IMG/VR virus record: IMGVR_UViG_3300026488_000010
DNA: 64,000 bases
Reading direction: 5' to 3' (one strand)
Origin: a virus
A program made the translations under genes and the position numbers. The notes beneath the pieces were generated by a model. It was not told the origin of the DNA and did no database searches. It saw only the letters and a program-made list of their open reading frames with translations. This document shows positions 1-64,000 of the stretch, one piece after another (within the stretch, counting starts at the first letter, position 1; the number at the start of each line of letters is the position of its first letter).

Positions 1-233
1 ACTTGTGTCTTAACACTTTGAACTTTAAGCTCTTCAACTTCATCGGCAATTTCAGATTGCAATGTGTTTAATTTAATCGATAACGTTGCCTCATTGTTTT
101 GGATAGATGCTCTTGATTCTTCCAAATTTCTATCTGTACTTAATTCTAATTCATATAAATTAACTTTAAGTTCTGCAGCATTAAAGCTTTTTGCATTTAA
201 TGTTGCGATCTCTTGTAATATTGATTTTGCCAT
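1..233 (-). CDS. Coiled-coil hypothetical protein, 3' end runs off window (MAKSILQEIATL...)
   Basis: Own translation: ATG at 233 after AGGAG RBS, open to window edge; heptad-like Leu/Glu pattern. Confidence 0.6.
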   Translation of the reverse strand, partial: MAKSILQEIATLNAKSFNAAELKVNLYELELSTDRNLEESRASIQNNEATLSIKLNTLQSEIADEVEELKVQSVKTQ

Positions 234-241
234 TTGATCTC

Positions 242-706
242 CTATAATCCATATGTTTTTATAACATCATTAATATTTTCAATGATGATTCTTACACTTT
301 TGGGTGATGTTATATCAACCCGAACTTTATTTGAATCTATAATAGTTATAGGAGCAATTGAATTTTGCCAACCTATATCTTCTTCGATCCATACATCAAT
401 TTTTAAAAATTCCGAATCAAAATTATGTATGAATGTGTGTGACAATGCTGCAACACCTTCATACACCTTTGTTCTATCATTAATTGAATTAATTGTTCTA
501 TCTAAAGACTCTTCAGATGTTCCAACAACTCCTCCAACCAACACATCAATTTTATCTAAGGCATCACTTAAATTGAGTGCACCTTCTAAATTACCATTGT
601 AATTTTTTATATTAATTGTTGACGATGATTGTGTTTTAAATAATAAATCAGCAGCTAATACATTTTGCGTAATACCTTCTGATGTAATAACGTCTATATA
701 CTTCAT
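242..706 (-). CDS. Hypothetical protein, probable virion component
   Basis: 154-aa ORF in tightly packed minus-strand operon, GAGG RBS. Confidence 0.6.
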   Translation of the reverse strand: MKYIDVITSEGITQNVLAADLLFKTQSSSTINIKNYNGNLEGALNLSDALDKIDVLVGGVVGTSEESLDRTINSINDRTKVYEGVAALSHTFIHNFDSEFLKIDVWIEEDIGWQNSIAPITIIDSNKVRVDITSPKSVRIIIENINDVIKTYGL

Positions 707-1149
707 ACATCCTCCTCAGGCAACAAACTTTCCTCTAGGTATGGATTAGTATTAAACGCTACATAATCGATCGTTATATGTGAGTATTGAGTGATTCTAT
801 CTAACGGAACATTAGTACCAGTAATATCAAAAAATAATATATTATCAGTTGATATTGATAATTGGATATCTGTCGGCAATGCAACATCACCAACAGATAA
901 AAAATACATATTTGATAAGTATACCATTTTTGGTAAAGGTATACTTAATATATTATTTTCTAAGGTTACTCCTGTAACAACACGTTCTCTTTTAAATATC
1001 AAATTAAATTCATCATTAAAGAGTTTAAATAACTCTTTAATTGATTTTCCTTGAAGTTGATGAGAATTTCTAGAGATGATTGTTCCATCATCTATTGCTG
1101 AAACAATAGTCTTAACTATTGTTTCATAATTATCTATAATTACACTCAT
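703..1149 (-). CDS. Hypothetical protein, probable virion component
   Basis: 148-aa ORF, overlaps next gene by 4 nt, AGGAG RBS. Confidence 0.6.
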   Translation of the reverse strand: MSVIIDNYETIVKTIVSAIDDGTIISRNSHQLQGKSIKELFKLFNDEFNLIFKRERVVTGVTLENNILSIPLPKMVYLSNMYFLSVGDVALPTDIQLSISTDNILFFDITGTNVPLDRITQYSHITIDYVAFNTNPYLEESLLPEEDV

Positions 1150-1158
1150 CTAATTCTC

Positions 1159-4100
1159 CTAAGTAATAATAATTTTCACTTTACCAATTGCGACTGCACC
1201 TGATTCATCAATAATTTTATACTCGAAATTATCAATACCAGTGTATCCAGCATTTGGTGTGTATCGTAATACTCCTGGTTCATAAGTTCCAGGGTTTGCA
1301 TCACCTTCTAAGATTGTAATACTTCCTCTAGCGGGTTCAATTAAACCATCTCTATTAGAAATTATAGCAATTCTTTCAGATGCTGTATGTCCATCATTAA
1401 CTAACACGTCTAAAGAAACGTCAGATGAATCTTTAATCACAGTAAACGTGTCAGGAGTTGTATATGGACCCGTAACAACAACATTAACTGATCCAGTTGC
1501 AATTTGACCATTATCATCGATAATAGTATATACAAATAAATCAATACCTGCATAATTAGGCTCAGGTGTAAAGAATACTTTTGCTGTAATAGCTTTTGTA
1601 TATCCACTTGCAATATCAGAGCCAAATGTCGAATTGATCGCAACTCTATATCCAGCAGGATTGATACTCGAAACATCAAATATAATATCTTTACCATTAA
1701 CAGATTTTGGAACATCTATAAAGTTTCCAGATGTATCTACTAACACATATGCACTTATATCTTCATCAAATGCATGATAATAAACAATTGATGATGCTTC
1801 TAATCTAACTGACCCATGCTGAGGCTGAGAAACATTGTGTATATAAATATTTTCACCACGTGAATGAGAATCGTTGCCTATCACATCAATTTCACTTTCA
1901 TTATAATTTTTAGGAATTATAATTGAATCATTTGATGTATATGGACCACACGGACTTGAAATGAGATTTGAACTTAATGAACCATAAGTTGTTTCATAGT
2001 CGTCACAACCATATCTATATGCTCCAATTTTCTGATTACTATAACTCAATTCATCAAAGAATAGATCACCTTCTGTAACAGGTGCTTCACCTAATGTGAA
2101 TACTCTAATTCTATTATACTCTGCAGTGTAGTTTGAAATCAAGTTATTATTTGATTGTATAAAGTTCTCGAGTCTATTAACTTCTTCAAGAGCAGTTATC
2201 TTATCGATAATAGTTGAATCAGGATTATTGATGATAGTATTATATGTCGTCTGAGCTCTTAATAAATCATCAGATAATGTATTAACCATTGATAATCGTT
2301 TTCTTAATCTATCTGTAATATATGTATAGTTAAAGATTGTTCGTTGATGATCATCCATTAAGAATATATCAAGTTTTAACGAATCAGAATTTAAAACATT
2401 AGCTGCAGCATTATCTCTTGTTAAAGTATTTGCTAATATTTGATTGGCATTAGTAATTTTTTCAATACTTGCATCAGTTCTAACAATATTCATTCTATCA
2501 ACCATTGATTCCATAATGTCAATATATACTTGGATGTTTGCACCCATACTTTTTAAAGTATTGATGTAACCAACATCAGTTGTATATTGTTCAAGATTTG
2601 CTTGAGCATTTGCTTCTTCTGATTCAATAGCAGTTTTTAATAAACTAATCTTTGCACTAAATGTTTGCGCATCATTAATAATTAAATCAACATTTTCAAA
2701 ATATTCAACATTTTCAAAATCATCACCAATTTCAAATCTTGCAATTTGTAATTTGTAAGCATTTATCTTTAAAAAAGTTTCTTTTTGTGTATCTTTAAAT
2801 GTTGATAAATACGTTGATAAAAATGTAAATTTTTGAGCATAAACACTATCAATTAAAATTTTTAACTTAACAAGCATCAAACTGATATCTCTAAATGTTC
2901 TAAAATTTAATGAAACATCTGTTATAAAATTTGCACGCTTACCTGAATCAATCTGAGATAGTTCTTCATTTGAATTTATATTTAGTGCAGTTCCCCATAT
3001 GTCTTCAGCACGCGTACCATTCTTAAACCAACGAGGCAGAATTTTATATAATATCATCATTAAAATTTCTGGATCAGATGTGTAATAGTTAGGATTCGTA
3101 GCTGAATTTGTATTATATAATAAACCAATTTCTGCGGAATGATTAATATCTGAGCCATCAGGATTTGTTCCTAATTTTTCTTCATAATCTGCAACTTTTA
3201 ATTCTAAATCTAAATTGCGTTTTTCAAGATACTCGTTTGCTGTGTCCATATTAATAACTGTATCATTAGCTGTATATTCTCTTTCATATTCTTCAGCTGT
3301 ACCAAATAATGATAAAAGATTATTAGTCTGTATCTCATTAGCATGTTCAATGGAGAGTACTAGTTGATTACATGCAGTTGCAAATCCAACTCGCACAGCA
3401 CTTGGATAATATCTAGAACTAATTTGTCCACTAGAATCAGTTAAGATATAATTTTCAATTGTTCTTGTTTGATTATTAGTATCAAATAATGTATTAGCAT
3501 CTTGTAAGAAATAATGAGAACCAGTGTTCATCGTTAATAACGTATGATCTGCTGGTAAGTTGTGTTTCTCAGCATTTAATGTTATTACACCACCTGTATA
3601 AATTAAATGATTACCTTCATTATATTCATTTAAATATAATCCAACTACTTTTGAAAAGTGTTGTTGTGATGCTTCAGATCGTTTATATAGACCAGTTTCT
3701 TCATCAAGATAACACATATCTCCAGATCTTAAATCAGTTTCAGGATCACCAATCTTATATAGTTGCTCTTCTGCAACTGCAAAGAAGTTTGCATTAGTCA
3801 TACCCATTGATGAATATATTGCTCTAGATTGATCACCAAAATATTCAAATAATAGTTTATAGTTTTGAATATATAATTTACTTAAATATTGTGGATCAAT
3901 ACCATAAACATGATCACCAATTACTGGAGGATTCGATTGTATGATCTTACCAGCATCTTGAGCATATGCAGTATTTGGAACATCTTCTGCAACTTTAAAT
4001 GTTGCAATCAGTAAACCAGGTTTACCCGAGAATTCTATAGTTGAATTGACACCATCTAAAGATGTGTCAATATAATCACAAGTTACTACTGATTGATCTT

Positions 4101-4572
4101 CAGCTCTTGGGAAGTGTAATGCATCATAATCAATAAATCGAATACGAGCAATATTATCTGCGCGTTGTTCAATATAATCATACTCAATTACAACACCATA
4201 TTTTAAACCCGCTAATAGTTCAGTCTCTTCAAAGATATAATAAGTGTCTTCATAGATATCAATTAATTGATTATCTATCATACAAGCACCAGATTTGATC
4301 TTAAAAATATTATATGTTTTATTTTGAATTAACCAATCAACTTCTACAGGTATCTCTTCATCATTAACTGTAACTTCAAAACCATGAATATAACTTACAA
4401 CCGTTTCTTCTGCAGGCGTCTTTCTAAAACTTGAAAAAGTTCTAGCAACCATTCGAAGATAATCTGTAGGTTTTCTATCAGATGGTTTTAAACCGTGTTT
4501 TTGATATGTGCTTAGTTCTGAAACGGTAGGATCAATATTAACTATTTTACCACCTACTAATACTTTTGGCAT
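1159..4572 (-). CDS. Large virion protein with central coiled coil and C-terminal cadherin/Big_9-like Ig repeats
   Basis: C-terminal FTPEPNYAGIDLFVYTIID and YTPNAGYTGIDNFEYKIID match the (Y/F)TP-x-x-(Y/F)-x-G-x-D-x-F-x-Y pattern of cadherin-like Ig domains. Confidence 0.65.
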   Translation of the reverse strand: MPKVLVGGKIVNIDPTVSELSTYQKHGLKPSDRKPTDYLRMVARTFSSFRKTPAEETVVSYIHGFEVTVNDEEIPVEVDWLIQNKTYNIFKIKSGACMIDNQLIDIYEDTYYIFEETELLAGLKYGVVIEYDYIEQRADNIARIRFIDYDALHFPRAEDQSVVTCDYIDTSLDGVNSTIEFSGKPGLLIATFKVAEDVPNTAYAQDAGKIIQSNPPVIGDHVYGIDPQYLSKLYIQNYKLLFEYFGDQSRAIYSSMGMTNANFFAVAEEQLYKIGDPETDLRSGDMCYLDEETGLYKRSEASQQHFSKVVGLYLNEYNEGNHLIYTGGVITLNAEKHNLPADHTLLTMNTGSHYFLQDANTLFDTNNQTRTIENYILTDSSGQISSRYYPSAVRVGFATACNQLVLSIEHANEIQTNNLLSLFGTAEEYEREYTANDTVINMDTANEYLEKRNLDLELKVADYEEKLGTNPDGSDINHSAEIGLLYNTNSATNPNYYTSDPEILMMILYKILPRWFKNGTRAEDIWGTALNINSNEELSQIDSGKRANFITDVSLNFRTFRDISLMLVKLKILIDSVYAQKFTFLSTYLSTFKDTQKETFLKINAYKLQIARFEIGDDFENVEYFENVDLIINDAQTFSAKISLLKTAIESEEANAQANLEQYTTDVGYINTLKSMGANIQVYIDIMESMVDRMNIVRTDASIEKITNANQILANTLTRDNAAANVLNSDSLKLDIFLMDDHQRTIFNYTYITDRLRKRLSMVNTLSDDLLRAQTTYNTIINNPDSTIIDKITALEEVNRLENFIQSNNNLISNYTAEYNRIRVFTLGEAPVTEGDLFFDELSYSNQKIGAYRYGCDDYETTYGSLSSNLISSPCGPYTSNDSIIIPKNYNESEIDVIGNDSHSRGENIYIHNVSQPQHGSVRLEASSIVYYHAFDEDISAYVLVDTSGNFIDVPKSVNGKDIIFDVSSINPAGYRVAINSTFGSDIASGYTKAITAKVFFTPEPNYAGIDLFVYTIIDDNGQIATGSVNVVVTGPYTTPDTFTVIKDSSDVSLDVLVNDGHTASERIAIISNRDGLIEPARGSITILEGDANPGTYEPGVLRYTPNAGYTGIDNFEYKIIDESGAVAIGKVKIIIT

Positions 4573-4582
4573 CTAAGCTCCT

Positions 4583-5086
4583 TTATTCTTTTATTTGTTT
4601 TTGTAATGATGAATCATATACTTGTAGAACATCTATAAGTTCTAATTCAATCTGTCCCAAAATTTTATAAACTGTTGATGTAGCAATGCTAAATATTAAT
4701 TCATTTAACACATCTAAATATTGACCATAATGATTTAATTTTGATATTAGATCTAATGATTCAGCATTTCCATCATTCTTAATATTGTCTTGAAGGATAG
4801 TTATCTTTGATGATAAATCAGATAATTTATCATATAATACAAACTGTAAGAATTTATCTTCAGTTCCTTCTAATTCAAACATTAGATTCTCTTCAGGTGA
4901 TAGCTCCGGTTCTGGTTGCTCTTGACCTTCTTGTTCCTCTTGACCCTCTTGTTCAGACCTTTGATTAGGATCCTCTTTAGACGCATCAGGTTCATCATCA
5001 GAGTTTATTTCCTCTGCTTCTAATAGAAGAAATAAAGGTAAGTTTGTTTCTTCTAAAATTTGTCGTTGTCTATCTGTGAGTATCAT
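4583..5086 (-). CDS. Acidic protein, possible prohead core/scaffold component
   Basis: Immediately downstream of portal as T4 prohead-core genes are; E/Q-rich segment; N-terminal QILEE and LLLEAEE motifs. Confidence 0.45.
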   Translation of the reverse strand: MILTDRQRQILEETNLPLFLLLEAEEINSDDEPDASKEDPNQRSEQEGQEEQEGQEQPEPELSPEENLMFELEGTEDKFLQFVLYDKLSDLSSKITILQDNIKNDGNAESLDLISKLNHYGQYLDVLNELIFSIATSTVYKILGQIELELIDVLQVYDSSLQKQIKE

Positions 5087-5115
5087 TATATCTCCTTTTG
5101 TTCAGGCACGTGAGG

Positions 5116-7335
5116 TTAGAAACCACCTCCGCCACCATCTTCTGGTTGAGCCATTAATTGCTCTTTCGCTTGTTTCTTGATGAATGAGTCACCAGTTTTC
5201 ATAAGATCTGCCCAATTCATTTGTGGGATATATAATCTTAATAATTCTTCAGGATCTATCACAACCTCTGCAGATTTTAACATTCCAATAATATTAGTAA
5301 CAGAACTTACTAATGCCTCATTTGCTTGCACTGTAAGAACCAATGGAGGATTTAATCCAAATTGGTAGTAATTACTTAAGAGAAAATCAGATGAATCATA
5401 GTTATTATTTTCAAGAACTATATTAAAAATCGAGTTAATAAGTTGTCCCAAAGCATCATCAATATTTGCTTGATAACTTGAAATAGTAGTTGCAAATGAT
5501 GTATTAAGATTAACTAATGTTTCTCTTAAATCAACTTGATCTCCAATATTTAAATAAACTGAAGGTATACCAGTTGCCGCTATAAGTTCATTACGAAGAT
5601 CTTGCATATCATTCAATGGTAAAGATCTATCACCCATAGGCATAACTTCCATATCAATAAATCTTTGCCCATTTACTTGTATAGTTGCTAAGTCACGGAA
5701 ATCTGTAATAACTTTACTAATATTTTTAACATTAGATAAACTATCAAAAGAGATTGATTTATTACTAATATCTTTTTTAACCTTAGCTATAATCTCTGCA
5801 TGATTCTTTTTATTACCTGCTTCAACTGTCCATTTACGAACTACTGATGCTCTTGATAATCTAGAAACGATACTTGACATCAAAGCTAATGTGTACATTT
5901 TTACTGGTTGAATAATTGGATCAAATATAGATGTACCATATGGCCCAAATTTATCAACATTTGTGCTAAAGTTAACTAACTTATTAGCTGGAACATATCT
6001 GAACTTTAATTTTGATTTCTCTTTAATTTTATGATATAAAATTACTTTGATACTTGACGCAACAGTTTCCGATAAATCTAAATCATTTAGATTCTTTGAG
6101 TGTGAGTTTACAATAGTTTCATTAAGTTTTTTGATTACACCTTTCGACATATTCTCTATAACTTTATTAGTAATATCTTCTTCTGATGATTTATTTGTAC
6201 TTCCACTACTATTTTCTTGTTGTGTAAATCTTTTAAATACATCAATCTCTTCGCCATTTTGTTGAGCAAGTTCTTCAACAATTAAGTACCCATATAGAAT
6301 TGAATCTTTTTCAACAATAATTGTTTGTGATGGTGAAATATTTTTAATATAAATATCTTGAATTGAATCAAATTCTAATTCAACAATATCGTCAAACTTA
6401 TATTCAGCATCTTCTGATAATACATCAGAATAATAACCTATTGAATCTTCTTGAATTAAAGATGGACCCATTGATTTTAAAATATTTTTGAATTGTTGAG
6501 TAATATCGGTTTTATCTTCTGATTCAGTAACTATTTCACCAGTCTCGGGTAATGGTACAACATCTGTTTCAAATATACAATAACCTAGATCTTGAGACTT
6601 TGGAATAGTTGTACCTAAAGCGTATGATTCTGTAATTAATTCAGTCTTTGATGCTATATCAGAAACTGATTTTAGGTTTAAAATCTCTATAAAAGAGTTA
6701 CCATATTTTAGCATATCCGGAACGATCTTAGTCTTTAATTTCTTTTGTAAATCAAAATATACAGTAGCAGTCTTTAAAAAGTTCTCATAATGTTTACCAA
6801 CATCTTCTTTAATTGTTTGAAGAAAGTTAACATTATTTGGATTAGGATTAATATTAATAAATTGTTTTGTTTGAACATTCTTGATAAGAATGTTATCAAG
6901 ATATACTTTAAGCATTCGATATGCAATAAAGTTCATGTTTGGAATTTCTTCATAAAATTGATAACGTTTTTTACGTTCTGTTGGGACGGATACATCCGAT
7001 AGGTTACCAAGTATGTCATTATTTGTTGAATTTAATAATCTTTCGATATCTTTTTCAATTTTTTGTTCTTCTGGTAATTCATCTTCAGTTGGAATATCCG
7101 TTCTCTTAGAATTTAACTGTTTAGATAGTTCTTGAACTTCAATTGTTTGCATCTTAGATGAATATGTGTTATATGTGTTAAGATTACCAACAATGCTATT
7201 ATATAATTTATCAAATTGATCATCAATATTCATTAATGCTTGAGCGGGCTCAATTATACTTCGTCCAGTTTGTGCTTGTTCTGCTTGTTCTTCAGGAACT
7301 TCTTGTTCCTCGTTATTATTTCCCCATAAACCCAT
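5116..7335 (-). CDS. Portal protein, T4 gp20-like
   Basis: SSIVSRLSRASVVRKWTVEAGN resembles gp20 IYRITRAPDRRVFYIDTGN; GPYGTSIFDPII and LRNELIAATGIPSVYL match portal wing/stem patterns. Confidence 0.75.
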   Translation of the reverse strand: MGLWGNNNEEQEVPEEQAEQAQTGRSIIEPAQALMNIDDQFDKLYNSIVGNLNTYNTYSSKMQTIEVQELSKQLNSKRTDIPTEDELPEEQKIEKDIERLLNSTNNDILGNLSDVSVPTERKKRYQFYEEIPNMNFIAYRMLKVYLDNILIKNVQTKQFININPNPNNVNFLQTIKEDVGKHYENFLKTATVYFDLQKKLKTKIVPDMLKYGNSFIEILNLKSVSDIASKTELITESYALGTTIPKSQDLGYCIFETDVVPLPETGEIVTESEDKTDITQQFKNILKSMGPSLIQEDSIGYYSDVLSEDAEYKFDDIVELEFDSIQDIYIKNISPSQTIIVEKDSILYGYLIVEELAQQNGEEIDVFKRFTQQENSSGSTNKSSEEDITNKVIENMSKGVIKKLNETIVNSHSKNLNDLDLSETVASSIKVILYHKIKEKSKLKFRYVPANKLVNFSTNVDKFGPYGTSIFDPIIQPVKMYTLALMSSIVSRLSRASVVRKWTVEAGNKKNHAEIIAKVKKDISNKSISFDSLSNVKNISKVITDFRDLATIQVNGQRFIDMEVMPMGDRSLPLNDMQDLRNELIAATGIPSVYLNIGDQVDLRETLVNLNTSFATTISSYQANIDDALGQLINSIFNIVLENNNYDSSDFLLSNYYQFGLNPPLVLTVQANEALVSSVTNIIGMLKSAEVVIDPEELLRLYIPQMNWADLMKTGDSFIKKQAKEQLMAQPEDGGGGGF

Positions 7336-7344
7336 AGTTGCCTC

Positions 7345-7860
7345 CTATCCGTAAATTGCTTGCATAGTATTTCTATTCATACTATCAACTGTATTTGATT
7401 GTTCACCATTCTTAAATTTAATATTAGCATCATTGAATAATCTTAAAAATGATTGATGAATATATAGTTCAATCCCTTTTTGTGAAAAGACCTTTAACAA
7501 TCTTTCTTTTTGTTTATTATGTAATGTGCTGGATACATCTAGATAGAAATCGTTTTTGAATTTCTTAATATCTTTTTTATCAATTTCTTTATCACTGGCA
7601 AAGTTTGCCATAAAATGAACATTTAAATAATATTTAAACTTTACTAGAATTAACTCGTTAAGAAATTCAAAAACCTCTTTTGATTCTTTGATTGGTAAAT
7701 CTGATTCAACATAAGCATTGAATGCCTTTTTTGTATTTTTTAAATTTGTATTTGTATCAGTATTTCGTTTTAAAAATACAACAAATAATGTAAAAAATAT
7801 AGTATTTGTAATCATCAACACTCCAATGAGTGTTGATGATAATTCTTCTGAAAATTCCAT
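7345..7860 (-). CDS. Hypothetical protein with one N-terminal transmembrane helix
   Basis: LIGVLMITNTIFFTLFVVFL followed by KR. Confidence 0.6.
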   Translation of the reverse strand: MEFSEELSSTLIGVLMITNTIFFTLFVVFLKRNTDTNTNLKNTKKAFNAYVESDLPIKESKEVFEFLNELILVKFKYYLNVHFMANFASDKEIDKKDIKKFKNDFYLDVSSTLHNKQKERLLKVFSQKGIELYIHQSFLRLFNDANIKFKNGEQSNTVDSMNRNTMQAIYG

Positions 7861-7872
7861 TTTAATAATTCC

Positions 7873-8097
7873 TTATAATAACGACTCTAAATTTATATGA
7901 GAAGGTTTAATTTTTATACCCTCTTCTAATACTGGTCGATTGCTTAATGATTCGTTCTCTGCTTGAAAAACTGAAGCTAGCGAAGAACTAGCACCTTCTG
8001 AAATATTGTTCATCACATTCGTATCTATCGTCTGAACAGAGGGAGCATTAAGTTTTTCGATCGTATTATGTTCTGCTTGTTCTTTTTTTGTTCTCAT
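7873..8097 (-). CDS. Small hypothetical protein
   Basis: 74-aa ORF, AAGGA RBS, fills operon gap. Confidence 0.55.
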   Translation of the reverse strand: MRTKKEQAEHNTIEKLNAPSVQTIDTNVMNNISEGASSSLASVFQAENESLSNRPVLEEGIKIKPSHINLESLL

Positions 8098-8108
8098 AAA
8101 ATAATTCC

Positions 8109-9236
8109 TTATAATTTTATTGTTTTATATTTTGCATCATCATCTGTTAATGTTTCATCAGCTTTAAATGAATCTCTTAACATTTTTGGATTTGTAACTA
8201 AAAAGTGTTCCAAATCTTCTGCTTTTAATTTATTATTTTCTATAATTGGTGTTGCATATCCATTTACTAATGGATCAATTGTAATTCTAACATCAACATT
8301 TAATGGCTGGTTAAATCTGTTAAATTGTGTTTCGTTACCACCACGAGTTATAGTCATATTACTGATTACACCTAATTTTATATTCATCATACCTTCCGCC
8401 TTGACATCAAATATTGGTGGGTAACCATAAGTTATACCATTAAATGTTATCGGTGCAGTCATCATTATTAAAAATTGCATAGGTTTTAATATATATTCTT
8501 TAATTGATGCTGGATCGCCTGCAGGTGATACTAATTTGATCATTAATTGTAAAGAGTTTGTATATGATGATGATTTCCATTCTTTAGGTAAAGATGTTTG
8601 AATACCTAAAGTCTTACCAGCGATAAGATTCAAAAACTGATTCTTTTCAATTAATGCATCACTTGTATCATCAGTTGCGCCTAATAATTTTAGACCTGCT
8701 TGAGAATCAAAAGTGACTCCTTTTTTAACTGTTTGTATAGTCTGACCAATTGAAGTGTTACCCAATTTATTTGATAATTCTTCAATTGTTGACATACCAT
8801 ATTCATTACCAAATGCTTCAGTCATTGTAGAATCATTTGTACATAATATTTCCATTTGATCAACAGTGCGTGTTTTATCATTTGTATCTGGATATGAACT
8901 ATGAACGATTTGATGCCAAAATTCTAAAGCATTTTTAGTACCAAATAATCCTGAACTTTTTTTTGGACCAATTTGGTATAATTCTGTTACATCTTTTGTT
9001 AATTTGCCATTTGCAGCATCATCTGCAACATTTGCAGCAGATGATGCAGCATCTGCTCCAATACCTTTTGGTAAGTCTCCAAATAATATATTATAACCAG
9101 TTGGTGTTAATATTACTCGAGTCAAGTTATTTTTAAGTCTCTCACTATATTGTGGAGCTTTTTTTGAAGAAGCAGATCCTTGAATTTTATGATTATATCC
9201 TGGAATTTTTCCAATTACTAATCTATCATTTGCCAT
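8109..9236 (-). CDS. Probable baseplate tail-tube initiator / tube-fold protein (T4 gp48/gp54-like)
   Basis: C-terminal YPPIFDV...KLGVISNMTITRGG...F...QPLNVDVRITI pattern typical of tube-fold hub proteins; next to tape-measure-like gene. Confidence 0.45.
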   Translation of the reverse strand: MANDRLVIGKIPGYNHKIQGSASSKKAPQYSERLKNNLTRVILTPTGYNILFGDLPKGIGADAASSAANVADDAANGKLTKDVTELYQIGPKKSSGLFGTKNALEFWHQIVHSSYPDTNDKTRTVDQMEILCTNDSTMTEAFGNEYGMSTIEELSNKLGNTSIGQTIQTVKKGVTFDSQAGLKLLGATDDTSDALIEKNQFLNLIAGKTLGIQTSLPKEWKSSSYTNSLQLMIKLVSPAGDPASIKEYILKPMQFLIMMTAPITFNGITYGYPPIFDVKAEGMMNIKLGVISNMTITRGGNETQFNRFNQPLNVDVRITIDPLVNGYATPIIENNKLKAEDLEHFLVTNPKMLRDSFKADETLTDDDAKYKTIKL

Positions 9237-9245
9237 TTCATTCCT

Positions 9246-12200
9246 TTAAAAATTTTGAGAAACAGGTTTAATTTTTAAGATTGCAGCTAATGTTGATTCA
9301 CCATCCTCAGCTGTAATTCTATTTATAGAAATCCCTGTTTTATTATTAGCGTTAATCGCTGTCCCTTGCATTACAGCTTTAATTAGTAAATCTAATTGTT
9401 GAGTCTGCATTTTAATCTGCTCTAATTGTTCTTTATTATTCGTTGACTTTGCGATATTAATTAAGTTATGTTTAATTGCCTGCATCTCATTAGATGTTAA
9501 TACACCATCTGATTCTGCCATTGCTTTTGTCATTCTATCATTAGCACTTAATCTTGCCGCGATAACCTTTTTAGCTTTAGATTCTTTTAAATTTTTAGCA
9601 ATAATTGCCTCATCACGCTCTTTCTCTTTCTGAGTTAAAACATGTTTTGGTTTTCGTTGAGAATCTTTAAAATTTGCTACACCTTTGGTTCTGATTCCTT
9701 TTCGATCAATGCCTGTTGGTTCAATATGCCATCCTTCACCTTTAACAGGAGTGTGGAATCCATATTTTTTCATTAGTCCATCATTCTTTGCAGAATCAAT
9801 ATCTGCAGAATCAATGTCAACTGCTAGTCCATAATTATGCATTGAATTACCAGGTCTTGCCGCCATACCAGGTTTCATTGTTTTAAATAATCTGTCTTGT
9901 TCAGCAAAACTTCTAAATGCTGAATTAAGATGCATTTTCTTACCATGCTTTTGATAATATTCCCATCCCATAGCTTTCAAATTATATAATACAGTCGGAT
10001 CTAAATCATCAGTATTGATTTTCATATTATCTAAAATAAACATATCTGTTATACTATATGAATCAATATCTGTTGCGCCATCTAATGCCCCGTGCATCTG
10101 CTCACCCATCTTGCGAGGTTTTAATTGTGATGTTTCTAATTTACGAGTTTCAGAATCAATCTGTTTCTTCCAATCTTTCATAATTGTAGCGTCACCATTA
10201 TCGTGACCCCAATTATTTTGTGCATCACGATATGCTTGTTTCTTACCTTTTAAAGATAAATTTGAAAATACTTTTTCACCACCATCTTCATAACCAGTAG
10301 CCGTTAAAACGGTTGCAACATCAACATAATCTGGATGAAGTTTTCGTTCTTTTAAAACAATTGCTATTGCTTCTTGCAATATACCATCAGTTTCATTTAA
10401 CTCTGCCATACCAATTAATGTTGAATCAGGATATACACCCTTATTGCTAAGTATTTGTACTAGTTTTTTAGTATTCATACCTGCAGTGCGAGCCATAGTT
10501 TCAACACGTTCTAAACGGTGTCCAAATTTCTTATCTTGAGATTCTAGATGATTATCTTCGCCCTTCTCAACATCAGATTTATTTGTAATCCAATCAAAGA
10601 TGTCTTGTGAGTATTCATATACAGCATAAGCACCAACAGCGACTGCTGTTGCTCCTAATACATACGGATTAGCAAAAACTGGTCCTAAGAATGGAATCAT
10701 GCGAATTAAAGTAGACATACCTAACCATAAACCTTTACCACCCTTTTTAAGGTTTTCAATAGAGAATAGTTTTTTCCATCCACCTTTAGTAAAAAAGTGT
10801 GATACTTTTTTCATTAATGATGCTTTAGGTGCTTTTGTTGTTTTTGTCGTAGGTGTCTTAGAATTTTTAGAAGCTGTTTCTAAATTCATTCCAGGCATTC
10901 CAGTATAATCAACATCACCAAACATTGACGCACCAGCAGCACCAGCAGCACCAGCAGCACCTTTTGAATAACTTCTTTTTTTGCCTGATCCACAACCTGG
11001 TCCAGAACAACATACACAATCTCTGATATCTTCTAATAATAAAATTTGCTTATCAGAGTTTGACATTTGATGTTCACGACGATCTTCTTCTTTCTGTACA
11101 TTCTGACCATCTTGTACAGAAGTTTTTGATTGGTATCTACTGGCAGTTGAACCATCTGACTCAGAATCAATTCCTTGTTCCAAGACCGTTTGTAAAAATG
11201 GATTCTTTTTTACAGCTTCATCAATTTGATCACCCAATATTTCATCTTCATTTTTATCAATGAACCATTGTGAAAATCTTCCCATTACAGGATTAAGATT
11301 CATCATTTGATCTTCAATCTTATCAGCAATACTTTGATCTTTTTTATCATGATATGCTTTGTTTCCAAACACACCATCATAACGATTAAGAGTTAACGTT
11401 TCACCTTCTGTTCGAGCAATTGGTCCAACCATTGCTGCCAATGATTCCATTTGATGTCTGTTATATTTAAGCAGTAGTTCAAATCTATCAGGATATGCTT
11501 TACCTAAATAATTTTGCATTAACTCTGCAGGCCCAAGTTCAACTGCTCCAACAGCTGCTCGTAATTCTGATTCAGAGTTTAATGTTTTGTTTTTAGCATC
11601 TTCTGATATCCAATCACTAAAAACTTTACCCATTGTTCGTTTTTCTTTACGACCAGTAATCTCTCCAGTGTATTCGTCGCGTATTGCTTCACCTTTGATC
11701 ATATCACCGAGCCATGACTCAGCTCTAGATGCAGCCTTAAAAGCATTTGATATAGAAGCTACACCTGGCAAATAACCAACCATCTCATCCATACCGCGAA
11801 GCCAATCATTATAGAATGAATAATCCATTGCTTGTTTTTCTTCTTCTTCTGCTCTTAGTTCGGCTAAATAACCATGAGATGAACCATGAGTAATGCCGAA
11901 ACCATCTTTACGAATCTTTAATAATTCTGATCCTGATAGTTGAGTAGTCGTAAAGATTCCACCGAGCATTGCAAGCATCTTAGCGTCATATGAATCAACA
12001 CCAGCAATTAATTGCGCCGCAGATTGATTTAATACTTGAGTATGGGATAATGATACACCCATTGTCTCTGAATATTTCTTTTCAGCTGCTAATGGATCTT
12101 CTAATTTGGTTCTATCATTTGCTTCATTATATAAAGCAACTGATGATTTACCATCTAATAAATTTGAAAACTGTCCACCTAAATCCATAATAGCATTTAA

Positions 12201-13259
12201 GTTTGCTGACCCTTGTTCCAATCCTCCAAAAATCTTTTGAAATAATCCACGCTTAGTTAACCCGGATGTTACAACCTGATCTGAACCGTCTGATCCAAAT
12301 AATTCATCTAGTAAATTTTGAGCAGTGTTTCCACCCTCTTTTTCTTTTCTAGATACTTCATTAAGTTGCTCTGCAGCCATTAATGGTAACACTGCAGTAT
12401 TTGTTTCAATTGCAGTCATAATATTTGCAAGTAAAGCTTCAGCTGGAGATAATTGCCCTAGTGATTGCATTACTAATATGCGCTGGCCAAATATAGATGC
12501 CATACCATATTGTTCTTTTAATTCACCAGCACCTAACGGTTTTGTTATCGTCCATTTGCGATCCATTTGATTCTTAGTGCTACTATCATTATTGAATACT
12601 TCAAAAAGTTTTTTACCACCTTTCTGCATAGCCATCATTGTCATCATACCAGCAACAACTGGGTTCATCCCAGCCATTGCTGTTGTAATTCCCGAGCCTG
12701 CTCCCATCATTCCAGCCATAGATGCAGCTGCACCTGTAGCTGCCCCACCTAATCCACCAACTCCACCAGCCATAGTACTGGCTAATCCACCTGTACCCAT
12801 ACCCATAGATGTTAGTGCTCCTGGATCGAAGCCTCCAAGCAATGAAAGGGCTGAACCTTTCATTGCTGCTGATTTTAAATTAGCTGCCGTATTGGCGGCT
12901 GATGCTCTCACATCACCCATTCCAGTACCATGACCAGACTCTTGCATCTGACGTCTAAACATTGCTTCATTAAGTTTTTGATTAGTTTGTTTAGCTGAAG
13001 GAGCAGCTCCAAAGGCAACCATTCCACCTGAACCATATGTAATCATATCATTGATTGCATCTGAGCCTAAGCCAAGTGATTCCCCACCACCCATCACACC
13101 TGTAAGTTTTGTTGCCATTGAGGCCATACGAAGTTTTTTAGTTAGTGGATTATTCAATGCTTGATTCAATCCGCTAGTGTTTCCGAACTTTGCTGCTGAG
13201 TCTAATGTCCCACCAAATCGGTCACGTAACATTGATTGTATATAATCTTGTGTTGCCAT
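9246..13259 (-). CDS. Tape-measure-like tail protein with C-terminal M15 (VanY-like) Zn peptidase
   Basis: Long Gly/Ala/Met-rich helical protein; SAFRSFAEQ...ARPGNSMHNYGLAVDI...EGWHIE gives the SxHxxGxAxD and ExWH motifs of M15. Confidence 0.75.
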   Translation of the reverse strand: MATQDYIQSMLRDRFGGTLDSAAKFGNTSGLNQALNNPLTKKLRMASMATKLTGVMGGGESLGLGSDAINDMITYGSGGMVAFGAAPSAKQTNQKLNEAMFRRQMQESGHGTGMGDVRASAANTAANLKSAAMKGSALSLLGGFDPGALTSMGMGTGGLASTMAGGVGGLGGAATGAAASMAGMMGAGSGITTAMAGMNPVVAGMMTMMAMQKGGKKLFEVFNNDSSTKNQMDRKWTITKPLGAGELKEQYGMASIFGQRILVMQSLGQLSPAEALLANIMTAIETNTAVLPLMAAEQLNEVSRKEKEGGNTAQNLLDELFGSDGSDQVVTSGLTKRGLFQKIFGGLEQGSANLNAIMDLGGQFSNLLDGKSSVALYNEANDRTKLEDPLAAEKKYSETMGVSLSHTQVLNQSAAQLIAGVDSYDAKMLAMLGGIFTTTQLSGSELLKIRKDGFGITHGSSHGYLAELRAEEEEKQAMDYSFYNDWLRGMDEMVGYLPGVASISNAFKAASRAESWLGDMIKGEAIRDEYTGEITGRKEKRTMGKVFSDWISEDAKNKTLNSESELRAAVGAVELGPAELMQNYLGKAYPDRFELLLKYNRHQMESLAAMVGPIARTEGETLTLNRYDGVFGNKAYHDKKDQSIADKIEDQMMNLNPVMGRFSQWFIDKNEDEILGDQIDEAVKKNPFLQTVLEQGIDSESDGSTASRYQSKTSVQDGQNVQKEEDRREHQMSNSDKQILLLEDIRDCVCCSGPGCGSGKKRSYSKGAAGAAGAAGASMFGDVDYTGMPGMNLETASKNSKTPTTKTTKAPKASLMKKVSHFFTKGGWKKLFSIENLKKGGKGLWLGMSTLIRMIPFLGPVFANPYVLGATAVAVGAYAVYEYSQDIFDWITNKSDVEKGEDNHLESQDKKFGHRLERVETMARTAGMNTKKLVQILSNKGVYPDSTLIGMAELNETDGILQEAIAIVLKERKLHPDYVDVATVLTATGYEDGGEKVFSNLSLKGKKQAYRDAQNNWGHDNGDATIMKDWKKQIDSETRKLETSQLKPRKMGEQMHGALDGATDIDSYSITDMFILDNMKINTDDLDPTVLYNLKAMGWEYYQKHGKKMHLNSAFRSFAEQDRLFKTMKPGMAARPGNSMHNYGLAVDIDSADIDSAKNDGLMKKYGFHTPVKGEGWHIEPTGIDRKGIRTKGVANFKDSQRKPKHVLTQKEKERDEAIIAKNLKESKAKKVIAARLSANDRMTKAMAESDGVLTSNEMQAIKHNLINIAKSTNNKEQLEQIKMQTQQLDLLIKAVMQGTAINANNKTGISINRITAEDGESTLAAILKIKPVSQNF

Positions 13260-13279
13260 GAACTCTCCTTTTATTTTAG

Positions 13280-13287
13280 TATTTGTT
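13280..13287 (-). promoter_or_regulatory. AACAAAT(A/T) motif, candidate phage-RNAP promoter core (example site)
   Basis: Same motif shortly upstream of starts at 4592, 22661, 27889, 33659, 42531, 42547, 45525, 48738, 55117, 61409. Confidence 0.4.
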
Positions 13288-13304
13288 CATTCCGTGGATC
13301 GAAG

Positions 13305-13341
13305 GACAAGAAATTTAATAGGGCTACAACCCTATTAAATA
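13305..13341 (-). terminator. Hairpin + TTCTTGT signal after terminase
   Basis: 11-bp stem ATTTAATAGGG/CCCTATTAAAT followed by TTCTTGTC. Confidence 0.6.
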
Positions 13342-15336
13342 ATCTCCTATATCTAATTCTTCAGTCTTTTTCTTTTTATCAGATTGAAATATAAATCCAG
13401 AATCATTAATATCTTGATCCATCCATGATTTATCGTGAGATGTATTAGATCCTGTCCCTATTGACAAATCAATAAAATCCATCATTCTAGAAGGAGTCAA
13501 TGCAAATGCCTGTATTTCACCCTCGATTGATAAATCGCCTGATTTAATCATAAGTTTTCTAACATATAAACAAAAGTTAAAAGCCATTGTAACATCATCA
13601 TGTTGTCCACGCATCGCTTCTATTCTACCATTAACCTTTTGCTCCAAGTTTCTAAGTTCATCTATTAACTCATCAGAGTGAAATAATTCTGGATGAGCAT
13701 TAACTTGATTCATAAGTTCTGAGAACATTTGATCACGTTTACCTGCTCCCATCTTACCCGCATTTGATGTATATAAACCATATACAAATTCACCAGTAGG
13801 CATACCTTTCGCAGTCTTAATTTCTTCTTGCCAAACATATGACTCATAATCAAAATCATCAATTAAGGGGTCATTATAAATCAATTCTTCTACAGTTTCT
13901 TTACCGATCGAGTTACGCTCAATGATTACTCTGAGGAACTCTTCATCGATGTTATAGAGCATGTTAAGCGCCTTTATAGCAGCTTTAACAACTGATGCTA
14001 ATCTTTTAACGATACTGAACTTACCTTTCCATACACCAACCTCTTGACCAGAAGATGCATGAATTAAAGACATTGCTGAATAATCCGAATTGACACCAGC
14101 AGACATTGCTGTATCTACACCTAAGAAATATAATTCATTCGGTAATAGTTTACTAAATAACTGCATTTCTTGACCAAACGGTAATTGTAGAGTTTCCCAA
14201 GCTTTTTTTGGGATCAGTTTTGAAATAATATCATCATTAAAAATACTTGTAGAGCTTCCTAAAAATACTAGATCCAGCTCTTGATTGATCTTACGTTGGT
14301 TAAAGTTAAGTTCTTTACATTGCTTATTATACCATGCTTGATCACGATGGGTATTATTCCATAAAATTTTCATACTAATAAAAGCATTCTTTTCAGGGTC
14401 TTCCATAACCTTTTCATAACCGTCATATAATGTTTTAGTTTCATAATCATATATATCATCAAACTTAACAGATCTTTGTAAAATATTATAGAACCAGTTT
14501 CCACCTGCACCATTAGGTGTTGATACCGCGATCATACATGTTGGATAACCATTTTGTTTTGCAAATATTTTTGCAGTCGATATAGATGGTTGCATAGCAC
14601 TATAAACTATATCCATATGTTTAATAAAGGCTGCTTCATCTAGAATAATGATTGATCCTGAAAGACCACGACCTAGAGTATCAGGATCAATAGAACCACT
14701 AACAAACATTGTATCAAACATTGATTTATTTTCTAAGTGAAAGAATGTTGTACGTTCAGCTTTACCTTTCATAGGAACTTGCATCCACTTTGGAAGTTTT
14801 GACATCATTTCTTTTAAACGAGATACTGCATCCTTACCACGATTACTATCTAGTGTAAGGAATGCTATCTTGATTCCAGGAAAGAAAATCATACAATGTA
14901 ATGCATATAATAATGCTAAAGTTGTTTTACCAATTTGTCGAGAACTAATAAAACTAACATTATCTTGTAACTCAAATAATTTAAACAATAGTCTAAATTT
15001 ATTTGTACTCTGCCATTGCTCTGATGAACCCATATGAATGAATCCACCTGTTACTGGAGTATATGCAAATTTTTCTACCCAATACAATGGTGACATTTTA
15101 CACTTCATCCATTCAATCATCTGTTCATTTGCAGACATTTCATTATTATAATAATCTTCACCTAAGTATTCTGGAACCTTGATGCGAGGAGTTTTTACTA
15201 ACTCAGCTTTTACTAAATTATCTGCTTCCTTGATTATCTCTTTAACTGATTCAGGTGTATCCTTAACGGTAACATCTTTCTCTTCAACAGTATATTGTTC
15301 TCCTGAAAATTGCGGCTTTGTTATAGACCAACTCAT
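13324..15336 (-). CDS. terL: Terminase large subunit, T4 gp17-like
   Basis: Walker A SRQIGKTT, Walker B IIILDEAAF, motif VSTPNG, nuclease LGVDTA and C-terminal HDDVTMA. Confidence 0.92.
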   Translation of the reverse strand: MSWSITKPQFSGEQYTVEEKDVTVKDTPESVKEIIKEADNLVKAELVKTPRIKVPEYLGEDYYNNEMSANEQMIEWMKCKMSPLYWVEKFAYTPVTGGFIHMGSSEQWQSTNKFRLLFKLFELQDNVSFISSRQIGKTTLALLYALHCMIFFPGIKIAFLTLDSNRGKDAVSRLKEMMSKLPKWMQVPMKGKAERTTFFHLENKSMFDTMFVSGSIDPDTLGRGLSGSIIILDEAAFIKHMDIVYSAMQPSISTAKIFAKQNGYPTCMIAVSTPNGAGGNWFYNILQRSVKFDDIYDYETKTLYDGYEKVMEDPEKNAFISMKILWNNTHRDQAWYNKQCKELNFNQRKINQELDLVFLGSSTSIFNDDIISKLIPKKAWETLQLPFGQEMQLFSKLLPNELYFLGVDTAMSAGVNSDYSAMSLIHASSGQEVGVWKGKFSIVKRLASVVKAAIKALNMLYNIDEEFLRVIIERNSIGKETVEELIYNDPLIDDFDYESYVWQEEIKTAKGMPTGEFVYGLYTSNAGKMGAGKRDQMFSELMNQVNAHPELFHSDELIDELRNLEQKVNGRIEAMRGQHDDVTMAFNFCLYVRKLMIKSGDLSIEGEIQAFALTPSRMMDFIDLSIGTGSNTSHDKSWMDQDINDSGFIFQSDKKKKTEELDIGDYLIGL

Positions 15337-15375
15337 ATTATATTCCTTAATAAATTATTTTTTTGTTTTTGATAA

Positions 15376-15530
15376 AACTATCTTTAAAGATCGTTTCGAA
15401 GTTAGTATAGAAATTAATTTAATTTATTTCTATACTAACTAAAACGATCTTTAAAGATAGAAAAATATGCCAAGAAAACGATCTTTAAAGATAGAAATGT
15501 TTTTACCAAAACGATCTTTAAAGATAGAAA
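15376..15530. repeat. Cluster of four ATCTTTAAAGAT palindromes plus a 41-bp hairpin upstream of terminase
   Basis: Palindromes near 15376, 15441, 15475, 15508; hairpin 15400-15440. Confidence 0.9.
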
Positions 15531-15541
15531 TTACTTCTTGC

Positions 15542-15799
15542 TTAACTTCTTGATTGTTCTTGAGCTTTCTGTAACTCCGTTTTTACGACTCCACCTACAT
15601 TTTGTTGTAAATGATTAGATAAGTGATTATGTGCCGAATTTGCAGACTCTTTTCTAAAGCCACTCATAGCGTTAAATGTTGTGTCTGCTGTTTCGTTATT
15701 ATTATCTGAGCCTTGAAGGAACGCTGTTTTTTGTTGAGCCAATGGATCAGCACTTTCAAAGAGACCCAAAATAGGTCCCTTATCTATTAAATATTTCAT
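15542..15799 (-). CDS. Small protein with leader MKYLIDKGPILGLFES (putative head-internal family)
   Basis: Start re-called to ATG 15799 after AAGGA RBS; leader resembles MIYTIDKSALLEE of 45563..46099. Confidence 0.5.
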   Translation of the reverse strand: MKYLIDKGPILGLFESADPLAQQKTAFLQGSDNNNETADTTFNAMSGFRKESANSAHNHLSNHLQQNVGGVVKTELQKAQEQSRS

Positions 15800-15809
15800 A
15801 ATATAATCC

Positions 15810-16814
15810 TTATGCTTTAACAACTAAATCTTTTTTAAAGTTTAAGATAAGTTGTTCTAAACGCTCTTGATCATCTCTAGAGATATTAGGTGCATCAAAT
15901 AAACTTGATTTATAATTAGCACTAATGATATAAGCTATCATCTCATCAAATGTTCCATTCATTGCTGCTTTAGAACCTTCACCAACCAATGTTGTGAATT
16001 CAGTCATAAATGCAGACTCTGTAATATTACATACACCTGCTTTTGTTAATAGTGTTGCAGCATTTCTAAAATCTTTATAATCATTTGGTTTAATCTCTTG
16101 AAGAAATTTAATCTCTTCTGCGCCATATAAACGGCTTAGTTTTGCTAATACCGTTTGTGCTGATTGTTCTGTGAAGTTACGAGCAAAGATATAATCCAAA
16201 ACAATATCCATTTTCTGCTTATTTTCACCCTCAACTTTAACATGAGCTTTTGATAATATTTTTATAACAATAGCTTTAAAAACTGCGTATGCGCTTTCAA
16301 AAATCTTGTTCTTACCATTACCTTTTAGACCAATACTTGCTAATACATTTACAAATAAATAATAATAAACATCAACTAAAGCAAAATAATCAATACTTTC
16401 TATTAAATCATCAAACATGTCAGCAATTGACTTATCCAAGGTTTTAAGTTGTATTGCTGATGTATCAGTAATTGTTGACTTAACTCTTGATAACTCTTTG
16501 TTAGCTTTTTCAATATCTTTTACTTTTTTAGACATATCTTGTAAATCAGCTTTATCAACAACTTGACTAATATCTGCTGCTAATCCTGATAATTTATTAC
16601 CAGATAAGTATGGTGCACCGTACTGAACAGTTTTTGTTTTAGATATATCAGTTATACCATATCCAATATATAATGCTTCTTGAGCAATTAATTTATGAAT
16701 AGCTTTTGTTTTATGGCTTGAGCCAATCTTTTGTAACACTATTGAAATCTTTTTTAGAAATTTCTTCTGAACCTCAGGGTTTTGTTTTAAATTTATTTTA
16801 TTAATTGTTACCAT
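15810..16814 (-). CDS. Hypothetical alpha-helical protein
   Basis: 334-aa ORF with AAGGA RBS; no motif recognised. Confidence 0.65.
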   Translation of the reverse strand: MVTINKINLKQNPEVQKKFLKKISIVLQKIGSSHKTKAIHKLIAQEALYIGYGITDISKTKTVQYGAPYLSGNKLSGLAADISQVVDKADLQDMSKKVKDIEKANKELSRVKSTITDTSAIQLKTLDKSIADMFDDLIESIDYFALVDVYYYLFVNVLASIGLKGNGKNKIFESAYAVFKAIVIKILSKAHVKVEGENKQKMDIVLDYIFARNFTEQSAQTVLAKLSRLYGAEEIKFLQEIKPNDYKDFRNAATLLTKAGVCNITESAFMTEFTTLVGEGSKAAMNGTFDEMIAYIISANYKSSLFDAPNISRDDQERLEQLILNFKKDLVVKA

Positions 16815-16892
16815 TTACGATCCTTTAAATTTTATATCAACACAATGCTTATTGCACAGGTAACGTGTCAATATTATAAGAATTATTCTTAT

Positions 16893-17210
16893 TTATATTT
16901 GAAATACTTTTTGAATTACTTCTGATTTTAACATCTTGATTTGATTATTATATTCAGATGGTACAAATTGAAAAAGTGTTCCTATATTGTTAGCGGCTAA
17001 TATTAATGGGTAATAAGATTCGTGTCCATAATATTGTTTTGCAACTCTCTCTGGGCGATATTTATAAGTGTCTGGGACATATATAACTACTAGATTTTTT
17101 GGATCTTGTATATAATGTATTTTATCATTTATAAGATTACCTAGTATTTGAGGCTCAAGGTACTGGTCAAGGATAGTTGTATCCATATTTTTATTGTATA
17201 ATAAATCCAT
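16893..17210 (-). CDS. Baseplate wedge protein, T4 gp53-like (LysM-like)
   Basis: YKYRPERVAKQYYGHESYYPLILAANNI matches gp53 RPD-x-(I/V)-A-x-x-x-YG...W-x-IL-x-x-N. Confidence 0.7.
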   Translation of the reverse strand: MDLLYNKNMDTTILDQYLEPQILGNLINDKIHYIQDPKNLVVIYVPDTYKYRPERVAKQYYGHESYYPLILAANNIGTLFQFVPSEYNNQIKMLKSEVIQKVFQI

Positions 17211-17222
17211 TATATACCTCCA

Positions 17223-17885
17223 TTATCTTCTATTGTTTTTGATAAAATTAATACCTCTACTTTTAAGACCATTACCAACAAACTGTTTATTGTCTAGTTT
17301 TAAGGCTATTTCACCTGCCCCTAGTTTAGGAACAGTTCCCATTCTACTAGGATTATATTGTTTAATTTTTCCAGCATTTCTTAACGCGACACCTAAACCA
17401 GACTTATCTTGATTTGGAGTATTCTTTTGAATTTCACTAAAGCTTCTTAAATCCGAAGATTCATTAAAACCTGTCAATCCTGAAGCATGTTTTGCTTGGT
17501 TATTTTCAACAGTTCTTGGGCCTTCTTCTTTATTGGTAATACCTTCTTTTGCAAGTTTAGATTGTTTACCAAAAGATTTTTTAGATATACCCTTTGTTAT
17601 AGAAGCAGACGCAGATGCAAAAGGTTCACCTTTTATATATGCGTCTCGTTTTCTTATTATTGATTCTTCAAAATTTTGAAATTGTTGTTCTTGATCTTTA
17701 ATCTTTTCAACATTATCTGCACCTAGTTCATCTTTAGCTGCTTCCATTTTTTCTAATTCGACTTCTGTTTTCTGTTTACGATATTCACCGACATTTTTTA
17801 ATTTGCCAAGTACTTGTTGAATATCTCCTCGGACAGCATCCATTATTTCACTTTCGATAATATATTGTTTAATTTGTATCTTCAT
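17223..17885 (-). CDS. Hypothetical protein with leader MKIQIKQYIIESE (putative head-internal family)
   Basis: Start re-called to ATG 17885 after AGGAGG RBS. Confidence 0.55.
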   Translation of the reverse strand: MKIQIKQYIIESEIMDAVRGDIQQVLGKLKNVGEYRKQKTEVELEKMEAAKDELGADNVEKIKDQEQQFQNFEESIIRKRDAYIKGEPFASASASITKGISKKSFGKQSKLAKEGITNKEEGPRTVENNQAKHASGLTGFNESSDLRSFSEIQKNTPNQDKSGLGVALRNAGKIKQYNPSRMGTVPKLGAGEIALKLDNKQFVGNGLKSRGINFIKNNRR

Positions 17886-17886
17886 A

Positions 17887-18150
17887 TTATCCTCCTGTTG
17901 GACATATAAGTTCTCCGGTTGTCTCTGCAAATATAACTGCTTTCTGACCAAATCTTCTTTTTGATTTTCGTTGTATTTTAATTAAATCACCATCTTCTGT
18001 TTGATCATCATGAATTATTTTAGTGCCCTCAGCTGTAAATATTTTTACACTCTTTTTATTAACAGGTGCGCCTGATTGTGGAAAATATCCACATACAACA
18101 TATCCTTGAGAACTATATAATGTTTTTAAAAAGTCATCTGATGCACTCAT
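17887..18150 (-). CDS. Hypothetical protein
   Basis: 87-aa ORF, AAGGA RBS, abuts neighbours. Confidence 0.55.
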   Translation of the reverse strand: MSASDDFLKTLYSSQGYVVCGYFPQSGAPVNKKSVKIFTAEGTKIIHDDQTEDGDLIKIQRKSKRRFGQKAVIFAETTGELICPTGG

Positions 18151-18152
18151 TA

Positions 18153-18479
18153 TTAATCCTTTTGTTTTTTTGATTTTTTTAAATAATCTTTTCTAAGGTC
18201 CAATAATAATATATAATTTCGCATAGACCATAATTTAAATCTCTGATAGTTATCAATCATTATCAATCCAGAATCCATATCAATTAAATAATATTTTTTA
18301 TTATCAATTTCAACAACTGCTGCTTGATATGGTATAAACTCTGGCTTTTGTTGAACTTTTGGGATAGGTGTATGGACGTGATTAATTTCTTTTTTAATAA
18401 TAATTTCTTTTTCAGCACAAGCACTTAGAAACATGACCATGAATAGGCTAGTGCCCAATATTAAGAATAGCTTCTTCAT
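18153..18479 (-). CDS. Lipoprotein, probable o-spanin (Rz1-like)
   Basis: Signal peptide with lipobox LSA-C; Pro-rich segment; starts inside the 3' end of the upstream TM/coiled-coil gene. Confidence 0.65.
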   Translation of the reverse strand: MKKLFLILGTSLFMVMFLSACAEKEIIIKKEINHVHTPIPKVQQKPEFIPYQAAVVEIDNKKYYLIDMDSGLIMIDNYQRFKLWSMRNYILLLDLRKDYLKKSKKQKD

Positions 18480-18888
18480 TATCTGTCTCCATAATTTCTT
18501 TTATTTTTATTGAACAATCTTTTAAAATTATTTTATCTTTAAATACTACTTTACGATGCATTCTCAATTTTTTAATTGTTAAAATTAATGATTGTATTTG
18601 ATTATCTCTCGATTCAACATTACTTGAATAATAACCTTCTAGAGCAGTTATTGAATCAGAGTATGATTCTAATTCAATAACATTCTGAGCATTTGTTTTT
18701 TTAAATTCTTTAATATCTTTTACCAACTGGACATTTGTAGATGTTAGTTTTAAATTCTTTGATGTTAAATCATTAATAGTATACTGTAGCATATTAATCT
18801 TATAGAAGACGATTATAGCTGCGATCGTCAAACCAGCAGCTAGTACTACATATTTATTAGTTAATGCTTTATATAGCATTGTATACAT
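18448..18888 (-). CDS. Probable i-spanin (Rz-like)
   Basis: N-terminal TM helix YVVLAAGLTIAAIIVFY then coiled coil; overlaps lipoprotein gene; start re-called to 18888 (GGAGG RBS). Confidence 0.6.
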   Translation of the reverse strand: MYTMLYKALTNKYVVLAAGLTIAAIIVFYKINMLQYTINDLTSKNLKLTSTNVQLVKDIKEFKKTNAQNVIELESYSDSITALEGYYSSNVESRDNQIQSLILTIKKLRMHRKVVFKDKIILKDCSIKIKEIMETDNEEAILNIGH

Positions 18889-20297
18889 TATATTAACCTC
18901 CACTCAGTTCCAGTGAATATTAATTTATGTTCACCTGATGTACTTAGAACTGATGTTGCTGAACCATTGATATTATTTGCACCATCTAAGGTTACATTAT
19001 TAACTGTAAAATCACCTATTGATAATATAGTTATAGTAGCATATTTTTTAGGACTTGGTAACGTCAATGTAATTGCTGAAGTATTATCAACTAAGTAGTA
19101 CATATCAGCATTCAATGTTGATGTATCAGTAATTGTTGCATGTGTAGCTGTTTTTGGTTCAAAAACTTTTTGAGTATCAATACTAACATTAAAACCCGTT
19201 CCAGGTTTAGCAGTTAAACTTAATGTTGAACCATCGTCTAATACAGCAACTGCTGTACCAGCACCATTACTGATAGTTAATGAATCTTGTAATGCTGATG
19301 ATAGTGTTTCATCTAATTTGACTCGAGGTGTTCGAATATTTGAAGTACCACCTGCTGATCCAAAAGAATAACCATTTCCACCTACTGATGTCATTCCAAA
19401 AATATATCCAGCTATCCAAACATATTCAGCTAAATCATCAATTGTATATATATCATCAAGTAATGCAAAATTTGGAGTGCCTGCAGGCGACTCAGGATAT
19501 ACAGCAACTGCATGTAATGGATAATTGTTCGGGTTCCTATTTATAATATTATTTAATCGTTCCACAAAATCCCAATTTGATGACATACCGTTTGAATCAA
19601 TTCCAAAATTCTCAACTAAGAATGCATCATCAGCATTTCTAGGAAGTGTCGTATTATTTGGATTATATGTTGTAAAATTTGAACGTCTCCAATCATCAGC
19701 AGCCCATTCAGCCGGTAGATTAGTATCAATATCAATACTAAAATCTTCCCATATCCAAGCATTTGCTATATATTTTAAAGATTTAGAATGTGTATAATTT
19801 GCTAAAGTTACTTGTCTATCTCGAGTAGTTTCATAATCGAATCCAAACTCATCCATAAATATTCCAGTAACTCCTAAAGTATTCCAATCATCAATTGCTG
19901 TCTCTAACGTTGATATTGAACGGTTTTCTGAATTTACACCTAATGGTATGTATCCATATACTTCTACACCCTTAGCTAGTAAACCGCTAATAATTGCAGT
20001 GGTTGAAGCATATTCAGCATGTGCAGGATCTTGATAATAATCTCCACAAACCCATACATCATAATTACTTGCAATTGAATCCACTACTTTTTGAGCATCC
20101 CATAATCCTTCAAATGATATAGGATAACCATAATATATTAATAATGATTTTGGAGATCGATCAACCTTTTTAAATAATTCACTCATTAATGCATTTTCTT
20201 TTTCAAAAAGTTTTCCATCAGATAATATAATCCCATTATCTGGAACATTGACTAAATCTGCTTCATTATCTAGAGTGTATACTAATCTTTTTTTCAT
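18888..20297 (-). CDS. Tail-associated protein with Spherulation-4/GH135-like or GH114-like TIM barrel and C-terminal fibre-type domain
   Basis: VEVYGYIPLG...GVTGIFMDE motif; C-terminal YLVDNTSAITLTLP...KLIFTGTEW fibre-domain pattern. Confidence 0.5.
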   Translation of the reverse strand: MKKRLVYTLDNEADLVNVPDNGIILSDGKLFEKENALMSELFKKVDRSPKSLLIYYGYPISFEGLWDAQKVVDSIASNYDVWVCGDYYQDPAHAEYASTTAIISGLLAKGVEVYGYIPLGVNSENRSISTLETAIDDWNTLGVTGIFMDEFGFDYETTRDRQVTLANYTHSKSLKYIANAWIWEDFSIDIDTNLPAEWAADDWRRSNFTTYNPNNTTLPRNADDAFLVENFGIDSNGMSSNWDFVERLNNIINRNPNNYPLHAVAVYPESPAGTPNFALLDDIYTIDDLAEYVWIAGYIFGMTSVGGNGYSFGSAGGTSNIRTPRVKLDETLSSALQDSLTISNGAGTAVAVLDDGSTLSLTAKPGTGFNVSIDTQKVFEPKTATHATITDTSTLNADMYYLVDNTSAITLTLPSPKKYATITILSIGDFTVNNVTLDGANNINGSATSVLSTSGEHKLIFTGTEWRLI

Positions 20298-20312
20298 GAG
20301 TATTCCTTTGTT

Positions 20313-20672
20313 TTATAATAATCTAAACACAACTTTTTCACCAGCACTTAATGCTGTATCTAAGGTTATAGTTGTTGACGAATCTTCAGTGTACTCATCA
20401 GTTAGTAATTGAACAATACCTTCTACACATACTAATAATTCATGTGAACCAACAACATATGATTTTGAATTAGGTATAGTGATTGTAGTTTCACCTCCCG
20501 ATGCCGTAAACACTTCATTAAATCGTTGTTTAATAACTGCTATACCACCAGCAGTTGAACCATCGCCGATATATAATTTCTTTTCATCAGTTGTATATAT
20601 CAATTCGCCAGATGATGGTGTAATACTTGATCTATCAGCTTCTAAACCTCTGTTGATTTGAATCTTGCTCAT
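20313..20672 (-). CDS. Small Mtd_N-like domain protein
   Basis: KIQINRG...GELIYTTDEKKLYIGDG is the typical Mtd N-terminal/hyaluronidase_N signature. Confidence 0.65.
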   Translation of the reverse strand: MSKIQINRGLEADRSSITPSSGELIYTTDEKKLYIGDGSTAGGIAVIKQRFNEVFTASGGETTITIPNSKSYVVGSHELLVCVEGIVQLLTDEYTEDSSTTITLDTALSAGEKVVFRLL

Positions 20673-20774
20673 ATGTTTTCCTTTTCATTATTTATCTTAT
20701 CTTTAATTATATATTTTGAGTTGAATATATAATTAAAGATAAGCTTTCGCTTATCTTTAAGAATCTAAGAATTA

Positions 20775-22637
20775 TTAGAATGTTCCACCATCGATATTAG
20801 CAACTAATTCTTCTACTTTAGTACTTGAATATACTGTACTTGTACTTGCAGTTGTATCATCAATAGATACACCAGCACCACCAACTAATGAATAAATTTT
20901 ATCAGCTGATAAAGTTTTAGTAACATTATCATCTGCATCAACAATCGTATCATCAATCAGAGCTGTAATTTCTGTTTGAACTTTATCCAATGACCAAGTT
21001 TTAGTTGAACTGGTAGTTAATGAATCATCAATTTCTGTTTTAGAATCAATTGCTGATTTAGTTTGAGAAACTGACCATACTTTATCAGTTGCGGTTGTAC
21101 TTGCATCATCAATTAAACCAGTTACATCTGTATCAATTGCTGATTTAGTTTGAGAAACTGACCATACTTTATCAGTTGCGGTTGTACTTGCATCATCAAT
21201 TAAACCAGTTACAGCTGTATCAATAACTGTATCAGTTTGTGAACTTGAATACACTTTATCTGTAGCAGGGGTTGCATCATCAATTAAACCTGATACTGCT
21301 GTACCGATATTTGAATCGATTTTATCACTTGAATATGTTGTTGTAGTAGCAGATGTAGTATCATCGATAATATCTGTACCACCGACTAATGAATCGATTT
21401 TATCACTTGAATATGTTGTTGTAGTGGCAGATGTAGTATCATCGATAATATCTGTACCTGTTGCAGCACGTAAATCACCAGTTTGAATATTGTTATCATC
21501 CCATGTAGCTGAACCTTCAGCTTTTGTTTGAAGACCAATTGTAAGAACACCTGTTGCAGAATCATACGCATCAGCAGCAGCATTTCTTTGAGTACCAGCG
21601 CCCGTTGAACCTGTTGAACCAGTTGAACCTGTTGAACCTTGAGCACCACGAATATCAATTGTTGTATATCCTAGACCATCATCAGATTCAAATACTAGTT
21701 TATGTGTTTGACCTTGAACAGCACTTTCTGTTCCTGCACCAGAATCAGAACCTTCAGTTAATACAGAAACACCTGTCCAACCAGCAGACACAGCACCTAA
21801 TTCATTTTTAATTTTATCTACTGACCAAGTTACAATTGTAGATGTGCTTTGAGCATCATCAATTTTACCATCTGCATATGCTTTAGTTTTTGAACTTGAC
21901 CATAGAGTATCAGTTGCAACAGCAGCATCATCAATAGCAGCAGCAACAGATGAATCACCACCCTCAGCAGCAATTGAATAAATCTTATCAGCAGATAATG
22001 TTTTATCTGTGATATTATCAGCATCAACAATTGTATCATCAATCAGTGCTGTAATTTCAGTTGCAATTTTATTCGCTGACCATGTTTCATTTGTAGCTGA
22101 GCTTGCATCATTAATTAATGCTTCTAATCTAGTTGTTGTGAAGTATAAATTTGTAGTACCTTCAGCAACATCATCAGTAGTTAAAGTAATTGCGCCTGTT
22201 TTAGTGTTAACACTTGTTACAACATCAGTTGGTGTTGCAAGCACAGTCCAATCTGTTACATCACCAGCAGAACCACCATTATGTACAAAAGTTTGACTAA
22301 GATCTGTACGAATTGCTACATCACCTTCTTCAGCAGTTAATGCAGTCATTGCAGCTTCATCAGCAACAGCAGTTACAGCAGTTAATGCTAATGCTGGTAA
22401 TTGTGCAGTAGGAATGAGTCCACCAGCATCAAGTTCAGCTACACCACCTGCAGCGCCTTTAGCAGTTGTTAATATATAATCACCTGTTGCTGCAGCGGTT
22501 GCTGATACACCACCAGCTGTTGAGCCATCACCGATAAATAATTTCTTTTCGTCTGTTGTCCATATTAACTCACCATTTGCTGGTGTTATATTTAAACGAT
22601 CTGCTTCGAGACCTCTTCTAATCTGAATTTTACCCAT
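20775..22637 (-). CDS. Tail fibre-like protein, Mtd_N-like N-terminus, Thr/Asp-rich IDD...WS..K repeats
   Basis: KIQIRRG...GELIWTTDEKKLFIGDG; VTSVNTKTGAITL fibre motif; internal repeats; ends IDGGTF. Confidence 0.7.
   Translation of the reverse strand: MGKIQIRRGLEADRLNITPANGELIWTTDEKKLFIGDGSTAGGVSATAAATGDYILTTAKGAAGGVAELDAGGLIPTAQLPALALTAVTAVADEAAMTALTAEEGDVAIRTDLSQTFVHNGGSAGDVTDWTVLATPTDVVTSVNTKTGAITLTTDDVAEGTTNLYFTTTRLEALINDASSATNETWSANKIATEITALIDDTIVDADNITDKTLSADKIYSIAAEGGDSSVAAAIDDAAVATDTLWSSSKTKAYADGKIDDAQSTSTIVTWSVDKIKNELGAVSAGWTGVSVLTEGSDSGAGTESAVQGQTHKLVFESDDGLGYTTIDIRGAQGSTGSTGSTGSTGAGTQRNAAADAYDSATGVLTIGLQTKAEGSATWDDNNIQTGDLRAATGTDIIDDTTSATTTTYSSDKIDSLVGGTDIIDDTTSATTTTYSSDKIDSNIGTAVSGLIDDATPATDKVYSSSQTDTVIDTAVTGLIDDASTTATDKVWSVSQTKSAIDTDVTGLIDDASTTATDKVWSVSQTKSAIDSKTEIDDSLTTSSTKTWSLDKVQTEITALIDDTIVDADDNVTKTLSADKIYSLVGGAGVSIDDTTASTSTVYSSTKVEELVANIDGGTF
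21047..21452 (-). repeat. Intragenic near-identical repeats: two 87-bp and two 78-bp units
   Basis: Copies start at 21047/21134 and 21313/21391; encode IDDASTTATDKVWSVSQTK and IIDDTTSATTTTYSSDKIDS. Confidence 0.85.
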
Positions 22638-22668
22638 TTTATTTCCTTATTTTTTATAATTATTTGTT

Positions 22669-22691
22669 AGAGTGCGACTTAATCGCACTCT
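22669..22691 (-). terminator. Hairpin at end of 1247-aa gene
   Basis: AGAGTGCGA/TCGCACTCT 9-bp stem. Confidence 0.45.
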
Positions 22692-25600
22692 TTAAAAGGT
22701 TCCAAGATCTATTAATCCTAATTCAATATCTAATATTCTAAATAATGTGTCATCATTTTTAAAGTCTTGTATAGTTGACGTTTCCGTCATGCCTGTGTTA
22801 GCAATCTTAATTAATTGTTCCATTTTGGAATTTATATTACTTTTAATTACAATAACGTTTCCAATTGGTACAATATCAATACCTGTCGAATTGTAATTGT
22901 CAAAGAACGTAAAAGATGATGAAGAAGATTCTAATGTATCTAATCTATCAGTAATTCCAGAAACATCAGATATTCTTTGAGCATACTCCGAATCAATTCG
23001 TGTACTTAATGAATTATCTGATGCTATTCTTGCATCTTCCTCTGCTGATATTGAAGTCGTTTGAATATCTGTTATGCGATCGTTTAATGATGTAACATCA
23101 TATTCTCTAGCTGTTTGTTCATTATCAATATTGTCTTGTAATGTTATATCAGCAGCAACTCTTTCGTCGTGCTCAGTAGCGACTGATTCTAATTGCAGAG
23201 CAGCTAAATCATCAGTGTTTGTTTGAACTTGATCACTAAGATCTTTTAGAGGTGTGCCATTTTTAGTTAATAATACCTGTGCATCTAGATTAGCAATACT
23301 GTTTCGTAATAAATCATCAGCATCTGTTCTATCTGTTATCTCTGTTCCGAGGTCAGTATTTTGAACAGCATCTTCAACAGCAGTTATTCGATTTAACATA
23401 TTTGAATGTTCATTTGAATTTGACGAGGTTAAAGAACTAATTGCATCAACTCTTGCTGTAACTTCATCATCAATCTGTTGTTGAAATCCACCAGAATCTA
23501 TTGAGTCCATACGTGTTTCAATAATATCCATTCTAGAATTGGTAGCAACATTGAGATCTTGCAGAACTTCTAAATCATGTGTAGTTGCATATTGCAAAAC
23601 TTTTTCAAATTCCCAAACATATACAGCATTACCAGTAATTAGATTAAACGTATCATCATGGTATGTTATATCAACTACTTGAGCATTAAGTGCTATCTTA
23701 TCAATTAATACATTATTTCTAGTATAAACATTACATAAAAACTTATTATCAGCATTGAATACTATTTCAATCACATAATTTGTAGTTTTAAACATTTCTA
23801 AGAATGACGGATAAATAATAGATGTTGTCTTTTCAGTTGCTGTTGCATTTACAAAATCAATATCATATTGTAACTGTCCAACGTTTGTTTCAATAATTAA
23901 AATACTATCAACTATTTGGAAGTCAAAAACTGTGCCGTTTGCAATATCAATATTAATAACATCATCATTTGTAAAGTTCATAATATTGATTCCACGATGA
24001 TCTGAATCCATATGAACAACATATACTATCGCATATATAACAATTGTTGCATAAAATTTATTAACAACTATATCTGTGCTGATCTTTTGACCTTGAACTT
24101 CTTTTTCATTAAATGTATTTAATAATCCAACATATGAATTTTTTTCATAATCTTCTGAACCCGTTTCAACATATCTATAATAAATAAGATTATCAACAAC
24201 TACTATAAAATCAGTGTAATCATTGTATTTGTCGAATGTTTGATATTCTGTATAATTATTATTCAATAGAGATATTCGACCAACAACATAACGATTGTAT
24301 CTATTTGTAACGTCTGATGGGTCATGTAAATATGTACCAGCAATATGCAATATATTATCATATACAAAACATGTCTCAAAACTAAAATAAGCATATGGTA
24401 AATCACATATGTACTTGTTTTTGAAAAATACTTGTTGTTTAAGAGTATGCTCATTATAACGAACATCAAAGTATGGATCGTTAGATGTATTATATGTTTT
24501 AATCAAATCTAAAAACGTTTTTTTAGGAATTGTTGATACATTATCATCCATGAATCTTTTTGTAATTAGTGATTGATCAGTTTTTGGTTGGTATTTATCA
24601 ATTGCGTATGGATTGTATTGTGATACATCAGGTGATCTAATATCGTCAACAGTATTTATCTTGAATATTCTATTACCATCAATTGCTACTAAATAGTTTT
24701 GATATTTAAACAATGTATAAATTTTAGATTCTAATGGTAATGTTTGAAAATGTACTAAATCAATAGTTGAATATATAACTAGAGCTTCGCTGTATGATAT
24801 ATATAATAAATCATCGTATACATAAAAATCTTTAATTGATCCATTGAATGATACGGAATCGTATTTGTATTTTGTCTCGATAGCATTTAAAAAATTACCA
24901 TCTTTAAATAATGCTATAAAGTTCGAAGAGGCATACATTGTAGTTGTATCATCAATCTTAAATAATACTTTTCTTACTGTACTTGCTTCAAATGGAATAG
25001 TGTCATCAGTAAAACCATAAGTATAATCAATAATATTGAGGTTAATAGATTGATTAAAATCTGAAAACGTTACATAGTTATTGAACATCGACATCTTAAT
25101 ACTTGAAACATCAGCTCCTGTGATATCAGCATTATCTATAAATGCTTGGTGAATGTCGATTGCAACATAACTGTTTAAACTATAATTGATCATCTCAAAT
25201 AAAGTTCCATCAAATATTAGGATATATGATTCATGAAATTCAACAGTAAATTTAGTATTAATAGAAATTGTTGTGCTAAATGAACCCTCTTCTGTTAAAG
25301 TATATTTATTTAATTCATCATTAAACGATTTTGTAAACATTTTTACAACACATGTTCCAGCATTGTCTGTTATAATAAAATATAAACCATTTTTTTCATA
25401 TACATATTTAATTGGTTCAGGATGAGCAACATCATACGTTGCTCTTAATGGATCCATTTTTAATTCAGATGTTCCAGATATTTGATCAAAATAATTTAAT
25501 TTTCCAATATCAGAATAAGCTTTAGAACTTGATAATAAAACATTTGGTGATTTACCATAATTTGAATATGTTGTGTAATCGAAAGCGTTGGCTGCTAATT

Positions 25601-26435
25601 TAACAAAATCAACTTGCTTCTTAGTTTTCTTGGTTTGGTTATCTATATCAGCAATTTTACCTTTAGTTATATTAACAGATGCTTCTGCATCTGCAATTAA
25701 TGCTTCTTCTTCTGGTGTTAAAATACCATCAGCCAATGCCAATGTTACAATTCTATTATATTCAATATAATCATTTTCTAATTGATGTGCAGCATCAATA
25801 GTTGCTTGTTCAGCAGCAGTAATTTTACCATCTAAAGCAGCTTCGGATTCTATACGCTCAGTAATTGCAACTATACGTTTTTGTTCTTCTGCTAATATTG
25901 CTGCAGTACGTGCTGCTTCCTCATCGGTAATTCGACCATCTGCATTAGCCGCAGCTATACTTGCGCTAGACGCTTCAGTACTTGCAGCTAATATATCTGT
26001 TCCCATATTTGATAATCTCGCGTTATTCGCGTCTATAAATGATCTAGATAAAGTAATTAATGCTTCTTCTTCATCTGTTAAAACACCATCAGCCATTGCT
26101 TTAAGAACAACGTTTTGATATTCTTTATATGCAGCCGTTATATCAGCTGCCGCTTCAATTTGGGCCTGCTCAAACTGCGTAACAATGCCATCAGATTTTG
26201 CAGATGCAATTATTTGAGCTTCTTGTTGTGTAGCTAATTGCACTTCTAATTGAACTGCTCTTGCTATCGAAGCTTGCTCAAATTGATCAATCTTACCATC
26301 AAGATTAGCTGCCTCTAATATTTGGTCAGCTAATAATGTCTGTGTCTCTAGATTAGACGATTCTAGTGCTCTAAAGTTATCATCTAATTCAGCAAACGAT
26401 AATGGTCTGTCGATGTCCATACGATAATTAATCAT
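22692..26435 (-). CDS. Large fibre/virion protein: coiled coils flanking a beta-rich (propeller-like) core
   Basis: N-terminal RPLSFAELDDNF motif common in phage fibre proteins; EE-x-AR-x-x-AD coiled-coil repeats; ends IDLGTF. Confidence 0.55.
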   Translation of the reverse strand: MINYRMDIDRPLSFAELDDNFRALESSNLETQTLLADQILEAANLDGKIDQFEQASIARAVQLEVQLATQQEAQIIASAKSDGIVTQFEQAQIEAAADITAAYKEYQNVVLKAMADGVLTDEEEALITLSRSFIDANNARLSNMGTDILAASTEASSASIAAANADGRITDEEAARTAAILAEEQKRIVAITERIESEAALDGKITAAEQATIDAAHQLENDYIEYNRIVTLALADGILTPEEEALIADAEASVNITKGKIADIDNQTKKTKKQVDFVKLAANAFDYTTYSNYGKSPNVLLSSSKAYSDIGKLNYFDQISGTSELKMDPLRATYDVAHPEPIKYVYEKNGLYFIITDNAGTCVVKMFTKSFNDELNKYTLTEEGSFSTTISINTKFTVEFHESYILIFDGTLFEMINYSLNSYVAIDIHQAFIDNADITGADVSSIKMSMFNNYVTFSDFNQSINLNIIDYTYGFTDDTIPFEASTVRKVLFKIDDTTTMYASSNFIALFKDGNFLNAIETKYKYDSVSFNGSIKDFYVYDDLLYISYSEALVIYSTIDLVHFQTLPLESKIYTLFKYQNYLVAIDGNRIFKINTVDDIRSPDVSQYNPYAIDKYQPKTDQSLITKRFMDDNVSTIPKKTFLDLIKTYNTSNDPYFDVRYNEHTLKQQVFFKNKYICDLPYAYFSFETCFVYDNILHIAGTYLHDPSDVTNRYNRYVVGRISLLNNNYTEYQTFDKYNDYTDFIVVVDNLIYYRYVETGSEDYEKNSYVGLLNTFNEKEVQGQKISTDIVVNKFYATIVIYAIVYVVHMDSDHRGINIMNFTNDDVINIDIANGTVFDFQIVDSILIIETNVGQLQYDIDFVNATATEKTTSIIYPSFLEMFKTTNYVIEIVFNADNKFLCNVYTRNNVLIDKIALNAQVVDITYHDDTFNLITGNAVYVWEFEKVLQYATTHDLEVLQDLNVATNSRMDIIETRMDSIDSGGFQQQIDDEVTARVDAISSLTSSNSNEHSNMLNRITAVEDAVQNTDLGTEITDRTDADDLLRNSIANLDAQVLLTKNGTPLKDLSDQVQTNTDDLAALQLESVATEHDERVAADITLQDNIDNEQTAREYDVTSLNDRITDIQTTSISAEEDARIASDNSLSTRIDSEYAQRISDVSGITDRLDTLESSSSSFTFFDNYNSTGIDIVPIGNVIVIKSNINSKMEQLIKIANTGMTETSTIQDFKNDDTLFRILDIELGLIDLGTF

Positions 26436-26444
26436 AGATATCCT

Positions 26445-27872
26445 TTATTTTTGTTCTAATTTTTTTAAACGTTTTTCAATATTTATAATAAATTGTGACA
26501 TATTTTTATTTGCATCTTTATTTTTAACATCTCTTAATTCATTTCTTAAACTAATAATTTCATTATTCAATTGTTTTAATTTGAACTCGCTTCTCTCATC
26601 AATACTTGCAAACGTTTCTTGTACTTCATTATAATTTATTTGAATTTCGTTGCGAATAGTTCTACGAATAACAACCATTTGATCTTCGATGGATTGAACA
26701 TTGTTGACATTTAAATCTTTAAATTTTAACATTAGAGATTGTTCTAATTTTTCTGCCATTGTATCAAATGTATCTGATGATACATATGTATCATCAAAAC
26801 CAATTTCTTTGATACGTTCATCTAAGGTTTTTAACAACTTTGCTTCAAATGATACAGCGTGTGTTTTAAATAATGAATCAATATGTTTTAATCTAGAATC
26901 GATAGCAGTTCTAAAACTTTTCATTTCTTGCTCATATTTTAAAAGTTCTGATTCTTTATCATCATTAAACTTTTTAAATTCTTGTTCTAATTGATCTTTA
27001 GTTGATTTTAATTCTGTATCTAAAGTATTCAATAAAATATCGTTATTTGATTCAAGTACTTGTTGTTGGGTAGAAATGAAAGATAATATATCTTTTTTAT
27101 TTTTAGATACAATATGTTGCATTGTGCTAAAATTATCTTTAGATTCATCCATTAATTTAATTAATTGTGTTGATAAATCATAAAACGCTTTATTGTACTC
27201 TGATGTTTTTGAATCAATAATTGCAGTCATTGATGAATCAATGTCAGTATTAATCGAATCAATAAATTCTCTAATTTCTTTTGAGAATATATCTATTTGA
27301 TCATTAAATGATATTAATATTTTATTATGAATATCTGTTTTTAATGCTTCTATTTCTAAATCATGTTCTAATGATATATCATCTGCTTCAGCAAGCATTG
27401 TTTGAACAATCCCAAAAGCTTTTTCTAATTCAAATAATTTAACATTAAATACTTCTTCCAATTCATGTCGAGCATCAGTATTCTCAGATATTAATGTTCT
27501 AATTTCAATATTATCATTAATTAATTTCTTAATCTTTTTATTTAATGGAGCTGCTGGTAATCGAGCATCTCTCCATTCAGAAAATTTACCATTTTTATTA
27601 TCACGATGCATTGGTAATATATCCAAATCTATTGATACTATCTGTTGATAAGTTATTGAACCTTTTAATTGAGTATATAAAGTTCCGTGAATTATCTCGA
27701 TAGGGATATTTAACCATCCTTTACCTATTTCAAAAGTATTTGTATTTTTAAGATAATTAGCATTTAAATCATCTTCTTTAATTATAGTAATTCTTGGATC
27801 AAAATCTAAACTCTCTAATTTATTTTGTTTATTTTGTTTAACATTAACATTCTGTAATGGAAATTTGGGCAT
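26445..27872 (-). CDS. Long coiled-coil hypothetical protein
   Basis: 475 aa, extended heptad periodicity. Confidence 0.6.
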   Translation of the reverse strand: MPKFPLQNVNVKQNKQNKLESLDFDPRITIIKEDDLNANYLKNTNTFEIGKGWLNIPIEIIHGTLYTQLKGSITYQQIVSIDLDILPMHRDNKNGKFSEWRDARLPAAPLNKKIKKLINDNIEIRTLISENTDARHELEEVFNVKLFELEKAFGIVQTMLAEADDISLEHDLEIEALKTDIHNKILISFNDQIDIFSKEIREFIDSINTDIDSSMTAIIDSKTSEYNKAFYDLSTQLIKLMDESKDNFSTMQHIVSKNKKDILSFISTQQQVLESNNDILLNTLDTELKSTKDQLEQEFKKFNDDKESELLKYEQEMKSFRTAIDSRLKHIDSLFKTHAVSFEAKLLKTLDERIKEIGFDDTYVSSDTFDTMAEKLEQSLMLKFKDLNVNNVQSIEDQMVVIRRTIRNEIQINYNEVQETFASIDERSEFKLKQLNNEIISLRNELRDVKNKDANKNMSQFIINIEKRLKKLEQK

Positions 27873-27910
27873 AATATACTCCTTTACTAATTTGTTATCT
27901 ATGAATCAAA

Positions 27911-27948
27911 GCACAAGAAAGTTCCTAGAGATACTATATCTCTAGGAA
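27911..27948 (-). terminator. Hairpin + TTTCTTGTG signal
   Basis: 12-bp stem TTCCTAGAGATA/TATCTCTAGGAA. Confidence 0.6.
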
Positions 27949-27976
27949 AACGATCTTTATCGATAAAGATCGTTTT
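27947..27976. repeat. 30-bp perfect palindrome AAAACGATCTTTATCGATAAAGATCGTTTT
   Basis: Identical copy at 50261-50290; hybrid copy at 41742-41771. Confidence 0.9.
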
Positions 27977-28029
27977 ACAATTTTACTTTTTTAGGAGCTT
28001 CCCATTTTTCATTTGAACATGTAAATGTG

Positions 28030-29112
28030 CTAATGTGCTAATGTGCTAATGATTTCATCGGTTTCATCATCACGTAATGCTTGAATGCATGATCCCATTG
28101 TATTGTCTTCTAATGCAACAACAGTATGTGATGCTTTTCCTCCAGCTTTTGTAGGAGAGAATTTTTGATCACTATATGAACCTCCAGTACCTGAAGATGA
28201 AGATGAAGACGAAGACGAAGATGAATTTTCACCCTCTGCATGTGAACCGTAACCAATTGCCTCATTACCTTTACCCTCAGCATGTGATGCGAAACCCAGA
28301 GCTTTAGTGTTATAACCCTCTGCATGAGATGATACACCTAATGCTAAAGTGTCATGACCAAATGCTTGTGAGTTTTTACCACTCGCATCAACATTTAATC
28401 CAACTGCAATATTGTTTGATGTGGTTAAGTCTTTTTCTATAATATTAGCTGCGAGATTATATTCAACAACTGCTAAACCATTCTTTTTTTCAACTTTACT
28501 TATACAAAAATATAATTCATTTACAGGATCGTCTAAACCTTGAAAAACCAATACATATGTTTTGTTTGTTTCAGAATCATTTGTTACAATACCTTGCTCA
28601 GACCATTCGTATGTATTCTCACCAAAATCTGTATTAACTTTAAAATTATAATCAAATGATTGATTATAACTAAGCTCAGCATTAACTTGTTCAACATTAT
28701 ATATATTAACAACAATATCTTGAGTGCTCACAGATGCATCTAAACCTGATGATGCCATAATAAATAATTGTTCTGTTGGTGCGAGCATTATTTCTTGTGT
28801 TAAAATCATAACGCCATTTGGTGCAGCGCTAGTAACATGAAGTTTTTGATCATATGGTATATTATATTGATCATAAGATTCCTGATAATATTGTGTAATT
28901 AATCCTGCTCTAGCATCTAGTCCAATTGCGATGTTATTATTTTCATCAGGTTTGAATGCATCACCTAAATTTGACCAAACTATCTCTGATCGGCTATTTA
29001 ACCAACCATGTTCACCAGTATCAGTTGCGAAAACAATTTCACCTTCCAATGGTGGTAAAGTCTCTAATATTCCTTTTGTGTTTCTTCTAAATAATACGCC
29101 TGTACCAGCCAT
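28030..29112 (-). CDS. Fibre/adhesin with Mtd_N-like anchor and YadA-head (Hep_Hag)-like repeats
   Basis: GVLFRR...GEIVFATDTGEHGW; 14-aa repeats A-x-G-x-x-SHAEG; poly-Ser linker. Confidence 0.6.
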   Translation of the reverse strand: MAGTGVLFRRNTKGILETLPPLEGEIVFATDTGEHGWLNSRSEIVWSNLGDAFKPDENNNIAIGLDARAGLITQYYQESYDQYNIPYDQKLHVTSAAPNGVMILTQEIMLAPTEQLFIMASSGLDASVSTQDIVVNIYNVEQVNAELSYNQSFDYNFKVNTDFGENTYEWSEQGIVTNDSETNKTYVLVFQGLDDPVNELYFCISKVEKKNGLAVVEYNLAANIIEKDLTTSNNIAVGLNVDASGKNSQAFGHDTLALGVSSHAEGYNTKALGFASHAEGKGNEAIGYGSHAEGENSSSSSSSSSSSGTGGSYSDQKFSPTKAGGKASHTVVALEDNTMGSCIQALRDDETDEIISTLAH

Positions 29113-29160
29113 TTTATTAATTATTATAAAGATTAAGTTTATTGTGAGGTTATTGTGAGG

Positions 29161-30699
29161 TTATTGTGATATTTTTACAAAACCGTTATCAATATATAAT
29201 CGTCCAGGATTTGCAGGATCAGCAGTAGGTAAACTACTAAAATCAACATCTTGTAAATCTTGAGTAACCCAACTTACACCATCAAATATCAATGCGTGTC
29301 CGTACTGAGGAGAAGTTGTTAAATCAACATCGCCTAAATCACCAATTGATGTTGCATTGAATGCATCCATATCTTTAAAATTTGTATGTGTCCAATCTGC
29401 ACCATCAAACATCATAAGATCACCTGTCTGTGGCGAATTAAGAGTTACATCACCTAAATCACCAATTGATGTTGCATCCAACGCATTAAGGTCAGCGAAC
29501 TTACCAACCTGCCAAGAACCTGCTCCATCATTCATTAATATATCACCTTGATTACCAGATGGTAAACCTCCGGATCCAGCATTATCGATCTCTGATCTAA
29601 TCTTATCAGATGACCATGTAGTTGTTGATGCTTGATTTAAATCATCTAATTGTGATTCTATTGCAATTGTTCTCTCTGATACAATCTTATCAGATGACCA
29701 TGTAGTTGTTGATGCTTGATTTAAATCATCTATTGATACACCAACAGCATTATCAATCTCTGATACAATCTTATCAGATGACCATGTAGTTGTTGATGCT
29801 TGATTTAAATCATCTATTGATACACCAACAACATTATCAATCTCTGATACAATCTTATCAGATGACCATGTAGTTGTTGATGCTTGATTTAAATCATCCA
29901 ATTGTGATTCTATTGCAATTGTTCTCTCTGATACAATCTTATCAGATGACCATGTAGTTGTTGATGCTTGATTTAAATCATCTAATTGTGATTCTATTGC
30001 AATTGTTCTCTCTGATACAATCTTATCAGATGACCATGTAGTTGTTGATGCTTGATTTAAATCATCTATTGATACACCAACAGCATTATCAATCTCTGAT
30101 ACAATCTTATCAGATGACCATGTAGTTGTTGATGCTTGATTTAAATCATCTATTGATACACCAACAACATTATCAATCTCTGATACAATCTTATCAGATG
30201 ACCATGTAGTTGTTGATGCTTGATTTAAATCATCTATATCAGCACCAGAACCCGACGGGTTCGCAACATTATTTGCAGCAATAGCATTGTTGATTGATGT
30301 TGATGTTTTTGATGAACTCCAAACAGAATTTGAATTAATAGCACCATCATTGATACTTGCACCCGGTTGAATATTATTCAACAGTGTTGTAACTTGTTGT
30401 GAACTAAAAACTTTTGTATTTGATATATTAAGATCATCTACTTCCGCAAAGTCCAGTGAGTTATTATATGTTGCAAATGAGTTATTTATATATCCAACAA
30501 TTTTATTAGCTGACCACGTGTTAGGTCCTTGAATGTTATCATCCATATTTCCTAATAAATCATTCCATATAACTTGTCCATTTACAAGCCAACCATATTT
30601 TTCAGTATCTGTCGCAAATACCAATTCGCCTTGAACAGGTGGATTAAATGTAAAATAATCCTGTATTTCTCTTCGTAATAATATTCCAGTACTAGCCAT
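29161..30699 (-). CDS. Fibre-like protein with Mtd_N-like anchor and 28-aa tandem repeats
   Basis: GILLRR...GELVFATDTEKYGW; eight DDLNQASTTTWSSDKI units; two IGDLGDV repeats. Confidence 0.65.
   Translation of the reverse strand: MASTGILLRREIQDYFTFNPPVQGELVFATDTEKYGWLVNGQVIWNDLLGNMDDNIQGPNTWSANKIVGYINNSFATYNNSLDFAEVDDLNISNTKVFSSQQVTTLLNNIQPGASINDGAINSNSVWSSSKTSTSINNAIAANNVANPSGSGADIDDLNQASTTTWSSDKIVSEIDNVVGVSIDDLNQASTTTWSSDKIVSEIDNAVGVSIDDLNQASTTTWSSDKIVSERTIAIESQLDDLNQASTTTWSSDKIVSERTIAIESQLDDLNQASTTTWSSDKIVSEIDNVVGVSIDDLNQASTTTWSSDKIVSEIDNAVGVSIDDLNQASTTTWSSDKIVSERTIAIESQLDDLNQASTTTWSSDKIRSEIDNAGSGGLPSGNQGDILMNDGAGSWQVGKFADLNALDATSIGDLGDVTLNSPQTGDLMMFDGADWTHTNFKDMDAFNATSIGDLGDVDLTTSPQYGHALIFDGVSWVTQDLQDVDFSSLPTADPANPGRLYIDNGFVKISQ
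29581..30240 (-). repeat. Intragenic 84-bp tandem repeat, 8 units
   Basis: atcagatgaccatgtagttgttgatgcttgatttaaatcatc recurs at 29605, 29689, 29773, 29857, 29941, 30025, 30109, 30193. Confidence 0.95.
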
Positions 30700-31040
30700 T
30701 AGTAATCTCCATTTAATTCATCTAAATTATTTTGTATTTCACTATTATTTGAATCTATTTTTTTCTTAACTGATTGAGCAGCACCATATACACCAGCACC
30801 TGCAGTTCCAATCGCACCTGCAATAATTAAAGGTTTTAAAACAGATTCTTGTAAAATAGGTTTAGGTTTTATATCTTTTAACCCTTTTGTTATTCTACTT
30901 GAACCACCATATTGCACTTGAGCTGTAGAACCGGAGGCATTAGAAACACCGCCAATTCCTCCAGTGATACCTCCAGCACCTGAAAATGCACCATCCTCTA
31001 AAATTGTTTTTATCAATTGTTTATTTACTTTAAGTATCAT
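30699..31040 (-). CDS. Small Gly-rich protein with leader MILKVNKQLIKTILED (putative head-internal family)
   Basis: ILE and ILQE motifs, GAGGITGGIGG and IIAGAIGTAGAGVYGAA segments. Confidence 0.55.
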   Translation of the reverse strand: MILKVNKQLIKTILEDGAFSGAGGITGGIGGVSNASGSTAQVQYGGSSRITKGLKDIKPKPILQESVLKPLIIAGAIGTAGAGVYGAAQSVKKKIDSNNSEIQNNLDELNGDY

Positions 31041-31042
31041 TA

Positions 31043-31645
31043 TCAACCACCAGGTGTAAATGCATTAGTTGTTAAACCATATGTGTTAGGTTCTTGAGAA
31101 TATTCAATCCATCCATCAATAATAAAATAATCATCTGCATCGATATACTCACCTGTTTCATATACTGTAAATTGTCTAAGTTTAATTAAATATTTATCTA
31201 ATGTTGCATTCAATTCAATACTCATTCTAAATTGCATCTTATCATCAGAGTATGCTCCACCAATAAATCTTATCTTTTTATCAAGTGATTGAAATGTATC
31301 ATCCATTGCTGGTATAATTACTCTACCTGATTGTGAATCTATTTTACCATCAGCATGGTCTTTTCTCCATCCTCTAATCATAATAAAATCATATGATAAT
31401 CTTGTAGAATTTGTGGGTATCTCAGCAATTGTAAACTCTTGAGAGTTATCACCTGTACCATTTGTATCGATGCTTACATTAATTTTTTGAGGTTTAACTT
31501 CAAAGTTTCCCCAAATAATATCCGAACCTTTTAATCTTCCAAACTCATCAGTGTCTATTGCATAAACCATTTCACCATCAACAGGTGGATCAATTATAAA
31601 ATCCGCCTTATTTGCTCTTCTAAAAAGTATTCCTGTACTTGCCAT
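31043..31645 (-). CDS. Mtd_N-like anchor protein with unique C-terminal domain
   Basis: TGILFRRANKADFIIDPPVDGEMVYAIDTDEFG. Confidence 0.6.
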   Translation of the reverse strand: MASTGILFRRANKADFIIDPPVDGEMVYAIDTDEFGRLKGSDIIWGNFEVKPQKINVSIDTNGTGDNSQEFTIAEIPTNSTRLSYDFIMIRGWRKDHADGKIDSQSGRVIIPAMDDTFQSLDKKIRFIGGAYSDDKMQFRMSIELNATLDKYLIKLRQFTVYETGEYIDADDYFIIDGWIEYSQEPNTYGLTTNAFTPGG

Positions 31646-31656
31646 ATTTTTTCCTT

Positions 31657-32198
31657 TTATTTATTTAACCATGAACCTAATAAAAGGTCCTGCATAATTG
31701 TCCCATTTGGACCAAACTCATCAGTGCTTATTATATATGGATTAATACATATATTCCATAATTTAACTGCTGATCCTGCTGATCCAAAATTATAATTTTC
31801 TAATATATTAGAAAATTATAATTCTCTGCACCATAAAAACCATTGTGCAATCTTATAGTGTATGGACCATATTTTTCAACATATTCAACACAGCATATTT
31901 TGAATTCAGAATCTACAAATTCTTTTGTTTTTAAGTTATCAATTGATTGTTTAGCAATCATATCTGCGTCAACGTACCAAGCATTTGTAACTTCTTTCAT
32001 TCTAATATAATCTGATAAAAATGCATATGGTATAACATCAACATATCTTTCTAAATTATATTTAGAAATCATTTCATTCCCTAATAAAATATATTCATAA
32101 TGTGGGTTCATATTCTTTACTGATTGCATTGCTTCTTTAATAATATGGCTAGGCTCTGGTCCTAGCCATATTTGATATATAATGTTGGGAACGTTCAT
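31657..32198 (-). pseudogene. GT32-like (DXD) glycosyltransferase interrupted by a 26-nt palindromic insertion; intact ORF only 31800..32198
   Basis: VPNIIYQIWLG and WYVDAD motifs; removing 31786-31811 restores a frame ending ...GP...LLGSWLNK-stop just before the next RBS. Confidence 0.6.
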
Positions 32199-32758
32199 TA
32201 TATTCTTTTTAATAGTCCGGTTTGGACCTTTTGAATTTCAATACTAATCGTTCCTAAAAAATTTGTATCCATACTTTTAATAAATAGCTCTGATGAACCA
32301 CTTCCATCAGGATTAATTAACAATTTTATATGGTGTCCGGCTATTGTTCCATATAGATTAAGATTTTCATCTATGCTATTGTTTGATGGATATAATAATA
32401 ATGTTTCATCATACACTGTACCTTTATCATAAGTTGTTGGTAATTTTATAGATAATAACATTTTTAATTTAATTTTTAACTCACCAAATGGTAATATAAA
32501 TTGTCCAATAGTGTTCTCAGGATACCACCCTGATCCGCCAGCTTCAATATTAAAATCAAAAATATATTTTCTAATTGCTGCATCTGACATAGAGCTCCAT
32601 ACAACATTATTATCTTTAAATCTTCCAAACTCATCAGTATCCAAAGCATAAATCATTTTACCCTCAACTGGAGGATTTAATTCTAGTTCAGCTTTATTTG
32701 CTCTTCTAAAGAGTATTCCTGTATTTGTCGTATTCGCAGCATTCGCAGTATTCGCCAT
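32198..32758 (-). CDS. Mtd_N-like anchor protein with unique C-terminal domain
   Basis: TGILFRRANKAELELNPPVEGKMIYALDTDEFG. Confidence 0.6.
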   Translation of the reverse strand: MANTANAANTTNTGILFRRANKAELELNPPVEGKMIYALDTDEFGRFKDNNVVWSSMSDAAIRKYIFDFNIEAGGSGWYPENTIGQFILPFGELKIKLKMLLSIKLPTTYDKGTVYDETLLLYPSNNSIDENLNLYGTIAGHHIKLLINPDGSGSSELFIKSMDTNFLGTISIEIQKVQTGLLKRI

Positions 32759-32763
32759 AATGG

Positions 32764-33000
32764 TTACACCAGGTTACCATCAGCTAATAAAACATTCCCG
32801 TCTCGGAATACAATATTACCATCATTCGACTCAATAATTACTTCATTATCACCGCGATTAACTTCTGGAAAAACAACAGCAGTTATACCATATTTTCTAT
32901 TTTGTCTAGACTTTACTAATTGTAATTCATCAGGAGACATTTCATCTAATCGTTCTTTTTTTGAGAATCCAAAAACTTTTAAAACTTCTGTAGTTGCCAT
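32764..33000 (-). CDS. Small hypothetical protein, paralog of 40533..40796
   Basis: Shared (K/T)YG...VFPEV...NDGN motifs. Confidence 0.5.
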   Translation of the reverse strand: MATTEVLKVFGFSKKERLDEMSPDELQLVKSRQNRKYGITAVVFPEVNRGDNEVIIESNDGNIVFRDGNVLLADGNLV

Positions 33001-33003
33001 AGT

Positions 33004-33420
33004 TTATCCTTGTCTTTTAACTGATCTTAAATCTGTTCTAAACTTTGTCGGTAATTTTCCAGCACCTGCTAATCGTAATTTTGTTTGATCAATAGCATGT
33101 TTATCTGATTCTGTGTATCCAATTGGAATTGGAGAGTTAGTAATATTTGTAGCTTTAGATGCAAGATGTATCATATCTTTTTGAGCAGGACTAATAGGAG
33201 GAGCCATTTCTTCAATAGCTTTAATAAATGCTGTTTCTAGAATTATTCTAGTACTCTCCATTAAACCATTATCAATCAATATTTTACGAGCTTGCATAGT
33301 CGATTCATTGATCATCATTTTTAATTGTAATGTTTTAATTTCCGATAATGAGTCTGATTCTTCTAATACTCCGAGACTGTAACGATTTCTAATATTTTCT
33401 AAAATTAAATCTAATTTCAT
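33004..33420 (-). CDS. MKLDLILEN-family protein (putative head-internal)
   Basis: First ~65 aa align with 46869..47444 and 47444..48079. Confidence 0.6.
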   Translation of the reverse strand: MKLDLILENIRNRYSLGVLEESDSLSEIKTLQLKMMINESTMQARKILIDNGLMESTRIILETAFIKAIEEMAPPISPAQKDMIHLASKATNITNSPIPIGYTESDKHAIDQTKLRLAGAGKLPTKFRTDLRSVKRQG

Positions 33421-33664
33421 ATATCATCCTTTATTGTTGGAGCTAGAACGCTCCTTTAATTTTCTATTGTTTATTTGCTTGCATATTCGATTCATTGATC
33501 ATCATTTTTAATTGTAATGTTTTAATTTCCGATAATGCGTCTGATTCTTCTAATACTCCGAGACTGTAACGATTTCTAATATTTTCTAAAATTAAATCTA
33601 ATTTCATATATCATCCTTTATTGTTGGAGCTAGAACGCTCCTTTAATTTTCTATTGTTTATTTG
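33291..33664. repeat. 187-bp tandem duplication (33291-33477 / 33478-33664), 2 mismatches
   Basis: Direct comparison; differences at 33299/33486 and 33351/33538. Confidence 0.9.
33464..33607 (-). CDS. 47-aa leader-only copy of the MKLDLILEN protein created by the duplication
   Basis: MKLDLILENIRNRYSLGVLEESDALSEIKTLQLKMMINESNMQANKQ-stop with its own AAGGA RBS. Confidence 0.5.
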   Translation of the reverse strand: MKLDLILENIRNRYSLGVLEESDALSEIKTLQLKMMINESNMQANKQ

Positions 33665-33775
33665 TTTATATAGCTTCTTTTTGAGATCACGTTCTTCACT
33701 AATGATTGGATCATCTAATCCAAAACTTTTAAACATAGTGCTGACATCTTCAGCACTTCGCATAATTTTAATCAT
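33611..33775 (-). CDS. 54-aa hypothetical protein
   Basis: Own translation MIKIMRSAEDVSTMFKSFG...; AAAGGA RBS. Confidence 0.4.
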   Translation of the reverse strand: MIKIMRSAEDVSTMFKSFGLDDPIISEERDLKKKLYKQINNRKLKERSSSNNKG

Positions 33776-33784
33776 AATAATCCT

Positions 33785-36670
33785 TTATATATAAGTAGGT
33801 GATGGCGATTTTGCACCGCCTGTAAAATCAAAATATATTTCTGATATATTTAAAGTCGGTGCTCCATCTACTATAGCATCGTTTGCATGTAATGATGAAG
33901 CTGTACCATCTGTGATATCTTCAGGACAAGCTCGTCTATGAGTTGTAACACCATCTGTAACCATAACGGCCTCATTAACATCTATGGGGCCGTCATCGGC
34001 CCCATCTAACACTATACCAACAAACAATAGATCTTTAACTTTACTATTTAAACAAGTGTTTGTTGCAGTGTATGGGTGTGATGCTCCGGAATGTCTAATA
34101 GATTCAGACATGCTAGATAAATACATTACAAACAAAATATAATCTCCACCATCAATAGTGTATTGCAATGTTAGTGTATTTGTTACAAATTGTTCAAATA
34201 TTTCATCACCGTATTGGTTATCTTGTGATAACACAACTGTTTTTCCTTCTGATACACCATTAACTATTCCACTAAAAGCTCCACCATAATGATAATCACC
34301 ACTAAAGTTTACACTAGCAACTTTTAAATCTAAGACTTTTTCAACTCTCGCATCATCTGCTAATTTTAATTTTACCTTAACATCTTTTGCTACACCACCT
34401 TGAAATGTTGGAACTATAAATTCTCTAAAAACTGGCTCAGGTGTTCCTTGATCAGGTAATCCTTGAGTATAACAATCATAAATTGAATAATCTGCTAAGT
34501 TTTCATAATCTAAAGGTTTAGTTAAATCAATTTCAACTCTATTAAAATCTAAAGTTGGAATATCATCATAGAATGTTTCAACTTCTAATAAACCAGCTGG
34601 ATCACAAACATCTATTATTGGTTGATTATTAATACCGTCCATGTAAACTCGTTCATCGTATTGTTCCCCATTCATATAAGCGTATTCTATAGGCTCTGAT
34701 GCACCATGTCCTACAGTACCCATTGATAATTGGACAAGCTTTTTAATCTTTAAAGCTAAACAAGTGTTTTCTTGATCTCTAACTTCTTGACCAAATACTG
34801 ATGTAACTTGTTGACTTAACATATTGGTATAATCTAAAATAAACCATTTCTCGACACCATCAATTAGTATATCTACTCGCAGATTCTTTTGAACTAGTTC
34901 ACCAATTTTTACTGAATCATATGCACTTGGGCCAGAACCCAACACAACTTCATTACCATAATATAATGTTCCAGATCGATCAGTAAAACTTGATCCTAAT
35001 ATTTCAATATCAGACATTCCAGAACCATCATTAATTTTAAGATGTAAATTAATATCACAACCCGTTATTGGTATATAAAAGTCGGCATATGTTGGAACAG
35101 GTTTAATACCTACGGGTATTTCTCCTTCAATATATGTATTATTTCTAATCATAGAATCTGAAAAATATGTATACTCTGCAGATATGTCTTGAGATATTAA
35201 ATTGATTTTTCGTGAACAAGCATCAACTTTAAAATAATCAAAGAATCTGTTTGGGCCGATCTCATCAATTAAATATGCAGGTGTCTGTACTAATTTATTA
35301 TCAACATACACATCATATGATCTTTGATAAGCATTGTCATAATCTTCAAAGAATTTAAATTTAAAGTTTGCTGGATCATCAACATTCGTAATCTCTAGCG
35401 CGCATTTGTTTGAAGATTTCGGCTCAGATATAACGATAGATTTTGCATCTCTCATTGGATCCAGTTGTTGAACATCTACTTTAGCATTTGACGCAACATC
35501 TAAATATTCATCAAAATACCATTTATACTCATCATTACATGTACATGATCTAATATGTTTTACTTTAATAATATTTGATAATGCCACTAATTTGTAAGGG
35601 ACAAATGATTCATGAACTTCAATTTGTACTTCAATATTGCCAAGTTGTGCATAAGCATTAGCAAATAAGAAATAATAATTCAGAAGCGTCGGTGCGCCAG
35701 CATGTGCGAAGAATCTACTCTTCCATCCAGTAGGAACACTTGCATCGCTACCATATTGTTGAATACCTGTTCCGCGAACACGCATACTCATAATATGTCC
35801 AGGATTTCCACCAGCCGTTAAAAAATTATCGATTCTAGCAGCTGTTAAATCAACTGTAAATATTGGTGCACCTGCAATTGATTCATCATAGTTTGTTGTA
35901 TAGTCTCTTTTTGCACAATCAGAAGCTTCTAATAAATCAACAGTTATTTTTCCCACACTTTCAAATAATAATTCCTTAGTTGATGTTGTTGATGTTGTAA
36001 CTACTTTTGCATATGCTCTATTTGTACCTCCGAATGTACTAAATGTTTTAGTACGAATCTTTGAGACACCATCTGCATTTGCACCATTTATAATTTCAAA
36101 ATCTACACCAACTCTAAGCGTTTGAACTTTAGTATTATTTAAAAATATTTGAATTTCTGTAATGTTTTGTGAATCTGAATTAAATTCAAATTGAACAGTA
36201 CTTTCACTCAAATCAATTACTTGAAGTTCATCGGTGTTTATAGTATCAGCTAAAAATGTTGGATATAATAAGGCTCCAGAAGGATAATTATATTGTTGTT
36301 TAGAACTTCTTGAAATAACATCTATATCTATAGCTGCAGTATTTATTGAATTTACTATACTGTTTAATTTAATTTTAACGATTTCTCTATTTCTAGAATC
36401 TATTCGTTTAACTAATTTGCCATCTTCATAAACTTTAATTGTTTTAGGTTCATTTTTTGAACCATCATCGTTTATATATAATACCAATTCATTATCATTC
36501 GCGACAGCTAAAACGGTTTCACCTAAATACATATTAGGAAATATATAGTTATCGTTATATCTATTTAATTCTTTTTTTGTATCATTAATTACTTTTGATG
36601 CCTCAACGCCTTCTTCTAAGAAGACATCTTTGGATTTAATTGAATCTATTTTGTTTGTTAATATTCTCAT
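33785..36670 (-). CDS. Large beta-rich virion protein, probably several Ig-like domains
   Basis: 961 aa, alternating hydrophobic beta patterns, paired Cys; within fibre region. Confidence 0.5.
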   Translation of the reverse strand: MRILTNKIDSIKSKDVFLEEGVEASKVINDTKKELNRYNDNYIFPNMYLGETVLAVANDNELVLYINDDGSKNEPKTIKVYEDGKLVKRIDSRNREIVKIKLNSIVNSINTAAIDIDVISRSSKQQYNYPSGALLYPTFLADTINTDELQVIDLSESTVQFEFNSDSQNITEIQIFLNNTKVQTLRVGVDFEIINGANADGVSKIRTKTFSTFGGTNRAYAKVVTTSTTSTKELLFESVGKITVDLLEASDCAKRDYTTNYDESIAGAPIFTVDLTAARIDNFLTAGGNPGHIMSMRVRGTGIQQYGSDASVPTGWKSRFFAHAGAPTLLNYYFLFANAYAQLGNIEVQIEVHESFVPYKLVALSNIIKVKHIRSCTCNDEYKWYFDEYLDVASNAKVDVQQLDPMRDAKSIVISEPKSSNKCALEITNVDDPANFKFKFFEDYDNAYQRSYDVYVDNKLVQTPAYLIDEIGPNRFFDYFKVDACSRKINLISQDISAEYTYFSDSMIRNNTYIEGEIPVGIKPVPTYADFYIPITGCDINLHLKINDGSGMSDIEILGSSFTDRSGTLYYGNEVVLGSGPSAYDSVKIGELVQKNLRVDILIDGVEKWFILDYTNMLSQQVTSVFGQEVRDQENTCLALKIKKLVQLSMGTVGHGASEPIEYAYMNGEQYDERVYMDGINNQPIIDVCDPAGLLEVETFYDDIPTLDFNRVEIDLTKPLDYENLADYSIYDCYTQGLPDQGTPEPVFREFIVPTFQGGVAKDVKVKLKLADDARVEKVLDLKVASVNFSGDYHYGGAFSGIVNGVSEGKTVVLSQDNQYGDEIFEQFVTNTLTLQYTIDGGDYILFVMYLSSMSESIRHSGASHPYTATNTCLNSKVKDLLFVGIVLDGADDGPIDVNEAVMVTDGVTTHRRACPEDITDGTASSLHANDAIVDGAPTLNISEIYFDFTGGAKSPSPTYI

Positions 36671-36678
36671 CTTTTATC

Positions 36679-37071
36679 CTAAATTACATAATATACTGTT
36701 CCAACTAAATGTGAAGCGGTTTCAGCTTCGGTTGGAATATGGTCCATTATGATTGGTTTATTTGGTTTTGGTACCCATACACCATTATATTTGAACCATT
36801 CTTTATATGTTACAACACCATTATCATCTTGATATTGTATATAACTATCATTCTCTGCACCAACAGAAGTTAATGGTGGAATACTTCCTGATAGTTTTCC
36901 AGAGTTAAGTTTTTTCCAAACAACTTCATTATTAACTAACCATCCATGCTCCGAAGTATCTGTTGCAAAAACAATCTCATTAGGAACAATTGCAACATTT
37001 CCTGTCCAGTTTGCTCCTATACCATTTACTAGTTCAGCTTTCGTGCCGAATCTTAAAATTACACCCGTCAT
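36679..37071 (-). CDS. Mtd_N-like anchor protein, minimal form
   Basis: GVILRFGTKAEL...EIVFATDTSEHGW; C-terminal GTVYYVI. Confidence 0.6.
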   Translation of the reverse strand: MTGVILRFGTKAELVNGIGANWTGNVAIVPNEIVFATDTSEHGWLVNNEVVWKKLNSGKLSGSIPPLTSVGAENDSYIQYQDDNGVVTYKEWFKYNGVWVPKPNKPIIMDHIPTEAETASHLVGTVYYVI

Positions 37072-37072
37072 C

Positions 37073-37942
37073 TTAATTCTCCATCTCGTGATAAATTGTA
37101 CCTAACACATCATTATACTTACTAGCAGATTCTGTATTTTGACGATGTATCTTTGGAATAGCTGATTTTTCTAACCATGTGTCACCAACTTTATAATACT
37201 CAATATATGCATAGTCTACTTCATATGGAACAACCATTGTAAATTTAGGAACATTCATTTCATCCCACACAGAACTCAATAATTCTTGATCAGTTAATAC
37301 ATCTTTTATTTTTGATAAATCATACATTTCGCTAGTGTATTTAAGATCAACACCATAAACAACAATGGAACCATTTAAGTATGGAAATATTTTAGTAGGT
37401 TCGAATGTTATATTTACATCATTAATTCTAAAAGATGATAGAACTAATTGATCATCACCTACATTTGAGTTAGGTAAAAATAATTCCATGATAAAATATT
37501 CTTCTGCACCATGTTTTTCTTTAATTAAAATTATAGCCACTTCTAATTTTGGTGCGCCTGGTGGAGATACAACTTTTCCATATATACGATTCATAAATAT
37601 AATATTCGTTGCTAACGATAGAATTTCCATGGTCACAGTTTCACCTGTGTCTGGGTCAATATTAGTTTCATGCCTCATACTATCTAATGAAATAATATAT
37701 GGTATTTCTGTTTGAACATTATTTATTGGTAGTTTGATATAAATTGAACCATCTTTTCCTTCATCAGCTGATGGAAAATCTGTCCCTACTAAGACATCGC
37801 GCCCAAGTTTATTCCAAATCATTCGATTAGCAGAACTCTTCCAACCATGTTCTTCAGTATCAGTTGCGAAAACAATTTCACCAACCTCAACACCTTCTGA
37901 TTCTAAATCAGCTTTCAAACCATTTCTATATAAAATTGCCAT
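37073..37942 (-). CDS. Mtd_N-like anchor protein with inserted domain
   Basis: ILYRNGLKADL...GEIVFATDTEEHGW; C-terminal GTIYHE. Confidence 0.6.
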   Translation of the reverse strand: MAILYRNGLKADLESEGVEVGEIVFATDTEEHGWKSSANRMIWNKLGRDVLVGTDFPSADEGKDGSIYIKLPINNVQTEIPYIISLDSMRHETNIDPDTGETVTMEILSLATNIIFMNRIYGKVVSPPGAPKLEVAIILIKEKHGAEEYFIMELFLPNSNVGDDQLVLSSFRINDVNITFEPTKIFPYLNGSIVVYGVDLKYTSEMYDLSKIKDVLTDQELLSSVWDEMNVPKFTMVVPYEVDYAYIEYYKVGDTWLEKSAIPKIHRQNTESASKYNDVLGTIYHEMEN

Positions 37943-37952
37943 TTATTTTTCC

Positions 37953-39395
37953 TTAACAAGCATTAGGATTGATATAATTTAATCCTGATTCACTATTAAT
38001 TAATGCTACATCTGCTGCAGATGGAGCAGTAAGAGCCGGACAATTATCAACAACAATTGCTGATTTTATTGTTTTATTTGCAGTATTGATATTTGAAACA
38101 CATTCTAATGATGTACAATTCTGTAACATATATGCTGCATAAATCGATGCGGACATATCAATATCTAATGTTACTAATGATGAACAATTTTTAAATGTTT
38201 CAGCGAATGTCTCAACCTTAGATGTGTCCAAATCAACAATTGTTGTTAAAGATGTACATCCACTAAATAGCCCCGATACGATAATTAGATTCGGAGCGTT
38301 AAATGTTGCAGTAACTAATGATGAACAACCCATTAAACCATCAGAAATATTTGTAGCTAGAGTATTTATAGTAATATTAACCACAGATGATCTTTCAAAT
38401 GTACTAAACATATCAATAACTGATGGCGCATTAAGTACTACATTTTGTAAATTTGTTTTATAAAACATTCGATCAATTAATTTACAATTGTTGATATTAA
38501 TCGTAACGTCAGTGCTTGAAAAGGTTGCATATCTAAATGCATCAGTCATATTATGAAAATCTAAAGTTATAATATTATTTGAGGGAACAGTTAATGAACA
38601 ATCTTTAAATGTTCCAGCTATGATTGCGGAGTTTGGTATAGTGTTTATAAACCCTTCTAAATCTGTAAAGTCTGATGATTCAAAAGTATTTGTCCAATAA
38701 TCAACTGCACTTAAATCCATACTAGGCAAAGTTGTCATACCCGAACTAGCGAATGTACTTTCAAGTGCTTTTATGTCACATGTTCCTTGAACCGTAACAT
38801 TTTGGAGGGCTACACAATCTTCAAATGTGCTAATCCATGTGTCACTTTTAACATTACCATTTATATATACATTAAGTAATAGTGAGTTATCAATAAATGT
38901 TTCATTAAAATGTTTTTGAGTAATATCACAATTAAATGTTATAGTTGTACAATTGGTATCAGTTACCCCACCAAAAAGAGTAACTGCTGATATATCATTA
39001 AATGTTACTGAAGTAATTCTAGCACCTCTAATTGCTAAAACATATACTTCGGTGTTTGGAACCATCGATTCAAATGTATATACTCCACCTTGTGTATAAC
39101 CTCTCATAGAACCATCATCGAATTGATCATATTTGATTGTGCCATCCGGTAATGTTATTTTAAACATACATGATGAATAGACGCTAGGGCGACCGCTATA
39201 ACTATCAGATAAATCTTCTGTTATTGTTAAAGAAAATGATAAACCAATATCAGGTTTAAATAGTTTTTGTAGTCCATGTTCAGTTTTTATATATCCATCA
39301 ATCACTGGAACAATTTGATCTTGAATTTTTGTATTTATTTTTAAAACTTGCTTATTTATACCATCAGCTGTTTTAATTTTAAAATTTGGTATCAT
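37953..39395 (-). CDS. BspA/DUF285-like leucine-rich-repeat adhesin
   Basis: Repeats GLMGCSSLVT, LFSGCTSLTT, TFKNCSSLVT, MLQNCTSLEC; LDTSKV-type spacer. Confidence 0.7.
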   Translation of the reverse strand: MIPNFKIKTADGINKQVLKINTKIQDQIVPVIDGYIKTEHGLQKLFKPDIGLSFSLTITEDLSDSYSGRPSVYSSCMFKITLPDGTIKYDQFDDGSMRGYTQGGVYTFESMVPNTEVYVLAIRGARITSVTFNDISAVTLFGGVTDTNCTTITFNCDITQKHFNETFIDNSLLLNVYINGNVKSDTWISTFEDCVALQNVTVQGTCDIKALESTFASSGMTTLPSMDLSAVDYWTNTFESSDFTDLEGFINTIPNSAIIAGTFKDCSLTVPSNNIITLDFHNMTDAFRYATFSSTDVTININNCKLIDRMFYKTNLQNVVLNAPSVIDMFSTFERSSVVNITINTLATNISDGLMGCSSLVTATFNAPNLIIVSGLFSGCTSLTTIVDLDTSKVETFAETFKNCSSLVTLDIDMSASIYAAYMLQNCTSLECVSNINTANKTIKSAIVVDNCPALTAPSAADVALINSESGLNYINPNAC

Positions 39396-39404
39396 TATTA
39401 TTCC

Positions 39405-40259
39405 TTATATTGTATAATATATTGTGCCATTTGGCTCATAATCAACGTTTTCGTTTGTTAATTCTTTAGTTGAAATTACAGGAGTATTTATTTTTTTACC
39501 CCATTGACCATTCAATTTTATCCATTCTTGAAACTCGTATCTTTGAACAATTGTAATTTGAACAATAAATTCTTTTTGATCTCGAATATTTGTCGCGAGG
39601 TCTCTAAATGGTGCATATTCAATACCTCTTTTCGTAACAGGCTCAGCATTAACTAATACTCCCATGTGATATTCAGGAAAACCTTCTAAAAGAGTTAACT
39701 CCATTGTACCAAAAGATAGCTTATCATAAGTGTGAGTTAAATCATATTCTAATGGTAACTCACCATTAGAATTCAATATTTTGAATTTTGATATAAATTG
39801 ATTATGATCACCTGGTGTAATCAATAAAAATATTGCTAAATCAACTTGTTCAGCGATTTCATCAATATTATCAACATCCATACCCAATGCAAAGTCATGA
39901 TACATTGTTGGCGTACATGAACCTTTTTCAGCATGACCTGCTAATAGCTCATCACCTTGGAATAATGACAATCCTTTAGAAACATAGAAGCCATCAGTAC
40001 AATAAATTTTATAAGTTTCAGTGTATTCTTTTGGAAGTTGAGGATATTGAATATATTCATCTCTATCTGAACCAATCGTTGAATCTGGTTCTCGCTCACC
40101 AGTTAGTAAATCATCAAGATTTCTCCAAACTATTTGTCCATTAGCTATCCATCCATGTTCGTGTGTATCAAGAGCAAATACGATTTCACCGATAGCAATA
40201 CCAGCAGTAATTAAATCTTCTTTTGAACCTCTGCGTTGCAATAATGTATTATCTTGCAT
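39405..40259 (-). CDS. Mtd_N-like anchor protein with inserted domain
   Basis: LLQRRGSKEDL...GEIVFALDTHEHGW; C-terminal GTIYYTI. Confidence 0.6.
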   Translation of the reverse strand: MQDNTLLQRRGSKEDLITAGIAIGEIVFALDTHEHGWIANGQIVWRNLDDLLTGEREPDSTIGSDRDEYIQYPQLPKEYTETYKIYCTDGFYVSKGLSLFQGDELLAGHAEKGSCTPTMYHDFALGMDVDNIDEIAEQVDLAIFLLITPGDHNQFISKFKILNSNGELPLEYDLTHTYDKLSFGTMELTLLEGFPEYHMGVLVNAEPVTKRGIEYAPFRDLATNIRDQKEFIVQITIVQRYEFQEWIKLNGQWGKKINTPVISTKELTNENVDYEPNGTIYYTI

Positions 40260-40530
40260 TTGAAATCTCCTCTGAATGTACTTTATTTTTAAATTCTAAT
40301 TTGCGTACTTGAATTTCAGGTACCCACATTATCTGACCATTAATAACTCTACCAACATAATTATAATCAAATGGTTTTAGAAACATATTTGAAGTTAATT
40401 CATCATTTTCCCACATCTTCATAATTTTTTCTTTTGATCTTTGGATAATTATTATATTAACTTCATCTTTTTTTGTTATATTATCTAATACATGTTTACC
40501 TGCAAATTTCAAATTTTTAATTGCTAACAT
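40249..40530 (-). CDS. Hypothetical protein
   Basis: 93-aa ORF, GGAG RBS. Confidence 0.5.
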   Translation of the reverse strand: MLAIKNLKFAGKHVLDNITKKDEVNIIIIQRSKEKIMKMWENDELTSNMFLKPFDYNYVGRVINGQIMWVPEIQVRKLEFKNKVHSEEISNAR

Positions 40531-40532
40531 GT

Positions 40533-40796
40533 CTATCTCCCATCTACTGTATTGTTTGAATTACCATTAAGTAAATAAACATTACCATCGTTATTTGAAC
40601 TAGGTATGATTACAACATTACCAGTACCTGTGCCGTCAGATGGTGGCACATATGGATCTACTGGAGCCGTTGATACTTCCGGAAATACAAAAATACTTTT
40701 ACCATATGTTCTATTATTATATTTATCTAATAACGCTTCATCCGTATCAGCACTATACTTATTTCTATTTGCGCCTGATTCTAATACTCTTGCCAT
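40533..40796 (-). CDS. Small hypothetical protein, paralog of 32764..33000
   Basis: TYGKSIFVFPEV...NDGNVYL. Confidence 0.5.
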   Translation of the reverse strand: MARVLESGANRNKYSADTDEALLDKYNNRTYGKSIFVFPEVSTAPVDPYVPPSDGTGTGNVVIIPSSNNDGNVYLLNGNSNNTVDGR

Positions 40797-41536
40797 TATT
40801 TTTCTCCATTTTGTACTATATATTCTTTTAAATTATATTCTATTGAGTCAAAGTGATCTGCAATGAAATCACCTGACCAATCATGCACTATTTTTATCTT
40901 CGCGGATATTGTATCAGCAAATGGTCTAATTCCACCCAACATCGTAGCTGGAAATTCTAAGAATGCATAACTTGGCCCTTTATCTCCAATAACTGATTGT
41001 GACATTACAAGCTCTCCATCAATTCCAAATGATACAGGAGTATCAATCACAACAATGTCTCGATACACTTCGAGTTCACCATTACTAGGATTATAATAAT
41101 AAAATAATTCTAGTTCAAAATTTCCAGCCCAAACATCTTTCTTTACTGATGTTTGTGTTGGTTGAGGATCACTCATTGGATCAACTACCCCATTATACAC
41201 TATTGTGAAATCAACATATACTTTAAAAGGTAATGATATAACACCTTCATTCAATACAGTATCTATAAGGTCCATAGGTATTGCATCAGTTATTCCAAAC
41301 TTTGGATAAACATTATATCTAAATGATGAATATCTAACCATATCAGTTATATCACTATCGATTGTTACAAATGATGTCGGGGCCTCTTTTAATTTCATAA
41401 ATGTTAGAATACCTTTTGATAAATAACATATCTCTTCAGTATCTGTAGTATATGCTAATTCACCTTCTATTGGTGGATCTAGCTCAAGTTCAGCTTTAAG
41501 TTTTCGTCTTAAAATGATTCCAGAATCTGCCATCAT
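40796..41536 (-). CDS. Mtd_N-like anchor protein with unique C-terminal domain
   Basis: SGIILRRKLKAELELDPPIEGELAYTTDTEE. Confidence 0.6.
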   Translation of the reverse strand: MMADSGIILRRKLKAELELDPPIEGELAYTTDTEEICYLSKGILTFMKLKEAPTSFVTIDSDITDMVRYSSFRYNVYPKFGITDAIPMDLIDTVLNEGVISLPFKVYVDFTIVYNGVVDPMSDPQPTQTSVKKDVWAGNFELELFYYYNPSNGELEVYRDIVVIDTPVSFGIDGELVMSQSVIGDKGPSYAFLEFPATMLGGIRPFADTISAKIKIVHDWSGDFIADHFDSIEYNLKEYIVQNGEK

Positions 41537-41733
41537 TTACTCCTATTTGCATCATGCATAATTGAGTGTAATGGTTTTTTTAATGGATCAAAGTCAACAG
41601 CTTCTTTGACATCATCTGCGTGTGAACCGATTGCTGCACCTACTGCTGCTGCACCCATCCCTGCTGCACCCATCCCTGCGAGAATCTTCATCTCTTCTAT
41701 AATAAATGATTTATTTATTTTCATATTTTTCAT
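41533..41733 (-). CDS. Small Gly/Ala-rich protein with leader MKINKSFIIEE
   Basis: Leader plus hydrophobic LAGMGAAGMGAAAVGAAIG. Confidence 0.6.
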   Translation of the reverse strand: MKNMKINKSFIIEEMKILAGMGAAGMGAAAVGAAIGSHADDVKEAVDFDPLKKPLHSIMHDANRSK

Positions 41734-41776
41734 ATTTTTCCTTTTCTATCTTTATCGATAAAGATCGTTTTGTAAT

Positions 41777-42493
41777 TTATAATACCCAAATCATTTGATC
41801 AGGTGGTGTTTTTCTTAAATCTTCTAATGTCTTCATTCGAAGTTCTTTTGCCTCTTGAATAAGCTCTTCAGCATTTAAATTTATTTCACCAAATGGTGTA
41901 TTAAATCTATTAAACTTTTTTCTAATTTTACCAATAGCATTCATAATATATGCGCATGCTAAGTCTCTAAAGAGATCATACATATCAGGATGAATTGATG
42001 TTGGATCAGAATGAACAACCTCTAATTCTAAAAGAAATTCATTATTTATATAAGAGAATCCAGCCTTAGTTACTTCTATGATGTTTGGAGAAATAAATCT
42101 CATTGTATCTTCAGCTCTAACCATATTTGCCATATCTAAATAATTTTGACGAACTAGATAATCTGTAACATCACCAGTTACTGATTGACTAAACATGTGA
42201 TCATAATCAACGTAATGTGCCTTATCAACTTTATTTAATATTTCCATAATTTTATAAGGAAAATTTGTGATCTCATACCTTAGTATCGGATCATCTGAAA
42301 CAATGTGACCTTCTGTTACTTTGTACCATTTGTGTAAACCAGAGTACGCGCTAAATTCTGGTAGGACGTGCATTTGAATTTTTTCTATAATTTTTTGATC
42401 TGATATCTCTAGCGCCATTACATCGGCACCAAGCTCAGTTTTAATATGATCTAACACATTATCCCAGCTTTGCCAGCTATTACATTCAGTCAT
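41777..42493 (-). CDS. Neck/head-completion protein, T4 gp13-like
   Basis: AIGKIRKKFNRFNTPFGEINLNAEELIQEA matches gp13 WG-x-x-x-x-KF...PGG-x-TLN...A. Confidence 0.7.
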   Translation of the reverse strand: MTECNSWQSWDNVLDHIKTELGADVMALEISDQKIIEKIQMHVLPEFSAYSGLHKWYKVTEGHIVSDDPILRYEITNFPYKIMEILNKVDKAHYVDYDHMFSQSVTGDVTDYLVRQNYLDMANMVRAEDTMRFISPNIIEVTKAGFSYINNEFLLELEVVHSDPTSIHPDMYDLFRDLACAYIMNAIGKIRKKFNRFNTPFGEINLNAEELIQEAKELRMKTLEDLRKTPPDQMIWVL

Positions 42494-42572
42494 ATATTGC
42501 TCCTCGTATATCGCAGTATATACTATACGATATTTGTTTATTTTAATATTTGTTGTTTATGTTTGATTTCAA

Positions 42573-42607
42573 CCACAAGAAAGTATCTAGGCACATGCCT
42601 AGATACT
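42573..42607 (-). terminator. Hairpin + TTCTTGTG signal
   Basis: 11-bp stem AGTATCTAGGC/GCCTAGATACT. Confidence 0.6.
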
Positions 42608-42845
42608 AATGCCCATAAGGACTTCGAGTGGAACGGCGAGTTCTATCATTTGAACGAATAGAACCGACGTTATTATTTAAAGGTTTTTGGCGGTCAGGTT
42701 GAGCACCAGCAGTTAATGCTGCTGCACCTCCAATCGCTAACCCACCTGCACCTGCACCTGCAATAGCTGCTGTCTTACCATCAACATGATCAATCAACTC
42801 GTCAAAGAATTCTAAAATTAATCCTTTATTTATTTTTTCAATCAT
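42606..42845 (-). CDS. Small Gly/Ala-rich protein with leader MIEKINKGLILE
   Basis: Leader plus AAIAGAGAGGLAIGGAAAL. Confidence 0.6.
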   Translation of the reverse strand: MIEKINKGLILEFFDELIDHVDGKTAAIAGAGAGGLAIGGAAALTAGAQPDRQKPLNNNVGSIRSNDRTRRSTRSPYGH

Positions 42846-43348
42846 TTTAAAGTGCTTCCCATTCGAGTACTAGGTGATAATACCGAACGAGTGCTGTCAA
42901 GCGCGCTTGTTTGTATATTAGCCATACCTTGATTCATTGGTCCAGCAACAAAAGGATTTAAATAATATTGACCGGGATTGTTCATCTTAACATCTTCGGT
43001 ACCTTGAGCATATTCTTTTGAGCTTTCAGATGCTGAATCCATTTGAGCATTCCAAGGTTGACCATTTGGATCAACTTGTACTGTTGCTTCTGTTGGCAAC
43101 TCTTTTGAATCTTTATGTTTTAATAATTCATAAGGGACTTGGTTATATACTTGGCCAAGTTTATTACCAATATGAGAGATTGGTCCACCAACCATAGGAT
43201 TAAATATATACTGTCCAGGATTGCTATCAAGTGTTGCTGAGAGTGCTTGGTCTCTATTTACAAGAGCTTGTTGACGATTCTGCATAGATGTGTCCCATGC
43301 TCCATTAACTGCTTCTAAAATTAAACTCTTATTTATATCATATATCAT
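42842..43348 (-). CDS. Protein with leader MIYDINKSLILE and an internal duplicated NPGQY-x-x-NP-x-V-x-GP motif
   Basis: Start re-called to 43348 (AGGGG RBS); NPGQYIFNPMVGGP / NPGQYYLNPFVAGP. Confidence 0.6.
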   Translation of the reverse strand: MIYDINKSLILEAVNGAWDTSMQNRQQALVNRDQALSATLDSNPGQYIFNPMVGGPISHIGNKLGQVYNQVPYELLKHKDSKELPTEATVQVDPNGQPWNAQMDSASESSKEYAQGTEDVKMNNPGQYYLNPFVAGPMNQGMANIQTSALDSTRSVLSPSTRMGSTLK

Positions 43349-43349
43349 T

Positions 43350-43985
43350 TTATTTCCCCTTTTTTGCTCGGACTTTTTTAGCAACATCTATTAATAATTT
43401 TGATGCTGAATTTCTTGTAGCTTTAACAGCTTTATCTTTTGCAGCTTTTGCAGCTTTGGTTGTTTTATCTACATATTTTTCACCATTCTTTGCTAAGTGT
43501 AATCCACCAGCAATAGTTGTGGCACTGACAGCTAATGTTTTTGCAGCTGTTGTTAAACCAGATTCATCTTCATCATCAGAATTGATTTCATCTAAATCTG
43601 TCGATTCCCCAAAATAACCTTTAACTGTATCAACTGTATCATTAATTGATTGAACAGTGTTTCCTAAACCATGACCAACATCATATGCTGCTCTTGGTAC
43701 TAGTGCAATATTTGGATCAGTCTCAGCATTATATGCTGCCTTGACCGAGTCCATTGCCGTTCTCGCACCTGCTCCATAATCAACACCTCGTAAATTCGAT
43801 GTACCAACTCCTGTTAACACCGCAGCATTATTAATAGAACTATTTACAGCTGATCCAAGATTACCATTATTCGCAGCATATGCTCCAATTCCTGCTAAAG
43901 ATGCGCCTGCTACATATTTACCTTTATTACCATTAAGATGATTTAACAATCCTTCTTGTAATAAATAAATCATTTTTTGTTTCAT
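43350..43985 (-). CDS. Gly/Ala-rich protein with leader MKQKMIYLLQE
   Basis: LLQEG...GKYVAG shared with 43994..44506; second hydrophobic segment after acidic linker. Confidence 0.6.
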   Translation of the reverse strand: MKQKMIYLLQEGLLNHLNGNKGKYVAGASLAGIGAYAANNGNLGSAVNSSINNAAVLTGVGTSNLRGVDYGAGARTAMDSVKAAYNAETDPNIALVPRAAYDVGHGLGNTVQSINDTVDTVKGYFGESTDLDEINSDDEDESGLTTAAKTLAVSATTIAGGLHLAKNGEKYVDKTTKAAKAAKDKAVKATRNSASKLLIDVAKKVRAKKGK

Positions 43986-43993
43986 TTTAATTC

Positions 43994-44506
43994 CTAAAAT
44001 TTATTTTTTATATAATCAGTGTATGGTGTAACATGTGCAGCTAAGTTATCATAAGCTAAACCTGCAGATACAATTGGATGTCTAACTGTAAAGTTTGTTT
44101 GATCTGGTTCTTGATCCATTGATGTTACTTTTTTAATAACATTTGATGCTGTGTCTTGTGCATGTGATAAAGCGTTTTCTTTTTGTATCGAGTGCTGATA
44201 ATCATAAGTGTCGCCATTATGATCCCAATTTGATATTAAGTTATCAGGTTTAGAAAAAACTTCATTCGCTGCTTGTAACTTTGCTGTTATTGCATTAGCA
44301 GTTGATGCATTATGTAAATCGGCTGATGCTTCACCTGCAAAATCTTGAACTGCATCTTGTGCTTCAACACCTAATAAACCTTTACCTGCTGCGTATGTTC
44401 CAGCAGTTCCAGCAGCCGCTAAACCAGCAACATACTTACCATAATTGTTTTTTAGGTGATCAACAATCCCCTCTTCTATAATATGATTTTTAATATCAAT
44501 TATCAT
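43994..44506 (-). CDS. Ala-rich protein with leader MIIDIKNHIIEE
   Basis: Leader and NNYGKYVAGLAAAG shared with neighbours. Confidence 0.6.
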   Translation of the reverse strand: MIIDIKNHIIEEGIVDHLKNNYGKYVAGLAAAGTAGTYAAGKGLLGVEAQDAVQDFAGEASADLHNASTANAITAKLQAANEVFSKPDNLISNWDHNGDTYDYQHSIQKENALSHAQDTASNVIKKVTSMDQEPDQTNFTVRHPIVSAGLAYDNLAAHVTPYTDYIKNKF

Positions 44507-44892
44507 TTTATTTCCTTATTATGTTTTCTATAGTAATTATTTGCACCTGCTCTAAATGCTGGAGCTGCTAATAATCCACCTAATGATGCGCCAATCGCGC
44601 CTGAAGCTGCTGGAACTACAAAATTATTATTTAGAGTATCAAATGAATCATCACCGATATCAATATCATCATATTGTGATTTAACAATACCTAACCCAGT
44701 ACCTACGGCAGCACCTATAGCAGCTGGAGCGGTACTCGCAGTTAAACCTGCAACATAAGTATTATTTGCTAAACCCAATGCTGTCATATTTTCTTTATCT
44801 CTTTTCGCCTCATAACTTTTATGTTTATCACGAATTCTATCTTTAATGATCGTTGCAAACTCTTCTATGATTTCAAATTTATTTAATTTCAT
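44503..44892 (-). CDS. Glycine-zipper protein with leader MKLNKFEIIEE
   Basis: AIGAAVGTGLG and GAIGASLGGLL; start re-called to 44892 (GGAG RBS). Confidence 0.6.
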   Translation of the reverse strand: MKLNKFEIIEEFATIIKDRIRDKHKSYEAKRDKENMTALGLANNTYVAGLTASTAPAAIGAAVGTGLGIVKSQYDDIDIGDDSFDTLNNNFVVPAASGAIGASLGGLLAAPAFRAGANNYYRKHNKEIK

Positions 44893-44893
44893 A

Positions 44894-45463
44894 TTATGCT
44901 CCATAACTTTTCATAAATTCTAATGTATCTGAATCTTTTATAGTATTACTTAAATTATCATGAGTTGTATCATGTGCTGTTGATTGTGCTGTTGATTGTG
45001 CTGTTGACTGAGATGTTGAATATGCTGGTGTATTTGCATCATCATTCGTTTTTCTACTAAAATCTGGTATCTTTTCTTTTAACTCATTAAAAACTTTTAT
45101 TACTGTTGATTGATCTTCTGGACCTTGTATATCTTTTAAATGATCATTTTCAACAGCTGATGAGTTAGAATCTAGAGGTGAATCTTTTGTTTCACCTAAT
45201 GTTTTAATACCATCACCATTAGCATCTGTACCATATGTTGAATTAAGTTTTATCATTGAATCTTTTGACCAATCACCTGCTTTTTCAACGAAACCTTTTA
45301 AAGCTGAACCACCTCTATCAACAGCATCCTTAGCTGTTGGGCCAAAAGCATTAGCATGTGCCAATGCTATACCACCTGCAGCCATTAAACCTTTTCCCCA
45401 ATTATCTTTCACACTTTGTAAAACACCTTCTTGAATAAGGTGTGCTTTTATATCTATTATCAT
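44894..45463 (-). CDS. Protein with leader MIIDIKAHLIQE
   Basis: Leader, WGKGLMAAGGIALAHA, STAQ repeats. Confidence 0.6.
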   Translation of the reverse strand: MIIDIKAHLIQEGVLQSVKDNWGKGLMAAGGIALAHANAFGPTAKDAVDRGGSALKGFVEKAGDWSKDSMIKLNSTYGTDANGDGIKTLGETKDSPLDSNSSAVENDHLKDIQGPEDQSTVIKVFNELKEKIPDFSRKTNDDANTPAYSTSQSTAQSTAQSTAHDTTHDNLSNTIKDSDTLEFMKSYGA

Positions 45464-45562
45464 ATTGGTTTCCTCAAAATTTCTTATATAAATATCCTAA
45501 AATTCCTATATAAGAATTTCTATTAATTTGTTAGTATCCGGAGATACTAACATACTAACATA

Positions 45563-46099
45563 CTACCCTCTCATTCGTTGACCGAACTCAGTACCTTTTC
45601 TGATACCATACTCCGCCGCATTGTTAAGATTATTTAGACGAACAGCAGCCGCCCCTTTTCTTAACATAGAATCATCTTGAGATGTTGTATTGTATCCATG
45701 CTTAGCAAGACGTTGTTTAATCGGATTGATACTTGAACCATGCAATAATCTTTTTGCTGCGAATGATTGCCCAATCGTTCCAAGACCGGCCCCAATTGCT
45801 GCACCTGTCATATCATATTCATCATCATTAACTTCTTGATCAATATCATCTTGTTTCATTACCGCTTTATCAGCATATGAAAGATCACCATCACCATGTA
45901 CAGAATTACCTGCTGCACCTCCAACTAACATACCGGCAGTTGGAGCCATAGATGCAGCAGCCGCATTATTAAATGTTTTTGATGCTGAACTATGGTTTAA
46001 TGCTCTAGTTGAACGTCTTGCAAATTTTTCAGCTTTTTCTGGAGAATCTATTCTAAATGCTTCTTCTAAAAGAGCGCTTTTATCTATTGTATATATCAT
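45563..46099 (-). CDS. Glycine-zipper protein with leader MIYTIDKSALLEE
   Basis: AGMLVGGAAG and GAAIGAGLGTIG. Confidence 0.6.
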   Translation of the reverse strand: MIYTIDKSALLEEAFRIDSPEKAEKFARRSTRALNHSSASKTFNNAAAASMAPTAGMLVGGAAGNSVHGDGDLSYADKAVMKQDDIDQEVNDDEYDMTGAAIGAGLGTIGQSFAAKRLLHGSSINPIKQRLAKHGYNTTSQDDSMLRKGAAAVRLNNLNNAAEYGIRKGTEFGQRMRG

Positions 46100-46199
46100 T
46101 TTATTTCCTATTTGATTATTTAATTATATGAATTTTAGCACAAGAATAATCATAGAGATAAACTCCATGATTAAATTATGTGTAATTATGCGTAATTAT

Positions 46200-46859
46200 C
46201 TATCTACTTCTACCAAGATTTCCATAACCCGTAGGTCTAGAAACATTATTTGAAGGATGTGATAAATTTTGTTTGAATGCGGATCCACCACTTTTCAGAG
46301 CAGAGCCAAAATTCTTAACACCGTGACCAGTTGCAGCAACGCCACTTTTAGCAGCACCATATGCAGCATGTGCACCTTGTTTTACTTGAGAAGCTGTTTT
46401 ACCAACACCATTTCCTGCAACATGTGCAGCAATACCCCCAGCAGCAGCTAATCCAAGCCCACCTAAGATACCAATACCTGAATCATCATCAGCTGCATCA
46501 TCAATAGGTGCAGCTGCGTCAACTGACGCATGCTGAGCATCATGTTCAACCTTTTGACGAACATCAGATACTGGAGCAGATTCTTTAGCTTGAAACATTT
46601 TGTCTCCACCATAGAAATGACCAGCAGCCGTTGCTTCGTTTCCGATTTTAGAACCAGCAGCTGAAGCAGCTCCTCGAACAGCATCGTAACTTCCATCAAC
46701 AGCATTCTTAACACCTGAACCAAATGTTCCAGCATGTGCTAATCCAAGTCCAGCGCCAACAGCACCGACTTTCATACCATTTCTTGCCATCTGAGACATC
46801 TCTTCTTCTAATAGAGAAAGAGATTCTAAGATGATACTTTTATTTACATCAAAAATCAT
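46200..46859 (-). CDS. Gly/Ala-rich protein with leader MIFDVNKSIILESLSLLEE
   Basis: VGAVGAGLGLAHAG and IGILGGLGLAAAGGIAAH hydrophobic segments. Confidence 0.6.
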   Translation of the reverse strand: MIFDVNKSIILESLSLLEEEMSQMARNGMKVGAVGAGLGLAHAGTFGSGVKNAVDGSYDAVRGAASAAGSKIGNEATAAGHFYGGDKMFQAKESAPVSDVRQKVEHDAQHASVDAAAPIDDAADDDSGIGILGGLGLAAAGGIAAHVAGNGVGKTASQVKQGAHAAYGAAKSGVAATGHGVKNFGSALKSGGSAFKQNLSHPSNNVSRPTGYGNLGRSR

Positions 46860-46868
46860 ATTTGATCC

Positions 46869-47444
46869 TTAACGTGTTTGAGATTGAGGTCGAATAGGTG
46901 CACGATTTCTAAATTGTTGCATTCTACGTTTCAAAGTTTGTCCAGCAGCAGGAATTGCACGTTGTGCAATCATACCTGCTCCAACACCACCTGCTAGTGC
47001 ACCTGCTCCAATAGCAGCAGCAGTTCCTGGATTGGCACCAATAACATTCCCAATAGAAGCAGTTTGACCCAAATTAAGCTCAGGATTGTAACCTTGAGAA
47101 TATCCTTGCTGCATTGAGCTATTAATAACTTCGCCTGTATCATCATAATCCAAATCCATTGAACCATCTTCCATGTCGCCTGTTGCTAAACCAGCAACGC
47201 CTGCAACACCATGAGCAAGACCTTGAGCGCCACCAGCAACGTGATCAGCCCAAGATTCTTGTAAAAGATTTTGAACAGCTACGATTGTACCTTCTTCAAC
47301 TAACATTTTACGAATTTGCATAATACTTTCATTGATAAGGATTTTACCTTGTAAAACAGTCTTTTCATCAAGACCATCGGACTCCTCTAAGAGTCCAAGA
47401 TTGTATTGATTACGAGTGTTTTCTAATACTAAATCTAATTTCAT
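46869..47444 (-). CDS. MKLDLVLEN-family protein with Gly-rich hydrophobic C-terminus
   Basis: ~65-aa leader with LVLE, LLEE, LINE, LVEE, LQES motifs. Confidence 0.65.
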   Translation of the reverse strand: MKLDLVLENTRNQYNLGLLEESDGLDEKTVLQGKILINESIMQIRKMLVEEGTIVAVQNLLQESWADHVAGGAQGLAHGVAGVAGLATGDMEDGSMDLDYDDTGEVINSSMQQGYSQGYNPELNLGQTASIGNVIGANPGTAAAIGAGALAGGVGAGMIAQRAIPAAGQTLKRRMQQFRNRAPIRPQSQTR

Positions 47445-48079
47445 TAGTCATCTCCTAGTGCTGCAGCGGCAGCTCCACCAGCAGCTAATAGTGCGGCGGC
47501 AGCTCCACCTTTCTTAAGAAGAGATTTATCTTTCTTAGAACCAGTTGTTGCAGGTGTTTTATTACCAGCTTTTACAGGTGCTCCAGCTTTAGGTTCTGTT
47601 TTAGCAGAAGCCTTGTCATGTTTCTTTTGAGAAACTAATGCTTTTGATGCTTTAGACTTTTCTTTCTTAGCAACATTAGCAACCACAACTGCATGTTTCT
47701 TAGCTTTAACTTGGTCATCACGCTTTGCAATTTGCTTTTGAGCATTTTGTTTAGCAGCAACAGCCTTCTCAGCATCTTCTGCTTTCTTAGTACGCATTGC
47801 TTTTGCTTCTGCTTTCTTAGCAGCTTTCTCAGCGTTACGTTTAACTGTACGATCAAAATTTGACTCTTCAATAACAGCATATGTCCATGCTTCTTCTAAA
47901 ACTTGTTGAACAGCACTCATAGTACCTTCTTCAACTAACATTTTACGAATTTGCATAGTTGATTCGTTGATAAGAATCTTACCACGAAGCAACTCTGTTT
48001 CTGACATATTTTCTGATTCTTCAAGAAGTCCAAGATTGTAGCGATTACGAGTGTTTTCTAATACTAAATCTAACTTCAT
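47444..48079 (-). CDS. MKLDLVLEN-family protein with Lys/Ala-rich (histone H1-like) C-terminus
   Basis: Same leader; AEKAAKKAEAKA...KAKK basic region; hydrophobic tail. Confidence 0.65.
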   Translation of the reverse strand: MKLDLVLENTRNRYNLGLLEESENMSETELLRGKILINESTMQIRKMLVEEGTMSAVQQVLEEAWTYAVIEESNFDRTVKRNAEKAAKKAEAKAMRTKKAEDAEKAVAAKQNAQKQIAKRDDQVKAKKHAVVVANVAKKEKSKASKALVSQKKHDKASAKTEPKAGAPVKAGNKTPATTGSKKDKSLLKKGGAAAALLAAGGAAAAALGDD

Positions 48080-48089
48080 AATCAAATCC

Positions 48090-48674
48090 TTATTTTAGGT
48101 TTGCAAGGATTCTCGCAACCACATTTTCAGATTCTTCAAGAATTTCAGACTCTTCTTCGATTACAGTACTTTCTTCAACGATTGCACCTTCTTCAGACTC
48201 TTCAGACTCTTCAGACTCTTCACTTTCTTCAACGATTTCACCTTCTTCACTTTCTTCAACGATTTCACCTTCAGCTTCTTCAGACTCAGCCATTGGTTGA
48301 GGCTCTTCTGCCATTGGAGCATCTACAGGAAGTTCACCATGATCTTCTTCAGCATCAGCCATACCATCTTGATCACCATCTACTGGAATAAGTTGACCAT
48401 CTTGGAATACATACTTGTTACCAACAGCATCGAATAATTCAATTGGTGATTCAGGAGCCATTTCTTCAGGAGCATCTGGTACTTCAATTGTATCAGGAAT
48501 AAAATCCTCAGCAGCTTCAGTGATAATGTCAGCACATAAATTGTGATAAAACTCAGACTCTTCTAATGTAACTGAACCTTTTTCAGCGATGTGGTTAAGA
48601 ACCATAGCATTACCCATGTTCGTACTTGTTTCTTCTAAAACACTTGCTAGTGTTTGTGCAAAATATTCATTCAT
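48090..48674 (-). CDS. Highly acidic protein, possible prohead core/scaffold (gp67/gp68-like role)
   Basis: Repeated IVEES/ILEES/VIEEE motifs, poly-EES runs. Confidence 0.5.
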   Translation of the reverse strand: MNEYFAQTLASVLEETSTNMGNAMVLNHIAEKGSVTLEESEFYHNLCADIITEAAEDFIPDTIEVPDAPEEMAPESPIELFDAVGNKYVFQDGQLIPVDGDQDGMADAEEDHGELPVDAPMAEEPQPMAESEEAEGEIVEESEEGEIVEESEESEESEESEEGAIVEESTVIEEESEILEESENVVARILANLK

Positions 48675-48789
48675 ATTTTTACCTTTGTTTTAATTTTTTA
48701 ATTTTGTGAATTGTTCTTGATTTGTGATTTTCTTAATTATTTGTTACCTAAGTGTTTTATTTATACCTAATTGTAAATAATTATAACAT

Positions 48790-49830
48790 CTAATCAAATA
48801 TAAGTAGTTCTGTTATAGATAATGGCCCAAATTTAAAATTTGCAAGTTTATCTTTCAACGGAAAGATAAACGTATCTAAATCATCATTTAACATTGTGTC
48901 TTCAACTAACGTAATCTCTTCCCATAATATATTTGGGGTATTAGAAGTTGAATCATCAACAATATATATTGCACATGCTTTATTTATAATCTGATCTCTT
49001 AATGATATAGGAACTTCACAAGTGTTGTTCTCTATATTAAAATTAGATTCTGCTAATATATTTGCCTGTTTAAATTTTTGTTGTCTATCAGAGAAAACAT
49101 CATTATCCATATCAATAAGAATCGGTGTTGTTTCTGTCTGTAAATTTTCAACGATTTGTATACCATTGATAATCCGATTATCTATTGTTTGATTCCCAAT
49201 AACATTTGGAACTCTTAATCTAATTTCTAAACCAATATCTAAACTTATTTCATCTTCTACATTTTTTGTTTTTGTTGTTGATGTCACTTTAAATAGTGGC
49301 TCTAAACCAAACCATGCGAATCCTTCAGTTACTTGATCAGTGCTTCTATAATGAACGCCATTCATATCATGAGATGGTTCCCAATTAGTCATATATTTAT
49401 TAATATTAATAAAAGAATTATATCTATAAGCATAGAACATAAAATCTTTTGGAAACGCGCTGATAACATGATTATGATAATCAAGTAAATCAGCTAATGA
49501 TGCTAAGTTTATTTTTAATTGCACCTGCATCGTAACCCATTTGAAGTCACATAATATGGTTTCTTGTAAATCATGATTATTTGCGAGAACTTCAACTAAC
49601 TCATCAGAGTGAGCACCGCCGATATAACGAAAGAATGCTTTATTATCATCAACAGATATATCTGTTAAATTGATCATACACATAGGATATTCTTTAACAT
49701 GTTCTTGATAAAGTTTATAATTTAAGAATGCTTTGTCTCCATAATTAAATTGCCAGTGTTCAATCTCAGGGAAATGTGAAGCAATAAATTTTTTAAAAGA
49801 TTTTAAAAAATCTAAGTAATGACCATTCAT
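48790..49830 (-). CDS. Probable tail completion/terminator protein (gp15-like)
   Basis: YPMCMINLTDISVD resembles gp15 (L/Y)P-x-MS-F-x-x-x-x-I-x-YD; near neck gene. Confidence 0.4.
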   Translation of the reverse strand: MNGHYLDFLKSFKKFIASHFPEIEHWQFNYGDKAFLNYKLYQEHVKEYPMCMINLTDISVDDNKAFFRYIGGAHSDELVEVLANNHDLQETILCDFKWVTMQVQLKINLASLADLLDYHNHVISAFPKDFMFYAYRYNSFININKYMTNWEPSHDMNGVHYRSTDQVTEGFAWFGLEPLFKVTSTTKTKNVEDEISLDIGLEIRLRVPNVIGNQTIDNRIINGIQIVENLQTETTPILIDMDNDVFSDRQQKFKQANILAESNFNIENNTCEVPISLRDQIINKACAIYIVDDSTSNTPNILWEEITLVEDTMLNDDLDTFIFPLKDKLANFKFGPLSITELLIFD

Positions 49831-50244
49831 TTATATCTCCTCTAACCGTTGATTAATATTATATAAAGTTGTTGAACTAAAGAATAAACTAAAATCATCT
49901 TCTCCCTTATACTTTCTATGAAGAACCATGATCGTATCAGTTCCTAACAATATCCTATAGACCAATAAAGCATTATCAACTGTACCAAACGAATATGTTT
50001 GCCACTTATTAATCTCTTTAATTTTTATATGATTATCTTCAATAATGAATAATTCATTATCTTTATTTTTATCATAAACTTTATCCAAATCTCTTATAAA
50101 ATTTAATTTTAAATTATAATGTTCATTTAGATATTTATAATTTCCAGATAATCTATATGCGTGATCTATAGATGATAAACGCATATAGACATATGGTGAT
50201 GTTCTATGAGATATTGGAACCTTATACGACTCATAATTTTCCAT
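49831..50244 (-). CDS. Hypothetical protein
   Basis: 137-aa ORF, AAGGA RBS. Confidence 0.6.
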   Translation of the reverse strand: MENYESYKVPISHRTSPYVYMRLSSIDHAYRLSGNYKYLNEHYNLKLNFIRDLDKVYDKNKDNELFIIEDNHIKIKEINKWQTYSFGTVDNALLVYRILLGTDTIMVLHRKYKGEDDFSLFFSSTTLYNINQRLEEI

Positions 50245-50289
50245 TTTATTTCCTTTTTGTAAAACGATCTTTATCGATAAAGATCGTTT

Positions 50290-53200
50290 TTATATATCAG
50301 ATATTAAACCTGCGCCTTTAAAATATGTCTTAACCATATCTAAAGATGTTAAATCAGCTTTATCTATTTCGACATCCAATTCATCTGGGATTTCATTGGT
50401 TCTTAAAATAGTGTTTAACATTTGTCTCTTTGCTTTACCGGCATCTGATTTCATCGCGTGCATCTCTTTAATAAGATTATATGGTCTTTTAGATAATAAT
50501 GAATTAATATCATATAAACCAATTTTAGTTGCACCTGTTCCATCTTTAGTTCCTGAACGTCCTTGACCAGTAATCCAATTTTTACCTGTTGCTAATGAAC
50601 CACGTGTACTAGACATTGCTTGTGGAAAATGTTCCAACATATTGATTGGGAGAATCCCAACGGGAACTGATCTTTGAGTAACAATACCATTATTTTCAAC
50701 AATTTTAACTTTTTCGTTTAAAGGTATACCCAACACATCTGCTGCTTTTTGTATATCAGCCATTTTAATTTGATTCTTAAATGGTGGAACAATTGCTGGA
50801 AATGCTGGATTATTTAAAGCATCTGAATTATTAATAATTTTAATAATTTCAGCATTTGGCTTCTTAAAAAATTCATCTAATTGATTAATGATCATATGAT
50901 CATCAGTTGCGTCTAGATTTGCAAAAACCTCTTTAACTATTTTCTTTATACCTAACACTTTTTTAGATTTTGCTAAATCCATAACTGCTAAGTTCAAAAA
51001 GTATATAACTTTTCCTAAGTACATTGATAATAAAATTGATGGATTCTTTCTAGAAATAATTGATAATGGTGTACCAATAAATTCAATTTTTAAACCAGTT
51101 TCTTCTGCTATTGGTTCTTGACCATGTTTCATAATATATTGAACTGTACCTTTACCACCAGAACTGGTTAGAGTAAATTTTGAACCATTAATTACAGGGT
51201 TATGTCTTTCAATATAAACCTCAATAACAGCACCTTCAAATTCTTCACCATTGAGTTTATGTCCACCAATTGTTAACGTTTCTACATTTTCTAAATGTCC
51301 AATACAATCAGCAGCACCTAAACCTTTAGTATCTTCTTCAATACCTTTAAATTGTTTTAAACATGCATCTTGTTTATTTTGAATCTCTTCAGTTACTTTT
51401 TTATGTAAAGATAAAATTTGTTTATTTATTTTACGAGTATTTAATTTAACAACAACTTCTTTAATAACACCACCAGGTGATAAATATGATTTAGTTAAAC
51501 CATCAACAACTAATCCGATCATTAGAGAATCATCTTCTTCATTGTCAGAATCATCTATAAATGTTTCCGATGTATTAAATTTAATTAACACATCTCCAGC
51601 GTTCGTTTTTGAACCTTGATTAAGATTAATATCTTTTAACATTGCATTATCTGGAAATTTAATAGTTATTTTTTGCAAAATTTTGTTTGAATATTTTGTA
51701 TCTAATGTATCAGATACAACCCAACCATCTTCATAATTCATTCCCATATAACCCATTTCAGCAACTACTAGGTTTTTACCGATAGCGAGCTTCTGATGCT
51801 TCAAAGAATCAGTTACTGCTATCATTTGACCTTCTTCAATCTTTTGTCCTTTGTTTATAAGAACGTTGTAATTAGTTGCTATGTATATACCGCGCTTAGT
51901 ACGCGATTTAACTGGCTTTATAGAGAAGGTTTCTGTTTCACCGTCATTGTATTTGACTTTAACAATTTCATCTGTTACAGCGCTTATAACACCTGCTTTA
52001 CGAGCCTTCTTCACAAATCTATCAGAAACTAAATGTGGAACATATGCTTCAAACCCTGTCTGAACCAATGCAACATCAGGTTTCTCAAGTTGTATAAACT
52101 GAGCTGTTTGTTGATTACCCATTACTCTACGAGTAGTGTCATCATATTCAAAGAATGGTGATAATGATTCAACAGGACTCAGATTCTCAAAAGGATTAGA
52201 ATCGTTAGAGAAAGGCTTCTTAGAAATGTTTCCAAATCTATCATCAATCATTGCACCGTTAGTAAGCGTTTGATTAATACCAATACCACCATACTCATTA
52301 GTTGCGGTTGGAGCCATTACACCAAAATATGATGGATTTAAATCTCTACGATTAAGAGTTACTTGTGATTTAAGAGTATTACCAATACCCGTCTTAGTAA
52401 CTTTTAAACTTAGCATCATCTCTTCTAAAGGGTTTAGTGTTTTAGTATATTGTAATATACCAGCATCTAAAAGATTTTTAATAATAAAATCATTTTGCAT
52501 ATATATTTTTTCATTTGATAAATGCTTTCTTGTTTTAAATTTAGAAATTGCTTGATGCATCTGATTATATGCAACTGATGTGATTGTCTCAGACATTCTC
52601 AATCTATAATTATCTAAATCATATTGTGATTTAGCTGATCGAGTACCTAGTAGTTCTACCATTTCGTTTGAGAATATTCCAGCTAGATCAGTACTTTGAC
52701 CAGCATCTTGAAGTATTTTTTTAGTCGAACCATCAATAAATTTATACTCTATATCATATAAATTCTTTGCAAATCTTGCACCTTGTTTATGTTCGATAAT
52801 ATCTAACATTGTTTGAGCCAATGCTTCAATTGTTGGCTCAAAATCTCTATCTTTTATTTTATAAGTGTTAAGACCATTTGCATAATTCCATTGCTCTGTT
52901 GTGTTTGGGTACAAACATAAATATTGTCTCTCATCATTATGTTTAAAATTCATTACAATTCCAGCTTCATTATCTTTACGATCCTTAAACTGATATTTTA
53001 AATTCATTATAGAAAACGCTTTCTTAGAAGTACTTCTATTGATTAATAAAAATACAGATAATGGAACATTCTTTCCCATAATTCGCATTTCATAAAATGG
53101 TTTTGAACTCTTTGATTTTTTTAATACATCATCACCTGATAATTTATTGTTTATCTTATTATAAATATTAAATACAAAATCATTTAATAAATTTTTTGAA

Positions 53201-53400
53201 ATATGATTTATATCAGAATCTTCTGTTTTATAGAAGATGTCATTTGAACCCTCTCTAAGGTAAGCATATTCAATAGTCTCTGTAACATTCCCTAAACCTG
53301 GTTTAGAACATGTATAGAATTGAAGAACTTGAACTTGTTCTCCATCTATGTTTTTTGTTATTTCATTTTTGAAATCTATAACATAATTGTATTTTGCCAT
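50290..53400 (-). CDS. rpoB: Multi-subunit RNA polymerase beta subunit, middle and C-terminal part
   Basis: TNEYGGIG (~TPEGPNIG), RRVMGNQQTAQ (~RALMGSNMQRQ), GKNLVVAEMGYMGMNYEDG (~GQN...GYNFEDS), GSKFTLTSSGGKG (~GDK...HGNKG), GATKIGLYD (~GGQRFGEME). Confidence 0.85.
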   Translation of the reverse strand: MAKYNYVIDFKNEITKNIDGEQVQVLQFYTCSKPGLGNVTETIEYAYLREGSNDIFYKTEDSDINHISKNLLNDFVFNIYNKINNKLSGDDVLKKSKSSKPFYEMRIMGKNVPLSVFLLINRSTSKKAFSIMNLKYQFKDRKDNEAGIVMNFKHNDERQYLCLYPNTTEQWNYANGLNTYKIKDRDFEPTIEALAQTMLDIIEHKQGARFAKNLYDIEYKFIDGSTKKILQDAGQSTDLAGIFSNEMVELLGTRSAKSQYDLDNYRLRMSETITSVAYNQMHQAISKFKTRKHLSNEKIYMQNDFIIKNLLDAGILQYTKTLNPLEEMMLSLKVTKTGIGNTLKSQVTLNRRDLNPSYFGVMAPTATNEYGGIGINQTLTNGAMIDDRFGNISKKPFSNDSNPFENLSPVESLSPFFEYDDTTRRVMGNQQTAQFIQLEKPDVALVQTGFEAYVPHLVSDRFVKKARKAGVISAVTDEIVKVKYNDGETETFSIKPVKSRTKRGIYIATNYNVLINKGQKIEEGQMIAVTDSLKHQKLAIGKNLVVAEMGYMGMNYEDGWVVSDTLDTKYSNKILQKITIKFPDNAMLKDINLNQGSKTNAGDVLIKFNTSETFIDDSDNEEDDSLMIGLVVDGLTKSYLSPGGVIKEVVVKLNTRKINKQILSLHKKVTEEIQNKQDACLKQFKGIEEDTKGLGAADCIGHLENVETLTIGGHKLNGEEFEGAVIEVYIERHNPVINGSKFTLTSSGGKGTVQYIMKHGQEPIAEETGLKIEFIGTPLSIISRKNPSILLSMYLGKVIYFLNLAVMDLAKSKKVLGIKKIVKEVFANLDATDDHMIINQLDEFFKKPNAEIIKIINNSDALNNPAFPAIVPPFKNQIKMADIQKAADVLGIPLNEKVKIVENNGIVTQRSVPVGILPINMLEHFPQAMSSTRGSLATGKNWITGQGRSGTKDGTGATKIGLYDINSLLSKRPYNLIKEMHAMKSDAGKAKRQMLNTILRTNEIPDELDVEIDKADLTSLDMVKTYFKGAGLISDI

Positions 53401-53462
53401 AAATATTCCCTTTAATTTTTATTTTTCAGCATATTGCGACAGTGTTTCAGATATGATTCAGT

Positions 53463-55055
53463 TTATGCTGATATAGTCATCTTACTATATTTAAAATCAT
53501 GAAGATCAGATATACCATATTTTAAACTTATAGTATCTTTAGTTGCATTATCAAAATTTTCAAGCTTAATTTTATTCAGTGCTTTCAATTGTTGTACAAA
53601 TTTATCTTCAACATCAACGAATGAATTACTTGCAGATAGTTTTGTATTTTTCAATTTAAGAGATGACACACTAAAGTGTGTATAAAATCTTACAAGATTT
53701 GGTGCTACTTTTTGAATAGGCTTTGGAAATAATTGATTAATCAAAATGTAATTATTTCCTCCAAGTTTTATATATTTTCCTTGAACGGGAACAGGAATTC
53801 TAAAACTTATAGTATATGGTTTATTAGTAGTTGCTCCAAAATCTTTGTGTTTGACTTTGATTTGAAACTCTTTATATCTATTTTTATTATCATCAACTAT
53901 TTTTTTCTGAACAGATACGATCTCAATATCAACATCTGGATCATTACCTAATGTGCTATGTATCAGATCTTCGATTAAATCATCTATATTCTCAGTTAAT
54001 TCTAATCGCTGCTTATCGTAATTTCCAACCTCGTCCATTCCAACAATCTTTTGATCATTAAATGCACCAGTCTGTTTGATATTTAAAGATATATTACCAT
54101 TGTATTTTCTATTAATATTTTTAGATAATTTTTCAACCGCTTCAGTGGTTGAACCTTTTTGATATAATGCTTGTAATTTCTCTTCAAATGTTCCAGTCAA
54201 AGGTAAAGTATTCAGATGTTCTTTAATCTTCTTTTGAATATCTTTAAGTTCTGAATCTTTAGCTTTAGATGATGATGTTACTAGATCATCAATTAATTCT
54301 TTTACTGATGTTTCTTTATTTGATGCTATTTCAGATTCTTCTTCTTCTGATACAGCATTTTTAATATCTTTATCTTTGGTCATATTTTTCAAAACCATAT
54401 TTAAAATATTTCTTTGAAATTTTAATTCATCTTCTGAAGAAGATGAAGGAATAGCTATAGGAAAATATTTCCCATCAATAAAATAAATAATACCATCTAA
54501 ACGTGTTTTAATTTTTCCAGCGTTAAGTTTATTTATATAATTTAATAGTTGAAGCACATCAGCATTTGCGGCATCTAAATTACTTTCTGAACTGATAAAT
54601 AAATAATTCTTTCTTTCAGGATCATAATCTTTAATTACCGATTCTATTAATTTTAATAATTCAAAAAATACTTTTTTTTGAGATCTAGACTTAGCTGTCG
54701 ATAATACGTCTGATATCATACCAGACATATCAAAAACATTAGTTCTCTCAGGCATTGTTTGTTTTGATGGTACTCTAGTATAATGAAAGTTTGGCATATC
54801 TTTTTTAAGTTCTAAAAAGTATTTTTGTGAACTTAACTTTTTCCCTAAGAAATTTGAAATAATTCCAGGTACTGTAATTTGGTGATAATAACCTTTGATT
54901 TGAGTACTTAAGTATTTTTGTAACGCTTTATGTGCAACCCCCTGTGAAGATGCTTCAGGAGCAAAGAAAATATTTGCTCCTACCTTTTCATCATCCCAAA
55001 AGCGAACATTAGGCAAAGGTTGTTTATTCTTTATAAATTTAGTAACTGATACCAT
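53463..55055 (-). CDS. rpoB: RNA polymerase beta subunit N-terminal part, with long N-terminal extension
   Basis: RIPVPVQGKYIKLGGNNYILINQL matches beta region A (IPLMTD-x-GTFVING-x-ERV-x-VSQL). Confidence 0.7.
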   Translation of the reverse strand: MVSVTKFIKNKQPLPNVRFWDDEKVGANIFFAPEASSQGVAHKALQKYLSTQIKGYYHQITVPGIISNFLGKKLSSQKYFLELKKDMPNFHYTRVPSKQTMPERTNVFDMSGMISDVLSTAKSRSQKKVFFELLKLIESVIKDYDPERKNYLFISSESNLDAANADVLQLLNYINKLNAGKIKTRLDGIIYFIDGKYFPIAIPSSSSEDELKFQRNILNMVLKNMTKDKDIKNAVSEEEESEIASNKETSVKELIDDLVTSSSKAKDSELKDIQKKIKEHLNTLPLTGTFEEKLQALYQKGSTTEAVEKLSKNINRKYNGNISLNIKQTGAFNDQKIVGMDEVGNYDKQRLELTENIDDLIEDLIHSTLGNDPDVDIEIVSVQKKIVDDNKNRYKEFQIKVKHKDFGATTNKPYTISFRIPVPVQGKYIKLGGNNYILINQLFPKPIQKVAPNLVRFYTHFSVSSLKLKNTKLSASNSFVDVEDKFVQQLKALNKIKLENFDNATKDTISLKYGISDLHDFKYSKMTISA

Positions 55056-55169
55056 TATAATTCCTTTAGTATATCTTTAGTATATCTTTAGTATATCTTT
55101 AGTATATCTTATTAAGTATTTGTTTACTTAACACTTTTAGTTCATTGTGTTTTTTATGTCTGAAATCAA

Positions 55170-55199
55170 GCACAAGGAAATGGGTCATAGACCCATTTC
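55170..55199 (-). terminator. Hairpin + CTTGTG signal upstream of RNAP genes
   Basis: 10-bp stem GAAATGGGTC/GACCCATTTC. Confidence 0.55.
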
Positions 55200-55466
55200 T
55201 GTTAATAATTGATAGTTAAACTTCTCAGCATCAAGTGCCTTTGATATTTTAATAGAATCTCTTTTCATATAGTGAATTTCTAATTCTTTTTTTACAACTT
55301 TTCTTGCAGCCTCAATTTTCAATCGTAATACATCAACGTATGACATATCTTTAAAAATTGAAGGAGATACACCATAAAGATCATGAGTAGGCATAATCAT
55401 TTTATTAGACACAAAATTATCAGAGATTGATGATTTCGAAATATTTTTTTCTAATTCTTCTTGCAT
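55185..55466 (-). CDS. Hypothetical protein
   Basis: 93-aa ORF, AAAGGA RBS. Confidence 0.55.
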   Translation of the reverse strand: MQEELEKNISKSSISDNFVSNKMIMPTHDLYGVSPSIFKDMSYVDVLRLKIEAARKVVKKELEIHYMKRDSIKISKALDAEKFNYQLLTEMGL

Positions 55467-55858
55467 GATAATCCTTTATGATATTTATCAATAGCGTCTT
55501 TAATATTTGAATCAAGTGCTTTCACAACACCTAAATTTATTTCTTTATTTATATATAATTCAAAAGAATTTTTAATAAATTCAAATAATAAAACTGATGA
55601 TTCATCAGCATCACCTGTAAATTTTAATTGTGTCCCTTCAAATTCTAATCGGCCAACTTCGATGTTATCAGCATTGTGAAATGTTAATGAGTTTGATGGA
55701 ACAACTTCAAAAGCTTTTATTTCACCCTTATATGTTAAATCTGCTAAATTAAAACCATATTGATTAGTTATTGGATCAATAGCGTCCTTAGCGTCCTCAA
55801 TCGCACATAATTCCTCATATGGTCCTTGATCTTTTAAAGAACTTAAAACATGTTTCAT
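55451..55858 (-). CDS. Hypothetical protein
   Basis: 135-aa ORF, GGAG RBS. Confidence 0.6.
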   Translation of the reverse strand: MKHVLSSLKDQGPYEELCAIEDAKDAIDPITNQYGFNLADLTYKGEIKAFEVVPSNSLTFHNADNIEVGRLEFEGTQLKFTGDADESSVLLFEFIKNSFELYINKEINLGVVKALDSNIKDAIDKYHKGLSCKKN

Positions 55859-56142
55859 TTTGTTTCTCCGTATTCTTTAGCGTATTCTTTAGCGTCTTTT
55901 AAATATACTTCACATGACTTCACCCATATAATTCTGGATGAGCTCTCATCTGGTAATTTACATTGTTCTAAACCAGCTTTTGCCATTGCCTCTGATGTAT
56001 CATTACCATAATTGTAAATCAATATTGATAATATAAACGTTAACAGTACTATTACAATACCGACAATTAAAAATTTTTTATTTTCAGACTCTTCCAATAT
56101 TGATGTTGTTTTTACAGTCGCTTCGTATTCATTCATTGCCAT
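55855..56142 (-). CDS. Small single-pass membrane protein
   Basis: FLIVGIVIVLLTFILSILIY hydrophobic helix. Confidence 0.6.
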   Translation of the reverse strand: MAMNEYEATVKTTSILEESENKKFLIVGIVIVLLTFILSILIYNYGNDTSEAMAKAGLEQCKLPDESSSRIIWVKSCEVYLKDAKEYAKEYGETK

Positions 56143-56833
56143 TTTTATTCCTTAAATATTCTAAAAATATATTTTGTTTACTTTTTATTAACTCGTTAAT
56201 AAATTCATCTTCTAATATTGGATTATATTTGAATCCACATTGTTTTACAGCACTTTTCTGACGAGTAATAAATAGATGTTTTGATATTAAATGTACTTCA
56301 TGATATGTAAAAATTCTTTCGATACAATGCAATAATGCTTTTGCTGATGAGTCAATCTTAGACTTCATCTTTAAAGGTTTTAGAAATAATTTAAGTTCAG
56401 TGCTCCACATCATAGATAATAATAACGGCATATCTCGCTTATAACCTCTTTTACGTTTTATAAATGGTTTAGTTACTAATGGATTAGTTTCATCGTAATA
56501 CCATACTTCTACGTCATTATATAAATCACTTCCTATGAATTCACGTTCAAACATTTTTTGATGTTTAATATCTAATATCACAACTACTAGGTTTGAATAT
56601 TGTTTATATTCCATTACCTGATAGTTAAGTTTTTTTAAATTATCTGCACATGATTTGATTTCAATTGCACATGTCAAATTATCATCAACGACAAATAAAT
56701 CATTTCTCGTTACCAAACACCCTTGTGTAAATTCATCATGTATGGTGGAAGTTGGGTAGCGATGTTGGAACATTTCTCGAGCAGATTCTCTAATTACTTT
56801 CTCATTAGACGCCTTAGATGCTTTATTTTTCAT
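56129..56833 (-). CDS. sce7726-family / PD-(D/E)xK nuclease-like protein
   Basis: RNDLFVV...AIEIKSCADNLKKLNYQV-x-x-Y matches R-x-D...EIKS-x-x-D-x-x-x-RL-x-x-Q. Confidence 0.65.
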   Translation of the reverse strand: MKNKASKASNEKVIRESAREMFQHRYPTSTIHDEFTQGCLVTRNDLFVVDDNLTCAIEIKSCADNLKKLNYQVMEYKQYSNLVVVILDIKHQKMFEREFIGSDLYNDVEVWYYDETNPLVTKPFIKRKRGYKRDMPLLLSMMWSTELKLFLKPLKMKSKIDSSAKALLHCIERIFTYHEVHLISKHLFITRQKSAVKQCGFKYNPILEDEFINELIKSKQNIFLEYLRNKNGNE

Positions 56834-57537
56834 TATAAATCACTTAAATATCTAGGAGGTATTCTCATAGCATTAATGATTGCTTGTTGCGTATCACTGA
56901 TAACATCAGAATATCTATCTAAAAAAGATGGAGCAATATCAAAAGTATTAATATCAACTCTTGGACCAGTTACTATTAATTCATTATCAAAATATACAGA
57001 AAATGCTTTTCGTATAATTGCGATTTGTAAATCATCAACTTCATTATACGGTGGACAATATAAAAATGCATCATCTTTATTTATAATTTTAGATTCATTA
57101 AATTTAATTGCTCCGAAGACCATTTCCTGAGCATCGGTCTTCCAAACATTTAATCTATCAAGTAATGATAGATTCTTTTTTAAATAGCTGGGTTTGATAT
57201 GCATGTGACCATGAAATCCTATCTTAACTTGACTTAACTTTGATAAATATAATAAATCATCATATGATACAAAATCAGATGTTAGTCCTAAATCGAAGAA
57301 TCGCAGATGCGCAACATCTGATTCATTAAATGTATGAGGTTCTTGACCAACATGTATTATGCCCGTACTCACAAAAAACTTAATTTTTATATTTGGATAT
57401 ATACTTATTATTTTTTTAATACCAATCACTTGAGAATGTAGACCATCATCAAACGTTAAATCGTAATCATCTAATTTTAGATCTAAGTACTCATCGTGGA
57501 ACTTGTGTATCATTAACTCTGTTCTACTATATAACAT
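56833..57537 (-). CDS. Polysaccharide deacetylase-like (NodB/CE4) protein
   Basis: LTFDDG, FFVSTG, IGFHGHMH, YCPPYN motifs. Confidence 0.7.
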   Translation of the reverse strand: MLYSRTELMIHKFHDEYLDLKLDDYDLTFDDGLHSQVIGIKKIISIYPNIKIKFFVSTGIIHVGQEPHTFNESDVAHLRFFDLGLTSDFVSYDDLLYLSKLSQVKIGFHGHMHIKPSYLKKNLSLLDRLNVWKTDAQEMVFGAIKFNESKIINKDDAFLYCPPYNEVDDLQIAIIRKAFSVYFDNELIVTGPRVDINTFDIAPSFLDRYSDVISDTQQAIINAMRIPPRYLSDL

Positions 57538-57546
57538 TATTATCCC

Positions 57547-57888
57547 TTAAATAGATTTTATAGTTTTATCTAATTCGCCTAGATTGAATACTTGATCACG
57601 TATATCATTATCCATTTGATTAAACATTTCTTCCATTAGCTTTTCTTGATCTTTAACTACAACTGGATCTTTATCATTATATATAGCTATCAATTCTTTT
57701 AAATTTTTAGATAATTCATTATTATTTGAAATAGCATTTGCTAAATCACGTTTAGTACTATGATCAATGATTGTGCGAGTTTCAAAATCCAATATCAATT
57801 CTGCTATATCAGCCTCTGATAATTCAACCTCTAATCCACTCTGGAATCTGATATCATATACATCACCACCTATATATTGTTTCGTCAT
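57547..57888 (-). CDS. Hypothetical protein
   Basis: 113-aa ORF, AGGAG RBS. Confidence 0.6.
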   Translation of the reverse strand: MTKQYIGGDVYDIRFQSGLEVELSEADIAELILDFETRTIIDHSTKRDLANAISNNNELSKNLKELIAIYNDKDPVVVKDQEKLMEEMFNQMDNDIRDQVFNLGELDKTIKSI

Positions 57889-57934
57889 ATTGTTCTCCTA
57901 TTTCATCTTTATATATTATTTCTATATTATCTTT

Positions 57935-58112
57935 TTCTATCTTAAAGGATAGAAAAAATAAGAATCAAGGAAAACGATCTTTAAAGATCGTTTTATAAAT
58001 TGTCTATAAAAATGACTTTATAAAACGATCTTTAAAGATCGTTTTAGTTAGCATAGAAATTAATTTAATTTATTTCTATGCTAACTATTTTTCTATCTTA
58101 AAAGATCGTTTT
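57935..58112. repeat. Second cluster of the same palindromes plus the 41-bp hairpin
   Basis: Perfect AAAACGATCTTTAAAGATCGTTTT at 57971 and 58022; hairpin 58046-58086. Confidence 0.9.
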
Positions 58113-58122
58113 CACAATAAGA

Positions 58123-58578
58123 TTATAATTGAGGAGTATATAATTCAAAGTGAGGCAAATCATTAAAAGATTGATCATCAAATCTATCATCAGAGTCCCA
58201 ATCCAATCCAAAACGGACTTTATGTGTAATTAATCCTTCTTCAAACATCTGAGAACTGATCATACGAACCATACCCATTAAAAAATAGAATCTATTTTTA
58301 TCAGCAATTGCTCCTGAGAAGGCATTTGTTCCTTTTTTGTACGGCATTATATCAACAGCCATTGATACACCATCACCTCTATCCTGATGTCTTGATTTAA
58401 TATCAACACCATTTATTTTTGATTTACCATCATTAAACAATTGTAATTGTCTTTCATCTGAACGTAATCCTTCTAATACACTAAAGTCATAATATTTAAT
58501 AACTTCAGATAATACCATCTGAATGTCTGGATGACATGTATCGAGTTGTTCCTTTGATTTTCTTCCGAATGAGTACAT
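58123..58578 (-). CDS. Endolysin, L-Ala-D-Glu peptidase (M15C)
   Basis: CHPDIQ...EGLRSDERQ...SRH...AVDI...DLPHFEL; start re-called to 58578 (AGGAGG RBS). Confidence 0.85.
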   Translation of the reverse strand: MYSFGRKSKEQLDTCHPDIQMVLSEVIKYYDFSVLEGLRSDERQLQLFNDGKSKINGVDIKSRHQDRGDGVSMAVDIMPYKKGTNAFSGAIADKNRFYFLMGMVRMISSQMFEEGLITHKVRFGLDWDSDDRFDDQSFNDLPHFELYTPQL

Positions 58579-58982
58579 ATTGTACCTCCTATTTTTATAA
58601 GGATTTGTTGGACACATTTCTATATTAACTTTAGAAACTCTAGAAACTTTAGAAACTCTGGGAAATACAAATACGTAGTATAGAAATCAATATAGTAATA
58701 AGAATATAATATAGGATTATATTCGCAATGAAACAAAGAAGAGAGTTATAGGAACTCCTAAAAACCTAAAAGTAAAAAACCGACGATGAATGGTATATAA
58801 AAAATCAATAGAGGTAAGCGAAAGCACTCAAAACATAAAACATAAAATGCACAAAAAGTGTGGCAGTACAAAAGTACATAAGACCGGAAAATTGAACGAA
58901 GCAGTTAAGAGCTGCATATAAAAATTCCCAACTGGGGGAAATAAAATATACCAGATTTTTAATTATTATAAAAGGATCAGAA

Positions 58983-59561
58983 ATGATGAAAGTAAAAGAA
59001 ATAAGAGAATATTATAAACAATTTTTATTGCCTGTAGATAGTGATAGTGTTAGAAATTCACACGGTGTTGATCATTGTGATGATGTTTTTAATTTAATGA
59101 TAAAATTGAATAAGAAGTTGGGTTATGGTTATAGTAATGAAATAATAGCATTCGCTGCTTATATACATGATTTATATTCAGATAGTACCAATAGAACGAT
59201 ACATCATATATTAGCACATACATATGTATTGAATAGAGTAGATGATTTATTAAAAGAATTATCTGGACACGATTTATATCTAGTCGCAGATGCTGTATTA
59301 GAACATAGAGCATCATATACTGGTAAATTTAGTTCTAATCTAAGCGCATTAATATCTGCGGCAGATAGAGGATTGCCTGATTATGATTTACATTACAACC
59401 GTTCATTGGTATACAATAATGGAGATCATGATGGAGTTATTGAGCATTTAAAAGATAAGTTTAGTAGAGGTGGTTACGCTACGAAGAAGTATCCTGATTT
59501 TTATATTGAGATGTTTAAAGAAGAGTTAGAAATATTTTGGAGTAGAATTGATGCGGCATAG
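58983..59561 (+). CDS. HD-domain phosphohydrolase
   Basis: SHGVDH...IHD...HH...EHRAS...AAD metal-binding pattern. Confidence 0.8.
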   Translation: MMKVKEIREYYKQFLLPVDSDSVRNSHGVDHCDDVFNLMIKLNKKLGYGYSNEIIAFAAYIHDLYSDSTNRTIHHILAHTYVLNRVDDLLKELSGHDLYLVADAVLEHRASYTGKFSSNLSALISAADRGLPDYDLHYNRSLVYNNGDHDGVIEHLKDKFSRGGYATKKYPDFYIEMFKEELEIFWSRIDAA

Positions 59562-59669
59562 ACGATGTATAATCTCTATGGATAAGTGCAGTTATTTCTA
59601 TATTAACTTTGGGAAATCCCAGAACTTAATATAGAAATCAATATAGTAATAAAATAAAAGGAGACAGAA

Positions 59670-59792
59670 ATGTCAAAGAAAGAAATAGAATTAATAAAAA
59701 ATTATAAAGGTCGTGTGACGGTATGTCCATCACATGAACCAATTAGAGAAAATTTGGTGAAGAGATCACCAAAATTAACAAGATATAGTTAA
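59670..59792 (+). CDS. 40-aa hypothetical protein
   Basis: Own translation MSKKEIELIKNYKGRVTVCP...; AAAGGAG RBS. Confidence 0.4.
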   Translation: MSKKEIELIKNYKGRVTVCPSHEPIRENLVKRSPKLTRYS

Positions 59793-60025
59793 ATAAGATA
59801 GGTTAAAATCCTATCTTTTATTGAAATAAAAGACAAGAAAAAAGCGATTATATAAACATTAATTTTAATGTTTATATAATCGCTAAATTTTTTATTCTTA
59901 TGTTTTATGGATCTGCTATAAACCTTTTTAGATTTAATAGTCCTAGTTCCCAAATTAATTTCTTTGGTTGCTGTTAGATATATATTCATATCTCGAGTTT
60001 TTACAATTTTTTTAATCTTAGACAT
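59789..60025 (-). CDS. ArfA/BrfA-like basic peptide (putative ribosome-rescue factor) with in-frame terminator
   Basis: ATG 60025 after ACAGGA; GTRTIKSKKVYSRSIKHK resembles BrfA GRMTKSKK...KRKHK and ArfA QRVEKNKK...YMRKGKH. Confidence 0.5.
   Translation of the reverse strand: MSKIKKIVKTRDMNIYLTATKEINLGTRTIKSKKVYSRSIKHKNKKFSDYINIKINVYIIAFFLSFISIKDRILTYLI
59832..59884 (-). terminator. 19-bp hairpin + TTTTTCTTGTC inside the ArfA-like ORF
   Basis: Arms 59843-59861 and 59866-59884. Confidence 0.7.
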
Positions 60026-60045
60026 AATGAATCCTGTTGTTTGTA

Positions 60046-60120
60046 TGGCGCTCCGTAGGAGAATTGAACTCCTGATACTACCGTGACAGGGTAGTGTACT
60101 AACCGCTATACTAACGGAGC
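60046..60120 (-). tRNA. trnD: tRNA-Asp(GTC)
   Basis: Cloverleaf, anticodon arm CTACC-CTGTCAC-GGTAG, encoded CCA. Confidence 0.95.
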
Positions 60121-60121
60121 T

Positions 60122-60198
60122 TGGTCGTCCTTCGAAGACTTGAACTTCGGACCTCACCCTTATCAGGGGCGCACTCTAACCAACTGAGCTAAAGGACG
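60122..60198 (-). tRNA. trnI: tRNA-Ile(GAT)
   Basis: Anticodon loop CTGATAA, T-loop TTCAAGT, CCA. Confidence 0.95.
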
Positions 60199-60214
60199 AT
60201 TAATGTTTTAATGG

Positions 60215-60290
60215 TGGCTCCGGAGGCAGAATTCGAATCTGCAATCTTCAAGTTAACAGCTTGCTACATCACCAGTTATGTTACTCCGGA
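60215..60290 (-). tRNA. trnN: tRNA-Asn(GTT)
   Basis: Acceptor TCCGGAG/CTCCGGA, loop CTGTTAA, CCA; 27:43 G-A mismatch. Confidence 0.9.
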
Positions 60291-60317
60291 ATATTTTTTG
60301 TAAGTATAAATACTTAG

Positions 60318-60390
60318 ATGAGGAAGAGGGTTTCGAACCCCCAACATTCGCCACCAAAAGGCGATGCTCTACCAGTTGAGCTATTCCTCA
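60318..60390 (-). tRNA. trnQ: tRNA-Gln(TTG), atypical, no encoded CCA
   Basis: TGAGGAA/TTCCTCA acceptor, TCGCC-TTTTGGT-GGCGA anticodon arm, T-loop TTCGAAA. Confidence 0.75.
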
Positions 60391-60402
60391 TCTAAATATT
60401 CA

Positions 60403-60547
60403 ATAAGAACACATATGACCGCGAATAAGCGTCTGAGGATTCGAACCTCAGTAACCTAAAGCATTCACTGCCTTTCGCTAATCACCTTTTCGGTTTGCAA
60501 CCCGTATAGTGTGTCGGCCGACAATTCGCGGTCATATGTATTCTTAT
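60403..60547 (-). ncRNA. Candidate ~145-nt structured RNA with a tRNA-type T-arm
   Basis: 16-bp perfect closing stem (60411-26/60524-39) extended by a G-U pair and 7 more bp; CTGAGG-TTCGAAT-CCTCAG T-arm; no cloverleaf. Confidence 0.6.
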
Positions 60548-60743
60548 GTATTCTTATTAAATTTAAACAATAGAACCTTTCATCCAAAACGGGCGAACAC
60601 TTAGTTCATCATAAACTTTATCCAATTCTTTTTGAGTATTTGCTAAACTTGAAGCGACTATCAATTCTCTAAAAGACATGTTTTTTAATTCTTTTTCTTT
60701 TTTCAATTTCTTTTCTTTTCTTTTCTTTTCTTTTTTTAATTTA

Positions 60744-60818
60744 TGGTGACCCTGCAGAGATTTGAACTCTGGTGACAGGCATGAAAAGCCTGGATCCTAA
60801 CCACTAGATGACAGGGTC
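60744..60818 (-). tRNA. trnE: tRNA-Glu(TTC)
   Basis: CAGGC-TTTTCAT-GCCTG anticodon arm, CCA. Confidence 0.95.
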
Positions 60819-60819
60819 G

Positions 60820-60911
60820 TGGAGGAGAATGAGAGATTCGAACTCTCGGACGATCAGAAACCGTCAACAGATTTCAAGTCTGCCGCCATCGACCAACTCG
60901 GCCAATTCTCC
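60820..60911 (-). tRNA. trnS: tRNA-Ser(TGA)
   Basis: Loop CTTGAAA, long variable arm, CCA. Confidence 0.92.
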
Positions 60912-60934
60912 ATATTATTATAACTTCTTTGTTG

Positions 60935-61011
60935 TGGTCGCATATCGAAGACTTGAACTTCGGACCTCACCCTTATGAGGGGCACGCTCTAACCAACTGA
61001 GCTAATATGCG
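60935..61011 (-). tRNA. tRNA with CAT anticodon, most likely tRNA-Ile2 (lysidine)
   Basis: Loop CTCATAA; body nearly identical to tRNA-Ile(GAT); lacks initiator GGG/CCC context with C1:A72. Confidence 0.8.
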
Positions 61012-61032
61012 GTAATATGCGATGGTGCCTGA

Positions 61033-61121
61033 TGGTGGATAGTGAGAGATTTGAACTCTCGGTACTCGAAAGTACGCTTCCTTAGCAGGGAAGTACCATA
61101 AGCCAGCTCGGCCAACTATCC
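61033..61121 (-). tRNA. trnS: tRNA-Ser(GCT)
   Basis: CTTCC-CTGCTAA-GGAAG arm, long variable arm, CCA. Confidence 0.92.
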
Positions 61122-61225
61122 TTAAATTTTGTAGTTAAATGCAACTTACGCAAATCTAAAGACAAGAAATGAGTAGCTACTTCACCGTTAGGCTCAGTAG
61201 CTACTCAAAAAAATAATTTAATTGT

Positions 61226-61369
61226 CTAAAGGGTTGGAGGCCATTCTTTCGCGACGTTATCATTATTTTCCCAAGAGCTACTGAACATACTATTTTGCAC
61301 ATTTTCATTAGTTGAGGCACTAATCTGCATATCATTAATCGATTCAATATTTAATGTACAATTTTTCAT
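61226..61369 (-). CDS. 47-aa hypothetical peptide
   Basis: Own translation MKNCTLNIES...EWPPTL; AAGGAA RBS; followed by hairpin 61170-61205. Confidence 0.35.
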   Translation of the reverse strand: MKNCTLNIESINDMQISASTNENVQNSMFSSSWENNDNVAKEWPPTL

Positions 61370-61484
61370 AATATGTTCCTTATTTTTTATATTTATTTTT
61401 CTTATACTTATTTGTTACCAGTGTTATTTTTTTACTCAAAATAATGCTATAAACTACTTAGACACGTTCCACTATTGTTGTGTC

Positions 61485-61670
61485 AATAATTTAAAAAAGT
61501 TCAGACCAGCTGCCCTGCTACATCTAAGTATGTATTAGACGGTTGCTATACTCCGCTGAGTCATCATAACGTTTTTATCACCTCGGTACTTTATTACTAG
61601 ACGATGATACTTTATAACTGCTTTTAACAGTAACGCTTTTATGCTCTCGTATGAACTTTTTTAAATTATT
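61485..61670 (-). ncRNA. Candidate structured RNA enclosed by a 19-bp stem
   Basis: aataatttaaaaaagttca (61485-61503) is the exact reverse complement of 61652-61670; interior GC-richer with small hairpins; no ORF. Confidence 0.4.
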
Positions 61671-61681
61671 TTAAATTATTT

Positions 61682-62505
61682 TGGACTTTTTAGAAGCTTG
61701 AGAATACAGCTTCTAAACGTGAATCTTAAAGACCTTATTTTTTAGTCTCTTTTCCACTTACGCGAGTAAGTACTTCACACGGTTGCAATTTTTATAGATC
61801 ATGCGATTGATCTCTAACTTATAACTACTCATATTTTATCAACTTGAGAACCTTGCGAGCTCTAAAAGACTACGAATCTATCATGAGACTTAATATAAAA
61901 GGATATTTGCCTTGGGGGCATCACCTCTCCATATTCAATAAATTGTATGGAATTAAACCGCTTTCGTTATAAATGAATCTGAACTTTCCATGTGCTTTCG
62001 CTTATTTAATTTTCAGTTTAAAATTTAATCTAATTTTTGTGTGATACCAATGTGTCAGATTAAGTGTGTCGTAACCTTTTGAGTCACAATATACACCACA
62101 TCAGTTGTTCAGTTTTTTACACTAAACAATCCGTTGGATTTGCTCCTTATGAGAACACTCCCAACTTCTTGAAATTCGCCCTTGCTTTTACACTTGAACC
62201 TAATTTCTACCTTTACTTGCTATTATTTATATCGTTGGATAATTGTTAAGTAGGTCCCCCTACAAATAATGCTACAGCCGTAAGCCCTCACATCCTAGGT
62301 CGTTATCCCAAACAATTCGATTTTCTTAATGTATCTCATATTTCAATAAGATATTAACGCAACAAACGTTAATCAAGTTAGCTTGCATAAACAAACTAGA
62401 TGCTAACATCTAGCGATGATTTATCAGATCACCTTTACACCACTTACATGATGATATTCGGATTATACTCCGACATAACTTTGACTGCTATGATTTTTCG
62501 CTGTT
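61682..62505 (-). ncRNA. Candidate large (~820 nt) multi-hairpin ncRNA
   Basis: No credible ORF, many stems, GAAA/GCAA tetraloops on minus strand, co-oriented with tRNA array. Confidence 0.5.
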
Positions 62506-62686
62506 TATATCTCTAATACATAATTAATTAGATACTGAGATATAAACAACTATATAAATACTCATATGTTTGTTTTAGAGTACTCAAATAGTTGTTTACA
62601 ATATACTATTTCTATAGTAACTATTTTCTATCTTTAAAGATAGAAAATAATATATTCCATTTAAATATTGAGATAAGGTTTAAACC

Positions 62687-62983
62687 TTATGCTCCGATTT
62701 TTTTACCTGATTTTGAGAGTTCAAACGCAAGTTTAGTACGCGCAGGTTTAGCTGGAATATCATAGAATGTTCCGGGAACTAGTGCATTCTCAACATTAAG
62801 ACGAGCAGCAGTTGCTCTAACATCTTTACGTTTAAAAGTACCATTTTTACCAAATGCTGCTTTGCCATTTTCCATAGCTTCTTTCACAATTGTATCAATT
62901 ACGAATTCTACTTTTTCTCTACCAGCATCAGCTGTTTCACCAAATTTCTCACTAAATTTTGCATATAATTCTTTTTCAGTCAT
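62687..62983 (-). CDS. hup: HU/IHF-like DNA-binding protein
   Basis: MTEKEL...FGKNGTFKRKDVRATAAR...IPAKPARTKLAFELSK matches HU fold; start re-called to 62983 (GGAG RBS). Confidence 0.8.
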   Translation of the reverse strand: MTEKELYAKFSEKFGETADAGREKVEFVIDTIVKEAMENGKAAFGKNGTFKRKDVRATAARLNVENALVPGTFYDIPAKPARTKLAFELSKSGKKIGA

Positions 62984-63566
62984 ATAATTCTCCGTTAAGT
63001 TTTTTTTGAGTTTCCTCATAAAAGATTTTATAAAATATAAAAGCTTTTATAAAGAAATCAGATCGAGGAGAGAAGTCTCGATCTAATTTAGGACGTTCTA
63101 ATGAAAAACAAAATATCTAATCAAGGATATAGATATGAGTAATAGTGACATATAATAAGCATTAAAGCATTAAAGCATTAAAGCATTAAAGGAGTCAAAT
63201 TATGAAATACAAAGTTGAGATAAGGGGTAGACAAAAAATACGAAACGCACGAAACACACACAAAACACGTGTCTTGTCAGACGAAAAGGAGTTAATTTCT
63301 TTTGTTTTGGTTTACTCAGATTTTATATAAGATTATACATCATTAAAGATTTATCGCGTGTTTTATCGAGTGTTCACTTAATAAGTACTTAATACCTTTA
63401 ATAAATTAAATTTTATTTCTGATCACCTGGCTGTTAAATATCAGCGCTCTAAATATAACAAATTATACTTAAAGCGTTGTATTTGAGTTACTTTATCTGT
63501 TTGTCTGTATTACATTTAATAATTTCTATAGTAACTTTTTCTATCTTTTAAGATAGAAAAATATAG

Positions 63567-63989
63567 TTACCAGGCGTTGAATCCGCCTGATGTACTAGGT
63601 GCTGTTATAGTACCTGCAGTTTTTTGGGTAGATGCTACAGTATTTGTGGCATGTGTTGTGCTCACTGTATCAGATACAGCGATATCAGTTAACTCTACTA
63701 AATCATCAGTACTTTGATTTAATGCTTTAAATTCTTGTTTAACCATAAATTCTTTATACATATTTGTCTTAGCGAATAATTTAATTCCTAAATTTACGAT
63801 TGTTTCACCATGAATTGCACTTGCCTCTTGAATAATAGTCATTGCATCTTTATCTAAAGCAACTGTTACTTTAGATAGTACTTCATCACCAGCAGTGCTA
63901 TTCATCTGAGGTTCAGATGAATATGATGTTGCAGGTGCAGGCTGTTGATGTTGCGGCTGTTTCGGCATATTTGCTGGAACTTCTAACAT
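63567..63989 (-). CDS. Hypothetical protein
   Basis: 140-aa ORF at window edge, GGA RBS remnant. Confidence 0.55.
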   Translation of the reverse strand: MLEVPANMPKQPQHQQPAPATSYSSEPQMNSTAGDEVLSKVTVALDKDAMTIIQEASAIHGETIVNLGIKLFAKTNMYKEFMVKQEFKALNQSTDDLVELTDIAVSDTVSTTHATNTVASTQKTAGTITAPSTSGGFNAW

Positions 63990-64000
63990 TATAATGATCC

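What the first reader, a model, noticed from the sequence alone, without database searches (positions are those of the whole stretch)
41533..48674. Array of small proteins sharing a capsid-targeting-like N-terminal leader ending in (I/L)(I/L)xE
Seen: twelve genes at 41.5-48.7 kb (interrupted only by the neck gene) begin MKINKSFIIEE, MIEKINKGLILE, MIYDINKSLILE, MKQKMIYLLQE, MIIDIKNHIIEE, MKLNKFEIIEE, MIIDIKAHLIQE, MIYTIDKSALLEE, MIFDVNKSIILE, MKLDLVLE (x2), MNEYFAQTLASVLEE; five scattered genes have similar starts (4583, 15542, 17223, 30699, 33004). Downstream of the Glu most are unrelated. Known: T4 internal proteins carry a ~10-aa capsid targeting sequence (MKTYQEFIAE-type) removed by gp21 after (I/L)xE, and phiKZ-like heads process many proteins after Glu. 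Inference: a large modular head-loading system in which one short address tag delivers ~17 different cargo proteins into the virion and so into the host at infection.
Basis: partly seen in the sequence, partly recalled or inferred. Interest (0 to 1): 0.85.

Follow-up and report, generated by a model that had tools for sequence, protein, structure and literature searches.

The report
Shared head-address tag on phage proteins
An uncultured giant phage from a hydrothermal vent puts the same 12-residue N-terminal tag, ending in the cut motif of a T4-type head protease, on about 14 small, fast-evolving proteins, so they are probably loaded into the phage head and perhaps injected; none of this has been tested by experiment.

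Summary

- **The tag is real.** Its consensus is M-(K/I)-Y-K-I-N-K-x-L-I-L-E, with Glu fixed at residue 12. A matrix built only from relatives hits 6-8 of 73 window N-termini but 0-1 of 18,605 internal positions.
- **It is conserved while the cargo changes.** The tag persists across an uncultured jumbo-phage clade (neighbouring adaptor protein 42-92% identical), while the proteins behind it turn over quickly.
- **It links to head assembly.** The core L-I-L-E also opens the clade's major capsid protein. Similar N-termini open T4 gp21-type prohead proteases. A 181-kb relative encodes such a protease next to its capsid gene.
- **The cargo has a shared character.** Half of the tagged proteins carry Gly/Ala-rich uncharged segments, against 7.5% of untagged small proteins.
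- **There is a second tag.** It is a ~75-residue MKLDL domain with several (I/L)-x-E sites.

Best reading, at about 0.6: a T4-like capsid-targeting and cleavage tag for internal head proteins. Cleavage, packaging and injection are inferred only.

This is a new variant of the T4 internal-protein and phiKZ inner-body themes. The scan had already noted this same stretch in an overlapping window of the same genome, not on other DNA.

The parts
48090..48674 (-). Conserved acidic protein (194 aa, net charge -56). V-L-E-E lies at residues 12-15. It is the first gene of the block and a candidate core or scaffold component.
   Evidence: Orthologues in all relatives are 36-60% identical. No Pfam or PHROG family.
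47444..48079 (-). MKLDL-domain protein (211 aa). Behind the N-domain come a Lys/Ala-rich basic region and a C-terminal Gly/Ala segment.
   Evidence: Only the N-domain (~65-76 aa) is conserved in relatives.
46869..47444 (-). MKLDL-domain protein (191 aa) with Gly/Ala-rich segments.
   Evidence: An internal leader-like stretch ends at E51.
46200..46859 (-). 12-residue-leader protein (219 aa), 34% Gly+Ala.
   Evidence: Leader score 15.4 bits. Composition.
45563..46099 (-). 12-residue-leader protein (178 aa) with two Gly/Ala segments.
   Evidence: Leader score 19.9 bits. Segments.
44894..45463 (-). 12-residue-leader protein (189 aa). Member of the conserved leader + E-G-x-L-x-H-x-K-x-N-x-G-K + Gly-zipper family.
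   Evidence: Leader score 18.4 bits. Family profile E 1.8e-22. Alignment A3.
44503..44892 (-). Short-register leader protein (129 aa, Glu at residue 10/11) with two Gly/Ala segments.
   Evidence: Orthologue in L001 is 75% identical.
43994..44506 (-). 12-residue-leader protein (170 aa), same family as 44894.
   Evidence: Leader score 15.3 bits. Family profile E 3.8e-20. AF2 mean pLDDT 37, so no confident fold.
43350..43985 (-). Leader protein (211 aa, Glu at residue 11; the L001 orthologue has Glu at 12), same family, with a basic C-terminus.
42842..43348 (-). 12-residue-leader protein (168 aa) without a Gly-zipper. It has an internal two-fold N-P-G-Q-Y motif.
   Evidence: Best leader score, 27.0 bits. 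Start choice.
42606..42845 (-). 12-residue-leader protein (79 aa) with a 24-residue Gly/Ala segment. A terminator-like hairpin follows at 42582-42607.
   Evidence: Leader score 16.9 bits..
41777..42493 (-). It is context for the array, not a tagged gene.
   Evidence: phrog_18911 at 2e-22 and phrog_211 at 3.8e-7. In cultured relatives it sits directly downstream of the prohead protease.
41533..41733 (-). Leader protein (66 aa; Glu at residue 13, or 10 from the second Met) with a 21-residue Gly/Ala segment.
   Evidence: Weak family hit, E 0.0046.
33004..33420 (-). Scattered MKLDL-domain protein (138 aa).
   Evidence: BLASTP to 47444 and 46869, E 4e-16 and 4e-13.
33464..33607 (-). 47-codon MKLDL-domain-only ORF, a near-duplicate of the start of 33004.
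   Evidence: 91% identity over 33 aa.
17223..17885 (-). Scattered, conserved, basic (+11) 220-aa protein with a 12-residue leader.
   Evidence: Leader score 11.1 bits. Tagged orthologues in L004, L005, L006 and L010.
4583..5086 (-). Scattered acidic (-27) 167-aa protein with a moderate 12-residue leader.
   Evidence: Leader score 9.4 bits. Composition.
30699..31040 (-). Weak leader variant (Glu at residue 15) with two Gly/Ala segments.
   Evidence: Leader score 7.7 bits. Segments.
15542..15799 (-). Doubtful leader variant (85 aa).
   Evidence: Leader score 3.3 bits.
48738..48745 (-). AACAAATA element 64 nt upstream of the start of 48090. It is a candidate promoter for the block.
   Evidence: 7 of the 12 minus-strand copies are intergenic and 2 more lie just upstream of a start, so 9 sit 20-64 nt before a gene start in a window that is 92% coding.

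Best explanation
The genes encode internal head proteins of an uncultured jumbo phage that is distantly related to AR9/PBS1-like and phiKZ-like phages.

**Proposed mechanism.**
1. Each protein starts with an address and cleavage tag. Most carry the 12-residue leader M-(K/I)-Y-K-I-N-K-x-L-I-L-E. A few carry a ~75-residue MKLDL domain that holds several (I/L)-x-E sites.
2. By analogy with the T4 capsid targeting sequence, the tag brings the protein into the prohead core during assembly.
3. The phage's T4 gp21-type serine protease then cuts after the Glu (P3 = I/L, P1 = E; the next residue is mostly N, G, S, E or A).
4. The mature, largely unstructured cargo stays in the DNA-filled head.
5. The cargo probably leaves through the tail at infection, together with the virion RNA polymerase encoded just upstream.

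**Shown by sequence.** The tag, its fixed register and its conservation. Its sharing with the capsid protein and with protease N-termini. The protease type in relatives. The rapid turnover of the cargo. The Gly/Ala-rich nature of the cargo.

**Inferred only.** Binding to the core, cleavage, residence in the virion, ejection, and any action on membranes or host defences.
For: 1. The tag is specific to N-termini and conserved in every relative fetched (adaptor identity 42-92%).
2. The motif I/L(P3)-x-E(P1) matches the T4 rule. T4 internal proteins lose a ~10-residue CTS ending in F-I-A-E (PMC8442874; PMC5694885).
3. More than 100 capsid-protein orthologues of the clade begin with ...L-I-L-E-N within residues 5-12. 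Further L-x-E-E sites follow, one near residue 70. This mirrors the cleaved N-terminal piece of T4 gp23.
4. The 181-kb relative G001 encodes a prohead protease beside its capsid gene.
   - It is 30% identical to the Staphylococcus phage SA1 protease (E 2e-21).
   - Its family profile hits T4 gp21 (PDB 5JBL) at 1.4e-15, with His and Ser invariant.
5. Protease N-termini across the family carry the same kind of hydrophobic-x-Glu start. In SA1 and BpSp the Glu is at residue 12, with K at 6 and I at 10.
6. Against the 91%-adaptor relative, array proteins are 54-84% identical. At 63-70% adaptor identity the cargo has been replaced but the tag is kept. This is the T-even internal-protein pattern (PMC3012670).
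7. The genes sit in the late structural module, between the virion-type RNA polymerase genes and the adaptor gene, behind a shared upstream element.
8. The cargo lacks a confident fold, as expected for proteins that must pass through a tail.
9. SPN3US gp53/gp54 share an identical 15-residue N-terminus that is cut at residue 12, and phiKZ gp93 is cut at residue 13.
Against: - There is no experimental datum: no cultured member, no virion proteome and no RNA data.
- The protease, capsid and scaffold genes of this genome are outside the window, and the whole genome is not held. They are seen only in relatives.
- The cultured relative SA1 has no such tagged gene set: 0 of 261 N-termini score 8 bits or more with the leader matrix. 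The expansion therefore cannot be tied to any existing proteomics.
- (I/L)-x-E motifs are not depleted inside the cargo relative to shuffles (45 observed against 40.7 expected). The independent signature of selection against internal cutting is therefore absent.
- In three genes the conserved N-terminal module extends to ~50 residues (A3). For those genes the '12-residue tag' may simply be part of a larger conserved domain.
Confidence: 0.6

Rival explanations
1. The tag is a protease-cleaved propeptide, but the proteins are building material of the head interior. They would form a core, scaffold or inner-body-like matrix that is degraded or stays in the capsid. They would not be effectors delivered to the host.
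For: - The block starts with conserved, scaffold-like genes: the acidic 48090 and the MKLDL domains with 5-6 candidate cut sites.
- Low-complexity Gly/Ala segments could self-associate.
- In phiKZ, two of six tested inner-body proteins stay in the head.
Against: - Building material is usually conserved. Here the cargo is replaced between relatives that keep 63-70% adaptor identity.
- Gene number varies from locus to locus.
Confidence: 0.2
2. The genes are a family of small membrane-associated proteins made in the infected cell, for example for exclusion, lysis timing or assembly at the membrane. Their shared N-terminus would serve oligomerisation or partner binding, not head loading.
For: - Gly/Ala-rich uncharged segments are present in half of the tagged proteins.
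- A few of these approach transmembrane hydrophobicity (19-residue Kyte-Doolittle mean 1.6-1.75).
- Three genes are true paralogues with a ~50-residue conserved N-terminal module.
Against: - The leader is not a signal peptide. It is charged, it ends in Glu, and the hydrophobic segment comes after it.
- Most segments fall below the usual transmembrane hydrophobicity.
- The same L-I-L-E start on the capsid protein and on the proteases is unexplained by this reading.
- The genes lie in the structural gene block.
Confidence: 0.12
3. The shared start serves something upstream of assembly. It could target the chaperonin, as reported for the N-terminus of T4 gp23. Or it could be a translation-initiation or recombination cassette that is copied along with the ribosome-binding site.
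For: - The reference list of PMC10052503 cites work showing that the gp23 N-terminus directs proteins to GroEL.
- The tag core is shared with the capsid protein.
- The ribosome-binding region G-G-A-A-A-T-A-A-A is also repeated.
- A duplicated tag-only ORF exists at 33464.
Against: - Synonymous codon variation under a fixed peptide argues against a purely nucleic-acid signal.
- Small disordered proteins are unlikely chaperonin clients.
- The same ribosome-binding sequence precedes untagged genes.
Confidence: 0.05

Closest known systems
T4 capsid targeting sequence on internal proteins IPI, IPII, IPIII and Alt, and the diverse internal proteins of T-even phages
   Same: - A short N-terminal tag (about 10 residues in T4, 12 here) on otherwise unrelated proteins.
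- It ends in hydrophobic-I-x-E.
- A gp21-type protease is present in the clade.
- The tag is conserved while the cargo is highly variable (PMC8442874, PMC3012670, PMC5694885).
   Different: - The tag sequence and register differ.
- The phage is an RNA-polymerase-encoding jumbo phage, not a T4-like one.
- There are many more tagged genes per genome (about 14, against 4-5 in T4).
- The cargo is dominated by Gly/Ala-rich segments rather than compact basic proteins.
- A second, long multi-site tag (MKLDL) coexists with the short one.
- Nothing has been shown experimentally.
phiKZ inner-body / injected protein operon (gp89-97, gp162-163; PF12699) and SPN3US ejection proteins gp53/gp54
   Same: - A gene array of head-internal proteins in a jumbo phage with a virion RNA polymerase.
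- Processing after Glu by a gp21-related protease.
- SPN3US gp53/gp54 share an identical 15-residue N-terminus that is cut at residue 12, and phiKZ gp93 is cut at residue 13.
- One SPN3US ejection protein has a predicted transmembrane helix just after its propeptide.
   Different: - No PF12699 domain is present.
- P3 is I/L here, not S/A/G.
- Known phiKZ-group propeptides are mostly 100-250 residues.
- There the paralogues share a domain, whereas here most share only the tag.
Prohead proteases of Takahashivirus-like (AR9/PBS1-like) jumbo phages: Staphylococcus phage SA1 and Bacillus phage BpSp
   Same: - Nearest cultured relatives by adaptor protein (23-27% identity) and by protease (30%).
- Their protease N-termini have the same register: K at 6, I at 10, E at 12.
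   Different: - In SA1 no N-terminus other than the protease's resembles the tag: 0 of 261 called N-termini score 8 bits or more.
- Their adaptor gene follows the protease gene directly, with no array.

Membership tests
T4-type CTS-tagged internal head proteins | A short (10-20 residue) N-terminal leader shared by otherwise unrelated proteins | tested here: met
   a 12-residue leader, with the cargo unrelated by BLASTP except for two small families.
T4-type CTS-tagged internal head proteins | The leader ends in the gp21 cut motif (L/I at P3, any residue at P2, Glu at P1) | tested here: met
   I/L at residue 10 and E at residue 12 in 39 of 39 leaders from relatives. The window's leaders are the same.
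T4-type CTS-tagged internal head proteins | The genome encodes a gp21-type prohead protease | tested here: inconclusive
   Met in the 181-kb relative G001 (PDB 5JBL at 1.4e-15). The window's own genome is not held, and the gene is not in the window.
T4-type CTS-tagged internal head proteins | The leader is removed and the mature protein is present in virions | not testable with these tools
   There is no cultured member and no proteome. Mass spectrometry is needed.
T4-type CTS-tagged internal head proteins | The leader is sufficient to package a foreign protein | not testable with these tools
   This needs a genetic system or procapsid co-expression.
T4-type CTS-tagged internal head proteins | Sequence similarity of the leader to the T4 CTS | tested here: inconclusive
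   I compared the consensus with the T4 CTS quoted in PMC8442874. Only Met1, an early K/Y and the hydrophobic-I-x-E end are shared. The sequences are too short for statistics.
phiKZ-like phage internal head proteins (PF12699) | PF12699 domain | tested here: not met
   There is no Pfam hit to it in any of the 12 array proteins, at E up to 1 or 0.1.
phiKZ-like phage internal head proteins (PF12699) | Cleavage motif S/A/G-x-E | tested here: not met
   P3 is I or L in all leaders.
phiKZ-like phage internal head proteins (PF12699) | Clustered array in the structural region of a jumbo phage that carries a virion RNA polymerase | tested here: met
Glycine-zipper families (Pfam Gly-zipper_Omp and relatives) | A significant match to a Gly-zipper profile | tested here: not met
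   Only 44503 matched, at E 0.35 and 11 bits against a cut-off of 25. The resemblance is compositional.

The most novel reading that the evidence does not exclude
A whole clade of uncultured vent and environmental jumbo phages uses one portable 12-residue head-address tag to load a rapidly changing arsenal of a dozen or more proteins. Many of these are glycine-zipper, membrane-active proteins that would be injected ahead of or with the DNA and the virion RNA polymerase, to open, remodel or disarm the host envelope and defences. The array next to the adaptor gene would be the hotspot where new cargo is captured by acquiring the tag, and the tag-only ORF at 33464 would be an intermediate in that process.
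Probability: 0.3. Interest if true: 0.75.

Novelty: new variant of a known kind. Interest (0 to 1): 0.55.

Why it matters
- **Extends a T4 principle.** If the reading is right, the T4 'address tag plus protease' principle reaches a distant, uncultured lineage of giant phages. There it has expanded to about 14 genes per genome.
- **Gives a predictor.** A simple sequence rule (Glu at residue 12 after L-I-L) predicts which unknown genes are virion-internal and possibly injected.
- **Points to candidate effectors.** It flags a fast-evolving gene set as candidates for early host take-over or anti-defence functions.
- **Suggests a tool.** It suggests a short tag for loading foreign proteins into large capsids.
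- **Is also a caution.** Everything beyond the sequence pattern rests on analogy.

Tried and rejected
**Searches for relatives and for this genome**
- Megablast of the array against cultured phages found no match.
- A single-protein scan of viral contigs found nothing.
- The whole genome is not held.
I fetched relatives with the search for related loci instead.
- tblastn of the relative's capsid protein against cultured phages found no match.

**Family and structure searches on the array proteins**
- PHROGs, Pfam and NCBIfam gave no family.
- The protein atlas gave no lead for 43994 (best score 0.78; the atlas model has pLDDT 0.46).
- AlphaFold2 on alignment A3 gave mean pLDDT 37, so no usable fold.

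**Protease search**
- The PF03420 genome search on G001 missed the protease. It was later found by phmmer, by BLASTP and by a profile against PDB.

**Tests that gave no usable answer or a negative one**
- Homology between 4583 and the acidic protein between protease and capsid genes in phage SA1: phmmer gave 4.7e-5, but BLASTP with compositional adjustment gave E 8. I rejected it as acidic bias.
- Complex prediction of the G001 protease with a tagged 70-aa G001 protein returned no verdict (score 0.00).
- A test for depletion of (I/L)-x-E inside the cargo showed none.
- Sequencing runs: no RNA holder is listed. The only strong DNA holder is a hydrothermal vent metagenome that may be the source of this DNA.

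**Cultured relatives**
- A whole-genome scan of phage SA1 for tagged N-termini found none at 8 bits or more.
- The proteomics papers on BpSp and DC4 give no cleavage sites.


Full report
**What the window is.** The window is AT-rich (about 30% G+C), and almost all genes lie on the minus strand. Gene 50290-53400 is a multisubunit RNA polymerase beta-like protein. It is about 25% identical to those of phiR1-37, Fusobacterium, Staphylococcus and phiKZ-like jumbo phages. Gene 13324-15336 is a large terminase. Gene 41777-42493 is a head-tail adaptor-like virion protein. No cultured phage is close at the DNA level. The only strong DNA holder is a hydrothermal vent metagenome. I therefore fetched 20 related loci through the adaptor protein. 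I also assembled one relative of 181,622 bp, G001, from ten pieces.

**The observation.** For 42842, 44503 and 47444 the tagged start is an internal ATG with the better ribosome-binding site. Six leaders align without gaps: M1, I/K2, x3, D/K4, I5, N/K6, K7, x8, L/I9, I10, L11, E12.

- A matrix built from 39 distinct leaders of relatives, window excluded, scores at least 12 bits at residue 1 in 6 of 73 window proteins. It scores at least 8 bits in 8 of 73. Among 18,605 internal positions the counts are 0 and 1.
- A matrix from the window alone finds 8 N-terminal and 4 internal hits in G001. Nearly all of the N-terminal hits lie around its adaptor gene.
- Conserved residues use varying synonymous codons.

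The pattern is therefore real, specific to N-termini, and selected at the protein level.

**What lies behind the tag.** After trimming 13 residues, BLASTP links only the MKLDL genes 33004, 33464, 46869 and 47444. A profile built from relatives shows that 44894, 43994 and 43350 form one family. Its conserved N-terminal module is about 50 residues long: the leader, then E-G-x-L-x-H-x-K-x-N-x-G-K, then a Gly/Ala zipper.

Ten of the twelve array proteins have uncharged Gly/Ala-rich segments of 17-42 residues. Across all loci, 42 of 85 tagged proteins have such a segment, against 23 of 306 untagged small proteins (odds ratio 12, p = 7e-17). No Pfam, PHROG or NCBIfam family fits. Models are of low confidence.

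The MKLDL genes share a ~75-residue N-domain with conserved sites near E8, E21/22, E39, E51 and about E64. The stretch ending at E51 resembles the short leader.

**Link to head assembly.**
- In the cultured relatives SA1 and BpSp, the adaptor gene follows the prohead protease gene directly. Their protease N-termini have K at 6, I at 10 and E at 12.
- G001 encodes a protease that is 30% identical to the SA1 enzyme (E 2e-21), next to its capsid gene.
- A profile of 42 family members hits T4 gp21 (PDB 5JBL) at 1.4e-15. His76 and Ser140 are invariant, and an N-terminal Glu is nearly invariant.
- The family's N-termini generally read hydrophobic-hydrophobic-x-Glu within the first 6-20 residues.
- More than 100 capsid-protein orthologues of the clade start with ...L-I-L-E-N. 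They also carry L-F-E-E and L-L-E-E sites, the last near residue 70.

The tag core is thus shared with the two classic substrates of a gp21-type protease.

**Evolutionary pattern.** Against L001 (adaptor 91% identical), array proteins are 54-84% identical. Against loci with 63-70% adaptor identity, the flanking genes 48090, 48790 and the RNA polymerase remain 47-74% identical. At that distance the array cargo matches only in its first 20-70 residues, or not at all. A conserved tag over replaceable cargo is what has been described for T-even internal proteins (PMC3012670).

**Comparison with what is known.**
- *T4.* Internal proteins carry a ~10-residue CTS that is cut once by gp21 (PMC8442874; PMC5694885).
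- *phiKZ group.* Propeptides are mostly over 100 residues and are cut at S/A/G-x-E. However, SPN3US gp53/gp54 share 15 identical N-terminal residues that are cut at residue 12, and phiKZ gp93 is cut at residue 13. The phiKZ inner-body proteins share PF12699 and most are injected.
- *This array.* It lacks PF12699 and uses I/L at P3. It works like the T4 system, but in a jumbo phage of the RNA-polymerase-bearing kind. That makes it a new variant, not a member of either family.

**Limits.** Cleavage, packaging and ejection are inferred, not shown. Three tests gave no usable support:
- The complex prediction returned no verdict.
- The motif-depletion test was negative.
- The apparent homology of 4583 to an SA1 acidic protein was compositional.

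No SA1 N-terminus reaches 8 bits with the leader matrix; only its protease start resembles the tag. The expansion is therefore specific to the uncultured clade and cannot be tied to existing proteomes.

**Verdict.** Confidence in the head-targeting and cleavage reading is about 0.6, and confidence in delivery into the host is about 0.4. Interest is 0.55.

Noticed in passing
window 48738-48745, 42531-42554, 13280-13287, 22661-22668, 55117-55124, 33659-33666: The octamer AACAAATA is not over-represented overall (13 copies against 12 expected). However, 9 of the 12 minus-strand copies lie 20-64 nt upstream of a gene start in a window that is 92% coding; 7 of the 9 are intergenic. The genes include 48090, the adaptor gene (two copies), the gene after the terminase and a tail-fibre gene. 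It may be a late promoter element.
   Followed up: partly
window 33464-33607 and 33004-33420: A 47-codon ORF repeats the start of the MKLDL gene 33004 (91% identity over 33 residues) and keeps its own ribosome-binding site. It is a tag-domain-only duplicate.
   Followed up: partly
window 20313-22637, 28030-32758, 36679-41536: At least nine genes of 119-620 codons share an N-terminal anchor of the type G-I-L-x-R-R ... G-E-x-V-(F/Y)-A-x-D-T, followed by unrelated bodies. They look like a large set of interchangeable tail-fibre or receptor-binding proteins.
   Followed up: no
window 9246-13259: This 1337-residue protein has a lysozyme/endolysin-like domain at residues 1081-1279 (phrog_13118, E 1e-18). 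It is possibly a virion-borne cell-wall hydrolase or a tape-measure fusion.
   Followed up: no
window 47444-48079: Behind the MKLDL domain lies a Lys/Ala-rich, histone-H1-like basic stretch (net charge +14), and then a terminal Gly/Ala segment. It may be a DNA-binding internal protein.
   Followed up: no
window 42842-43348: The best-scoring tagged protein has no Gly-zipper. It carries a two-fold internal repeat of the type N-P-G-Q-Y-x-x-N-P-x-V-x-G-P, and it is conserved at 26% identity in L006.
   Followed up: no
L031 7049-9925 (Bacillus phage BpSp, KT895374.1): The prohead protease of BpSp appears to be annotated in pieces of 83 and 92 codons. These are separated by other ORFs, one of them a 314-codon ORF with three relatives (E 3e-15 to 6e-22) scattered in G001. 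This suggests an inserted mobile element or intron in the protease gene.
   Followed up: no
L025 8722-11213 (relative G001): The capsid and protease genes of the clade are adjacent, and both start with a short Glu-8 version of the tag. The window's own copies lie outside the window.
   Followed up: partly

Follow-up and report, generated by a model that had tools for sequence, protein, structure and literature searches.

An ArfA-like phage mini-gene with a conserved hairpin inside its reading frame: a predicted ribosome-rescue peptide at the end of a tRNA array

In beta- and gammaproteobacteria, ArfA (YhdL; PF03889) acts as an alternative ribosome-rescue factor that depends on RF2, and BrfA (YqkK) of Bacillus subtilis is likewise an RF2-dependent rescue factor. 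To our knowledge, alternative rescue factors (ArfA, BrfA and ArfT) have been described in only a few lineages of bacteria. The tail of ArfA binds the empty mRNA channel, and its residue F25 inserts into RF2 (PMC6299226). BrfA has just a Lys-His pair in common with ArfA, and this pair touches 16S rRNA within the mRNA channel (PMC6881298). The brfA gene carries an intrinsic terminator within its ORF before the stop codon, which gives a non-stop mRNA under tmRNA control (PMC6881298). ArfT of Francisella tularensis is a peptide of about 40 amino acids with a KKGGSTNKK tail and an ordinary stop codon; it works with RF1 or RF2 and is not regulated through non-stop mRNA (PMC6299226). The initial annotation of the locus described below had assumed that ArfT is also made from non-stop mRNA, which is contradicted by the published description (PMC6299226). 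It had also assumed one motif shared by ArfA, BrfA and ArfT. This does not hold, as only Lys-His is common to BrfA and ArfA (PMC6881298) and ArfT is without the K-H motif.

The window analyzed in this study was a stretch of 64,000 nucleotides from an uncultured jumbo phage (IMG/VR record IMGVR_UViG_3300026488_000010). It had about 30% G+C and carried split multisubunit RNA polymerase beta-like genes with about 25% identity to those of jumbo phages (phiR1-37 and Fusobacterium phages). A close relative of the window was not found among 50,697 phage records. A 78-codon ORF on the minus strand, P0001, encoded a tiny, very basic product that included GTRTIKSKKVYSRSIKHK. Upstream of it, an array of eight minus-strand tRNAs ended with tRNA-Asp, 20 nt before the ATG. 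The initial annotation had described such an ORF directly after the last tRNA, with a very basic first part of about 47 residues containing this motif, and a 19-bp hairpin with a U-tract at about codons 47–62, before the stop. These descriptions were borne out, the hairpin lying at codons 48–61 (Table 1). P0001 is probably, with moderate confidence, an ArfA-type, release-factor-dependent ribosome-rescue peptide under non-stop/tmRNA control.

Table 1. Position of P0001, its parts and the neighboring features in the window.
Feature	Position	Strand	Remarks
M15-type endolysin	58123-58617	-	PHROG 465, E 3e-28
HD-domain-like protein	58983-59561	+	PHROG 3921 (function unknown); converges on P0001
Full ORF P0001	59789-60025	-	Codons 1-47 alone conserved
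Second hairpin, 8 bp	59795-59817		Between terminator and convergent plus-strand genes
U-rich tract UUUUUUCUUGUCUUUU	59827-59842	-	Abuts stem
Hairpin, perfect 19-bp stem and 4-nt loop	59843-59884	-	Codons 48-61; intrinsic-terminator stem, possibly RNase III substrate
AAAAAATTT, codons K45 K46 F47	59885-59893	-	Plus-strand reading is U-tract AAAUUUUUUA
Conserved coding core, codons 1-47	59885-60025	-	RD.NI...EINLGTR head and KSKKVYSRSIKHKNKKF tail (ArfA-like mRNA-channel motif)
Shine-Dalgarno AGGA	60032-60035	-	6 nt upstream of P0001 ATG
tRNA-Asp	60046-60120	-	Last of 8-tRNA array, immediately upstream of P0001; no terminator-like site between
GOLLD RNA	61695-62106	-	RF02032 full-length, 158.4 bits vs gathering score 150, model positions 1-416; just upstream of tRNA array

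P0001 resembled ArfA in being a tiny basic peptide with a collinear tail (R..K.KK...Y.RK.KH) and with L25 placed on F25 of ArfA. Both genes have a hairpin within the ORF a few codons past the K-H pair, which in P0001 is predicted to leave an mRNA without a stop codon, and in both the residues past the hairpin are unconserved and hydrophobic. When E. coli arfA was folded in the same way, K44-H45 was followed by a long stem from about codon 49. P0001 differed from ArfA in that it was phage-encoded, lacked the GKG of the KGKGS motif, and had a head (RD.NI...EINL.TR) that was not detectably ArfA-like. Its hairpin reads as a canonical intrinsic terminator closing a tRNA operon, whereas the stem of E. 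coli arfA is cleaved by RNase III. The likeness to BrfA was one of design. In both, an intrinsic terminator precedes the stop within the ORF (in the P0001 clade a 19-bp stem and U-tract, with the stop 11–52 nt further on), and both have a Lys-His pair in a basic C-terminal tail. BrfA differs by two N-terminal helices, for which no counterpart is proposed in P0001, and by the lack of sequence similarity. A BrfA chain was not among the PDB matches at E ≤ 10 with P0001 or either of two family profiles (A1 and A4) as query; homology to BrfA was rejected, no similarity being detected. ArfT, by its description, is similar to P0001 as a basic peptide of about 40 residues with an ArfA-like lysine-rich tail, and it ends in an ordinary stop codon, as do most P0001 relatives. 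It differs, also by its description, in having no K-H motif and no control by mRNA truncation.

A search of 5.8 billion proteins gave three relatives of P0001 (P0002–P0004) on four metagenomic contigs. Two contigs (L003 and L004) encoded an identical protein, so four lineages were compared: the window, L001, L002 and L003/L004. The start codon was kept, and an (A)AGGA or AGGGA Shine-Dalgarno equivalent was present in every homologous locus. Residues 9–47 were near-invariant across the four lineages, and identity collapsed exactly at residue 48, where the hairpin starts. In the 39-codon core, synonymous divergence was 0.13–0.37 per site and non-synonymous divergence 0.00–0.07, with pN/pS of 0.00–0.29. 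A spurious ORF was excluded by this ratio. P0001 is a protein-coding gene under purifying selection, and its selection as protein is limited to the first 47 codons.

The hairpin that follows the core had a folding energy of −28.7 kcal/mol in a 91-nt context (z = −8.9), matched by none of 200 shuffles. Its pairs were kept in all four lineages (19/19, 19/19, 18/19 and 19/19, with stems of 19–20 bp). Compared with the window stem, L001 had two double compensatory changes and L002 had four, while the stem sequence of L003/L004 was wholly different. The compensatory pairs were counted by script; in the MAFFT alignment, the hairpin of L003 was shifted by one column. The L002 stem was all A-U and weak (−14.4 kcal/mol). 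A U-rich tract followed each stem, interrupted in L003. Across the hairpin and the next 9 nt, the coding frame had no stop in any lineage, while the other two frames had 1–4 stops each. The first in-frame stop began 52, 13, 46 and 11 nt past the stem in the four lineages, the window having the value of 52. Intrinsic terminators release RNA 7–9 nt after the stem, so the in-frame stops lay beyond the expected release point. The window ORF was longer (78 codons vs 64–67 in the other lineages) because its U-tract has one extra T. Residues past the hairpin were unrelated between lineages, which would fit rare or absent translation of this part. Locus L009 carried a more distant relative (P0140, 57% identity) with its own, different 8-bp terminator and U6 tract and with the stop at +9. 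These comparisons indicate that the hairpin is selected as RNA and that the frame is selected to remain open.

Downstream of the GOLLD/tRNA operon as a whole, the P0001 hairpin was the first terminator-like site on the minus strand, and it faced convergent plus-strand genes. As a terminator in both directions, it would serve these genes as well as the tRNA operon. On the minus strand, TTTTTTCTTGTCTTTT came directly after the stem; the plus-strand tail was AAATTTTTTA, and a consensus scan scored a terminator on both strands. The terminator is bidirectional because AAAAAATTT reads as a U-tract on the plus strand, where the tract begins 3 nt away from the stem instead of abutting it. Genome compaction could be the cause of the placement of a bidirectional hairpin between the tRNA operon and the convergent genes. 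The second, 8-bp hairpin was kept in L001, L003 and L009 with compensatory change. The alternative raised in the initial annotation, that the main hairpin merely ends the convergent plus-strand genes, was rejected: the minus-strand U-tract was the better one, the second hairpin already followed the plus-strand genes, and the frame was kept open.

Other hairpins were observed in the window. A third terminator-like minus-strand hairpin (59753-59773, TTTGGTGATCTCTTCACCAAA then a U-tract) was antisense within a conserved 40-aa ORF at 59670-59792 (+), and L001 had an equivalent hairpin with a different stem sequence. A palindrome, AAAACGATCTTTATCGATAAAGATCGTTTT, or its core occurred at gene ends at 27947-27976, 50261-50290, 57971-57994, 58021-58046, 41748-41765 and 15375-15396. 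It is probably the usual terminator or a regulatory element of this phage, and it differs from the P0001 hairpin.

The similarity of the P0001 family to ArfA was investigated with profiles. The profile of the 47-aa core gave 55 proteins at E < 1e-3 among 1.8 billion representative proteins, mostly of 38–60 aa. The A4 alignment contained 49 sequences with the consensus K.RD.NI.L....EINL.TR..KSKK.YSRK.KHK. A class-level sample of 201 genomes yielded just three ArfA, so an order-level sample was added, and an ArfA profile of 31 distinct sequences from the sampled genomes was built. In hhalign, A4 matched this profile with Prob 70% and P 3.9e-5, columns 25–46 lying on ArfA 25–49. The alignment paired L25 with F25, R28 with R28, K31, K33 and K34, and continued after a 3-residue gap (GKG) with Y.RK.KH. 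P0001 residues R28, K31, K33, K34, Y36, R38, K41 and H42 thus corresponded to ArfA R28, K31, K33, K34, Y39, R41, K44 and H45, with GKG deleted. E. coli ArfA received 13.4 bits from the A4 HMM (P 2.4e-6), whereas the best of 5000 composition-matched shuffles reached 11.8. Among 177,635 distinct PDB sequences, the four best A4 matches were the ArfA chains of 5MDV, 5MDW, 5H5U and 5U4I, at weak E-values of 0.27–0.43. In the six-frame E. coli genome, arfA was the sole A4 match, also weak (E 0.5). Searches of the PDB with P0001 alone or with the noisy A1 profile produced chance matches only.

Individual members differed in their distance from ArfA. P0158 combined an RDLNIY...ELNLSTR head with a canonical KKGKGSF tail and scored 27 bits against the ArfA HMM built here. 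P0140 (KKGGKY) scored 23 bits and P0001 alone 3.3 bits. The Pfam ArfA model (PF03889, cut-off 25.5 bits) did not match P0001 or three close homologues even at E ≤ 10, and it matched one of the 49 A4 members, at 3.4e-5. The confident alignment to ArfA covered only about 22 tail columns; the head was collinear with ArfA in the extended alignment, with no significant score against the RF2-binding part of ArfA. With the homologue P0128 as query, an Atlas feature search ranked an ArfA cluster fifth and DUF7230 thirteenth, which is a weak lead. At the profile level, ArfA is the nearest known family, and the tail likeness exceeds that given by composition. The HMM comparison suggested in the initial annotation gave a divided answer, with profile likeness to ArfA (hhalign) on one side and the failed Pfam ArfA model and absent BrfA match on the other. 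The ArfA-like rescue-gene reading itself was retained in part. The conserved basic first part of the protein, ArfA as nearest family by profile, and the conserved hairpin in an open frame, which is the arfA/brfA design, supported it; the Pfam ArfA result and the lack of likeness to BrfA did not.

The preferred reading of P0001 as a rescue peptide leads to the following proposed mechanism. P0001 would be transcribed with the phage tRNA array, possibly together with the upstream GOLLD RNA. The transcript would end at the hairpin and U-tract within the ORF, or RNase III would cut there, leaving an mRNA without a stop codon. The 3' end is expected at about +7 to +9 past the stem, which would give an mRNA of about 63 codons and a non-stop product of about 63 aa, with 47 conserved and 16 hairpin-encoded residues. 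As long as tmRNA-SmpB is not fully occupied, the product would undergo tagging and degradation. Once trans-translation is saturated, which mass cleavage of mRNA or tRNA by phage or host nucleases could bring about, the product of about 63 aa would accumulate and ribosome recycling would be restored. Where ribosomes have stalled at the 3' ends of broken mRNAs, their empty mRNA channel would be plugged by the tail (R28..K31.K33K34.Y36.R38..K41H42). The head (RD.NI...EINL.TR) would recruit the host release factor, and the nascent chain would be freed. Termination or cleavage at the site, tmRNA control, ribosome binding, release-factor recruitment and a benefit to the phage can be inferred. It counts against the mechanism that the phage has its own multisubunit RNA polymerase, whose terminators may differ from canonical ones.

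A control sample of 100 distinct tail-sharing phage mini-genes was collected from IMG/VR. A terminator was inside the ORF in 2 of the 100, after the stop in 12, and absent nearby in 80; in the remaining 6 the stop was within the hairpin. With an internal terminator in just 2 of 100, the arrangement is no generic by-product of small genes beside terminators. By these counts, the internal-terminator switch is conserved and specific to the P0001 clade. Most relatives, including the homologue of Campylobacter phages, ended in ordinary stop codons, which indicates that the non-stop design is not needed for the function of the family.

The 98 mini-genes without an internal terminator can also be taken in favor of another explanation, in which P0001 is an ordinary small basic phage protein, such as a nucleic-acid binder, whose dispensable 3' end overlaps a bidirectional terminator. 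The protein would then be made from read-through or processed transcripts, and its ArfA likeness would be convergent or fortuitous. The scoring of the hairpin as a terminator on both strands between convergent genes, the failure of P0001 in the Pfam ArfA model, and the frequency of lysine-rich tails in nucleic-acid binders all fit this explanation. It was nevertheless judged unlikely. Against it stand a tail match that beats all 5000 composition-matched shuffles, ArfA as the best match in the PDB as well as in the E. coli genome, and a frame kept stop-free through four diverged hairpins, when the other frames have 1–4 stops. The separate small hairpin that already follows the plus-strand genes, and the U-tract that abuts the stem on the minus strand and lies 3 nt away on the plus strand, also argue against it.

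The tail of P0001 was found with other heads. At least 100 distinct phage mini-genes (36–79 aa, loci L136–L255) had the exact tail K[ST]KK.Y[ST]RK.KHK. By eye, the heads joined to it varied and included MKTIEVTMQEIW.ATRP, DFNGGWS.GEAAHH and KRILELRRSNAATP. Varied heads on one tail suggest a modular superfamily, in which the tail may be a targeting module and the head may set the activity. This combination of one tail with several different heads is compatible with a further explanation, in which the tail binds the vacant mRNA channel without rescue and the peptide is a phage modulator. Such a modulator might block tmRNA-SmpB, leaving phage proteins from broken mRNAs untagged, might block host ArfA or ArfB, or might leave ribosomes idle or parked. 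In that case, the non-stop design would provide feedback on the capacity for trans-translation. The confinement of the ArfA likeness to the tail, and a head (RD.NI...EINL.TR) without significant match to the RF2-binding part of ArfA, agree with this explanation. It was considered distinctly improbable, since in hhalign L25 falls opposite ArfA F25, which inserts into RF2 (PMC6299226), the head remains collinear with ArfA in the extended alignment, bridging members combine an RD.NI-type head with a canonical ArfA tail, and no such inhibitor is known.

As an extension of the rescue-peptide reading, a wider role can be put forward tentatively, as a possibility below an even chance. The ArfA-type channel plug K[ST]KK.Y[ST]RK.KHK, joined to unrelated heads, may form a phage modular superfamily that takes control of ribosome rescue, or tunes it, during infection. 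In this phage, the gene would have gained a non-stop switch sensing the tmRNA capacity of the host and would belong to a translation-maintenance operon with GOLLD and eight tRNAs, and ribosomes would be kept running while mRNAs and tRNAs are shredded by nucleases, whether of the phage or of host abortive infection.

P0001 matched the phage protein family PHROG 18092 (E 2.1e-5 with the 47-aa core as query, 1.1e-4 with the whole ORF), and no match to P0001 was found in Pfam, including DUF7230, or in NCBIfam. Among the 49 A4 members, 47 matched PHROG 18092 (best 3.5e-14), 28 matched PHROG 2701 and 9 matched PHROG 6310. DUF7230 (PF23876, cut-off 27 bits) matched 22 of the 49 at E ≤ 1, with a best value of 2.2e-7. 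All four families are annotated as of unknown function. ArfA itself matched DUF7230 weakly, and arfA was the best match of DUF7230 in the six-frame E. coli genome (E 0.95). A 44-aa ORF of Campylobacter Fletchervirus phages belongs to PHROG 18092; one example is CP81 ORF185, which is flanked by the genes for the clamp loader and RNase H and ends in an ordinary stop codon. Known members of these families, such as CP81 ORF185, are found in replication modules with ordinary stops, whereas P0001 is found at a tRNA array with a predicted non-stop design. That the ORF is unexpressed and the region merely a trailer with the terminator at the 3' end of the tRNA operon is highly improbable: the ORF is short, AT-rich, unannotated and directly after a tRNA, but its pN/pS is 0.00–0.29 despite synonymous divergence of up to 37%, its Shine-Dalgarno sequence and ATG are conserved, 55 relatives at E < 1e-3 exist in the 1.8-billion-protein library, and it matches PHROG 18092.

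In a literature search, a description of a phage-encoded ArfA-like factor or of DUF7230 was not found. The ArfA/BrfA design is known; the virus-borne gene, the divergent head, the GKG-less tail and the position at the end of a tRNA/GOLLD operon appear to be new. If the rescue-peptide reading is correct, viruses manipulate ribosome rescue, and a function is given to PHROG 18092, 2701 and 6310 and probably to DUF7230. It would also help to explain the presence of such genes beside phage tRNA arrays. The head is conserved and unlike that of ArfA, so it could reveal a new mode of release-factor recruitment. The 47-aa peptide is a compact, directly testable system.

The distribution of the family was investigated further. 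It was present in 1 of 401 sampled Pseudomonadota genomes. Profile searches with A1 and A2 gave no further relative in viral or metagenome contigs, and strict back-translated patterns gave nothing beyond the L004 contig, which was already known. P0157 and P0158 had no tblastn match in known phages, for which the low-complexity filter was probably responsible. The family so far looks mainly viral or metagenomic. Two 160-aa proteins, P0150 (L133:1295-1783) and P0153, had an ArfA-like head and tail that ran in frame into a downstream gene. This gene had its own Shine-Dalgarno sequence and ATG, and the junction had neither a stop nor a hairpin. The two proteins are either true fusions or another stop-less design. 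The relatives at L010/L011:4001-4204 and L099:254-454 were predicted as ORFs only when TGA was decoded as Trp; with table 11, this TGA is their stop, a short way past the basic tail. L010 was a bacterial-looking contig, with dynamin-like GTPases and a type III CRISPR-Cas locus as neighbors.

The genome context of the clade was also compared. There was no minus-strand terminator-like site between GOLLD and P0001, so that GOLLD, the eight tRNAs and the P0001 ORF may be one transcription unit. In the clade with the RD.NI head, a tRNA was located a few hundred nucleotides upstream of the gene in the window, L001, L002, L003/L004 and L098. A tRNA was within 500 nt at 12 of 118 tail-sharing IMG/VR loci, compared with 4.4% for random positions in the same loci. 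In L098, the gene just upstream of the ArfA-like gene (L098:709-933) weakly matched the Acb2/Tad1 hairpin domain (an anti-defence sponge family), and a tRNA-Met was located further upstream of it.

Follow-up and report, generated by a model that had tools for sequence, protein, structure and literature searches.

The GOLLD RNA family, reportedly described by Weinberg et al. in 2009, ranks among the largest non-coding RNAs of bacteria and phages. Its typical setting is a phage genome with tRNAs adjacent (PMC5737381). The Rfam model (RF02032, gathering score 150 bits) covers the conserved 3′ region of GOLLD only; a variable linker and a 5′ region of ∼400 nt that is less well conserved are further parts of the RNA, and variability of the 5′ region is one of the traits that define GOLLD (doi 10.1101/2024.12.08.627333). 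[quoted passage not shown] During phage lysis the amount of GOLLD increases, and ribosomes were recovered in a GOLLD pull-down (doi 10.1101/2024.12.08.627333).

The window analyzed here is a 64,000-nt stretch of IMG/VR record IMGVR_UViG_3300026488_000010. It belongs to a 286,633-bp (∼287-kb) ENA metagenome contig, the genome of an uncultured, AT-rich jumbo phage, the source of which is probably a hydrothermal-vent metagenome; among the phage proteins encoded by this genome are an endolysin and a multisubunit RNA polymerase beta subunit that shares only ∼25% identity with its counterparts in phiKZ-like and other jumbo phages. The original prediction had proposed a GOLLD- or ROOL-like RNA, or else a new giant RNA, beside a tRNA array, and had suggested a comparison with Rfam by Infernal. 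GOLLD (RF02032) was matched at 62106..61695, on the minus strand only and over the full model (1-416 of 416), with 158.4 bits (E 1.2e-43), which is barely over the gathering score and about half the score of typical GOLLDs (278-328 bits). All helices of the model are seen in the window alignment, with non-canonical pairs at ∼9 of ∼98 consensus positions by the count of the NC line, and the GOLLD signature motifs are kept, namely the UCAAAAG loop, GAAAG, GAGUAGU, GUGGA and the terminal GUAUUCUCA loop (GUAaUCUCA in the family consensus). At a permissive threshold (E≤1), cmscan gave no match in 59500-64000 to ROOL, OLE, group I/II introns, RNase P or tmRNA; the other matches in this interval were eight tRNAs and sub-gathering ones (Plastid-psbl-rps4 and mascRNA-menRNA) lying on tRNA genes. 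The tRNA array was found where it had been noted, with eight genes downstream on the same strand. Taken together, the full-length match, the covariation in four relatives and the 5′ homology described below retain GOLLD from the original prediction and dismiss both ROOL and a new family: the minus-strand RNA is GOLLD itself. The gene at 62550..61689 (minus strand), carried by this vent phage, thus very likely encodes a GOLLD RNA of full length. The family is a known one, of which this is a new instance from a divergent, AT-rich clade with one remodelled hairpin, represented so far by a handful of metagenome contigs.

Features of the GOLLD locus, in 5′ to 3′ order of the minus strand; positions are those of the window.
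Feature	Position	Strand	Evidence or remarks
HU/IHF-like DNA-binding protein gene, 98 aa	62687..62983	-	Immediately upstream; PHROG 379, E 1.4e-4; syntenic in all relatives
Perfect 12-bp palindrome UUUUCUAUCUUU/AAAGAUAGAAAA (also written TTTTCTATCTTT/AAAGATAGAAAA), then TTACTATAGAAAT	62608..62647	-	Between HU-like stop codon and GOLLD
Whole GOLLD RNA gene	61689..62550	-	∼862 nt; ends inferred from limits of conservation with relatives
Leader hairpin	62500..62550	-	Sequence varies; hairpin always present just before conserved AAAAAUCAUA
Conserved 5′ domain, multiple hairpins including UGUCGGAGUAUAAUCCGA, CAUGUAAGUG stem and UGAUAA-loop stem	62107..62499	-	RNAalifold, MFE, model R1
Conserved GOLLD 3′ region	61695..62106	-	RF02032 full model 1-416; clade covariation
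First long hairpin of Rfam model, loop UCAAAAG	62046..62105	-	Model positions 1-61; helices 1-3, 21 pairs, 9 compensatory
A-rich variable linker, ∼70 nt, with GCGAAAGC mini-hairpin	61976..62045	-	Model positions 62-136, low posterior
Terminal 10-bp hairpin, invariant loop GUAUUCUCA	61689..61717	-	Last Rfam hairpin; helix 17, 7 of 9 pairs compensatory
Small 47-aa ORF before tRNA array	61369-61226	-	
Array of 8 tRNA genes (Ser, Met, Ser, Glu, Gln, Asn, Ile, Asp)	60046..61121	-	Downstream of GOLLD

A degenerate pattern of two GOLLD core motifs gathered 111 GOLLD loci from IMG/VR. Fourteen of these were compared with Rfam and all 14 matched GOLLD, ten with 278-328 bits, L097 with 199 bits, and L067, L088 and L049, which are contigs of 221-251 kb, with scores as low as that of the window (156-179 bits). 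No close relative of the window was present among the 111 loci, nhmmer similarity being weak. Closer relatives were reached via homologues of the upstream 98-aa HU/IHF-like protein, which are 54-99% identical and lie on metagenome contigs; a 110-aa form of the same ORF had no relatives in IMG/VR and no exact record. GOLLD lies directly downstream of the HU-like gene in four independent lineages, whose RNAs are 60-91% identical to that of the window and score 162-186 bits with Rfam. These are L114 (162 bits; HU-like protein 99% identical), the nearest relative with an RNA 91% identical, L117 (186 bits; 71%), L124 (179 bits; 59%) and L126 (167 bits; 54%). Full-length RNAs in the clade measure 834-870 nt, and partial GOLLD 5′ halves were found in L115, L121 and L127. 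Four related contigs (L119, L120, L122 and L125) retain the HU-like gene and, upstream of it, the ParM/actin-like gene but have no GOLLD after the HU-like gene, indicating that the GOLLD gene is not fixed in the group (presence/absence polymorphism). A "distant" blastn search with 61400-62700 against 50,697 GenBank phage records gave no match, nor did an exact 31-mer search of IMG/VR. A strict pattern of the 5′ core had no match in either IMG/VR or the GTDB genomes, so that the latter provided no host clue. A looser clade pattern, GCAACCGTG-N18-26-GTGGAAAA, drew 114 IMG/VR and 120 metagenome loci, none of which matched the clade profile (nhmmer; one weak match, E 0.12), and the loci examined proved to be non-GOLLD sequence, among it an unrelated phage repeat.

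Covariation in the 3′ region was assessed in five clade members (the window, L114, L117, L124 and L126). RNAalifold recovered the same 3′ helices when the Rfam structure was not imposed, and pairs were counted on these helices with the long-range Rfam helix added as a pseudoknot (104 pairs). Standard pairs occupied 98.1% of cells, as compared with 84% in shuffles and 36-46% when partners were slid by 1-3 columns. Changes on both sides were seen in 44 of the 104 pairs, and none of the five measures was reached in 500 shuffles. The signature motifs are near-invariant in the clade, the exceptions being ACAAAAU for UCAAAAG in L126 and GAGUAAU for GAGUAGU in L117. Helix 13 departs from the family: the consensus hairpin GgUugg..ccaAcC, which Infernal aligned poorly, is replaced in the clade by a shifted 5-bp stem that covaries between AGAUC/GAUCU and AGGUU/AACCU and bears an 8-nt loop ending in GCAU. 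A CGGUU/AACCG helix is invariant in the clade and has as its counterpart in the family consensus the complementary guga/ucac. The linker differs in length among relatives (alignment A4, columns 68-146), and neither a tRNA search nor the Rfam scan matched a tRNA inside the linker of the window GOLLD. Elsewhere, as in the literature, tRNA or tRNA-like sequence lies within GOLLD linkers (L097:9754-9825, L049:6326-6388, L067 and L088). No U-run follows the terminal hairpin of the window and no terminator is listed there, whereas L117 does have a U-run.

Since the Rfam model is confined to the 3′ region and the literature describes a 5′ region of ∼400 nt, the 5′ region of the window RNA was placed at ∼62107-62550. 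RNAalifold assigned 43 pairs to its first part, 20 of them compensatory, and 62 pairs to its second part, 38 of them compensatory. The leader hairpin takes a differing version at the same place in the window, L114, L121, L124, L117 and L126. The 5′ half had no nhmmer similarity to the 111 IMG/VR GOLLD loci. R1, a covariance model of the 5′ core (62350-62502, ∼150 nt), matched L088 (40.9 bits), L067, L049, L069, L025 and eight more, in every case 200-400 nt upstream of the Rfam 3′ region of the locus and on the same strand. Elements common to the window and these other GOLLDs are an A-rich lead (AAAAAU), a hairpin followed by AUA, a GUAA-loop hairpin, AAAG and a CGC-closed hairpin. Matches at the position expected for the upstream part of other GOLLDs show that the whole RNA is homologous, and that the 5′ domain is the GOLLD family's own and no foreign addition. 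The layout is a 5′ domain of ∼445 nt, an A-rich linker of ∼70 nt and a conserved 3′ core of ∼350 nt.

The limits of the gene were taken from an alignment (A2) running from the stop codon of the HU-like gene to 250 nt past GOLLD. Lineage-wide similarity starts at the sequence-variable hairpin, with the invariant AAAAUCAUA next to it (window 62550-62490), and similarity to L114, L117, L124 and L126 ceases directly after the terminal hairpin (∼61689). The bounds of 61682-62505 proposed originally were therefore nearly right: their lower edge, the 3′ end, stands at ∼61689, but the 5′ end lies ∼45 nt further out, near 62550, so as to include the leader hairpin. The original description of a stretch with no credible ORF, GC-richer than intergenic DNA, in an otherwise gene-packed window, agrees with what was found. 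Minus-strand genes fill the surroundings; on the sense (minus) strand there is no ORF of at least 30 aa in 61689-62550, nor between the end of the 98-aa gene at 62687 and the start of the 47-aa ORF at 61369. Three plus-strand (antisense) ORFs of 38-61 aa overlap the stretch, but these differ between relatives and are not conserved in L124 and L126, where they are absent. The GC content of 61689-62550 is 33.3%, compared with 31.4% for the whole window and 19.9-29.8% for five of six neighboring spacers, the sixth, a gap in the tRNA array at 60391-60743, having 32.3%.

All of the local stems noted at the outset are part of the structure described here. The local stems at 61756-71, 62354-72, 62396-413 and 62458-73 are minus-strand hairpins of the conserved structure, 61689-98/61708-17 is the terminal hairpin, the GCAA-capped stem at 61845-62 is present on the minus strand with an invariant G-U pair, and GCGAAAGC at 61994-62001 is the mini-hairpin within the linker. 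Neither of the two long-range pairings proposed there is upheld, since local helices take up both partners: the GAGACU (∼61746) that had been joined to AGTCTC (∼61885) pairs locally with GGUCUU in helix 16, and the UCUAAA (∼61689) that had been joined to TTTTAGA (∼61861) forms the 3′ strand of the terminal hairpin. Folding energy no better than that of shuffled sequence had also been named as a ground for rejection, and the two halves differ in this respect. The 5′ half has a lower minimum free energy than all 100 shuffles (z = -3.1), whereas the Rfam-matched 3′ half does not stand out (z = -0.6), so that this criterion would wrongly reject the better-documented half. Folding energy is a poor test here, and the case is carried by covariation.

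Several other explanations were considered for the stretch. It might belong to a new RNA family, consisting of a GOLLD-like 3′ module joined to an unrelated 5′ domain and possibly differing in assembly or function, as the absence of nhmmer similarity in the 5′ half, the remodelled 3′ hairpin and the clade-specific 5′ patterns missing from IMG/VR and GTDB genomes could suggest. This is very unlikely, since the R1 matches in other GOLLDs fall on their 5′ regions, in the right place and on the right strand, with motifs in common, and a variable 5′ region itself defines GOLLD (doi 10.1101/2024.12.08.627333). A decaying relic of GOLLD, i.e. a pseudogene-like remnant with family resemblance but no selection, would account for the borderline Rfam score (158.4 bits vs 278-328 for typical members) and would be in keeping with the z of -0.6 for the 3′ half and with the four contigs that have no GOLLD after the same HU-like gene, the RNA hence being losable. 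Decay is nonetheless exceedingly improbable for an RNA that has kept 98% of its pairs across five lineages of no more than 60-70% identity through 44 double changes, the loop and junction motifs of which are invariant and the 5′ domain of which covaries too. Similarly low scores in the jumbo-phage GOLLDs L067, L088 and L049 indicate that the low score of the window reflects an AT-rich, divergent clade rather than decay.

The antisense ORFs, and the lack of a terminator between GOLLD and the RNAs downstream, might also be read as signs that the stretch codes for small proteins or is a mere long structured leader or precursor of the tRNA operon that has no function by itself. With no sense ORF of at least 30 aa, antisense ORFs missing from L124 and L126, changes that compensate within helices rather than following codon periodicity, and a late-promoter-like word (61405-61416) between GOLLD and the tRNAs, the likelihood of this explanation is negligible. 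The assignment of the stretch to a full-length GOLLD RNA is thus preferred.

Transcription signals were sought around the GOLLD gene. Neither a promoter nor an intrinsic terminator for GOLLD was identified, a sigma-70 scan being at chance level. The AR9-like late word AACAAAT-N3-TA occurs upstream of GOLLD with one mismatch (62570-62559), in an indel missing from L114, and the locally conserved TATTTATATAGT showed no enrichment in the window as a promoter word. An exact copy of the late-promoter-like word is present between GOLLD and the tRNAs at 61405-61416 (minus strand), 36 nt upstream of the 47-aa ORF, such that the tRNAs may have their own late promoter and need not depend on GOLLD transcription. 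The palindrome and TTACTATAGAAAT recur in a second copy at 63522-63560, one gene upstream, both copies following minus-strand stop codons. The element is conserved in L114, L115, L121, L126 and L127 despite diverged flanks, and is identical in the distant L126 and L127; it is probably the terminator of the upstream gene or a regulatory or protein-binding site. A further word, TTA(N)TATAGAAAT, is enriched in the window (17 matches vs 8.5 expected) and often forms inverted pairs in spacers. The vent metatranscriptome runs X2 and X3 contain 0.50 and 0.48, respectively, of the sampled words of the wider interval 61400-62700.

The HU-like gene, GOLLD, the small ORF and the tRNA array follow one another in a conserved order on one strand, and tRNAs lie downstream of GOLLD in L114, L117 and L124 as well. 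The HU-like protein of the window itself had no match in Pfam; PF00216 was matched in three of its relatives (P0010-P0012), weakly where the strength is given (L124). As a general partner of GOLLD the HU-like gene was rejected, as tblastn found no match to it next to GOLLD in any of the 111 IMG/VR loci. In 4 of 14 IMG/VR loci a tmRNA gene lies 0.5-3 kb from GOLLD (L068:5469-5846, L093:2788-3186, L064:484-881 and L072:8488-8886).

Three further stretches near the gene were noted. A 186-nt element at 61485-61670 (minus strand) is enclosed by an A/U-rich inverted repeat of 19-25 bp and folds with z = -3.7 relative to shuffles; it had no Rfam match and no further copy in the window or the fetched loci. 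The possibility that it extends GOLLD at the 3′ end was ruled out, since L114, the GOLLD of which is 91% identical, has unrelated sequence at that position. The 350-nt gap in the tRNA array (60391-60743, minus strand) contains a 24-bp inverted repeat, 96% complementary (60403-60426 / 60524-60547), with no tRNA by ARAGORN and no Rfam match. The 546-nt spacer at 63020-63566, in which no credible gene is present, holds the unit AAGCATTA four times in tandem (63157-63198) as well as a run rich in A and C, and was likewise without an Rfam match.

Since the three-part layout is the same as that of env-38, the same assembly is the best guess for the window RNA. The RNA would fold into two domains and self-assemble, free of protein, into a 14-subunit D7 cage of ∼38 nm with the linker facing inward; an env-38-like 14-mer is somewhat favored, as an extrapolation from one distant member. 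Transcription would occur during infection, either of GOLLD by itself or with GOLLD as the head of an RNA operon reaching the tRNAs, from which it would then be cut free. Reading from the neighboring tRNAs, GOLLD may have a role in the takeover of translation by the phage; its placement with translation-related genes, eight tRNAs here and tmRNA in 4 of 14 IMG/VR loci from other phage contigs, is consistent with such a role during infection. It is conceivable, if unlikely, that the clade is a distinct GOLLD subtype, with its remodelled 3′ hairpin, a 5′ cap domain of its own and a cage differing in subunit number or contacts, and that it heads a processed RNA operon in which stem-enclosed RNAs and tRNAs form one translation-takeover module, the cage serving to hold tRNAs or parts of the ribosome or to deliver them. 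What is known of the family is not altered by the clade. It lies at the detection limit of Rfam, its four relatives give clean covariation in both domains, and it can broaden the family alignment and help to test how universal the inter-subunit contacts are.

Among described RNAs, ROOL resembles the window RNA in that it is large and ornate, is borne by phages near tRNA islands and builds a cage from RNA alone, in its case octameric (PMC5737381; doi 10.1101/2024.12.08.627333), but it is unrelated in sequence and fold, with no match at E≤1 in 59500-64000. The nearest counterparts among the IMG/VR loci are the GOLLDs of L067 and L088 (221-233 kb) and L049 (251 kb), which have similar scores (156-179 bits), give the best R1 matches (25-41 bits) and sit within large tRNA islands; they differ from the window in their tRNA-like linker inserts, the absence of an HU-like neighbor and weak nhmmer similarity. 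With typical GOLLDs (RF02032) the window RNA shares the match to the full 3′ model, the helices, the signature loops and a length of ∼860 nt, as well as a separate and less conserved 5′ domain, a variable linker, a conserved 3′ core and a phage genome with same-strand tRNAs adjacent. It differs from them in its score, about half of theirs, its GC content of 33%, one shifted 3′ hairpin, a linker with no tRNA, and a 5′ domain recognizable by a structure-aware model only. Whereas typical carriers are prophages of Lactobacillales and phages of lakes and marine waters, the carrier here is a jumbo phage of a hydrothermal vent that encodes a multisubunit RNA polymerase of its own, indicating that GOLLD is also carried by phages that bring their own transcription enzyme.
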